Below are positions 1-41,663 of a stretch of DNA of 41,663 nt, in pieces. The notes beneath the pieces were generated by a model. The model had not been told where the DNA came from and made no database searches. It saw nothing but the letters and a program-made list of their open reading frames with translations. Source of the DNA: Candidatus Omnitrophota bacterium (GTDB lineage Bacteria; Omnitrophota; Gorgyraeia; Zapsychrales; JBDRMG01). The stretch lies in contig JBDRMG010000017.1 in the NCBI GenBank assembly GCA_043812495.1, forward strand, positions 1 through 41,663, given 5' to 3'. Position 1 is the first letter of the stretch. Each line of letters opens with the position of its first letter. A program made the translations under genes and the position numbers.

Positions 1-1225
1 TTCTGAAAGACTTAAAGAATATGAACACCCATGACGGAAAGGCAACACCCCAGAAAGCCAAGCCATAGCCTCCTTGAAACGTCGCTAAACTTTTATCATG
101 GACGCATAACTCATAGAGATTGTAAAAGATTCCCTTTATAAATTGAGAAATCTTTAGCTCATTGCCGGTATAATCAAAGGCAGTGCCACCAGCATTTAAA
201 CGCAAAATATCTACAGGGTAGGTAGGATTGCCCAACACCGCATAATTGCGAATATACCAATAGCCTCCGGCAGCCAAAATGCACAATAGATAAAGAAATA
301 AATGTTTCCTGGGTTTTTTAAGTAATCTGGGAATAATGAGAAACTGTAAGCTGATCGCGAATATCGGCATATAATATTTCATACCGAATGTCAGGCCAAT
401 CGCCCATGCCGCAAAATACAAATCCCGAAGCCGGCCTTCCCGATAAAATCTGATAGCCAAATAAAGGCTTATCAAGAAAAAGGCTGTTATGATAACTTCA
501 ATAAGATTAGTTCCGGCTTGAAATAATACAACTGGCGTAAAGAAAAACAAGAAGCTAAGTAAGAGAGATATCTTTCTGTCTTGTCCCAGCTCTCTTGCCA
601 GAGCAAAGACCGTTATCATACCCAAAACAGCATAAATATACTGCACACAATCAACATAGAGTTGGCTATGAAAGAATATCGCCGGCCACATAAATAAAAG
701 TTCGGCACTAAAAGCAAAAGCAAAGTTACATCGCAAAGATACGGGAAGAAGGCCTAATTTTCCTGTCTGAATGGCTTCATAAATTGGAGGCAAATGATAG
801 ATTATTCCGTCAACATCTCTGGGGGGATAAAAATAAGCAGCCAGAAACATCCAAAGGGAAGTAAAAATAAATAAAATGGAAAGAAAAACTATCTCGGGTG
901 AAGTGAAATTTCTTAAACAGGATTGAAGCGCTTTAAAATCTTGTTTGACCAAGCGAGCCAGATCGATATTGCATTTCCTTGAATAAATATAAACTCCGGC
1001 AATAAGCGTGCAAGATATCAAACTGTTGACTAAGATGAGGTTAGGCAGAAAGATTTTTCCACAAGCGCCTAAGATAAGCTCGCTAAAAATAATTTGCGTT
1101 GAAACCAGGAGGCCGACAAAGATGCATCGATCATAAGTTCTTTCGACTTTTAAAGCAAAAGTAAGGAAATAGACGCCTGACAGAACAAAAAAATTAGTCA
1201 ATAAATAGATGAGATAGCTATTCAT
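1..1225 (-). CDS. Polytopic membrane protein, probable GT-C fold glycosyltransferase (ArnT/PMT-like); 3' end outside window
   Basis: Not in the ORF track because it is truncated. Manual translation from ATG at 1225 (MNSYLIYLLTNFFVLSG...) gives many TM segments, a 'PPRDVDGIIYHLP' loop and 'WYIRNYAVLGNPTYP', both typical of GT-C membrane glycosyltransferases. Confidence 0.65.
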   Translation of the reverse strand, partial: MNSYLIYLLTNFFVLSGVYFLTFALKVERTYDRCIFVGLLVSTQIIFSELILGACGKIFLPNLILVNSLISCTLIAGVYIYSRKCNIDLARLVKQDFKALQSCLRNFTSPEIVFLSILFIFTSLWMFLAAYFYPPRDVDGIIYHLPPIYEAIQTGKLGLLPVSLRCNFAFAFSAELLFMWPAIFFHSQLYVDCVQYIYAVLGMITVFALARELGQDRKISLLLSFLFFFTPVVLFQAGTNLIEVIITAFFLISLYLAIRFYREGRLRDLYFAAWAIGLTFGMKYYMPIFAISLQFLIIPRLLKKPRKHLFLYLLCILAAGGYWYIRNYAVLGNPTYPVDILRLNAGGTAFDYTGNELKISQFIKGIFYNLYELCVHDKSLATFQGGYGLAFWGVAFPSWVFIFFKSFR

Positions 1226-1261
1226 GCGGCTTTTCTTCTAAAAATCCAAAAAGCTTTATAT

Positions 1262-2767
1262 TTACTTTCTTTGTGTTTCTAGTCTGGGGAACAACGCATC
1301 GTGAGTTTTAAGTTCTGTGCCGGATTTTAAATCGCCCCATCGAGGCAAAGAGTCCTGAGCGCCTAAAATGTCCAAAACAGTTTCGCATTTTCTCGGCATG
1401 ACCGATGAAAGCAAGATGGTAGAGATACGCAGGGCTTCTGTGGCTGTATAAAGAATCGTTCCGGCGCGCGCCAAGTCATCCTTGGCCACTTTCCAGGGTG
1501 CCGCATGCTCAAGATAACGATTGACCTTGCGAACAAATTGAAGAATCTCTTCGATCGCTTCGTTCATATGCATACCTGAAATCAATTCCTGGATGTGGGC
1601 AACTAACGGACCAGCCGCCTGTTGAATATCATCTTCAGCTTGCGTAAGTGTTGAAGCTTGAGGAATACACTTGTTGAAATATTTCCCAATCAAACCGCTG
1701 ACGCGATTTAAGAGATTTCCGAAATCATTAGCCAAATCGCTGTTGTAGCGTTTGATAAAGGATTCTAAGGTAAAATTGGCATCCTGGCCCAAGACCATTT
1801 CTCTCATCAAATAATAACGCACAGGGTCAACACCGTACTGATCAACCAAATCTAAAGGATCAACAATATTGCCGAGCGATTTGCTCATTTTGGCATCGCC
1901 TGTGAGCCACCAGCCATGGGCAAAAATGCTTTGAGGCAAAGGCAATTCCAGAGAAAAAAGCATGGTCGGCCAATAGACACAATGGGTCGTCAGAATATCT
2001 TTGCCGATCAGATGGACAGAAACAGGCCACCATTTTTGAAATTTTTCTTGATCAGAACCGAAACCAACGCCCGTGATGTAATTCAACAGGGCATCAAACC
2101 ACACATAGGTCACGTAGTCTTTGTCAAAAGGCAGCTCGACACCCCAGCTCATTCTGGATTTTGGCCGAGAAATACACAAATCGCCCAAGGGTTGCTTCAA
2201 AAACCCGAGGATTTCGTTGCGGCGATGCGCCGGCTGAATAAAGGCAGGGTGCTGTTCAATGTGATCCATAAGCCTTTGTTGATATTGGCTCATCCGGAAA
2301 AACCAGTTGCGTTCTTTGAGATTGCGCACATCGCGAAACTGGCCTGATTCTTTTTCGTTTTGCGTGATAAACCGTTCTTCCGCGACCGAATACCAGCCTT
2401 CGTACTCGGATTGATAGATATCACCTTTCTTATACACTTTTAAAAGCGCGTCCTGAACGACCTTGACATGACGGGGTTGCGTGGTGCGAATAAAATCGTC
2501 ATAACGAATTTCTAATTTATCCCAAAGCTGCATAAATCTCGGTGCCAGATCATTGCAATGATCTTGAGGCGAAAACCCGCGGCGTTCGGCAGCCTGCTGG
2601 ACCTTTTGGCCGTGTTCATCCAAGCCTGTCAAGAAGAAGACATCGCATCCGGCCGTTCGATGATAACGCGAAAGAACATCCGCCAGAATCGTCGTATAGG
2701 CATGGCCGATGTGCGGATTATCATTCACATAGTAAATGGGCGTAGTTACATAGAACTTAGTTTTCAT
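1262..2767 (-). CDS. metG: Methionine--tRNA ligase (short form, no C-terminal tRNA-binding domain)
   Basis: YVTTPIYYVN, HIGH, YVWFDAL and KMSKS motifs. Confidence 0.97.
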   Translation of the reverse strand: MKTKFYVTTPIYYVNDNPHIGHAYTTILADVLSRYHRTAGCDVFFLTGLDEHGQKVQQAAERRGFSPQDHCNDLAPRFMQLWDKLEIRYDDFIRTTQPRHVKVVQDALLKVYKKGDIYQSEYEGWYSVAEERFITQNEKESGQFRDVRNLKERNWFFRMSQYQQRLMDHIEQHPAFIQPAHRRNEILGFLKQPLGDLCISRPKSRMSWGVELPFDKDYVTYVWFDALLNYITGVGFGSDQEKFQKWWPVSVHLIGKDILTTHCVYWPTMLFSLELPLPQSIFAHGWWLTGDAKMSKSLGNIVDPLDLVDQYGVDPVRYYLMREMVLGQDANFTLESFIKRYNSDLANDFGNLLNRVSGLIGKYFNKCIPQASTLTQAEDDIQQAAGPLVAHIQELISGMHMNEAIEEILQFVRKVNRYLEHAAPWKVAKDDLARAGTILYTATEALRISTILLSSVMPRKCETVLDILGAQDSLPRWGDLKSGTELKTHDALFPRLETQRK

Positions 2768-3551
2768 CGCTTCTGGGGAAGTTCATCTTTATGGTTTTTC
2801 CTTCGCCGATATCCACGCTGACCAGTCGCTTAAGGACATTGACGTCAAAGACGCGGCCTTTACCTTCCAGTGTCGTGATCTTTTCACCCGGCCTCGGTAA
2901 ATTCTTGGCAAATTCTTTATAGACAGAAAACTCATAGGCCATGCAGCATTTGATGCGTCCGCAGACACCGGCGATTTTTGAAGGATTCAGCGGAAGATTT
3001 TGCTCTTTGGCCATTTTAATGGACAAAGCATGAAAGCCTTTCATATAGGATGAACAACATTGCTCCAGACCGCAAATTCCGAATCCGCCGATAATTTTGG
3101 CCTTATCCCGGACGCCGATTTGCCTTAATTCAATCCTGACTTTAAAAATCTTGGCTAAATCTTTGACCAGCGCGCGGAAATCCACGCGACCCTCTGATGT
3201 GAAAAAGAAAATGACTTTACTCGCATCAAAGGTATATTCAGACTTCACAATCTGCATGTCGAGCTTTCGCTCATCAATACTTTTAAGGCAGACATCAATG
3301 GCCTCTTTGGCCTTTTGTTGATTCTCTTTTATCCTCGTTTGATCGTCCGCGGTCGCCACCCTCAAAACTTGACCCTCGGATTCCTGGTCAATATGCTCCT
3401 CGGCTTGAACATTGGAGATCACAGCGCCGTATTCCATGCTGCGATCCACCTGCACAATCACGCAATCATCCCGATTGCAGTCTATATTGTTGAGATCGCA
3501 TAAAGAGACAGGCCCGAATTCACCGATCTTGACTTGAATTAATTTTGCCAT
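2757..3551 (-). CDS. ricT: PSP1-domain protein RicT/YaaT (Fe-S regulatory subunit)
   Basis: RVDFRALVKDLA, RIELRQIGVRD, GICG..CC and CGRIKCC motifs; holB-yaaT-metG synteny. Confidence 0.9.
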   Translation of the reverse strand: MAKLIQVKIGEFGPVSLCDLNNIDCNRDDCVIVQVDRSMEYGAVISNVQAEEHIDQESEGQVLRVATADDQTRIKENQQKAKEAIDVCLKSIDERKLDMQIVKSEYTFDASKVIFFFTSEGRVDFRALVKDLAKIFKVRIELRQIGVRDKAKIIGGFGICGLEQCCSSYMKGFHALSIKMAKEQNLPLNPSKIAGVCGRIKCCMAYEFSVYKEFAKNLPRPGEKITTLEGKGRVFDVNVLKRLVSVDIGEGKTIKMNFPRSDEN

Positions 3552-4516
3552 ATTCTCTCCTTAAGAAGTGTCAGGGCCATTTTGACGTTAAGATTTTCCT
3601 TCAATAATTTTGAAGTCGCAACAAGATCATGGAGAGTGCGTTCGGTCTGATCCCATGAGTATTTTTTCTCGCTTCTTATCAAATCGTCGATGCGGTCCTG
3701 ATGAATAAGCTGAGTCTTATGAATATGCAATTTGAGCAAGAGGATATCTCTGAACCAGCTCAAGAGAACATTCAGGGTTTCCTGGATATCTTCTTTTTCC
3801 TGACCCGCGAGGAAGTCACGGGCAAACGTTTCGCTCAAAGGCGCAAAGATAAAATGGTCGATCATAGTATTTTTCTTTTCTAGAAACTTCTGATCGTAAA
3901 GGATAAGCGCCCTTTTGGAGCAACCTTGGGCGAAGGTGGCAAGAAAATGACTCGACGCCTCAGAGAGCTGATAATCGTTTCTTAATTGATCCTTCAACTG
4001 CCGGCAAGATAAAGGAAAGAAATTAATGACCTGACACCTGGATTTGATAGTGCTTAAAACTTTATCGGGAAACGTTGTCGTCGATAAAAGCAGACTTCTA
4101 TCCGAAGGTTCTTCCAAGGTTTTTAACAACGCATTGGCTCCCTCTAAGGTTAACTGGTCAATGCTTTTGATAATAAAAACCTTTCTTTTGGCCTCAAAGG
4201 GTTTCAGCTGGATTTCCTTCAGAAGTTGACGGACCTGATCAATCTTAATCTTGAGCGCATCTTCGGAACTGATCACATGAACATCCGGATGATTCCCGCG
4301 GTTGATTTTCACGCAGGATGGACAAACATCGCAATACCCATTGCTGGTGCTTTGTTCGCAGTTGACCAATTTGGCAACCCCTAAGGCTGTTTCTGATTTT
4401 CCGATATCCTGCGGCCCGACAAATAAATAAGCATGCGCCAGTTTTTGTTCTTGAATGAAGCAACGAAAACGCTTAAGGATATCTTGATGGCCTGAGGTTT
4501 CTTTAAGTTGTATCAT
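3539..4516 (-). CDS. holB: DNA polymerase III delta' subunit
   Basis: AHAYLFVGP, Zn cysteines (C..CDVCPSC), HPDVH, ANALLKTLEEP, TIKSRC; follows tmk. Confidence 0.93.
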   Translation of the reverse strand: MIQLKETSGHQDILKRFRCFIQEQKLAHAYLFVGPQDIGKSETALGVAKLVNCEQSTSNGYCDVCPSCVKINRGNHPDVHVISSEDALKIKIDQVRQLLKEIQLKPFEAKRKVFIIKSIDQLTLEGANALLKTLEEPSDRSLLLSTTTFPDKVLSTIKSRCQVINFFPLSCRQLKDQLRNDYQLSEASSHFLATFAQGCSKRALILYDQKFLEKKNTMIDHFIFAPLSETFARDFLAGQEKEDIQETLNVLLSWFRDILLLKLHIHKTQLIHQDRIDDLIRSEKKYSWDQTERTLHDLVATSKLLKENLNVKMALTLLKERIWQN

Positions 4517-5127
4517 TTGAGCAAACGATCAATATGGTCGCGGACAACTTTTTCGATCTTTCCCTTATCGCCGTCGACTCTAATAACTTTGATTCTTTTT
4601 GGATTCTTGCGGGCCAGCTGCAAGTAACCTTTTCTGACGCGCTTGTGATAGTCAAAGGATCTTTGTTCTATTCTGTCTTTATTGGCCCCTACGCGACGCA
4701 AGCCCTCTTGAGTCGAGAGATCAAAGACAAGAGTCAAATCCGGCTTGATCTGGGCTGTGGCAAAACGCCCAATTGCTCGGATGGCCTCAAGGTTGACACC
4801 GCACCCATACCCTTGGTACGCTAAAGTCGAATCCAGAAAACGATCACAGAGAACAATCTTTCCTTTTTTCAGGGAAGGAAGAATAATTTCTTCAACCAGT
4901 TGAGCGCGAGCCGCCATATACAGTAAGGTCTCAGAGGCCTTGCACATTTTCCTATTGCCGGGATCCAGAAGAATTGTTCTGATTTTCTCGCTGATAACCA
5001 CGCCGCCGGGCTCGCGGATCTGAATGACATTTTTCTTCTTGGAACGCAAGTACCGCACCAGAAGTTCCATTTGCGTGCTCTTGCCGGAGCCTTCCGCGCC
5101 TTCAAATGTAATGAATATCCCTTTCAT
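4513..5127 (-). CDS. tmk: Thymidylate kinase
   Basis: FITFEGAEGSGKSTQ P-loop, REPGG, DRFLDSTLAYQG. Confidence 0.97.
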   Translation of the reverse strand: MKGIFITFEGAEGSGKSTQMELLVRYLRSKKKNVIQIREPGGVVISEKIRTILLDPGNRKMCKASETLLYMAARAQLVEEIILPSLKKGKIVLCDRFLDSTLAYQGYGCGVNLEAIRAIGRFATAQIKPDLTLVFDLSTQEGLRRVGANKDRIEQRSFDYHKRVRKGYLQLARKNPKRIKVIRVDGDKGKIEKVVRDHIDRLLK

Positions 5128-6536
5128 ATCTTTTTTATTTTCTGACCTTCTTTTGTATCTTCGACAAGAATCCCTTTTTTGCTAAGTTGATCGCGTAGTT
5201 CATCCGCTCTCTGAAAATTCTTCTTCTTGCGTGCCAATTGTCTTTCCTCCAAAAGCTTCTTGACTTCCTCCGACAAGGAAATGTCTGATACGTCCGGGAT
5301 AACACCGAAAATGTTTAGCATTTTCTCAATGTAATCTCTGGCACAGCTAAGAACAAGTCTTTTGGGCTCACTATCTTCCTCGAGCATCTTGGTTTTGCAC
5401 CAATTAACGATAGCAAATAGCCATGAAAGAGCTTTGGGCGTGTTGAAATCATCATCCATCGATTCTAGAAATTTTGAGAACAACAACTCAGGCTCAATCC
5501 CCTTATCAAACTCACGAAGCCGCTCGATATACTTTTCTTGATAAATTCCTTTCAGTTCCCTTAAGACATCATTAAAGTCTTTGTAAGCATTCTCTGCAAT
5601 ATTCATTTTTTCTTGCGTATAATCAACCGCGCTTTGGTAGCGGGCAGAAAGAAAAAATAGCTTAAGGCTATTGGCATCATATTTACTAAGAGCGTCTTCA
5701 ATAGTAACAAAATTTCCCAGAGATTTCGCCATCTTCTGCCCGTTGATGGTCAAAAGCCCATGATGAATCCAGTATTTGGCAAATGGTTTTCCGGTCAAAG
5801 CCTCGGCCTGGGCAATTTCATTTTCATGGTGAGGAAAAATCAGGTCCTGTCCGCCGCCGTGGATATCAAGCGTTTCGCAATCTAAGTGTTTTAAGCTCAT
5901 CACAGAACACTCAATATGCCAGCCCGGGCGTCCTTGGCCCCATGGACTATCCCAGAAAGGCTCATTTTCCTTGGATTTCTTCCACAGCGCAAAATCCAAA
6001 GGATCTTTTTTCTTTGTATCTTTCTCGATACGAACGGCCTCCATCATCTGTTCGATGCTTTGGCCGGAAAGTTTCCCGTAATCTTTGAACTTCCGCACGC
6101 TAAAATACACATCACCGTCTTTTTCATAAGCATAGCCTTTGTCCATCAATGCCTTGATGTGTTCAATCATGCCGGGAATATTTTTCGTCGCCCGCGGCTC
6201 GCGAAGAACATCATACCGGATATCTAAATCCTTCAGGTCTTTCTGGTAGGAGTTGATATTTTCGTTAACGACCTCTTCCCAGCTTTTATTCAGCTCAACA
6301 GCCCGGTTGATAATTTTGTCGTCGATGTCGGTGATGTTGCGGATAAAATTGACTTGATAACCTCTGTATTCAAGATACCGCCAAATCACGTCAAATATAT
6401 ATAAACTCCGGGCATGACCGATATGACATTTGTCATAGACCGTAACCCCACAGGTGTACATATTCACGGTCTTGCCCTTACGGGGAACAAGTTCTTCTTT
6501 TTGTTTGGAGAGAGAATTATGAATGTAAACTGCCAT
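5124..6536 (-). CDS. cysS: Cysteine--tRNA ligase
   Basis: MYTCGVTVYD..HIGH, DFALWK, GRPGWHIECS, HHENE, KMAKS, MDDDFNTP. Confidence 0.97.
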   Translation of the reverse strand: MAVYIHNSLSKQKEELVPRKGKTVNMYTCGVTVYDKCHIGHARSLYIFDVIWRYLEYRGYQVNFIRNITDIDDKIINRAVELNKSWEEVVNENINSYQKDLKDLDIRYDVLREPRATKNIPGMIEHIKALMDKGYAYEKDGDVYFSVRKFKDYGKLSGQSIEQMMEAVRIEKDTKKKDPLDFALWKKSKENEPFWDSPWGQGRPGWHIECSVMSLKHLDCETLDIHGGGQDLIFPHHENEIAQAEALTGKPFAKYWIHHGLLTINGQKMAKSLGNFVTIEDALSKYDANSLKLFFLSARYQSAVDYTQEKMNIAENAYKDFNDVLRELKGIYQEKYIERLREFDKGIEPELLFSKFLESMDDDFNTPKALSWLFAIVNWCKTKMLEEDSEPKRLVLSCARDYIEKMLNIFGVIPDVSDISLSEEVKKLLEERQLARKKKNFQRADELRDQLSKKGILVEDTKEGQKIKKI

Positions 6537-6555
6537 AGGACGATAAGACGAGAAT

Positions 6556-7239
6556 TTATTTTCTCTTCAATTCATTCTCAAGTGAATCAATTCTTTTCTG
6601 CAGCTCGTCAATCTGCTGTTTGACAGGATCAAGGATGTGCACATGATCCATCATGGTATCGATTTTCCTGCCGTCTTGCTTGGTAACACGTCCGGGAACG
6701 CCGACAACGGTTGAATTGGGAGGAACATCATGAATAATGACGGCGTTTGCACCGATATACGAATTGTCACCGATCGCTATATTGCCAAGGATCTTCGCTC
6801 CGCTTCCGACAACGATATTGCTGCCTAAAGTCGGATGACGTTTTCCTGTTTCTTTTCCGGTTCCGCCGAGCGTAACGCCTTGAAAAAGAGTAACGTTATT
6901 ACCGACGATGGTTGTCTCCCCGATCACCACCCCCATGCCGTGATCAATAAAAAATCCTTGTCCGATTTGGGCGCCGGGATGGATTTCTATACCCGTGAAA
7001 AAGCGGGACAACTGAGACAAGGCCCTTGAGAAAAACGGCATGTTGAGTATCCACAGAAAATGAGCCATGCGATGTGACACAATGGCATGAAAGCCGGGAT
7101 AAAGAAAAATAATTTGCCAAGCATTTCTCGCCGCAGGATCTTTTTCTCTCGCTGCTTTGATTTCCTTGGCGAACGCTATCCTCACCAAAAGAACAAAAAG
7201 AACAAATAAACCAAACAGTACAAGAATAATATTGATCAT
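6556..7239 (-). CDS. cysE: Serine O-acetyltransferase with N-terminal hydrophobic extension
   Basis: DPAA, GIEIHPGA, IDHGMGVVIGET, LGGTGKETGKRHPT. Start placed at ATG 7239 (GAGGAG SD; ATGA overlap with the ispF stop). Confidence 0.93.
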   Translation of the reverse strand: MINIILVLFGLFVLFVLLVRIAFAKEIKAAREKDPAARNAWQIIFLYPGFHAIVSHRMAHFLWILNMPFFSRALSQLSRFFTGIEIHPGAQIGQGFFIDHGMGVVIGETTIVGNNVTLFQGVTLGGTGKETGKRHPTLGSNIVVGSGAKILGNIAIGDNSYIGANAVIIHDVPPNSTVVGVPGRVTKQDGRKIDTMMDHVHILDPVKQQIDELQKRIDSLENELKRK

Positions 7240-7721
7240 GGCGACTCCTCTTTTGCGCATAAAGCAACGGCGTAGGCGGCCATGGCTTCCTCGCGCACAC
7301 CGAAACCCACGCCTTCCTGGGTTGTGGCTTTGATATTGATCTGATCTTTCTTAATCGATAATGTTTTAGCAATGACGGAACGCATTTCGTCTTTGAAGGG
7401 TTGCAGTTTTGGTTCTTCTGCAAGAATAACGCTATCGATAGAGGAAACACGAAATCCTTTTTTAGCCAAGAGATCTTTGACGCGTGAAAGTAAGACAACG
7501 CTAGAGATATTTCGATAGGCCTCATCCGTGTTGGGAAAATGCTCCCCGATATCCCCTTCGCCGGCGGCACCCAAGAGCGCATCGCAGATTGCATGCAGAA
7601 GAATATCGGCATCCGAATGGCCGTCGAGCCCCAAGGCATAAGGAATCTCCACGCCGCCGAGAATAAGTTTTCTTCCCTTTTTCAGACGATGAATATCATA
7701 TCCCATGCCTACACGCTGCAT
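7236..7721 (-). CDS. ispF: 2-C-methyl-D-erythritol 2,4-cyclodiphosphate synthase
   Basis: RVGMGYDIH, GHSDAD..LHAICDALLGA, DIGEHFP, NIKATT. Confidence 0.97.
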   Translation of the reverse strand: MQRVGMGYDIHRLKKGRKLILGGVEIPYALGLDGHSDADILLHAICDALLGAAGEGDIGEHFPNTDEAYRNISSVVLLSRVKDLLAKKGFRVSSIDSVILAEEPKLQPFKDEMRSVIAKTLSIKKDQINIKATTQEGVGFGVREEAMAAYAVALCAKEESP

Positions 7722-7725
7722 AAAA

Positions 7726-8415
7726 TCACCTGCTGTTTTGATTGTCCAATAAGGCCTCCGCCAAGCGGAGATCTTCCTGGGTTGTTATTTTGATATTGTC
7801 GTAACGTCCTTGAATCATTTTGACGCGGATGCCTAATTTCTCCACCAATACAGCGTCGTCCGTAACATTTAAATCCTGATTTTCTTCATGCGCCTTGGCG
7901 ATGATATCTTTTGAAAAAATCTGCGGAGTTTGAACTTCCCATAACTGATTCCTATCGGGCGTCTTTCGGACCGTCATGTCGTGAACATTGATTTCTTTAA
8001 TCGTAGGTTTCACAGGCACACCCACCACAACAGCTTTCTCTTTTTGCGCTAAGATAATCGCTTCCCGCACCAGTTCTTTTCTAGCAAAAGGCCGCACGCC
8101 ATCATGAATAAGGACATAGGATGTTTTCTCATCTAAATTTTTTAAACCGTTACGAACCGATTGGCAACGCGTTGGACCTCCCTCAACGATTCTTACGCTC
8201 TTGTTGATTTTATATTTATTCAATGCGCGCTTAAATTCATCGACATGCTCACGGCTCACAACAAGAATCACGCTGTCTATCAGAGCAACTTCGTCAAAGA
8301 CCTGAAGGCAATAAATGAATAAGGGTTTTTTCTTAAGGTTAATAAGCGGCTTTACGACGGGCCCCGGCAATCGGCTTCCCGGGCCTGCGGCCACGACGAT
8401 AGCTTGCGTGCTCAT
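7726..8415 (-). CDS. ispD: 2-C-methyl-D-erythritol 4-phosphate cytidylyltransferase
   Basis: AAG.GSR, VLIHDGVRPF, VQTPQ, TDDA, NIKITT.EDL. Confidence 0.96.
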   Translation of the reverse strand: MSTQAIVVAAGPGSRLPGPVVKPLINLKKKPLFIYCLQVFDEVALIDSVILVVSREHVDEFKRALNKYKINKSVRIVEGGPTRCQSVRNGLKNLDEKTSYVLIHDGVRPFARKELVREAIILAQKEKAVVVGVPVKPTIKEINVHDMTVRKTPDRNQLWEVQTPQIFSKDIIAKAHEENQDLNVTDDAVLVEKLGIRVKMIQGRYDNIKITTQEDLRLAEALLDNQNSR

Positions 8416-9398
8416 TTATTATTCTGTGGTTTGGCAAAAATCATTTTTCCAGCCTGGGTCTGCAGCACAGAGGTCACGATGACCTTCATTTTCTGCCCGA
8501 TATATCTTCTGGCATCACTCACCACAATCATAGTGCCGTCATCCAAATACGCCACAGCCTGGTTAGGTTCCTTGCCTTCTTTCAGCAATCTCACATCCAT
8601 TATTTCACCAGGAAAAACAATCGATTTAACGGCATTGGCTAGTTCATTTACATTCATGATCGTCACCCCTTGAATAGTGGCGATACGGTTCAAATTAAAA
8701 TCCGTCGTGCATATCCTTGCTTCCATGAGTTTAGCCAGCCTGATCAATTTGGCATCCGTTTCTTCGTTCGTTAAGCCTTCGTCTTCATGAATCTTGACAT
8801 CCAGAGAAGAATCTTTCTGCATAGAACGTAGAATCTCCATGCCTCGTCGACCCCGCTGGCGCTTATTGGAGTCTTCCGAGTCAGCAATGTGCTGCAATTC
8901 CTGCAAAATAAATCTGGGCACAACTATCCTGGCTTCAAAAAATTTCGTTTTGCAGACATCGGCAATCCGTCCATCGATAATAGAACTTGTATCCAAAAGC
9001 ACAACGTCTTGCCTCAAATCCTGTCGCTTAAAGCGAACATAGGGAATAATAAGATTAAACTCGTCCTTCCCTCGCAGTGCCATGACGGCACCCAAATAAG
9101 AAAACGTCAGAGTCAGTACAACCTTGAGGATGGAATGAACAACGTCGCCTAAAGGTAAAAGGGACAAAATGTCCGTAATCAATTTAGCCATAATCATGCC
9201 GAGGATAAGACCAAAAACCATACTCGATAAACCGCTAACGGAAACCCGACGCATATTAGCCTCAAGAAATATCAATCCGAGCCCGGCCAAGCATCCAAAG
9301 CCCACACCTATAAGAGGTTGATCGCTGATCAGACCGATCTGATACCCCACGGTTCCGCTAATGATAAGAAAGAAAACCCGAACAAAAATTAAAGTCAT
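8412..9398 (-). CDS. Membrane PIN/TRAM-domain protein (YacL-like)
   Basis: Four N-terminal TM helices, LDTSSIIDGRI PIN motif, C-terminal TRAM (GKEPNQAVAYLDDGTMIVV, VTSVLQTQAGKMIFA). Start moved to ATG 9398 behind an AAGGGGAG SD. Confidence 0.92.
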   Translation of the reverse strand: MTLIFVRVFFLIISGTVGYQIGLISDQPLIGVGFGCLAGLGLIFLEANMRRVSVSGLSSMVFGLILGMIMAKLITDILSLLPLGDVVHSILKVVLTLTFSYLGAVMALRGKDEFNLIIPYVRFKRQDLRQDVVLLDTSSIIDGRIADVCKTKFFEARIVVPRFILQELQHIADSEDSNKRQRGRRGMEILRSMQKDSSLDVKIHEDEGLTNEETDAKLIRLAKLMEARICTTDFNLNRIATIQGVTIMNVNELANAVKSIVFPGEIMDVRLLKEGKEPNQAVAYLDDGTMIVVSDARRYIGQKMKVIVTSVLQTQAGKMIFAKPQNNK

Positions 9399-9413
9399 AC
9401 AACTCCCCTTTCT

Positions 9414-9596
9414 TTTCAATGAGGCCCGCACTTGCGGAATGATAATGCCCGCTATTTTCTTAATATTTTGCGAGGTCTCGTCAATTCGACTTTGTCGAAT
9501 TGACGGAAACGCAAGTGCGAGGCCGAATTGACCCCCACACCAATTATTTCATAATTGGTGTGGGGGACAAAATAAATACAATTATAATATTTCCTT
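9414..9596 (-). promoter_or_regulatory. Conserved promoter/structured-leader cassette, copy 1 (upstream of the PIN/TRAM gene)
   Basis: Shares three blocks with 20850-20992 (plus strand): tttcaatRaggcc, ggccgaattgacccc and aattataatatttcctt, separated by hairpins of different sequence. Confidence 0.7.
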
Positions 9597-9641
9597 AAAT
9601 AAAGACGGATAAATCCTTGAACAGATAATTCATGCTGTTCT

Positions 9642-11003
9642 TTAAAGACGATCTAGGGCTTCTTTGACATTTTTAACAGAGATCACATCCAAGCTGCCCT
9701 TTTTAAGATCGTTTTTGCGCTTAAGATTATTCTCAGGCATAATGCACTTTTTAAAACCCAGTTTCTGTGCCTCATTGAGGCGAACGGCGATCTGGCTTAC
9801 GCTTCGTACTTCCGACGACAAGCCAACTTCGCCCAGAACAACGACTTCTGAGCTAATTTTTTTATCCAGAAGAGCGCTTGCTACGGCAACCGCAACACCT
9901 AAGTCTGCCGCCGGGTCCTCAATCTTTACACCCCCAACAACATTCAAGAAAATATCTTTGTCTTGAAGGTTCAAACCGATCTTTTTCTCAAGTACGGCCA
10001 CCAATAGCGCCAATCGGTTGACATCAAACCCTTGCGCTTTTTGGCGTGCGATGCCAAAGTTCGCCCGACTCACCAAACCCTGGATTTCAACACAAAAAGG
10101 CCTGGTCCCTTCCAGAATCGGCACAACCACAGAACCGGATGAATCTTTGGCGCGTTCCGAAAGAAAAATTTCGGATGGATTCAAAACTTCAATTAAGCCA
10201 CCGGACGTCATCTCGAAAACACCGATTTCATTTGTTGAGCCAAATCGATTTTTCATCGCACGCAAGATGCGGTATGTCGAATAACGCTCTCCTTCGAAAT
10301 ACAAAACGGTATCCACCACATGCTCCAACACGCGCGGGCCCGCCAGTGTCCCTTCTTTGGTCACGTGACCGATGATGAATAGGGCCACGGTCTTGGCTTT
10401 GGCTGTTTGCGTCAAAATATTGGCACATTCTCGGACCTGGCTTACGCTTCCCGGACTCGATGCGATATCCGGATGATAAATCACCTGGATCGAATCAATA
10501 ATAACAATTTCCGGCTGAATCTTATCAATATACTCGAGAATGAGCTGCAGGTTGATCTGGTTGACAATATAGATATTGTCGCGCCCGTTGATGGCAATGC
10601 GGTCGGCCCGCATTTTAGTCTGCTGAACAGATTCTTCACCGCTTACATAAAGAACCTTGTGTCCCTTTTGGCTCAAAAGACAAGCTATTTGTAAGGATAA
10701 TGTCGATTTTCCTATTCCCGGGTCACCGCCGATGAGCGTAACGGATCCCGGAACCACGCCGCCTCCAACAACGCGATCAAATTCAATCAGCGTTGTCTGA
10801 TAACGTTGCTTAGTTTCTGAAGGCACATCCAAAAGGCATACCGGAGCTTCCCGAGCGAACACCTGCTCATGATGTCCTGGAGCCTCAAAAGAAGCAACCT
10901 CTTCAACCAATGTGTTCCAATTCTGACAGCTGGGGCATTTACCCAGCCAGGCTGGAGATTGCGCTCCGCAATTCTGGCAGATAAAAAGTGTTTTTGTCTT
11001 CAT
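9642..11003 (-). CDS. radA: DNA repair protein RadA/Sms
   Basis: C4 zinc finger, GGDPGIGKST, KNRFG, Lon-like C-terminus. Confidence 0.97.
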   Translation of the reverse strand: MKTKTLFICQNCGAQSPAWLGKCPSCQNWNTLVEEVASFEAPGHHEQVFAREAPVCLLDVPSETKQRYQTTLIEFDRVVGGGVVPGSVTLIGGDPGIGKSTLSLQIACLLSQKGHKVLYVSGEESVQQTKMRADRIAINGRDNIYIVNQINLQLILEYIDKIQPEIVIIDSIQVIYHPDIASSPGSVSQVRECANILTQTAKAKTVALFIIGHVTKEGTLAGPRVLEHVVDTVLYFEGERYSTYRILRAMKNRFGSTNEIGVFEMTSGGLIEVLNPSEIFLSERAKDSSGSVVVPILEGTRPFCVEIQGLVSRANFGIARQKAQGFDVNRLALLVAVLEKKIGLNLQDKDIFLNVVGGVKIEDPAADLGVAVAVASALLDKKISSEVVVLGEVGLSSEVRSVSQIAVRLNEAQKLGFKKCIMPENNLKRKNDLKKGSLDVISVKNVKEALDRL

Positions 11004-11009
11004 GTCCTA

Positions 11010-11990
11010 TTAAAATTCAATGCTATGTTCAACACCCAAAAGGCCTTCTTCTTTGTTGGTCACATCCGAATCATCGGGTAAACGTAGACGATACTTAAAT
11101 TCTGTTGTTCCTCTCCGTCCTTCTTCGTGTTTACGTTTAATGGTCCATTCTCGCTGTATCTGGCTTTCCCCAATAACAGGGGCTTTCGTTAAAGTGTTCA
11201 TGCCTTGAGCAAGATTACACCCCTTGGATAAGTCAACATATCCTCCCAGATTAAAGCTTAAACCATCCGTCTGTGTTGCGCTTGAGTCCGATAATTGAAG
11301 AGTGGGATACAGACCGTTAAAACGAATAAGAAAGTTATCGTAATCCAAATCCCCTACAATCCCTTCATAAGAACTCAAACCGCCGGAGATGATCATGCGA
11401 TTCAGGAATCCTGATAACCGAATTCGACCTGAGGCAAAACCGGATAATTTCATATCTTCATCCGGACAACCCAAGAGCAGAGAAAAATCCGTCAGACGAA
11501 TATCCTCGAGTCCGACCTTGATATCAAGATCATAAGGAGCGAATAAACTTATATACCCGTCACAATGCAAGGCCTGCCAAGATACACTGTTGAGGTACAA
11601 GCGTTGATCTTTAATCTCAAAAGAGCCGTTCATTTCACCGACGGGTTTATAATTAATGAGCGTATATCGGCTTTCTATGGCTCCCCGTATGAATCGCTGT
11701 CCGTTATGATTTTGACCGACCGTCTCAATTTTGCTTTCGATTTCCGTGGATAGATCAAAGTGAGAAAGCGCAAGATGGTCAATCTTTGCAGCCAGATGAT
11801 ACTGGTTCTGCGCAATAAACTTAAAATGAATAACGGCTGCACCCTGACCTTTGAACCCTAGATTCACATCAGCTTTTTTCTCAAGAAAATCTATCGTTCC
11901 TTCGAAAGAAGCAAGAATCCCCGCATCAGCAACAGCTGGGTACATTAAGAAAATAAGGCAGATCCCGTAGCAAGCCAACCATTTTCCCAT
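11010..11990 (-). CDS. Exported hypothetical beta-rich protein (possibly AsmA/TamB-like)
   Basis: Signal peptide (..AVADA), Gly/aromatic alternating beta strands, C-terminal Phe; fills the clpC-radA gap exactly. Confidence 0.6.
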   Translation of the reverse strand: MGKWLACYGICLIFLMYPAVADAGILASFEGTIDFLEKKADVNLGFKGQGAAVIHFKFIAQNQYHLAAKIDHLALSHFDLSTEIESKIETVGQNHNGQRFIRGAIESRYTLINYKPVGEMNGSFEIKDQRLYLNSVSWQALHCDGYISLFAPYDLDIKVGLEDIRLTDFSLLLGCPDEDMKLSGFASGRIRLSGFLNRMIISGGLSSYEGIVGDLDYDNFLIRFNGLYPTLQLSDSSATQTDGLSFNLGGYVDLSKGCNLAQGMNTLTKAPVIGESQIQREWTIKRKHEEGRRGTTEFKYRLRLPDDSDVTNKEEGLLGVEHSIEF

Positions 11991-14411
11991 TTATTCAAAG
12001 ACCAATTGATCATTCTTACGGATCACCTTAACAACACTTCCCTCTTTAAATTGACCGCTGATGATCTCCTCGGCTAAGGAATCTTCCAGTAAACGCTGAA
12101 TCGTGCGTTTTAAAGGCCTGGCTCCGAACACAGGATCGAAACCCTTTTCCACCAAAAGTTCTTTGGCCGCCTTGTCGAGAGAAAGAGTGATCTGCTGTTC
12201 TTTCAAGCGCTCGGCTACTTCTTGGATTTCAAGGTCCACGATTTTGTTAAGATCGTCTCTCGAGAAAGAGCGAAAGACAACGATATCATCGATGCGATTG
12301 AGGAACTCCGGCTTAAAGCTCTTCTTGACTTCTTCCAGCAATTTTTCTTTCATCACCTGGTAAGAAATGTCCTCGGTTTGGGTTCCGAAACCCAGCGAGC
12401 CTTTCTTGCGGATTAAATCCGCGCCGACATTGGACGTCATGATAATAATCGTATTTCGAAAATCCACCTTGCGTCCGAAACTATCCGTCAGGCGTCCTTC
12501 CTCAAAAACCTGCAACAAGATGTTAAAAACATCCGGATGGGCCTTCTCGATTTCATCCAAAAGAATAACCGAATAAGGTCGACGCCTCACCCGTTCCGTG
12601 AGCTGTCCTCCTTCTTCATAACCTACGTATCCTGGCGGTGCACCGATCAAGCGCGAGACGTTAAATTTATCCATATATTCCGACATATCAATTTGGATCA
12701 ACGCATTCTCATCGCCAAACATGAATTCAGAAAGAACTCGCGCCAAAAGAGTTTTTCCAACGCCGGTCGGCCCTAAGAAAATAAATGATCCGCTCGGCCG
12801 GCGAGGATTCTTAATGCGTGAACGCGACCGTCTTACCGCACGCGCAATAACGCTAATCGCTTCGGCCTGACCAATGACCATCTGGCTGAGCTGATCCTCC
12901 ATTTTTAAAAGCTTTTCACTTTCCTTCTGTTCCAGGCGGATCAAAGGAATTTTTGTCCACTGGGACACAACACGCGCAATGTCTTCTTCTTCAAGCGTCG
13001 GCATCAGATTATCTCTTTCTTTGGACCAATCTGACCGCATTTTATCCAATGATTCCCGTGTAGCTCTCTCTTGATCGCGCATTTTGGCCGCTTTCTCGAA
13101 ATCCTGGCTCTTGATGAACGCCTCTTTCTCTTTTCTGAGATTTTCAATTTTTTCTTCCAAATCTTTGATCTCTTTAGGCACAACCATGGTCTTGAGTCTG
13201 GCGCGCGATCCTGCTTCATCCACAATATCAATCGCTTTATCCGGCAAAAATCGTCCGGAAATATAACGCTCGGATAAACGCACCGCGGCTTCGATGGCCG
13301 CATCGGAGAATTTCACCCGATGATGCGCCTCGTACTTGTCGCGAAGGCCCTTAAGAATTTGAATGGCCTCATCCACCGAAGGCGGATCGACCATGATGGT
13401 CTGAAAACGTCTCTCCAAAGCAGAATCCTTCTCGATGTGCTTGCGGTATTCATCCAAGGTTGCTGCGCCGATGCATTGGATTTCTCCTCGAGCTAAGGCC
13501 GGTTTCAGGATATTGGCCGCATCAATCGCTCCCTCAGCCGCGCCCGCACCCACCAAGGTATGTAATTCATCGATAAAGAGAATCATTTTGCCCGAACGCT
13601 TGATTTCATCCATAATGGTCTTGATTCTTTCCTCAAACTGACCGCGATATTTTGTTCCGGCAATCATCAAAGCCAAATCCAGCACAATAATGTTTTTGTC
13701 TCTCAGGACCTCGGGAATATCGCCATCGACGATCAGCTGAGCCAATCCTTCGACAATAGCGGTTTTTCCGACCCCGGCTTCTCCCAAAAGTACGGGATTA
13801 TTTTTTGTCCTTCGGCTTAAGATCTGCACGATTCTTTCGATCTCGTTCTTGCGGCCGATAACAGGATCGAGTTTTCCTTCTCGGGCCAATTTATTCAAAT
13901 TCCGGCCATAGGCATCAATCGCGGGTGTCTTACCTGTTTTCACAGCTTCCTGGTTATTAAAGCCGGGAATACCAGAACCCAGAAGCGTCATGACTTCATT
14001 TCTGACTTTATTCAAGTCGCAACCGAGATTTAATAAAACGCGGTACGCCATCCCTTCGCCCTCTTTGATTAATCCCAGCAAAAGATGTTCGGTACCGATA
14101 TAATTATGACCTAAGGCACGGGCTTCTTCCGCCGAGAGTTCCAAAGACTTTTTTGACCGAGGGGTAAAGGGAATATCCCCCAAAACTTGCGTTTGCGGAC
14201 CCGGCTGGACAAGTTTTTCCACTTCGATACGAATGGTTTCAAGATCAAGTCCGAGTTTCTGCAGCACGGCCGCGGCCACCCCTTCTCCCTCGCGAATCAA
14301 ACCCAAAAGAAGATGCTCCGTTCCGATATAATCGTGGTTGAGCCGTCTTGCTTCCTCTTTGGCCAGCACAATGACCTTCCTTGCTCTTTCTGTAAAACGA
14401 TTAAACATCAT
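11991..14411 (-). CDS. clpC: ATP-dependent Clp protease ATP-binding subunit ClpC
   Basis: Duplicated Clp-N repeats, two AAA+ modules ([16 protein letters not shown]), UVR coiled coil, LGF ClpP-docking loop; follows mcsB. Confidence 0.96.
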
Positions 14412-15463
14412 TAACCTCCTAATAATTTTGAACGAATAAGATTTGCCCTTTTGGCATCCCGCTCTGCCGCGGATAACTTTTTTCCTTCTAATTTCTGAAG
14501 ATGCGCAGGCTGAATCATGATGAATAATTCATTGATTTTGGCCTTATCGACATCCTGTACGATTCCGACATCAACGCCCAAGCGAACCATCGACAAAAGC
14601 TCGACGGTCTCCTGACTGGAAATAATATGAGCGTTCTTGAGTATGCCCGTTGAACGACAGACCTTATCCTCGATCATGGGCCTATTTTGGACCAGAAGGG
14701 TTTGACGAGCCTGCTCTTCTTGTTCAATGACCTGACGGATCAAGCCGGTGATATTCTGAATGATTTCAATCTCGCTATGCCCTAAAGAAATCTGGTTAGA
14801 AATCTGAAAAAAATTCCCGCTCGATTGCGTTCCTTCTCCGTAAAATCCTCGGCTGGCAAAATTCAACTTGGAGATGGCCGCAAGAATCTTATTGATTTGC
14901 TTGGTCATTACCAAAGCCGGTAGGTGAAGCATAACGGAACCGCGCATACCTGTTCCCGTATTCGTAGGGCAAGCGGTCAGATAGCCCCAGTCGGGCGAGT
15001 AGGCATATTGAAGTTCTTCGGACAGAGAATTATCTATGGCGTCGATAATATTCCATGTCTCCTGAAGATTAAAACCGGATTGCATCACCTGAATCCGCAA
15101 ATGATCTTCTTCGTTAATCATCACCGAGAGAATCTCTTCTTTAGAAACGATCAAGGCCTTGCCGTGCCCCTGGGCCGCATGTTCATGGCTCATCAAGTGC
15201 CGTTCGATGAGAAATTGTTTGTCGATATTATCCAACTCCGTCATTCTTAAAAGAGTTGAGTCCTTGAAAAAATCAATATGGCTGACGGCCTTCTTGACAT
15301 CTTCAACCACATTGTCCAGTGATTTCTTATCGGACCGATTAGGAAAAGGAATCCGATCAAAATTACGGGCCAAACGAACGCGCGAAGACATCACGATATT
15401 GGAATAGGGCCCTGTTCCTTTCAGCCATTCTCCCGTATGATGGATAAAATCATCTACTTTCAT
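14411..15463 (-). CDS. mcsB: Protein-arginine kinase McsB
   Basis: [38 protein letters not shown]. Confidence 0.95.
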
Positions 15464-15465
15464 CG

Positions 15466-15975
15466 TTACTCTTTCTGATTGTTTTGTTTATTCTCTAGTT
15501 GACGGATTTGATCCCGAATCTTAGCCGCCTCTTCAAAGTTTTCCATCTCAATCATTTGACGCAATTGATCCTTGAGTTGCTGCAATCCTGTAACCGTTTT
15601 TTCGATTGCTTTGGACATCTTCACGGGCGCCTTGCCGTAATGTTTACCCGATCCGTGGATTTTTTTGAGAAGAACATTTAAATGTTCGCCAAAAGATGTA
15701 TAACACTCGCTGCAACCCAAGCGTCCAAACTTTCGGAAATCCTCATAGGAAAGGCTGCAGTTGGTACAGGATAGTTTGATCTTCTCGACGGTCTTGGGTT
15801 GCTTGCTAAAATCCGTAAGACCCGCCAAAAGATCGGCTAAACCGAATTGTTGCTCCATTTGTACGCTTTTCTCACGCGCGCAATCTTCGCACAGATGCAG
15901 CTCCGTCATCTGGTCATCGACAATTTCGGTCAAATGAACCGTGGCCTTCTTTTTTGCGCATACATCACACTGCAT
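15466..15975 (-). CDS. mcsA: McsB activator McsA (CxxC motifs plus UVR domain)
   Basis: CDVC, LCEDCA, CTNC, GRLGCSECY, ENFEEAAKIRDQI. Confidence 0.93.
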   Translation of the reverse strand: MQCDVCAKKKATVHLTEIVDDQMTELHLCEDCAREKSVQMEQQFGLADLLAGLTDFSKQPKTVEKIKLSCTNCSLSYEDFRKFGRLGCSECYTSFGEHLNVLLKKIHGSGKHYGKAPVKMSKAIEKTVTGLQQLKDQLRQMIEMENFEEAAKIRDQIRQLENKQNNQKE

Positions 15976-15990
15976 AGCATCCTCCGGATT

Positions 15991-16854
15991 CTAATAACGC
16001 ACGCCGTCTTTTTTCGTCAACTCTTTAAATTGGCCCATAAGCTTAAGGGTGACTTTTCCCGGCTTCCCGTCGCCGATCAGGCGACCGTCCACTTTAACAA
16101 CCGGAATGACTTCCGCGGCTGTTCCGCTTAAGAAACATTCGTCCGCCACATAAACTTCATGTCGCGTTAAGTACCCTTCAATTGTTTTGATCTTAAGTTT
16201 CTCGGCTAATTCCAGCACGGCCTCCAACGTAATGCCTTTTAATCGGCCCTGAGCCGGTGTATACAAAATCCCTTTTTTGATAATAATGATATTATCGCCG
16301 GTGCATTCGGCCACAAAACCGTGAGGATCAAGCATAATAGCTTCGTCAAAACCGGCATTTTCGGCCTCGATCTTGGCAAAGATATTATTCAGATAGTTCA
16401 GGGACTTAAGCCGAGGATTGATAGCCTCCGGCATATTCCTCACCGTGGGCACCGTAATAATCTCTAAACCCTTTTTGTAAAGTTCAGCAGGATATAAGGT
16501 AATTTTATCCGTAATGATGATCACATTTTCTTCGCCTCTACACTTTTTCGGATCCAATCCGAGATCGCCTTCTCCGCGCGTCACCACAAGCCGAATATAG
16601 GCATCGTTCAAATGATTCGCCTCGAGCGTCTTGATAATGGCCTGAACCATCTGTGGCTTCGAAAGGGGAATCCGCAACATCATGGTATGGGCTGTTTCAT
16701 AGAGCCGATCGATGTGTTCCTTCAAGCGAAACACGAGCCGATGGTAAGAACGGATTCCCTCAAAAGCTCCGTCCCCGTACAAAAGCCCATGATCAAACAC
16801 CGAGATCTTTGCATCTTTTTTGTCCGTGAGTTTTCCGTCTAGATAAACCTTCAT
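15991..16854 (-). CDS. ilvE: Branched-chain amino acid aminotransferase (class IV PLP)
   Basis: DHGLLYGDGAFEGIR, KSLNYLNN, LKGIT, GTAAEVIPV; start moved to MKVYLDG. Confidence 0.92.
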   Translation of the reverse strand: MKVYLDGKLTDKKDAKISVFDHGLLYGDGAFEGIRSYHRLVFRLKEHIDRLYETAHTMMLRIPLSKPQMVQAIIKTLEANHLNDAYIRLVVTRGEGDLGLDPKKCRGEENVIIITDKITLYPAELYKKGLEIITVPTVRNMPEAINPRLKSLNYLNNIFAKIEAENAGFDEAIMLDPHGFVAECTGDNIIIIKKGILYTPAQGRLKGITLEAVLELAEKLKIKTIEGYLTRHEVYVADECFLSGTAAEVIPVVKVDGRLIGDGKPGKVTLKLMGQFKELTKKDGVRY

Positions 16855-16870
16855 CGCGCCCTCTCTTTGT

Positions 16871-17536
16871 TTATGGGAGTATTTTACCGTCACGCATGCG
16901 CAGTTTTCGCTTGACTAAGGCCGCGATGTGCTCATCATGCGTCACGATCACTAATGTTTGTTTATGTTCTCTGTTGAGTCTCATCAATAAATCCATAATG
17001 TCCCGGCCATTTTGAGAATCCAAATTTCCTGTCGGCTCATCACAGAAAATAATCTTTGGGTCATTGATGAGAGCCCGTGCAATCGCCACCCGCTGCTGCT
17101 CACCTCCGGAAAGCTGATTGGGCTTATGGTGCGCCCTGTCCTTGAGGCCGATTTGACCCAGCAATTCCTGCCCCTTAGATTTTAATTTTGCTCTTGCGCC
17201 CCCCTGCACCAATCCCGGCAGAATAATATTTTCCAAAGCGGTCAACTCCGGTAAAAGATGATAAAACTGAAAAACAAAACCAACTTTTTCATTTCGGATT
17301 TTCGAACGACGGCGGTCGTTCAGGGAATAAATCTCCTCACCATCCAGGCGAACCTGACCTTGCGTCGGCCGATCTAACCCGCCTAAAATATGCAAGAGGG
17401 TCGATTTACCGGCTCCCGAAGGCCCGACAATCGATAAAGTATCACCTTCTTGAATTACGAGATCAATGCCTTTTAAGACATACAAAGGCCGCGTCAGATG
17501 ATTATAGGTCTTATGAATATTGAATGTTTCAAGCAT
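16871..17536 (-). CDS. lolD: Lipoprotein-releasing ABC transporter ATPase
   Basis: [42 protein letters not shown]; adjacent to lolC/E; start at MLETFNI. Confidence 0.9.
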
Positions 17537-17543
17537 AGTGTCA

Positions 17544-17666
17544 GTGAAACTCCATGGCCTAACGGCCATGACATCTCTGCTTTTGGCGTTTCGACGTTCC
17601 GCCTTCGGCGGAAGTCGGAACCCCGACGCCAGTCCGCCACAATCCTTGGCGGACTGGCGTCGGGGT
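17544..17666. repeat. Composite palindromic element (IS200/IS605-right-end-like hairpin plus REP-like hairpins)
   Basis: catggcc-taac-ggccatg (17553-17570); ttccgcc-ttc-ggcggaa; perfect 20-bp inverted repeat 17620-17639/17647-17666 containing GTCCGCCA..TGGCGGAC. Confidence 0.8.
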
Positions 17667-17674
17667 AAACCAAA

Positions 17675-18874
17675 TTATTCGTAGCGCAAAGCATCCACGG
17701 GTTCTAGTCGAGCCGCCTTCATGGCCGGATAAATGGTTGCGCAACAACTAATGACAATGGCACATGCCACAATTAAAGCAATATCTCCAAACTGTAAGAT
17801 TACAGGCAAGTGGTCAAAATAATAAATATCCTGCGGAAGCTGAACAAATTGATACTTCTTTAACAAGAGACTTAAACCAATACCGCCGATTAATCCAAAA
17901 ATAACACCCGTTAGTCCTATGACCAACCCCTCAAAGGCAAAGATGCGAAAGATCCCCCATCGTGAAATGCCGACGGATTTTAATATACCGATATCTTTGA
18001 TCTTGCTTGTGACCGTCACAATCAGCGTACTAAAAATATTAAAGGACGCCACCAAAATAATAAGCGTGAGAATCACAAACATTGCTGTCTTTTCAAGCTT
18101 TAAGGCTTCAAAGAAACTTTGGTTCGCCTCCATCCATGTCCGAACCAAAAAGGAATACCCCAAGAGGGCATGAATTTCATTCTTCACGCGTTTAGCCTGA
18201 TAAATGTCTTTTAATTTAACGGCGATTCCTGTGACGACATCATCCGGCAATTGAAAAAGCTCTTGGGCCTTCTTAATGGTTACGAGGACTAAACTCATAT
18301 CATAGTCGTATTTTCCGGATTTGAAGATCCCCTGGATCTTCACTTGATGCCGCCATCCTTCTCCGGAAAGCCCAGAGGCCGGAGCAATCAATGTGATCAC
18401 ATCACCCACGGAATATCCGAAATAATTGGCCAACTCGCTTCCGATCAAAATGCCTTCGTCGTTTAAATCATCAACGGAGCCTTGGACCATGTAGGTCCCA
18501 AGTTCCGTGACTTTCTTGGCCGAGGACGACTCGATGCCCCGAAGGCTCAGGGCCATGGCTTCACCTTCGTTTTCTTCTAAGAAAATAAATCTTTGAATAT
18601 ACGGCGTCGTCCCGACAATCCCATCAATACCTGAAATCTCTTGGCGCACGCGGTTATAGTCACGGATACCGATTTCTTTCTCAATCACAATATGCGATGT
18701 CGTTCCGATAATTTTATCGCGCAATTCAACATCAAAACCGGTCATGACGCCAATAATCACAATGAGCGCCATGACGCCGATGGCAACCCCTGCAATCGAA
18801 ACAAAACTGATCGCGGTCAAAAATCCCTTTTTGGCGGTTAAATATTTAAAGCTAAGCCAATTTTCATAACTCAT
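17675..18874 (-). CDS. Lipoprotein-releasing ABC transporter permease (LolC/E family, single copy)
   Basis: GVAIGVMALIVIIGVMTGF, LVASFNI.STL, KDIGILKSVG, YPAMKAARLEPVDALRYE. Confidence 0.9.
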   Translation of the reverse strand: MSYENWLSFKYLTAKKGFLTAISFVSIAGVAIGVMALIVIIGVMTGFDVELRDKIIGTTSHIVIEKEIGIRDYNRVRQEISGIDGIVGTTPYIQRFIFLEENEGEAMALSLRGIESSSAKKVTELGTYMVQGSVDDLNDEGILIGSELANYFGYSVGDVITLIAPASGLSGEGWRHQVKIQGIFKSGKYDYDMSLVLVTIKKAQELFQLPDDVVTGIAVKLKDIYQAKRVKNEIHALLGYSFLVRTWMEANQSFFEALKLEKTAMFVILTLIILVASFNIFSTLIVTVTSKIKDIGILKSVGISRWGIFRIFAFEGLVIGLTGVIFGLIGGIGLSLLLKKYQFVQLPQDIYYFDHLPVILQFGDIALIVACAIVISCCATIYPAMKAARLEPVDALRYE

Positions 18875-20316
18875 TTTTGCTGAGGCCTCAATAGGGGAAA
18901 CAAGATGACGTCCCGAATGGATGGGGCATCCGTCAATAACATCACAAGACGATCCACGCCGATACCTAAGCCTCCTGCCGGAGGCATGCCGTATTCCAAC
19001 GCATGAATAAAATCTTCATCCACAAAGCGCTGACCGGTTTCCGTGTCATCTGTTAAATCCTCGGTCAGTCTTTTGTGTTGTTCTTCGGGATCGTTGAGCT
19101 CCGAATAAGCGTTGCCAACTTCCAAACCCGCGATAAAAAGTTCAAAGCGTTCTGAAAGAAGCGGATTCTGCGGCTTTGTCTTGGCTAGCGGACACAAGAA
19201 CGTGAAATAGTCGGTAAAAAAAACAGGATAGGCCGCGGCTTCTTCTTCCAGGAGATCTTCCACGATTTTCATGACGCTTGAGCGGGTTAGGTGATCAACA
19301 GCCGCCACTTTTCTCTTGCTCTTTATTTTCTTTAACATGACCGCGGCATCATCGCCGGGATGAATATCAAATTTCTCTTCAACGGTCTGCGCAAAAGACC
19401 GTCGTTTCCATGGCCGCGTGAAATCGATTGTCCGGCCCTGATAGGAAACTTTAAGAGAACCCGTTAGGTTTTGCACAAGATCCGTGATCATCGCTTCCGT
19501 TAATTCCATCATGTCTTCATAATCCGCATAGGCTTCATACACCTCCAGCATGGTGAATTCAGGATTATGGCGTGTCGAAATGCCCTCGTTGCGGAAATTG
19601 CGATTCATCTCGTAGATCTTTTCAAATCCACCCACTAAAAGACGCTTCAAATAGAGCTCAGGGGCGATCCGTAAGAAGATCTCCATGTCATAGGCGTTGT
19701 GCATGCTTTTAAAAGGACGCCCGCGCGCTCCACCGGCCAAAGGCTGCAGCATCGGCGTCTCAACTTCCAGAAAACCTTTTTGGTCTAAGAAAGAACGCAT
19801 CATGGCAATGATCTTTATTCTTTTTAGAAATAATTCTTTCACTCCGGCATTTGCAATCAAATCAATATACCGCTGGCGATAGCGTGTTTCGACATCTCGC
19901 AAGCCATGCCATTTTTCCGGCAATGTCATCAATGACTTTGATAACATCACAAAATTTACAACCCGAACACTTTCTTGACCCGTACGCGTTTTGAACAGCT
20001 CCCCTTGAATTCCAATAAAATCACCGATATCAAAATCGCTCACCAGGGAAAATTTTTCTTCGCCGAGATATTCGGCCTTTATGTAAAGCTGAATTTTTCC
20101 TGATTGGTCCTCAAGATCGATGAAGAGCACTTTGCCGTGTTTGCGATTGGCGACAATACGACCCGCCAGAGATACCTTTTGGCCTTCAGAAAAACCCGAA
20201 AGTGTCTGGGCGATGGACCCGGTTCGCTTAAATTTTCCGCCATAAGGACAGATTCCCTTCGCCTGAAGATCCTTCAGCTTTTTTTGCCGCATAGACTTAA
20301 TCTCTTGAGGTTCCAT
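18871..20316 (-). CDS. lysS: Lysine--tRNA ligase (class II)
   Basis: OB fold, LPEKWHGL, YRQRY, RIAPELYLKRL, FRNEG..HNPEFT, GMPPAGGLGIGVDR; start at ATG 20316 after an AAGGAG SD. Confidence 0.97.
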   Translation of the reverse strand: MEPQEIKSMRQKKLKDLQAKGICPYGGKFKRTGSIAQTLSGFSEGQKVSLAGRIVANRKHGKVLFIDLEDQSGKIQLYIKAEYLGEEKFSLVSDFDIGDFIGIQGELFKTRTGQESVRVVNFVMLSKSLMTLPEKWHGLRDVETRYRQRYIDLIANAGVKELFLKRIKIIAMMRSFLDQKGFLEVETPMLQPLAGGARGRPFKSMHNAYDMEIFLRIAPELYLKRLLVGGFEKIYEMNRNFRNEGISTRHNPEFTMLEVYEAYADYEDMMELTEAMITDLVQNLTGSLKVSYQGRTIDFTRPWKRRSFAQTVEEKFDIHPGDDAAVMLKKIKSKRKVAAVDHLTRSSVMKIVEDLLEEEAAAYPVFFTDYFTFLCPLAKTKPQNPLLSERFELFIAGLEVGNAYSELNDPEEQHKRLTEDLTDDTETGQRFVDEDFIHALEYGMPPAGGLGIGVDRLVMLLTDAPSIRDVILFPLLRPQQK

Positions 20317-20349
20317 AAGGACTCCTTTAATATTAATATTAGACAGAAT

Positions 20350-20378
20350 ATTATATAGAAAAAGGAATGGGGTGTCAA
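20350..20378 (-). promoter_or_regulatory. Sigma70-type promoter of the lysS operon
   Basis: Perfect TTGACA-N17-TATAAT on the minus strand. Confidence 0.85.
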
Positions 20379-20504
20379 TCAAAACACAAACGCTTTACTT
20401 GTCGCAACTACTTGTTATCGATAGAGTTATACGATTGGAGTAAGTAATTGAAAGGAGAATTTCTTGGATAAATCCAGAAATTATTGACTGTAAGACGTAT
20501 TCAA

Positions 20505-20840
20505 TTATTTTTTTCTTTCATACCGCGCAATTTTCACCGTGGTCAGTTCTCCATCGGACCAAGGCCAGATCATGCCGCAATGAAAATCATTGTCTTGCTC
20601 GCGAAAATACAAGGTTTGGTCTTCTCGTATTCCGCCAAAGGCAGCCGCATGCTGCTGAGCTTCCCTGCTGGGCCGCTGTCCGGCCGGCTTGAAGGGTACT
20701 CCAAAATATTGCTCTAAAAGCGGATGGACTTGATTGAGATTACTAACGCGAACAACAAACTCGAGATAATTTTCATCGTCTTTGCGTATCTCTTCGACCT
20801 TTAATTCCTTAGCCTTCGAAAGTAATTCTTTGAATAGCAT
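20505..20840 (-). CDS. Hypothetical protein (111 aa)
   Basis: ATG 20840 preceded by an AAAGGAG SD; protein-like composition; no motif recognised. Confidence 0.75.
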   Translation of the reverse strand: MLFKELLSKAKELKVEEIRKDDENYLEFVVRVSNLNQVHPLLEQYFGVPFKPAGQRPSREAQQHAAAFGGIREDQTLYFREQDNDFHCGMIWPWSDGELTTVKIARYERKK

Positions 20841-20849
20841 GACTTCTCC

Positions 20850-20992
20850 TTTCAATAAGGCCATGGTTTATGGAGTCCGCCATTGATTCAGTGGCGGACG
20901 ACATAAACCATAGGGCCGAATTGACCCCGAGCTCGCCATTGATTCAGTGGCGAGCGAGGGGAATTAGGCAAATTAAATTATAATATTTCCTT
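20850..20992 (-). promoter_or_regulatory. Conserved promoter/structured-leader cassette, copy 2
   Basis: Same three blocks as 9414-9596. Both arms carry a 25-bp ..cgccattgattcagtggcg.. palindrome. TTGCCG lies 17 nt upstream of the TATAAT. Confidence 0.7.
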
Positions 20993-20994
20993 CA

Positions 20995-21810
20995 TTAGAC
21001 GGCAACGATACAGATCTTGGCCCGGTTAGCAAGCTTGATACATTGGTCCTCGTCAATGATGAGTGTTTTACCGGCTTCTATGGCCAAGCAAGCTGCTTTG
21101 ATCCTGATCATGTTTTTTATTGTTTTTGGTCCCACAACGGGCACATCAAATCGATGATCCTGTTTTGGCTTACTAACTTTAATGACGACAACACCTGTTT
21201 TGGCTATGCGTCCTCCACGCAGAATGGCTTGATCTGTTCCCTCCATGGCTTCGATAGCCAGAATCGCTTTTTCTTTGACGACAACCGTCTGTCCGACATC
21301 CAACGACCCCATAGCCTTGGCAATCTCCTGACCGAAGGAAATATCTTCAAGCTCTTTTTCCGTCGGACCACGTCGTGTGAGTGTTCCTTGGTCAGCCAAA
21401 TAATCTTTTAAAAGCGCGGTGGAATCCATCAACTCGAGACCTTCCGTTTTGAGACGTTCGGCGATAGCGTGAAATATCGTATCCGCTTTTCGATCCTTCA
21501 TAGCCATAAAAAGTTTTTGAAATTCATCGTCGGGTTTAACCCGCTGGTCAAAAAGATTATTAGGGTTTACCTGTCCGGCCATAATAACTTTACGAATGCC
21601 TTCGTTTTTAAAGAATTTGAAAAGTTTTCTTAATTCGCCCGGTCCGACCCAAAACAGCTTATCAACAAAACATCTCAGCAGCAAGGATGTGTCGCCCTTA
21701 ATCCCCACAGCCTTGACTGGAATATTCTGACGTCGGGCATTATGGGCAAAAAGGATGGGAAACTTTCCGTTTCCGGCGATTAGGCCGAGTGTTTCTCGTT
21801 TGGACATCAT
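20995..21810 (-). CDS. lpxI: UDP-2,3-diacylglucosamine diphosphatase LpxI
   Basis: LGLIAGNGKFP, DVGQTVVV, AIEAMEGTD, KPKQDHRFDVPVVG; follows lpxA. Confidence 0.92.
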   Translation of the reverse strand: MMSKRETLGLIAGNGKFPILFAHNARRQNIPVKAVGIKGDTSLLLRCFVDKLFWVGPGELRKLFKFFKNEGIRKVIMAGQVNPNNLFDQRVKPDDEFQKLFMAMKDRKADTIFHAIAERLKTEGLELMDSTALLKDYLADQGTLTRRGPTEKELEDISFGQEIAKAMGSLDVGQTVVVKEKAILAIEAMEGTDQAILRGGRIAKTGVVVIKVSKPKQDHRFDVPVVGPKTIKNMIRIKAACLAIEAGKTLIIDEDQCIKLANRAKICIVAV

Positions 21811-21811
21811 T

Positions 21812-22612
21812 TCAAGAGATTGTTGAACCGCTAAGACCCCGCTTGGATGCCTTGACAAATTCGATCAAATGCTTGACTTCTTTATTGAGGGTAATTTCTT
21901 TTTCAATCTTTTCTATGGCATGCGCCTTGGTCAGTCCAGAGTAAAATAGTATTTTGAAAGATTTCTTAAGAAGATGAATCGATTCGATCGGAATTTTCGC
22001 GCGTTTGAGGCCGACCAAATTCAGCCCATACACTTTGGCCGGATGCCCGTCGCATTTTGAAAAAGGCGGAATGTCTTGAACGACCTTAGAACATCCGCCG
22101 GTGATTGACAAATAACCGAGACGAACGAACTGATGCACGCCTGTTAATCCTCCGACGATTGCTTTGTCTTCTAAGATCACATGTCCGGCGGCTGTTCCGT
22201 TGTTGGCCAGCACGCAACCATTAGCAATGATGCAATCATGGGCCACATGGGCATAAGCCATAAAGAGATTATTGCAGCCGATAATGGTTTTCCCGCCCTC
22301 TCCCGTGCCGGGGTTCACCGTTACATATTCGCGGAAGATATTGCCATCCCCTATTTCTAGGAAGGCTTTTTCATGCGTTTTATATTTTTTGTCCTGAGGG
22401 ATGCTGCCAATTACGGCACCGGTAAAAATTTGACAATCTCGGCCGATGGTCGTATGGCCTTCAAGGATGCAAAAATTTCCGATTCTTGTATTTTCACCGA
22501 TGGTAACATCTGCCGAAAGAATCGAATAAGGCCCAATGGACACATTCTTACCGATTTTTGCTTTTGGATGAACGATTGCTGTTGAATGGATATTCATGTT
22601 TTGATGAGACAT
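21812..22612 (-). CDS. lpxA: Acyl-ACP--UDP-GlcNAc O-acyltransferase
   Basis: IHSTAIVHP, hexapeptide repeats, PQDKKY, AHVAHDC, HQFVRLG, GLNLVGLKR. Confidence 0.96.
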   Translation of the reverse strand: MSHQNMNIHSTAIVHPKAKIGKNVSIGPYSILSADVTIGENTRIGNFCILEGHTTIGRDCQIFTGAVIGSIPQDKKYKTHEKAFLEIGDGNIFREYVTVNPGTGEGGKTIIGCNNLFMAYAHVAHDCIIANGCVLANNGTAAGHVILEDKAIVGGLTGVHQFVRLGYLSITGGCSKVVQDIPPFSKCDGHPAKVYGLNLVGLKRAKIPIESIHLLKKSFKILFYSGLTKAHAIEKIEKEITLNKEVKHLIEFVKASKRGLSGSTIS

Positions 22613-22617
22613 CTCTG

Positions 22618-23946
22618 TTAATTTAGAAATTTTTCGTCGATAAAAGAAAACATAAGATCCGCCTCTACGACAACTTCGCCCTGAACCCTCCCGACACCTT
22701 TGGCCTGAGCCGTTTTCGAACGATTGCGGGTAATTTCGACGTCCATGACGAGCTGATCACCCGGAACAACCACTTTTCTGAATTTGACTTTATCCGCGGC
22801 CATAAACAAGGCCCATTTACCTTGATGCTGCGCATCTGTGATAAACGCCACACCCGCCACCTGTGCCATCGCTTCAACCATCAGAATCCCCGGCATAATA
22901 GGCCTTGAAGGAAAATGTCCCTGAAAGAAATATTCATTGATCGTGATATTTTTAACACCCGTCGCTCGTTTACCTTGCTCAAGATCAATGATCCGATCGA
23001 CTAAAAGAAACGGGTAACGGTGAGGCAATATTTTCTTAATCCCTTCAATATTAATACTTTTGGATGAATCATAATACAATGGTTTTGCGGGTGTTACAAT
23101 TTTATGTTTTTTTTGTTGCTCTGCTATTTTCTTAAGTAACGCCAAATTTAAATTATGCCCACTTTTGACGGCAATAAAATGAGCTTGAACGGGCATGCCC
23201 AAAAGATAAATATCTCCGATAAAATCAAGTATCTTATGACGGGCAAATTCGTCCTTGAAGCGGATGGTATTATTCTTGACTTGTCCGTCCTTGATGACTA
23301 GTGTATTTTCGTAGTTGGCTCCTTTGCCCAAACCTCTTTTGCTTAGCTCCTCGGCTTCGTCTTCCAGACAAAACGTCCGGCAGGGAGCAATCTCTTTTTC
23401 AAATAATTCAGGGCTAAGAGAAACACTGAAATACTGCGCGCAAACACCGGAATGGGAATAATCAAGAAGATAGGAAACGCGGAAATCGTCACTGGGTAAA
23501 GCCATCAAAGACGCGTCATTCTGCTGGATCCAGACAGGCTCCTGGATGATGAACTTGCGGCGCTCGGCTATTTGTTCTTTGATTCCGGCTTTCTTGAGCG
23601 CGGAGAGGAAATCAATACCGCTTCCGTCAAGACCGGGCATCTCATTTCCATCAATCTCAACCGTGAGATTATCAATGCCCAGCCCGCATGAAACGCTCAT
23701 GAGGTGCTCAATCGTATGCACCACGGCTTGACCCTGACCAATGGACGTGCAGCGGGGGATAGCGCTCTGTAGGACATTAGAAAATTTGGCTTGAATTTTA
23801 GGAGCACCGGGCAAGTCGACGCGGATGAAACATATACCTGCATCGACGCTAGCGGGCTTAAAACAAACATTCACATTAGTTCCCGTATGCAAGCCAACGC
23901 CTTTAAGGGAAATTTCTTTTTCAATTGTTTTTTGCTTTTCACTCAT
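22618..23946 (-). CDS. lpxC: Bifunctional LpxC/FabZ fusion
   Basis: N-terminal GVGLHTG, TIEHL, DGSG, RHKILDFIGD (LpxC); C-terminal LPHRYPFLLVD, GHFP..PIMPG..VEAMAQ (FabZ). Confidence 0.95.
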   Translation of the reverse strand: MSEKQKTIEKEISLKGVGLHTGTNVNVCFKPASVDAGICFIRVDLPGAPKIQAKFSNVLQSAIPRCTSIGQGQAVVHTIEHLMSVSCGLGIDNLTVEIDGNEMPGLDGSGIDFLSALKKAGIKEQIAERRKFIIQEPVWIQQNDASLMALPSDDFRVSYLLDYSHSGVCAQYFSVSLSPELFEKEIAPCRTFCLEDEAEELSKRGLGKGANYENTLVIKDGQVKNNTIRFKDEFARHKILDFIGDIYLLGMPVQAHFIAVKSGHNLNLALLKKIAEQQKKHKIVTPAKPLYYDSSKSINIEGIKKILPHRYPFLLVDRIIDLEQGKRATGVKNITINEYFFQGHFPSRPIMPGILMVEAMAQVAGVAFITDAQHQGKWALFMAADKVKFRKVVVPGDQLVMDVEITRNRSKTAQAKGVGRVQGEVVVEADLMFSFIDEKFLN

Positions 23947-23973
23947 TGTTTCATGTCACTTGGATTAGGGTGA

Positions 23974-25023
23974 TCAAGAATCTTTTTTGATCTTACTGAT
24001 TTGAGATTCTAAGGCCTCAACCTTTTTCTTCAAGACCATAATCGTATCGACATACTCGGGCAATCTTTTGACGCAGGCATTTATTCTTAGAGCTAAGGCA
24101 TGCGGTTTGGCTGGGGATCCGAAAACCTTAGTATGAGGCGGAACGGATTTTGAGACTCCGGATTGGGCCGCGATGATCGCGCCTTCACCGATCGTGAGAT
24201 GCCCCACAACGCCCACCTGACCGGCTAAGATAGCGTTCTTTTCCACGGTTGTACTTCCTGAAATACCGACTTGAGCAACAATAATGCAATTTTCTCCGAT
24301 GTGAACATTATGGGCGATTTGAACCAAATTATCTATCTTTGTGCCTCGTCCGATCAACGTTTTGTCAAAACGGGCTCGATCGATAGTCACATTGGCTCCG
24401 ATTTCAACATCATCTTCGATGACAACCGTCCCTATCTGAGGAATTTTTTCATGAACGCCGGCAATATTGACAAAGCCAAATCCATCGGATCCGATCACGG
24501 TTCCGCTATGGATAATAACGCGCTTGCCGATCGTGATGCGTTCACGGATTGTTGTATTGGGATAAATCAGGCATTTTTCCCCTATGGTCGTCTCGGGACC
24601 GATAAAACATCCAGCCTGAATGATCGTATCATCGCCGATGCAAGCTTTGTTTTCAATGACAACGCAAGGTCCGATAACGACATTTTGACCGATTTGGACA
24701 TCATCCGCAAGTACAGCACTTGGATGTATTCCTTTTGCCTTCGGTGTTTCACAATCAACGAAATAGGAAGCTATTTTGGCAAAAGCCAGGGAAGGATTAT
24801 CGGTATAAATGAGTGTTTTTTGCGGGGTTTGAATATTTCGCTCAGTCAAAATAACTGAGGCTTTTGTCTTCTCCAAGAGGGGCGCATATTTAGAATTGGC
24901 CAGAAACGTTAAATCGCCTTCTTTGGCTTCCTTAATACCGCACAAACCCGTAATAACGATATCATGATTTCCAACAATTTGTCCGTTGACAATGTCCGCG
25001 ATCTCCGTGATTGACTTGCGCAT
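23974..25023 (-). CDS. lpxD: UDP-3-O-acylglucosamine N-acyltransferase
   Basis: [39 protein letters not shown]. Confidence 0.96.
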
Positions 25024-25060
25024 CGAATTGACTCAACCTCAAGAAAAGAATCCTTGATGA

Positions 25061-25567
25061 TTATTTGTTCAGATCTTTAAGAACCTGTTCAGTGATGTCT
25101 AAGGTTTCTTTTCCGTAAATCAGAACTTTATCGTTAATGATAATGGAGTAATTTCCTTTTTCTGCAAATTCCCGGACCACCTTCTCGATTTCCAATAGAA
25201 TTTCCCTTATACGCTCATCGCGCTGCTTCTTGAGATCTGTCTGCTGTTCACGGTCAAAATCAAGAAGACTGGCTTCGTCCTTCTTGATTTGTTCTTCCAA
25301 TTTATCTTTCTCTTCTTTCTTAAGAACGCTCAATTTCCCTCGCGCATCTTGGATTTTCTCAAGACGTTTTGTGCGTTCTTGTTCATAAGTGTTGTATTTT
25401 TCTTCCAGCATTTTGTCATAGGAATCTGTTTTGCTATATCCATCGAATAACTGACCGATGTCCACATAGGCAATTTTGCCCTCATCTTTTCCCTGCGCTT
25501 GAGCACCGAAAGCATAAAAAACAAAAATCACCGCCATCATTACAGCACAAATCTTTAAACTTCTCAC
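25061..25567 (-). CDS. skp: OmpH/Skp periplasmic chaperone
   Basis: Signal peptide, KIAYVD, coiled coil, DITEQVLKDLN; located between bamA and lpxD. Confidence 0.9.
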   Translation of the reverse strand: MRSLKICAVMMAVIFVFYAFGAQAQGKDEGKIAYVDIGQLFDGYSKTDSYDKMLEEKYNTYEQERTKRLEKIQDARGKLSVLKKEEKDKLEEQIKKDEASLLDFDREQQTDLKKQRDERIREILLEIEKVVREFAEKGNYSIIINDKVLIYGKETLDITEQVLKDLNK

Positions 25568-25585
25568 GACACCCTCCTTGGTTGG

Positions 25586-27913
25586 TTAAAATCCCCGACT
25601 GATATTAAAGTAAAACTTGCCTGTCCGGTCTTCTTCGCCCGGTTCATCGCTTAAGGGGTAACCGTAATCCAGGCTCACCGGTCCAATAGGCGTTTTGATT
25701 CTCAGGCCCAAGCCTGTTCCGGATTTAAAACTCCCGGACCCAAAATCCTCCAGTTTCGCCCATACATTTCCAGTATCCAGAAAGACGGCCAGTTTAATAA
25801 AATCAACCAAAGGAATGGTATACTCAATGTTCCCAACGAGCATGCCCTCGCCTCCGACGGGATCTTCTGTTATTAAATCTAGGGGGCCGACTTTTCGTTC
25901 ATTATACCCGCGAATGGTACTTGAACCACCGGCAAAGAATCTTTCGAATATGGGAACAACTTCGGTATCATCATAGGCATTAGCCAAGCCTGTTTGAAGA
26001 CGAAATTCAATAACCGAGTTAAATTTTAAAGGCACATAGTAACTGGCGCGATTCTGAATACGATAAAAATCTTTATCGCCGCCCAAAAATCCTCCGGCCA
26101 CATCAACAATACCCGTTAAAACCAATCCTTTCTTCGTGCTGAACGCATTATCGCGCGAATCATAACTAGAACGCAAGGTTGCCATGCTCAGAGTATTAGT
26201 GCCTGCTTCGCGGGCCAAATCAGCGCTGACATCCGTGTCAAGGTTATCAATCCTAACTTGTTCCCGACGATATGAAATACCACCATAGATATATTCAGAG
26301 AATTCCTTGCCGAAACGAATATTGCCGCCGGTGCGCTGCTCATCATAACCATAGCCGACATCGCGCTCTTTGAGGCGTTCCGTGCGATAAGCGTCAAAAC
26401 CGCCAGAAATCGGATAATCGAAAATCCACGGTTCGGTGAAGCTTAACCTGGCATTATTGCGTAAAGACCCGGCTTCGAAGCGTAAAGAGAGATCCTGTCC
26501 ACCGCCTGTAAATGTCGGCCAATTGGCGAAATCAAAATTTTTCTGCTCAACCTCCACAAATCCAACGATTTGATCCACCGTGCTGAAACCTCCGCCAAAA
26601 CTGAAACTGCCTGTTTTGGCCTCCTTCACCTGAACCACAAGATCCTTTTTGTTGGAAACATCCGTATCTTCAACATCATACCCGATATCTTCGAAATAAC
26701 CGAGATTGCGCAAGCGTTCTTTGCTGCGCTTGAGCTTGATACCGTCAAACTGCTCACCCGGTGTCATTCTTAGCTCCCGGCGAATGACAATATCTCTGGT
26801 GCGCGTATTACCCTGAATTGTGATTTTGTTGATATAAGCCAAATCGCCCTCGTACACATTGAGGGTGATAGCAACCTCCCCTGTTTCTGAATCTAATGAT
26901 GTCGATTCTCTGACATTAGCAAAAATATAACCCCGGTCAAAATAAAGAGATTGTATAGCATCTATATCAACGGCGAGTCTTTCCCGGCTGAAAACCTTGC
27001 CGACCTTGATCTCTGCCATCGTTGCTAAGATTTCGCTTTCGGTCAAAACGGAATTTTCCTCAATAAAAATCTTCCCGACGTAATAGCGCTTACCTTCGTC
27101 AATCTGAATTGTTACGACCAGCTGGCCCTCTCGATCTTCGGCAATGGAATATTGGCTTTTGGCATCAATAAATCCTTCCCTCTCATAAAAAGAGTTGATG
27201 CGCTCAATATCTTCATCTAAGACATCTTCCTTAAGATATCCAGGTGTAAAAGTCCAAATCGATTTCGCTCGTGCTTTGATAATCTTCAAAATTCTTTTAT
27301 TAGGAAAATGGGAATTACCTTCTATATGTATTCTTCGGATACGTACCCGCGTCCCTTCCCGAATCACAAAATGCAAATTGGCCTTGTTGGTTGCTTCATC
27401 GATATCGGTCTGAACATCTACGGAAATATTCGTTAAACCTTTTTTCGTATACAGTTCTCTGATCACATCGACATCGTCTTTCAGTACCTTTTGATCAAGA
27501 AATTTCCCTTCCTGGGTCTGGATTTTCAATAACAGCTTGCGGGGGCTAAAATAATTCAATCGCGTGAAGGTAATCTTCTCGACAATGGGTTTCTCCTTCA
27601 GATAAAAAATAACCTTGAACCCTCCGTCATAATCTTCGCGATCAACGCTCACATCGGCAAAATAACCCATGTTATACAGCCTCTTAAGATCATCGCTTAT
27701 GATACTTTGTAGATATTCATCTCCGACGCGAGTTCTGACTTTGGCCAGAATGGTGGATATCCCGATGGTTTTATTTCCCTTGATTTCAATCGCTTTGACA
27801 ACTTTGTTTTGTTTTAAGGAAATAACTTCTTCAGGATTCTCTTGAGCGCACGCGAAAGGAACCAACAAAAACAGGCTTAAGGCAAGAATGTTAAAAACAA
27901 AGAATTTTTTCAT
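25586..27913 (-). CDS. bamA: Outer membrane protein assembly factor BamA
   Basis: Signal peptide MKKFFVF..ACA, POTRA repeats, GNTRTRD.VIRRE, IRGY, TPIGPVSLDYG, terminal Phe; start reassigned to ATG 27913 (or 27916). Confidence 0.96.
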   Translation of the reverse strand: MKKFFVFNILALSLFLLVPFACAQENPEEVISLKQNKVVKAIEIKGNKTIGISTILAKVRTRVGDEYLQSIISDDLKRLYNMGYFADVSVDREDYDGGFKVIFYLKEKPIVEKITFTRLNYFSPRKLLLKIQTQEGKFLDQKVLKDDVDVIRELYTKKGLTNISVDVQTDIDEATNKANLHFVIREGTRVRIRRIHIEGNSHFPNKRILKIIKARAKSIWTFTPGYLKEDVLDEDIERINSFYEREGFIDAKSQYSIAEDREGQLVVTIQIDEGKRYYVGKIFIEENSVLTESEILATMAEIKVGKVFSRERLAVDIDAIQSLYFDRGYIFANVRESTSLDSETGEVAITLNVYEGDLAYINKITIQGNTRTRDIVIRRELRMTPGEQFDGIKLKRSKERLRNLGYFEDIGYDVEDTDVSNKKDLVVQVKEAKTGSFSFGGGFSTVDQIVGFVEVEQKNFDFANWPTFTGGGQDLSLRFEAGSLRNNARLSFTEPWIFDYPISGGFDAYRTERLKERDVGYGYDEQRTGGNIRFGKEFSEYIYGGISYRREQVRIDNLDTDVSADLAREAGTNTLSMATLRSSYDSRDNAFSTKKGLVLTGIVDVAGGFLGGDKDFYRIQNRASYYVPLKFNSVIEFRLQTGLANAYDDTEVVPIFERFFAGGSSTIRGYNERKVGPLDLITEDPVGGEGMLVGNIEYTIPLVDFIKLAVFLDTGNVWAKLEDFGSGSFKSGTGLGLRIKTPIGPVSLDYGYPLSDEPGEEDRTGKFYFNISRGF

Positions 27914-27919
27914 CATATG

Positions 27920-27948
27920 ATTATAGGGTTGAGGAGTATGCCTGTCAA
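27920..27948 (-). promoter_or_regulatory. Sigma70-type promoter of the bamA-skp-lpx operon
   Basis: Perfect TTGACA-N17-TATAAT; the -35 overlaps the dnaB stop codon. Confidence 0.85.
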
Positions 27949-29327
27949 TCAACATGAGCGAGATTTTCAAAGCGCATATACTCCTTAATGAAAGAAAGTT
28001 TGACGGTCCCCACGGGCCCGTTTCTCTGCTTGGCGATAATGACATCCGCAAGCCCTCGATTTTCCTCTGTGGGCATATAATATTCTTCGCGCATCAAAAG
28101 AACGACAAGATCGGCATCTTGTTCAATAGCGCCCGATTCGCGCAAATCCGATAACTGAGGCCTATGATCTTGACGACTTTCAACAGCCCGGGACAACTGG
28201 CTAATACCAATCAAAGGAACATCTAATTCCCTTGCCAAGGCCTTCAATGAACGTGAAATTTCCGAAATTTCCTGCTGGCGACTCTCGGAGCGGGCCGATC
28301 CTCGCATCAACTGCAAATAGTCAAGAACAATCAATTGAATATCATAATTGGATTTCAGGCGTCGGGCTTTCGCGCGCAATTCGAGAGCTGAAATGGCCGG
28401 CGTATCATCAATAAAAATAGGAGCCGTGGACAGTTTTCCGGCCGCCGCTGTCAAGTGCGGCCAATCCGATGGAGATAAAAATCCGGAACGCACGCGATGG
28501 GCGTCGACCTTGGCATGCGCGCAAAGCATCCGCTGGACAAGCTGTTCCTTGGACATCTCTAAGCTAAAGTAACCCACGCTGATTTTCTTCTCTATAGCTG
28601 CATGCTCGGCGATCGATAAAGCCATGGCGCTTTTGCCCATGGATGGACGGCCTGCGATAATCACAAGATCGGACCTCTGCAAGCCAGAAGTCATTTTATC
28701 AAATTCAAAGAATCCCGTCGGAATGCCGGTGACATGTTCTTTTCTCTGATAAAGCTTATCAATCGTCTCAATCGTTTCTTTGATCACCTCTTTGATATGA
28801 ATGGTCTTTTGTCTCTGGCGAGAGACCGCAATTTCAAAGATTAATTTCTCGGCCCGGTCGACCAATTCGTCAATATTGGTTCCAGGCTCATAGCTATCGG
28901 AAATAATCTGTGTCGCGTTCTTGATGAGCTGACGTTGAATAAATTTTTCCTTAACAATGCGGGCGTAATACTCCACATTGGCTGAGGTGGGAACAGAGTC
29001 TATAATTTGAGTGAGATAGGTCACCCCGCCGACTTTTTCTAAGAGTCCGTCATCTTTGAGTTTATCCGAAAGGGTGATCAAATCAACGTTCTTCTGGTCA
29101 GTAAAAAGATCAATCATCGTCAAGTAAATGATGCGATGGGCATTTTCATAGAAAGCCAACTCATTGAGGATTTCAACAGCAATGCCGATCGCTTCGGCAT
29201 CGATAAGCATGGAGCCCAAGACAGATCTTTCGGCCTCGATATTCTGAGGTTGGATCTTGACATCATGCCCGGAGTGCAATGTTTCTTTGCTGGAATGAGA
29301 GAAAATTCTTGTGTTTTGGTCAGCCAT
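27945..29327 (-). CDS. dnaB: Replicative DNA helicase
   Basis: PQNIEAERSVLG, GRPSMGKS, FSLEMS, DYLQLM, SQLSR, SDLRESGAIEQDAD, KQRNGP; TAATG coupling to rplI. Confidence 0.97.
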   Translation of the reverse strand: MADQNTRIFSHSSKETLHSGHDVKIQPQNIEAERSVLGSMLIDAEAIGIAVEILNELAFYENAHRIIYLTMIDLFTDQKNVDLITLSDKLKDDGLLEKVGGVTYLTQIIDSVPTSANVEYYARIVKEKFIQRQLIKNATQIISDSYEPGTNIDELVDRAEKLIFEIAVSRQRQKTIHIKEVIKETIETIDKLYQRKEHVTGIPTGFFEFDKMTSGLQRSDLVIIAGRPSMGKSAMALSIAEHAAIEKKISVGYFSLEMSKEQLVQRMLCAHAKVDAHRVRSGFLSPSDWPHLTAAAGKLSTAPIFIDDTPAISALELRAKARRLKSNYDIQLIVLDYLQLMRGSARSESRQQEISEISRSLKALARELDVPLIGISQLSRAVESRQDHRPQLSDLRESGAIEQDADLVVLLMREEYYMPTEENRGLADVIIAKQRNGPVGTVKLSFIKEYMRFENLAHVD

Positions 29328-29770
29328 TATTTCTTTGTAACCCAAACCCTGACTTTGGCCTCTATGCTCGGATGCAGCTTGACCGCAGCCTCATAAATGC
29401 CCAGTTCTTCGATCGGTTTTTCGAGCGTAATAAATTTTTTGTCGATCGAAAAGCCTTCTGTTTCTAATGCCTTGGCGATGTCCACTTCCGTAATCGACCC
29501 ATATAACTTTTCTAAATCATTGACTTCGACAGCGACCGTGCAGGATGCGCTCGAGAGCTTCTCGGCTAATTCCTGAGCATCTTTTTTGGCTTTTTCTTCG
29601 AAAGCAAGCTTCTTGGCTTTTTCTTTCTCAATTTTCCTAAGATTTTCCGATGTTGTTAAAAAAGCCATTTTGCGAGGCAAAAGATAATTACGGGCATACC
29701 CGTCTTTCACTTTGATAATATCTCCTGTTTTCCCTAATAATTGAATATCTTGACAAAGGATCACTTCCAT
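29327..29770 (-). CDS. rplI: 50S ribosomal protein bL9
   Basis: MEVIL..LGKTGD..VKDGYARNYL, KLYGSIT. Confidence 0.97.
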   Translation of the reverse strand: MEVILCQDIQLLGKTGDIIKVKDGYARNYLLPRKMAFLTTSENLRKIEKEKAKKLAFEEKAKKDAQELAEKLSSASCTVAVEVNDLEKLYGSITEVDIAKALETEGFSIDKKFITLEKPIEELGIYEAAVKLHPSIEAKVRVWVTKK

Positions 29771-29786
29771 TTTAACTCCTTTAATG

Positions 29787-29847
29787 ACGACACACCTTAT
29801 GCCTGGCCTGCCTTCAGGCAGGGAGACCGAAGGACGGCATAAGTCGT
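29787..29847. repeat. Nested palindrome between rpsR and rplI
   Basis: cttatgcc (29796-29803)/ggcataag (29836-29843) enclose cctgcc-ttca-ggcagg (29807-29822). Confidence 0.6.
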
Positions 29848-29885
29848 TTGTCGGGATTGGCTCCTTATTAAATGCAATAAATAGA

Positions 29886-30155
29886 TTACCACTGCGACCG
29901 CCTCTGCGGTACAGCGGAAATCAATCCCAAGAACCTTGACTTTTTGAGTTCGCGGCAAATAGCTCTTTGTTGTTTTGCGGTTACGCCTGAAATCCGACGG
30001 GATAAGATCTTTCCGCGATCCGTCACATACTTTCTCAAAAGATTGAAATCTTTATAGTCGATCTTAGTATCTTTAGCAATCTTAAATTTTCCGGGCGCTC
30101 TTCTGCTTGTAAAACTTCTTTTTTCCTTCCTGTCGGGTCTTCTACTCGACGACAT
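29886..30155 (-). CDS. rpsR: 30S ribosomal protein bS18 (form without Zn ligands)
   Basis: IDYKD..LL.KYVTDRGKILSRRISG..AKQQR; start at ATG 30155 after GAGG. Confidence 0.95.
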   Translation of the reverse strand: MSSSRRPDRKEKRSFTSRRAPGKFKIAKDTKIDYKDFNLLRKYVTDRGKILSRRISGVTAKQQRAICRELKKSRFLGLISAVPQRRSQW

Positions 30156-30585
30156 TTTCCTCTTCATCCCATGTCACGCTTTCGTTTTTCGGCATAGGTT
30201 CAGCGGTCTCACGAGATCCGGGACCATTGCCTGAAGCCGCGGGCGTACTATGATTGCGGGCATTCAAGAATTGAATTCGTTCGGCCCTGATGTCAATAGT
30301 GCTTTTTTTCTGACCATCAGCGCCCTCCCATTGTCTGGACTGCAAACGTCCTTCGACAAAAACAGGACGTCCTTTTTGAAGATACTGATTGCACACCTCG
30401 GCTTGGCGATCCCATGCCGTAACGGTGATAAAGCACGTTTCTTCTTTTGGCTCTCCGGCTTTATCCTTGTATCGTCGATTGACGGCCAACCGTAAATTAG
30501 CCACAGCTACGCCGCTAGGGGTATAGCGCAATTCAGGATCTTTTGTTAAGTTGCCAATTAATAAAACCTTGTTTAAACTTGCCAT
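30142..30585 (-). CDS. ssb: Single-stranded DNA-binding protein
   Basis: LNKVLLIGNLTKDPELRYTPSG, KGRPVFVEGRLQ; rpsF-ssb-rpsR synteny; AAGGAGG SD. Confidence 0.96.
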   Translation of the reverse strand: MASLNKVLLIGNLTKDPELRYTPSGVAVANLRLAVNRRYKDKAGEPKEETCFITVTAWDRQAEVCNQYLQKGRPVFVEGRLQSRQWEGADGQKKSTIDIRAERIQFLNARNHSTPAASGNGPGSRETAEPMPKNESVTWDEEENVVE

Positions 30586-30616
30586 GGATGCCTCCTTGTC
30601 AATTGAGCGATCGAAC

Positions 30617-30907
30617 TTATTCTTGAGATTGGAAAATAGCGAAACGAAGGATATCTTCATTCAGGCTCAAGGCCCGCTTGACCTTTTCAATTACGCTTGT
30701 GGCTGATTCAAAAACAGTCAAGTAATAAGACCCTTCCCATTGTCGCTTAATGGTAAAAGCCATTTTTTGCTTATCCAGCCAAAGTTGATTGTTAATAATT
30801 TTTGCTCCGCTTTTTGTGACCGCATCCGCCACTTGATTGTTGATTTCTTCTTTCTTCTCGTCTTCAAGCTGAGCATCAAGAATGACTACTAACTCATACT
30901 TACTCAT
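30617..30907 (-). CDS. rpsF: 30S ribosomal protein bS6
   Basis: KYELVVIL, MAFTIK..EGSY, EDILRF; synteny. Confidence 0.92.
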   Translation of the reverse strand: MSKYELVVILDAQLEDEKKEEINNQVADAVTKSGAKIINNQLWLDKQKMAFTIKRQWEGSYYLTVFESATSVIEKVKRALSLNEDILRFAIFQSQE

Positions 30908-30927
30908 TGCGTGTCCTTTTTGTTGAT

Positions 30928-31524
30928 TCAGATTTGTTGATCATGTTTGTTTTTTCTGTTAAAACGACTCATGCTCCGGGTTGTGCCTTCTTGAATCCAT
31001 AAACGACAGCACCCCAGCGCCTCTTCGATTATTCCCTCCAGCTTCTTTTTTTCCTGTGATCCAAATTCCGAAAGAACATAATCGCTTGCTTCTTGGCCGG
31101 GAGGACATCGTCCGATTCCTAATCTCAGGCGCGCGAATTCTTTGGTTCTGAGTTGTTCAATCAGGGATTCAAGACCCTTATGCCCCCCGCTGCTTCCTTG
31201 CGCTTTGAGTCGCAAAACGCCAAAGTCCAGATCAAGATCATCGCAGACGACTAAAATATTCTCGAGAGCAATCTTCTTCTTCTGAACAAAGGCCTTCACC
31301 GCACGTCCTGAGAGATTCATGAAAGTCAGGGGCAAAAGGAAATAAACCTTCTCATCGTCAACCGTTGTGCGGGCCACAAAACTTTTAAAGATCAAACTTT
31401 TCTTAAAGCGGCACCGGTTCTCTTGGACCAATTGTTCAAGCACAAGAAAACCAAAATTATGTCGGGTACGAGTATAAGCCTTGCCCGGATTTCCGAGGCC
31501 AACAATAACACGCGTTTGCGGCAA
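30928..31524 (-). CDS. pth: Peptidyl-tRNA hydrolase
   Basis: IVGLGNPG..Y..TRHNFGF, PLTFMNLSG, DDLDL, GSSGGHKG, RLRLGIG. Confidence 0.96.
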   Translation of the reverse strand: MPQTRVIVGLGNPGKAYTRTRHNFGFLVLEQLVQENRCRFKKSLIFKSFVARTTVDDEKVYFLLPLTFMNLSGRAVKAFVQKKKIALENILVVCDDLDLDFGVLRLKAQGSSGGHKGLESLIEQLRTKEFARLRLGIGRCPPGQEASDYVLSEFGSQEKKKLEGIIEEALGCCRLWIQEGTTRSMSRFNRKNKHDQQI

Positions 31525-31527
31525 AGT

Positions 31528-32268
31528 TTATTTTTCCTCTGCCTTGGCTTCTTTTGCCTTGGCTTCTTTTGGTTTTTCAGCGGCCTTTGACTTGTCCGTG
31601 GCCGTGGCTCCTTCAGCGGACTCTTCTTTCTTCTTCTCTCGAATGACTTCCGGCTCCTCAGGGCCTTCGGCAACCTCAGCCGCTTCAAGTTCTTCTTTTC
31701 TCGGGGGAACCACCGTGACAACAATCCCTTCCGGATCATGTTTCGTTTTGACGCCCTCCGGCAAAAAAAGATCCTTGACGTGAATACTCTCATTGAGTCC
31801 CAGCTGAGCTACATTCACTTCAATATTCTGGGGAATTTTCGTTGGTAAGCAGACCACTTCTAATTCCCATAAGTGTTGATCCAAAGAACCGGCGTCTTTC
31901 TTCACGCCGACAGCCTCGCCTTTGACGACAATAGGAACCTGCACCTGCAATTCCTTCGTCAGGGAGATCCGATGAAAATCCACATGCAATATTTTATCCG
32001 TCACCGAATCAAGCTGAATTTCTTTGATGATCGTAGAATAGTCTTTGAGTTTTTTATCGCCATCCAAAACATTCAAGTGAAGAACAATGCTTTCACCCTT
32101 GTGTTGGCGCTCGATACGCTCAAAGGTCCCCCGGTCAATTTTGACCACGGTCGGCTTTTGGCTTTCTCCGTAAACGACCGCCGGAATAAAATTATTCTTG
32201 CGGATCTCTCGAGAACCCCGCGTTCCCACTTCATTTCTGATTTGTACATCAAGTTTTAATTCTTCCAT
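31528..32268 (-). CDS. rplY: 50S ribosomal protein bL25/Ctc (long form)
   Basis: IPAVVYG, ILHVDF, GEAVGVK, EPEVI plus Ala/Glu/Lys tail. Confidence 0.95.
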   Translation of the reverse strand: MEELKLDVQIRNEVGTRGSREIRKNNFIPAVVYGESQKPTVVKIDRGTFERIERQHKGESIVLHLNVLDGDKKLKDYSTIIKEIQLDSVTDKILHVDFHRISLTKELQVQVPIVVKGEAVGVKKDAGSLDQHLWELEVVCLPTKIPQNIEVNVAQLGLNESIHVKDLFLPEGVKTKHDPEGIVVTVVPPRKEELEAAEVAEGPEEPEVIREKKKEESAEGATATDKSKAAEKPKEAKAKEAKAEEK

Positions 32269-32289
32269 TGTTTGTTAACCACCCTTTTC

Positions 32290-33234
32290 TTATGTTTCGT
32301 CAAATAAGCAACTGACGGATTGTTCCATATGGATCCTTTTGATCGCCTCAGCCAATAAGGAAGCAACGGTTAAAACCTTGATTTTAGGATCCTTTTTCTC
32401 TTCACCCAAAGGAATACTGTCGGTAATCACCAATTCCTTCAAGGCCTTACAATTGTGTATTCGGGAAATCGCCTGCCCTGATAGGATTCCGTGGCTGACC
32501 GCGGCATACGATTGGCTGACGCCTTTCTTCTTCAAGGCCTCAACGGCTTCGACAATCGAACCGGCGGTCGCGACGATATCATCCACAAGGATAGCTGTTT
32601 TTCCCTTGACGTTTCCGAGAATATGCATGACTTCTGTTTTTTCTGGACTTGTACGGCGTTTATCCACGATCGCCAAGCAGGCGTTAAGTCTTTTGGCATA
32701 GGCCCGCGCCATCTTAATGCCGCCCACATCAGGCGAAACCACGACAATATCTCTTATTTTCTTGCGTTTAAAATAATCCGCAAACACATTGATCGCATAC
32801 AAATGATCCACCGGAATATCAAAAAAACCTTGAATTTGACTAGCATGCAAATCCATGGTCAAAATACGATTGGCGCCCGCTGCCGTCAACATATTCGCCA
32901 CAAGTTTGGCGGTGATCGGAACGCGGGGCTGATCCTTCCTGTCCTGCCGTGCATAACCATAATAAGGAATCACGGCCGTGATTCTTTTGGCGGAAGCCCG
33001 TCGGGCCGCATCGATCAAAATCATTAATTCCATGATATTCTCATTGGGCGGCGGACAGGTCGGCTGAATAATAAAAACGTCTTTACCGCGGATATTTTCT
33101 TTGAGCTGAACACGAATTTCTCCTTCGCTAAATCGTCCGACAAAAACTTCTGTTGGGCTCACCTTTAATTTCTGACATATCTTTTTGGCGAGTTGAGGAT
33201 TCGCGAGTCCTGGAAAAATGGCTAAATTATTCAT
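32290..33234 (-). CDS. prs: Ribose-phosphate pyrophosphokinase
   Basis: FSEGE, PYYGYARQDRK, DLHASQIQGFF, VSPDVGG, DDIVATAGS. Confidence 0.97.
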   Translation of the reverse strand: MNNLAIFPGLANPQLAKKICQKLKVSPTEVFVGRFSEGEIRVQLKENIRGKDVFIIQPTCPPPNENIMELMILIDAARRASAKRITAVIPYYGYARQDRKDQPRVPITAKLVANMLTAAGANRILTMDLHASQIQGFFDIPVDHLYAINVFADYFKRKKIRDIVVVSPDVGGIKMARAYAKRLNACLAIVDKRRTSPEKTEVMHILGNVKGKTAILVDDIVATAGSIVEAVEALKKKGVSQSYAAVSHGILSGQAISRIHNCKALKELVITDSIPLGEEKKDPKIKVLTVASLLAEAIKRIHMEQSVSCLFDET

Positions 33235-34493
33235 TTGATCGTTCTCCTTGAAATCATTCTTGCGGGAACCCCGACGACAATGCTTTCTTTAGGGATCGTT
33301 TGATTCCTCGTGACCACAGAACCGGCTCCTGTAACGGCTTTTTCTCCGATGGAAAGCGGCGCAATGAGAATCGAGTCCGATCCGATAAAAGCATCATCCG
33401 CAATGCGCGTCGTGTTTTTATCTTTTCCGTCAAAATTGGCCGTGACGACCCCTGCGCCAATATTCACTCGATCGCCCACAATAGCGTCGCCCAAAAAGCT
33501 AAAATGCTTCATAAAACAGTTCTTACCCATTTTCGCGCGCGATACTTCGGTAAAATTTCCGACCTCGGTTTCATCAGCAATGCGCACACCCGAACGGATA
33601 TGACAGAAAGGCCCGATCTTACAGCGTCGGCCGATGAGCACATCACCCTCGATGATCGAGAAAGGATAAATCGTTGTCTCTTGCCCGATAGTAACATCGT
33701 GATCGATAAAAACCGTATCCGCATCGCGAATCGCCACGCCCTGATGCATCAGGCGATCCAGGATCCTTTGACGCATGATCTTTTCGGCTCTGAGCAAATC
33801 TTGGCGCGTGTTGATACCAAGTCCCTCGGTCGCATCCTCGGTTTGAAGAGTTTCGACCTTGGCGTTATTGTGCACAAGAAACTCAACAACATCGGTTAAA
33901 TAAAATTCTTTCTTTTTTTGATTGAGATTAACGGCCTTGACGGCTTTCTGAAGTATCTGGCTGCGAAAACAATAAACGCCCGTGTTGATCTCTTTGATGG
34001 ATTTCTCATCCTCAAGGGTATCTTTTTCTTCCCGAATAGCCAAAATAGAATTATTCAATCCCCGGATAATGCGACCGTATCCTCTTGGGTCATTGACGGC
34101 GCACGAAAGAAGCGTGCAATCCGCCTTGGTCTGTTGATGGAATTTGATCAATCGACCGATTGTTTCCTTGGTTAAAAGCGGAGTATCAGCGCAGAGAACA
34201 AGAATATCGCCCTTAAAACCCTTTATCAAAGGAAGGGTTTGCTTGACAGCGTCCGCGGTTCCCAATAGTTTTCTTTGGATCACAACGCGCATATTCTTCT
34301 GAAGCTGTCTTTTGATAAGATCGCTTTGATGTCCCAAGACGATATATGTTTTCAAAGAGCCGAGCGAGCGGACGAGATCCGTATTATATTGAATCATCGG
34401 TCGTCCGCAGAGTGAATGTAAAATTTTCGGCGTTGCGGATTTCATCCGTACGCTTTTTCCTGCTGCGAGTATAATGACATTCAATGATTGCAT
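33231..34493 (-). CDS. glmU: Bifunctional GlmU (NTP-transferase plus hexapeptide acetyltransferase)
   Basis: IILAAGKSVRMKS..PK.LH, LLGTADAV, GYGRIIR, EINTGVY, EFYLTD, NFDGKDK; start at MQSLNV. Confidence 0.92.
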   Translation of the reverse strand: MQSLNVIILAAGKSVRMKSATPKILHSLCGRPMIQYNTDLVRSLGSLKTYIVLGHQSDLIKRQLQKNMRVVIQRKLLGTADAVKQTLPLIKGFKGDILVLCADTPLLTKETIGRLIKFHQQTKADCTLLSCAVNDPRGYGRIIRGLNNSILAIREEKDTLEDEKSIKEINTGVYCFRSQILQKAVKAVNLNQKKKEFYLTDVVEFLVHNNAKVETLQTEDATEGLGINTRQDLLRAEKIMRQRILDRLMHQGVAIRDADTVFIDHDVTIGQETTIYPFSIIEGDVLIGRRCKIGPFCHIRSGVRIADETEVGNFTEVSRAKMGKNCFMKHFSFLGDAIVGDRVNIGAGVVTANFDGKDKNTTRIADDAFIGSDSILIAPLSIGEKAVTGAGSVVTRNQTIPKESIVVGVPARMISRRTIK

Positions 34494-34597
34494 GGTCTTA
34501 TTGGTTGAAGTGCTGCCCAAACTTGACTTCTGACGAAATGTGAAACACAAAAAAGTGATGTTTCTGATTAAACTTTATAAACTTCGCAAAAGGACAT

Positions 34598-34843
34598 TTA
34601 TGATTTCTTGGCATCTCTTTTACTGATGCATAGCTGACTTTTAGCTTTAAACGCCGGATATACTAAGTTATCGTCAATGGCTAACCTATCTAAATGCTTT
34701 TTAACTTCCTTTAATAATCTAATGGTTTTCCGGCAGGATACACAAGATTTATCTCTACCGTGTTCCATTGTCACTAAGTAAATTGCAGCCTCTAACGCGT
34801 CATCAAATGTCATTTGGTTTGGGTTTTTATATTTTCTCGCCAC
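34598..34843 (-). CDS. Small hypothetical protein with CxxC
   Basis: 81-aa GTG-start ORF beginning 2 nt after the reconstructed GIY-YIG stop; AT-rich; no family recognised. Confidence 0.45.
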   Translation of the reverse strand: MARKYKNPNQMTFDDALEAAIYLVTMEHGRDKSCVSCRKTIRLLKEVKKHLDRLAIDDNLVYPAFKAKSQLCISKRDAKKS

Positions 34844-34845
34844 AG

Positions 34846-35112
34846 TTACAACTTTTTGAGTTTATCTTTATCGCCGTCGATTAATGCTAATTTCTTACAT
34901 CGTGTCCAACCTTTAATTTAAGCCCCACGTTTTAAAGCCTCTTGTTTTGTTAAATAGGCTTCTCGATAAACAATATCAATCGCACCTAGAGATTTTGCGT
35001 AATGTCCACCTTTACCCGAACGATGTTCTCTCAGTCGACGATCCAAATTATTGGTTATTCCCGTATAAAGACTCAAATCTTCACATTGAATAATATACAT
35101 ATATCATGTCAT
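34846..35112 (-). pseudogene. GIY-YIG endonuclease (UPF0213/YhbQ-like) pseudogene
   Basis: One 89-codon frame MT*YMYIIQCEDLSLYTGITNNLDRRLREH...EALKRGA*IKGWTRCKKLALIDGD...; in-frame TGA (35104-35106) at the usual Trp and TAA (34918-34920) at the usual Gln. Confidence 0.85.
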
Positions 35113-35216
35113 GGTTCGACTCGCCCCTTCGGGGCTCGCTCACCACACTTCGCCTCGATCAAAGGCATCTTACCTTTTAACTTGCACTGAGCGAGGCCGA
35201 AGGCCGAGTCGAAGTG
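35112..35216. repeat. Inverted pair of REP-like units (TTCGACTCG-hairpin-CTCGCTCA)
   Basis: Unit 1, plus strand 35112-35145: tggTTCGACTCGccccttcggggCTCGCTCAcca. Unit 2, minus strand 35185-35216: cacTTCGACTCGgccttcggcCTCGCTCAgtg. Confidence 0.8.
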
Positions 35217-35287
35217 CTGCCCAGCCAGGATTCGAACCTGGAAAACGAGATCCAAATTCTCGCGTGTTACCATTACACCACCGGGCA
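35217..35287 (-). tRNA. tRNA-Gln(TTG)
   Basis: Acceptor stem TGCCCGG/CTGGGCA (U1-A72), D arm GTGTAATGGTAACAC, anticodon arm CGAGA-ATTTGGA-TCTCG, T arm CCAGG-TTCGAAT-CCTGG; CCA not encoded. Confidence 0.93.
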
Positions 35288-35301
35288 AAAGAACAAATGA
35301 A

Positions 35302-35721
35302 TTATGAGACCGCTTTTCCTGGAGGATTCCCTTGCCTGGACGATCCTTTGGCGGCCTCTTCTTTGTAGGCCTCCAAGATCTTTGTCTGGAGATATTCGCG
35401 AAAATGCTGAGTGACCGGATGAGCAATATCGCGATGCTCTGCCTTTGCGTCTGGTTCTGCCGCAGTGGCTGACGGGCTTTTTTCAGGTAGGCTCGCCCCG
35501 CATTTATTGCAAAATTTGCTTCCTACTTCGTTCTTAAAACCACATTTGGGGCAGGGAGATTTCATCTTGCGAGAAGGCATGGCAATGAATAATCCATTGG
35601 ACCCTTGGATCACCTTGATGTTGCGCACGACAAAGGCATTATCAAAGGTCACCGTGGTGTACGCCTTCAATTTCTTGTCTTGGCCTTCTTTAAGAAAGAC
35701 CCTTATTTCTGTAATCTCCAT
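35302..35721 (-). CDS. spoVG: SpoVG-family nucleic-acid-binding protein with zinc-ribbon insertion
   Basis: MEITEIRV..KLKAY..VTFDNAFVVRNIKVIQG.NGLFIAMPSRK ... RDIAHPV; AGGAGG SD. Confidence 0.92.
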   Translation of the reverse strand: MEITEIRVFLKEGQDKKLKAYTTVTFDNAFVVRNIKVIQGSNGLFIAMPSRKMKSPCPKCGFKNEVGSKFCNKCGASLPEKSPSATAAEPDAKAEHRDIAHPVTQHFREYLQTKILEAYKEEAAKGSSRQGNPPGKAVS

Positions 35722-35738
35722 GGCTGCGTTCCTCCTTT

Positions 35739-36593
35739 TCACAAGGTCCTAACGATAAAAACCCGCTGATACCTTTTTTTGAGCAAAACAGCGTATTGTT
35801 TAGCTTCACGCTTTGATCCGACAACGGCAAAAAGAGCTGAACCGCTCCCTGAAAGGACAGCATTTGATGCAAGTTTTCCAAGAGTCTTCTTTAATTGAAA
35901 AAGCTTTGGATACTGCTTGAAAACAACTGTTTCTAAATCATTTGAAAGAAGTTTTCCAAGGCAAACCGAGTCCTTCTTTCTCAAAGCATGAGTTAAAATA
36001 TTAACATCATCATATCCCTTTGTCAACTGCAATTTAAATGCTCCAAATGCCTCGCGTGAATAGACTTTTAGCGCTGGGACAACCAAAATATGCCATACTT
36101 TTTGCTTTAAATTGAGCCTCTGGATTTCGTCTCCTCTCTTTCGTCCGATGGCCCAACTGCAGTCATGCAAGAAAAAGGGGATATCGCTTCCGAGAGTTTT
36201 TGCATACTCAATCAATTCCTCTCTTTTAAGGTTTAATTTCCAGAGTTTATTTAGACCTAAAAGAGCTGTGGCTGCATTACTCGAGCCTCCGGCCAAGCCA
36301 GCTGCGATAGGGATATTCTTTCGGATGGTGATATCAACGCCGTCAAGAAGAGCGAACTCTTCTTTCAGGAGGCGGGCGGCTTTATAAGCGAGGTTTTTTG
36401 GCCCTTTTGGCACATGCGCATCCTGGCAGAAGATGCGAATCTTTCCCGACTTATTAAGTCGCAAACATATTTGATCGCACAAATCAATCCGCTCAAAAAG
36501 GGTCACCAGATCGTGATACCCGTCTGTTCTTTTCTTAATGATTTTTAGAAAAAGATTGAGTTTGGCAGGAGATCGAAGAGAAATGCTTTTCAT
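35739..36593 (-). CDS. ispE: 4-diphosphocytidyl-2-C-methyl-D-erythritol kinase
   Basis: SPAKLNLFL, GYHDL, KNIPIAAGLAGGSSNAA, LGSDIPFF, NDLE, LSGSGS. Confidence 0.96.
   Translation of the reverse strand: MKSISLRSPAKLNLFLKIIKKRTDGYHDLVTLFERIDLCDQICLRLNKSGKIRIFCQDAHVPKGPKNLAYKAARLLKEEFALLDGVDITIRKNIPIAAGLAGGSSNAATALLGLNKLWKLNLKREELIEYAKTLGSDIPFFLHDCSWAIGRKRGDEIQRLNLKQKVWHILVVPALKVYSREAFGAFKLQLTKGYDDVNILTHALRKKDSVCLGKLLSNDLETVVFKQYPKLFQLKKTLGKLASNAVLSGSGSALFAVVGSKREAKQYAVLLKKRYQRVFIVRTL
35998..36026 (-). promoter_or_regulatory. Candidate internal promoter within ispE
   Basis: TTGACA-N17-TAATAT with a TGn extended -10, pointing to spoVG/tRNA-Gln. Confidence 0.55.
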
Positions 36594-36664
36594 GGAGGTC
36601 GATGATCAATCCATTCGCTTGAAATTGAGCTGAAGGTTATGCTACTGCCGACGTTAAAAAATAA

Positions 36665-37663
36665 TTAAAGCGCTTGCTCACCTTTTTTGAGGGCCTTGAG
36701 CTTATTGATGATGCCTTCCCGGTCTGGAGCTAATTCAAGCGACTTTTCCCAGTTTTTCTTGGCGCTATCCTTCTGTCCCATCTTATAATAAACATCGCCT
36801 AAATGCTCTAAGATAATCGTATCCGCAAAAAACGAATTGGCCTGTTCAAGGGACTCCAAGGCCTTTTCATACATACCTTTTTTGTAATAAATCCACCCCA
36901 GGCTATCTAAGAAAGCGCCGTTTTCCGGTTCGATGGTTAATGCCCTTTGGATCAGTTCGATCGCCTCATCCAGATGAACACCATCTTCGGCATAAATATA
37001 CGCAATGGAGTTCAGGCTATTTTGATGGTCGGGATCAAGCGAAATCGCCTTCTTGAAGTAGATGACCGCTTCGTCTCGTTGATTCAAATCAATACAAAGG
37101 GATCCCAGCAAAAAAATGATTTCGACATTATCCGGCTCGAGCTTTGAGATGAGTTTGAATTGCTCAAGGGCCTTGTCAAATTTGTTCTGGGAGTAGTAGA
37201 GTTGCCCTAAATAGGCATAGATTTCTATGCTTTCCCGATCCGTATGAGGAAAATTCACAAGGATTTTCTCGTATTCTAAAGCGGCCTTGTCAAATTCTCC
37301 TTGTGCCGAATAAATCAAGGCCAGAAGATAATAGGTTTGAAAACTCTTTGGGTTAATGTCTTGGGCATGCCCAAGAGTTTTGACGGCGTTATCAAATTGA
37401 CCGACGCGTGCGTAATTAGCCCCTAACTTTAAATTTATCGCAAAACTATCCGGATCAAAACGCAAGGCTTTCTCATATTCTGAGATCGCTTCTGTCGTCA
37501 AATCATACCAGTCAAAAACGAGGCCCATCAGATAATGTGTAATGCTCTGAGCGGTAGGTTTTTCTTGAGAGGCGGCAAACGTCTCTTGCGATGAAAGGCA
37601 AATAAGGAAAGTCAGGCCAATGATCCAGATCAAGGTCCATCTGGCCTTTGCGAAAAATGTCAT
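36665..37663 (-). CDS. Exported tetratricopeptide-repeat protein
   Basis: Signal peptide, multiple TPRs, FLDSLGWIYY..G, ILEHLGDVY. Confidence 0.9.
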   Translation of the reverse strand: MTFFAKARWTLIWIIGLTFLICLSSQETFAASQEKPTAQSITHYLMGLVFDWYDLTTEAISEYEKALRFDPDSFAINLKLGANYARVGQFDNAVKTLGHAQDINPKSFQTYYLLALIYSAQGEFDKAALEYEKILVNFPHTDRESIEIYAYLGQLYYSQNKFDKALEQFKLISKLEPDNVEIIFLLGSLCIDLNQRDEAVIYFKKAISLDPDHQNSLNSIAYIYAEDGVHLDEAIELIQRALTIEPENGAFLDSLGWIYYKKGMYEKALESLEQANSFFADTIILEHLGDVYYKMGQKDSAKKNWEKSLELAPDREGIINKLKALKKGEQAL

Positions 37664-37679
37664 AAGCTTACGATGAACC

Positions 37680-37781
37680 TTAGGAGTGATCGCGTTTCTT
37701 GAGATGACGCTTAGATTTTCTTAATTTTTTTCTCTTGTGCGTTCTGATTTTCCTACTTTTTCTTTTTCGTCCACACGGCAT
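37680..37781 (-). CDS. Small basic protein, bS22/mS38 (AURKAIP1/COX24)-like ribosomal protein
   Basis: Manual translation MPCGRKRKSRKIRTHKRKKLRKSKRHLKKRDHS*; AAGAGGG SD; below the ORF-track size cutoff. Confidence 0.8.
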   Translation of the reverse strand: MPCGRKRKSRKIRTHKRKKLRKSKRHLKKRDHS

Positions 37782-37799
37782 AGCTTGACCCTCTTTTCA

Positions 37800-38675
37800 T
37801 CAATACACCAATTTATTAAGAGAATACTCGATGATTCCCTGCGCTCCCGCTTCTTTCAGCTGAGGAATCAGAATTCTGACAGTTGTTTCTTCAATCACTG
37901 TCTCCACGGCAAACCAATCTTTCTGACTTAAAGGAGAAATGGTCGGATTTTTTAACGAGGCCAAAAGACCAAGAATCTTATTGAGATCTTTCTTTTGAAC
38001 GTTAAGCTTGAGACCCACCATGTTGTCCGCCGCCATCGCTCCTTGAAGGAGCATTACCAATTGCTGCATTTTTTTTCGTTTCCAGGAATCCTGAGTCGCT
38101 TTTTTATTGGTGATAAATTGCGTGGTCGATTCGCAAATCGTTGAAACAATACGCAATTTGTTGGCCCTTAAACTCCGTCCTGTTTCGGTTAGCTCTACAA
38201 CGGCATCAACGAGCCCGGAGGCCACTTTGGCCTCGGTCGCTCCCCAGCTAAATTCGACGTCCGCATTCACTTTATTTTTTTTCAAATACTTCTTTGTCAC
38301 ATTAACAAGTTCGGTCGCGATACGCTTGCCTTTCAAATCCTTGACAGATCTTATGGTCGAGCTCTCCGGGGCAGCTAAAACCCAGCGCACTTTAACGGAA
38401 CTCTCCTTAGCATAGAGCAAATCCGCTAAGCGCACGACTTTTGAACCGTTTTCAAGAATCCAATCCTGTCCTGTAATTCCGCAATCCAGGGCTTCGTCTT
38501 CGACATAGCGTGACATTTCCTGGGCTCGCAAAAGAACCGGTTCGATTTCCGGATCATCAATGCCCGGAAAATACGAACGCCCTGAAATAAAAATTTTGAA
38601 TCCAGCTCGTTCAAAGACTTTAATCGTGGCCTCCTGGAGACTTCCTTTGGGTAGACCTAGTTTAAGTTTTTTCAT
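37800..38675 (-). CDS. hisG: ATP phosphoribosyltransferase (long form)
   Basis: [43 protein letters not shown]-terminal regulatory domain (PTISPL). Confidence 0.96.
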
Positions 38676-38766
38676 GTTTGATCTTTCCTTTTGTCTTCAA
38701 AATTATTTATAACGTAATTAATACCAAACCTTTATAGCGATGGGATTCTGAAAATGACGTGGACAT

Positions 38767-38795
38767 ATTATACATAGGGCCAAATATATTGTAAA
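38767..38795 (-). promoter_or_regulatory. Sigma70-type promoter of the hisG operon
   Basis: TTTACA-N17-TATAAT on the minus strand. Confidence 0.7.
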
Positions 38796-38806
38796 GGACT
38801 TTCATG

Positions 38807-38834
38807 CAAACGGCAACGTCAAACGGCAACGTCA
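38807..38834. repeat. 13-bp tandem duplication (caaacggcaacgt)x2
   Basis: Read directly from the sequence; just upstream of the hisG -35. Confidence 0.75.
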
Positions 38835-38851
38835 TAAAATCTTATATATTA

Positions 38852-39667
38852 CTATTTCTTGGATAATACGATTTGACTGAGAGGAACGAATTGAAGCTCG
38901 GTTAAGAGCTTTTCCAGTCGGTCTTGAGTCCTGTCAAGATAAAGAGAACGGAAAAAGCGATAACTCCACGGCACTTTGGGTTTTGGCGATTCTTCATCCA
39001 TTTCCCAGCATCGGATATAGGCATTGACGGCGATATTTTGGCTATTCAGCTGATCAATCGCTTTTTTCGTTTGCTGAATCGAAAGCAATCGCAGATAAAG
39101 ACCGCCGGCGACAGGATAGTTGTCCCCCAAAAATCTTACCGTCGATGGAGGAAATTCAATCAGTTCTTGGCGAACATGATATTGTACGCGCGGGGCATTG
39201 GGAATACCATAGCGAGGATGCAGCACGGGGTAAATGCTGGAATCATACTTGATGCCGACTTCCTCTAGAATACCCAAGGCCCACAGGCAGTTTTTCACAA
39301 TGGAGAAGTTAGGCGCCCGATATCCCAAAACAGGTTTGTTGGTGAGGGCGCTTAAAATGTCCATGGATTTCCTAATATCCTCCCGAAAAGATTCAGGCGT
39401 GTGCTTAAAAACCTCCAGAAATTGATAGCCATGGCTGGCGACCTCATGACCTTGCGCATCCATTCTTCTGACTAAGCCAGGATAACGCTCGGCGATGACC
39501 CCCAACACAAAGAACGTGGCTTGGGTTTGCATAACTTGCAGGAAATCAAGAACCCGTTCTGTATTTTTCACGATACGGGATTCGAGGGTATCGCTTAATC
39601 CTGCCGGATATTTGGTCCCGGCGATATGGTACCATTCCTCAATATCGATCCCTAAGGCATTCAGCAT
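38852..39667 (-). CDS. Polysaccharide deacetylase family protein (DUF3473-type), degenerate active site
   Basis: DIEEWY, ATFFVLG, GHEVASHG, GYRAPNFS, YDSSI, PVAGGLYLR. Confidence 0.85.
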   Translation of the reverse strand: MLNALGIDIEEWYHIAGTKYPAGLSDTLESRIVKNTERVLDFLQVMQTQATFFVLGVIAERYPGLVRRMDAQGHEVASHGYQFLEVFKHTPESFREDIRKSMDILSALTNKPVLGYRAPNFSIVKNCLWALGILEEVGIKYDSSIYPVLHPRYGIPNAPRVQYHVRQELIEFPPSTVRFLGDNYPVAGGLYLRLLSIQQTKKAIDQLNSQNIAVNAYIRCWEMDEESPKPKVPWSYRFFRSLYLDRTQDRLEKLLTELQFVPLSQIVLSKK

Positions 39668-39858
39668 AACTCCACTCTCATTTTAGGAATAAGGCCTTTC
39701 CCTATTAGGTCTTTTGACTCGACGCCAGAAAAGACGGGCCATTCTTTTTTGGATTGATAAATATCTCTTAACTTAAAGCAAGACAAATAGATGATGAAAA
39801 AGATTGAATGGCCCAGGTTCTTTCATTCAACCTAAATAAGAAAGAACCTAAAAGACAA

Positions 39859-39882
39859 CGGTAGTTTATCCGGTAGTTTATC
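39859..39882. repeat. 12-bp tandem duplication (cggtagtttatc)x2
   Basis: Read directly from the sequence. Confidence 0.75.
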
Positions 39883-39896
39883 ATAGGTAAAATTTC

Positions 39897-39925
39897 TTGT
39901 CAAAGCGCACTTTGATGGATATAAT
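39897..39925 (+). promoter_or_regulatory. Sigma70-type promoter of the SurA/PpiD-like gene
   Basis: TTGTCA-N17-TATAAT on the plus strand. Confidence 0.7.
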
Positions 39926-39942
39926 GAGTAAATTCTTCAAAA

Positions 39943-39964
39943 GTTAAGAAATCGATTTCTTAAC
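39943..39964. promoter_or_regulatory. Perfect 22-bp palindrome (operator-like)
   Basis: gttaagaaatc-gatttcttaac, 17 nt downstream of the -10. Confidence 0.5.
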
Positions 39965-39998
39965 ACTTCTTATCCAACCATTCATTAAAAGGATTCCT

Positions 39999-41480
39999 AT
40001 GTTAAAAGTTCTTCGCAAAAAAGGCGTCATGAAAAAAGTGCTCTGGGTCGTGGCCGTCGTCATTATTATTTCATTCGGATTCTTCGGGACGGCCAATTAT
40101 CTGAATAGACGACGCGGCGTTTCCTATGCGGGTCATATCTTTGGCCGTAAAATCAGCTTTGACGACTTCACCGATAGCTACGCTCACACCCGTAACCAAG
40201 CGATTCTTCGCTACGGAGACAATTTTTACCGCATTCAAGAACGACTGGATCTTGTCGCGGAAACGTGGGATCGATTGATTCTTCTGCATGAAGCCAAGAA
40301 AAGGAACATCCGCGTCTCTGATCAGGAGGTCGTTGCAGCCATCCAGGATTTTGAATTTTTTAAACGAGACAGCCAGTTCGATCAAGAGCTTTACGACATC
40401 ATTTTGCGCCGCGTCTTTCAAACTCAGCCGCGGAATTTTGAAGAGGGTATCCGCGAGTCTCTCCTGTTTCAGAAATTATACGAACAGGAAACCGAGAACC
40501 TCGCGCTCACAGACGAAGAAATCAAAGAACAATATCGATTAAAAAACGAGAAAGTCCAGGTCAGTTATATTTTATTCCTGACAGATGACTTCAAAAAGCA
40601 GGTTAATCTGGATCAGAAGGAAGTCGAAAACTATTTTCTTGAGCACAAAGAGGATTTTCGCTCACCCGATGCGATTAATCTTCAATACATCGAATTTGCT
40701 TTTCCGGCCGAAGCGACAGACGATCAAAAAGCCGCAATCGCGCTCAAAGCGCAAAGTGTATTTGACCAACTCATCGATCAAGAAGACTTTGAGGCCGTTA
40801 GTCAAACAAACGGTTTGAAAATTCAGGAAAGTGGTTTTTTCAGCCGAGAAAACCCAAAAATCACCATCGGATGGTCCATGGATCTTTTGCAGAAGGCCTT
40901 TGCTCTCAAGGCCGGTGAATTCAGTGATCCCATTGAAACGCCTCAAGGCTATTACATCCTGAAATTTAAGGAAAAAAGAAACTCTTACATTCCTGAACTG
41001 AAGGAAGCGCAACCCAACGTCAAACAGGTTCTCATCCTCCAGAAAGCCAGTCTGCTCGCGCAAGAAAAAGCCAACGAAATGCTTGCCAAAACAAAAGAAC
41101 GAAGGCAAGCTCATCCCGATGAACCCTTTGGAGATCTGGCCAAAAATCTTGGATTAAGCATCGAGCAAACCACACCTTTTATGCGCGGAGAATATATTCC
41201 TAAAATCGGGCTCGACAGAGAATTTCAAGAGGCTACCTTTTCCTTAAATAAAGATCGTGCAATGAGCGAAGTCATTAAAACGTCCAAAGGTTACAGTATT
41301 ATGCACTTTGACGACCTGATCGGCGTTGATGACAAAAAATTTGACGAGGAAAAGGAAGAATTTGCCGCATTTCTTCTTGAGCAGAAGAAAAACCAAGCGT
41401 TTACGCGATTTATTCTGGAACTGCGGTTAAAGGCCCGCCTGGAAGATCATATTTCTCAAATGAAGAAGGAGCAGGAATGA
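39999..41480 (+). CDS. Membrane-anchored SurA/PpiD-like periplasmic chaperone (parvulin-like domains)
   Basis: N-terminal TM anchor, SurA-N-like LLHEAKKRNIRVSDQEV, AFALKAGEFSDPIETPQGYYI, second degenerate PPIase repeat; AAGGA SD. Confidence 0.85.
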   Translation: MLKVLRKKGVMKKVLWVVAVVIIISFGFFGTANYLNRRRGVSYAGHIFGRKISFDDFTDSYAHTRNQAILRYGDNFYRIQERLDLVAETWDRLILLHEAKKRNIRVSDQEVVAAIQDFEFFKRDSQFDQELYDIILRRVFQTQPRNFEEGIRESLLFQKLYEQETENLALTDEEIKEQYRLKNEKVQVSYILFLTDDFKKQVNLDQKEVENYFLEHKEDFRSPDAINLQYIEFAFPAEATDDQKAAIALKAQSVFDQLIDQEDFEAVSQTNGLKIQESGFFSRENPKITIGWSMDLLQKAFALKAGEFSDPIETPQGYYILKFKEKRNSYIPELKEAQPNVKQVLILQKASLLAQEKANEMLAKTKERRQAHPDEPFGDLAKNLGLSIEQTTPFMRGEYIPKIGLDREFQEATFSLNKDRAMSEVIKTSKGYSIMHFDDLIGVDDKKFDEEKEEFAAFLLEQKKNQAFTRFILELRLKARLEDHISQMKKEQE

Positions 41481-41663
41481 ACCTCCCTGCCATAAATGGC
41501 AGGGTATCTTTGAGGTATTCCTTGAAGGTTCATTCTCCGAAGCCGAACACTCAAACCCTACTTCGCTCCAAAACTTTCGTTCTGCTTCGTCCGCCATTGA
41601 TTCATTGGCGGACTTCGCAGAACTCGTTTGGGAGCTTCGTAGGGTTCTCCTTCGCCTTCATCT
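41477..41663 (-). mobile_element. Putative non-autonomous IS200/IS605-derived miniature element with nested palindromes (truncated by the window edge)
   Basis: Hairpin cctgcca-taaa-tggcagg homologous to 17544-17576; long interrupted inverted repeat 41554-41646 with a GTCCGCCA..TGGCGGAC core. Confidence 0.55.

Follow-up and report, generated by a model that had tools for sequence, protein, structure and literature searches.

Correia elements and bacterial MITEs are short, non-autonomous repeats that lie beside genes, fold into hairpins and can bring promoter-like or ribosome-binding-site-like signals with them. Single REPs are palindromes of 20-40 nt. Bacterial MITEs are the subject of reviews such as PMC3184786 and PMC10969869. 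The closest known systems to the repeat described here are Ssn/SRM and REP/BIME. In the account given by Chenal et al. (Nat Commun 2025, PMC11893778), single-domain GIY-YIG nucleases of the Ssn type are flanked by hairpin repeats and bind and cut these hairpins only as single-stranded DNA, and the authors term the layout of gene plus repeats IS-like. The present repeat shares with the Ssn/SRM systems of that account a single-domain GIY-YIG gene of ~85-100 codons with inverted hairpin repeats on both sides (here a predicted one), tens or hundreds of gene-less intergenic repeats, the IS-like layout and a copy number that tracks the presence of the nuclease. It differs in architecture, since SRMs are described there as single hairpins of 20-50 nt (PMC11893778), whereas here two long hairpins are joined, in the source genome, to an AT-rich block, and in that the unit has a ribosome-binding-site-like end flush with gene starts. 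The dRS3/NTS core ATTCCC-N8-GGGAAT had no match in the source genome, and no sequence likeness to NTS/dRS3 was found.

With REP, BIME and REPIN sequences and their RAYT (Y1) transposases (on which see Nunvar 2010, PMC2817692, and Bertels and Rainey 2011, PMC3116915), the repeat has in common a high number of intergenic palindromes, a mosaic of alternating orientation, pairing at the DNA level and a gene with flanking repeats of its own. Here, however, the linked gene encodes a GIY-YIG nuclease and not a Y1 transposase, the Y1 genes of the genome carry other repeats, and the two units in the window measure 145-185 nt, which is longer than single REPs. Palindrome arrays of the REP/BIME kind are present, whereas a RAYT gene flanked by the same repeats was absent among the four Y1 genes read. 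The likeness to Correia elements and MITEs lies in a short non-autonomous repeat beside genes, a hairpin fold and possible expression signals; the differences are that no target-site duplication was detected, that there is no classical transposase partner and that the inverted ends are themselves hairpins. The common form of the repeat has unlike ends, not the terminal inverted repeats with target-site duplication of a classical MITE, and the search for target-site duplications in the source genome gave nothing above shuffles: with 4-mers, the best of the 252 offset combinations reached 3 of 67. An assignment to the IS200/IS605 PATE or TnpB-linked elements finds no match either, PF07282 having 0 hits in this genome.

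The locus that we analysed lies in a window of 41,663 nucleotides (the whole stretch of DNA under analysis) from an Omnitrophota genome of 1.94 Mb in 66 contigs, 90% complete (G000). We consider it probable that the locus belongs, as a single copy, to a dispersed and mosaic family of hairpin DNA repeats in the Omnitrophota, and that it is likely a gene-less derivative of a cassette for a GIY-YIG nuclease of ~85 residues. An initial sequence-only reading had noticed a common architecture at two sites, and the minus strand bears it out: at 9396-9600 and at 20838-20995 an AT-rich block with TATAAT is followed by a CCCC...GGGG hairpin, by TCAATTCGGCC... and a longer hairpin closed by GGCCTYATTGA, by an AGGAG-like tract and by an ATG (Table 1). 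The three scaffold blocks pointed out in that reading are exact in both copies save for a single Y position, and in window counts they exceed chance. GGGGTCAATTCGGCC is exact at 9521-9535 and 20914-20928, with 3 matches in the window at up to 2 mismatches (0.03 expected), the third being 17146-17160 with 2 mismatches; AAGGAAATATTATAATT is exact at 9580-9596 and 20976-20992, the sole 2 window matches at up to 3 mismatches (0.23 expected); and GGCCTYATTGAAA, at 9414-9426 and 20850-20862, accounts for 2 exact matches among 7 at up to 2 mismatches (3.66 expected).

Table 1. Positions, on the numbering of the window, of the parts of the two copies and of the gene starts that follow them.
Feature	Position	Strand	Basis or remark
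Copy 1, AT-rich 5' block AAGGAAATATTATAATTGTATTTATTTTGT	9567..9596	-	TATAAT = 9581-9586
Copy 1, hairpin 1, CCCCCACACCAATTAT-GAA-ATAATTGGTGTGGGGG	9532..9566	-	sequence and fold
Copy 1, hairpin 2, TCAAT-TC-GGCC ... GGCC-TC-ATTGA, 116 nt	9416..9531	-	long form with nested insert
Copy 1, nested inner hairpin CGTCAATTCGAC-AAA-GTCGAATTGACG	9479..9505	-	tip of hairpin 2; sequence and fold
PIN/TRAM gene start, Shine-Dalgarno-like AAGGGGAG and ATG	9403-9410 and 9396-9398	-	gene = 8412-9398
Copy 2, AT-rich 5' block	20962..20992	-	begins 2 nt past TAA stop of LpxI-like gene (20995-21858)
Copy 2, hairpin 1, CCCC-TCGCTCGCCACTGAATCAATGGCGAGCTC-GGGG	20925..20961	-	sequence and fold
Copy 2, hairpin 2, 73 nt, standard form	20852..20924	-	tip again a GCCACTGAATCAATGGC hairpin
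Copy 2, element-borne AAAGGAG tract and likely ATG (20838-20840) of 111-codon downstream small gene	20838..20851	-	

Both copies fold far more stably than expected by chance. Copy 1 forms its two hairpins at -52.4 kcal/mol (shuffles -20.4 +/- 3.1; z -10.5) and copy 2 reaches -39.6 kcal/mol (z -8.7). The loop of hairpin 1 in copy 1 had been read as ttc; the coding strand reads GAA, of which TTC is the complement. Hairpin 2 also has a further conserved helix, ACTTAYG/CRTAAGT, which the initial reading did not list. The gene 5' of copy 1 is RadA (TIGR00416, 600 bits) and that 5' of copy 2 is LpxI-like, both as had been guessed, whereas the PIN/TRAM label of the 328-residue protein downstream of copy 1 finds only a sub-threshold NCBIfam match to an ATPase; we keep PIN/TRAM as a gene label.

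The description of the architecture as a two-copy cassette holds inside the window and fails genome-wide. The central 15-mer has 54 matches at up to 1 mismatch in the source genome (reversed control, 0), and a census of paired motifs found 188 matches at up to 3 mismatches; for 119 of them a 3' closure that pairs correctly lies no more than 300 nt away. The 5' block is also present in 67 of these 119 complete units, and ~15 more units close by variants such as TAAAT/ATTTA. A covariance model of hairpin 2 (R1; 16 pairs), built from 30 copies (16 from the source genome and 14 from five others), matched at least 130 sites in the source genome (E <= 0.01) when 150 of the 710 candidates were scored; in the window it scored 74.6 bits at 20846-20928 and 57.1 bits at 9410-9535. 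The covariance model and genome search that the sequence-only reading had suggested yielded many further copies together with covariation. That reading's remark that the motif is no known riboswitch also held: an Rfam search of the window gave no family match to the element, and tRNA alone reached its gathering score.

The arms had appeared to be freely interchangeable. They prove instead to be recurrent hairpin families, as judged by clustering and by copies outside the scaffolds, and the element is a mosaic of modules, as in BIMEs. The hairpin-1 cores fall into 24 clusters, the largest being the CACACCAATTAT type of copy 1 (23 of the 97 classified), with 18 of the GCCCGCCACTGAATCAATGGCGGGC type. 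Clustering of the hairpin-2 tips chain-merged 100 units into a single group and is uninformative. The GCCACTGAATCAATGGC hairpin, which forms the tips of both arms in copy 2, has 125 sites in the source genome, 64 inside and 61 outside the 119 units, and the inner CGTCAATTCGA hairpin of copy 1 (CCGTCAATTCGA arm) has 47, with 22 inside and 25 outside. The 5' block likewise has other partners: it can run into different sequence, immediately precede a start codon, or stand as two inverted copies on either side of one hairpin. In one copy of the element, two half-units make up a perfect palindrome. In the source genome a 5' block with hairpin 1 also runs into other modules (GGGGTCAATGGTTCGAC..., GGGGTCAAACCCAGCGGGGAATCCCCGCC...) on contigs C8 (minus-strand index 76521), C43 (59353), C16 (minus-strand index 110961), C18 (18973) and C64 (minus-strand index 68914); GGGGTCAATGGTTCGAC and GGGGTCAAACCCAGCGGGGAATCCCCGCC may be further repeat families.

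The conserved junctions, which covary across genomes, had suggested a cis-regulatory RNA leader, in which two hairpins of the 5' UTR, by binding a ligand or a protein, would govern how the downstream gene is translated or how stable its message is. An RNA selected on its sense strand would be expected to accept G:U pairs and to reject A:C pairs. Over the gap-free portions of both hairpins, the isolated stem mismatches of the 119 units show no excess of G:T over A:C (33 against 55, beside 2606 Watson-Crick pairs), and for copy 1 the two strands form equally stable folds (antisense -52.8 kcal/mol, sense -52.4 kcal/mol). In alignment A1, 97.9% of cells pair, double changes occur at 7 of the 16 pairs, and the 480 cells hold 3 one-sided and 38 double changes. 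The covariation is real, of the palindromic-DNA kind, and pairing is demonstrably kept symmetrically on both DNA strands.

The placement of the units speaks in both directions. Relative to a set of crude longest-ORF calls (1546 ORFs, 88% coding), 76 of 119 units share the orientation of their downstream gene, 40 oppose it and 3 lie at a contig end. Taking both neighbours, 68 units lie between two co-oriented genes, 28 run against the genes on both sides, 15 have divergent or convergent genes around them and 8 are at a contig end. The excess of co-orientation is significant (binomial p = 0.001 for 76 vs 40; p = 5.5e-5 for 68 vs 28) and it is far from a rule. Since the orientation is non-random (68 vs 28), room is left for selection on expression or for a strand-specific step of insertion. 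Local GC skew labelled 1243 of 1442 genes as one strand; because the skew follows gene direction, replication-strand bias and gene direction are inseparable as the cause of the 2.4:1 excess.

Units occupy the space from a stop codon to the ribosome-binding site that follows, and for 68 of the 119 the end lies 60 nt or less from an ORF start. The distance from the unit to the start codon is 10-20 nt in sense copies, whose conserved end, ATTGAAAGGAG, supplies or abuts the Shine-Dalgarno tract that adjoins the closure of hairpin 2, so that the earlier observation of an element abutting the ribosome-binding site stands. Antisense copies keep a similar AAARGA end beside the stop codon of the gene on the opposite strand. 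At copy 1 the ribosome-binding site of the PIN/TRAM gene is probably native, because an AGGAGG-type site occurs at the same distance in relatives that lack the element. The sole ribosome-binding site at copy 2 is that of the element and, since the corresponding gene pair of the nearest relative (G001) abuts with no spacer, this site was brought in by the element.

A leader RNA conserved for its function would be hard to reconcile with the state of the orthologous sites. The interval from radA to the PIN/TRAM gene measures 243 nt in G000, against 2-107 nt in 12 relatives (28 nt in G001), and a search of these loci with R1 found no match in 12 of 12; in G001 the LpxI gene and the 119-codon small gene abut, with no element at that junction. 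The sites being empty in these relatives, both window copies are insertions in the lineage of G000, or else were lost in all the others. The three DNA runs that we searched contain the organism as fragments at ~2x, and no contig in them spans either boundary of copy 1; the single joint that appeared to skip the element is another copy with a different hairpin-2 tip. The orientation of units near genes, their proximity to ORF starts and the closure beside the Shine-Dalgarno tract are what an RNA leader would predict. Against these stand the 40 of 119 units opposite to the downstream gene and the 28 antisense to both neighbours, the empty orthologous sites, the symmetry of pairing and folding, the functionally unrelated genes downstream, the lack of an Rfam family and the full-length copies that hold a protein-coding gene inside hairpin 1 (see below). 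We therefore give the RNA-leader explanation almost no credence, and this half of the sequence-only reading has to be withdrawn on the counts of mixed orientation, empty sites, absent G-U preference and equal folding of both strands.

In two other genomes, copies were observed before homologues of the genes that follow the window copies. A scaffold copy lies directly 5' of a PIN/TRAM homologue in a genome of another order (G063, contig C14, locus 626-710), and an inverted pair lies 5' of a homologue of the small gene in G017 (contig C46, locus 1828-1987). Closer relatives have these sites empty. A measure of coincidence is to be expected where a genome holds tens of copies; chance may not explain these sites fully, and a site preference is possible. 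At a PIN/TRAM locus of G010 (contig C12, 1400-1510), a short frame resembling the N terminus of radA, ~30 codons by eye, precedes the gene; tblastn with the RadA of G000 gave no match in that locus.

The 5' block raised the further idea of a mobile expression cassette, and its two halves fared differently. Mobility is upheld in the form of a dispersed mosaic repeat that also has a gene-bearing form; the promoter half, which rested on a -10 box, is not, the -35 being at background level. An expression module of this kind would be mobile DNA whose 5' block acts as a -10-only promoter and whose 3' end acts as a ribosome-binding site, so that it would rewire the expression of the ~70 genes that it precedes. 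The observations consistent with it are the perfect TATAAT in 36 of 88 blocks, the AAGGAG-like 3' end that is conserved in antisense copies too, the ribosome-binding site supplied at copy 2 and the co-orientation excess described above. The block itself carries no -35, however, and among flanks a 4-of-6 match to TTGACA at 16-18 nt occurs in 15 of 88 blocks vs 12.7% of random genome positions, with 5 of 6 in 0 of 88. For the two window copies a sigma-70 promoter with -35 and -10 at 16-18 nt was found at neither from the element itself: the promoter scan left the TATAAT of copy 1 without a -35 partner and called copy 2 only with a -35, TTGCCG, borrowed from the end of the LpxI gene, and neither has a TG extension. 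The block occurs with no downstream gene as well, and as an inverted pair around one hairpin.

The block is also narrowly distributed. Its 21-mer core has 77 copies in the source genome when up to 3 mismatches are allowed, 13 being exact, whereas in 40 relatives of the same order it occurs 0-1 times per genome, no more than the reversed control. Judged on its sequence, the TATAAT block thus appears to be a module amplified only in G000; the -35 statistics, the promoter scan and the 40 relatives gave no promoter evidence, and a portable promoter is in our view an unlikely account of the repeat. We also considered that the block might be a decayed left inverted hairpin 2, and rejected this: local alignments scored 10.41 on average and shuffles 10.35 +/- 0.21.

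The hairpin itself is much more widespread. R1 finds hairpin 2 in 35 of 41 genomes of the order, with 0-72 copies in each relative (115 candidates scored per genome) and 9 in G001. The strict 15-mer gives a different impression, with 54 copies in G000 vs 0-4 in relatives and any match at all in 44 of 401 genomes of the phylum, and a burst confined to G000 had been considered on this basis; it was rejected, as R1 shows up to 72 copies in relatives and the 15-mer is rare there because the sequence has drifted. In other genomes the arms and the GC content differ, and the junctions GGGGTYAATTCG, ACTTAYG/CRTAAGT and CTCATTRA persist. A gapped pattern was then scanned against one genome per species: among the 80 loci listed, 75 score with R1, 69 of the 75 at 40 bits or more, and among the matches listed nearly all of these 75 come from metagenome-assembled genomes labelled Omnitrophota or, in third-party assemblies, Planctomycetia/Planctomycetales. 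The five listed matches in other phyla have no R1 score and are chance matches. A literature search covering journals outside subscription found such repeats in Omnitrophota nowhere described.

What links the repeat to a nuclease is its gene-bearing form. On contig C5 of the source genome, an intact GIY-YIG gene (24312-24563, minus strand) lies inside CCCCCACACCAATTAT...ATAATTGGTGTGGGGG, that is, between the hairpin-1 arms of window copy 1, with a complete hairpin 2 downstream of the gene and an inverted hairpin 2 upstream; the stop codon of the upstream gene falls within the inverted copy, and the downstream gene begins after AAGGAGG. The full-length form therefore reads inverted hairpin 2, left hairpin-1 arm, GIY-YIG gene, right hairpin-1 arm, hairpin 2. 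The same layout was found in G001 (contig C18; gene 56% identical, four stops, different locus), where the enclosing arms are again those of window copy 1, and in G010 (contig C12; one stop). The encoded protein scores 62.2 bits with Pfam GIY-YIG and matches the UPF0213 proteins 1zg2 and 1ywl in the PDB; an NCBIfam search with it returned no family at cut-off.

A site upstream of yebC shows how gene-less copies may arise. In G001 it holds a pseudogene and in G000 a remnant of ~70 nt between the arms, the left flank being common to both genomes, and in G000 both inverted copies of hairpin 2 and the hairpin-1 arms are present. The comparison shows, at the yebC site, the decay in situ of a nuclease cassette to a hairpin that has lost its gene. 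The association with the nuclease is not general: a flanking inverted pair of R1 matches was found at 3 of the 31 GIY-YIG loci searched, 2 of those 3 genes being pseudogenes, and the scaffold holds 1 of the 15 small GIY-YIG genes examined in the source genome. That genome has 16 GIY-YIG family matches, mostly frames of 60-175 codons, one of which is a pseudogene in the window.

Across the 41 genomes, R1 copy number correlates with the number of GIY-YIG matches (Spearman 0.54) and not with that of Y1 transposase matches (-0.09), kinship being uncorrected in both values. Exceptions to the former are G026, with 51 copies, and G038, with 29, each having the baseline of 2 GIY-YIG matches. To our knowledge, no GIY-YIG enzyme is known as a catalyst of transposition.

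The window pseudogene belongs to a different setting. This small GIY-YIG gene, with an internal TAA stop (34894-35103 and 35217-35287, minus strand), lies ~110 nt downstream of a tRNA gene, and the sequence of the tRNA 3' end (GGGCAGCA...) is repeated beyond the cassette. Other small GIY-YIG genes of the source genome, on contigs C29, C50, C66 and C51, also adjoin tRNA genes with duplicated tRNA 3' ends.

The resemblance to BIMEs invites the view that the hairpins are REP/BIME-type sequences mobilised by the genome's own RAYT-like Y1 (IS200-type) transposases. The alternating-hairpin mosaic and the DNA-level pairing fit such an origin, and Y1_Tnp is matched 7 times in the source genome, with four of the matches falling in open frames 221-334 codons long. 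Yet these four Y1 genes, read with their flanks, carry different inverted repeats of their own; copy number is unrelated to Y1 matches across genomes (the rho of -0.09 given above); five genomes with 13-49 copies have no Y1 match, among which G006, G008 and G038 have 49, 49 and 29 copies; and TnpB is without a match in this 90% complete genome. Mobilisation by the Y1 enzymes is thus highly unlikely.

The four RAYT-like genes lie at C2:46101-47079, C45:202-1198, C4:1222-2215 and C47:51912-52575 and are longer than usual RAYTs. The inverted repeats that bracket them (GGGGTCAGGTCTCGACTT..., GGGGACGTTGATGA..., CCAATTACAAACCCGCATTGTAATTGG) are particular to each gene and have no relation to the scaffold. 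Beside the gene on C45, an open frame (2932-20080) exceeds 5700 codons and extends as far as the end of the contig.

The link to a nuclease could also mean that the repeats are not selfish and are kept by the host as domesticated cut sites, at which Ssn-like nucleases would act on incoming or replicating single-stranded DNA. Such a role has been proposed for Neisseria, and Chenal et al. (PMC11893778) report it for NTS and SsnA in the account cited above. The conservation of the hairpin-2 junctions across the order and beyond, together with the many small GIY-YIG genes of the source genome, would agree with this proposal. Copy number, however, ranges from 0 to more than 100 among related genomes, 2 of the 3 scaffold-linked nuclease genes are pseudogenes, and the occupancy of sites differs between sister genomes. 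Because of this range, these pseudogenes and this variable occupancy, neutral or selfish turnover fits better than a maintained host function, and we regard domesticated targets as distinctly improbable.

We thus return to the dispersed mosaic repeat derived from a nuclease cassette and ask how it may spread. By analogy with Ssn, copies would spread as single-stranded DNA hairpins that are recognised and cut in trans by the GIY-YIG nuclease, and the action of the nuclease on hairpins extruded in single-stranded DNA could seed copying or recombination. Hairpin families may nest in one another's loops or recombine, which we propose as the source of the seemingly interchangeable arms. The AAGGAG-like tract at the end of the unit, which the downstream gene can use, may be the reason why copies persist in operons. 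A bolder proposition, which we put forward as a tentative and rather doubtful one, is that the repeat represents a new class of transposable element: single-stranded DNA hairpins would be moved by an Ssn-like GIY-YIG nuclease of ~85 residues in place of a transposase, and ends reaching from stop to start codon, which would bring a replacement ribosome-binding site and, in G000, a portable -10 box, would allow essential operons to be colonised harmlessly at more than 100 sites.

Since the units covary, fold very stably and abut ribosome-binding sites, they are easily mistaken for structured RNA leaders, and searches for RNA motifs in Omnitrophota should mask them first, as DNA repeats. With the observations presented here, the recently described association of small GIY-YIG nucleases with hairpin repeats reaches an uncultured phylum and comes to include an architecture composed of two hairpins. 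If the nuclease truly drives the spread of these units, it would represent a mechanism of mobility so far unshown in bacteria.
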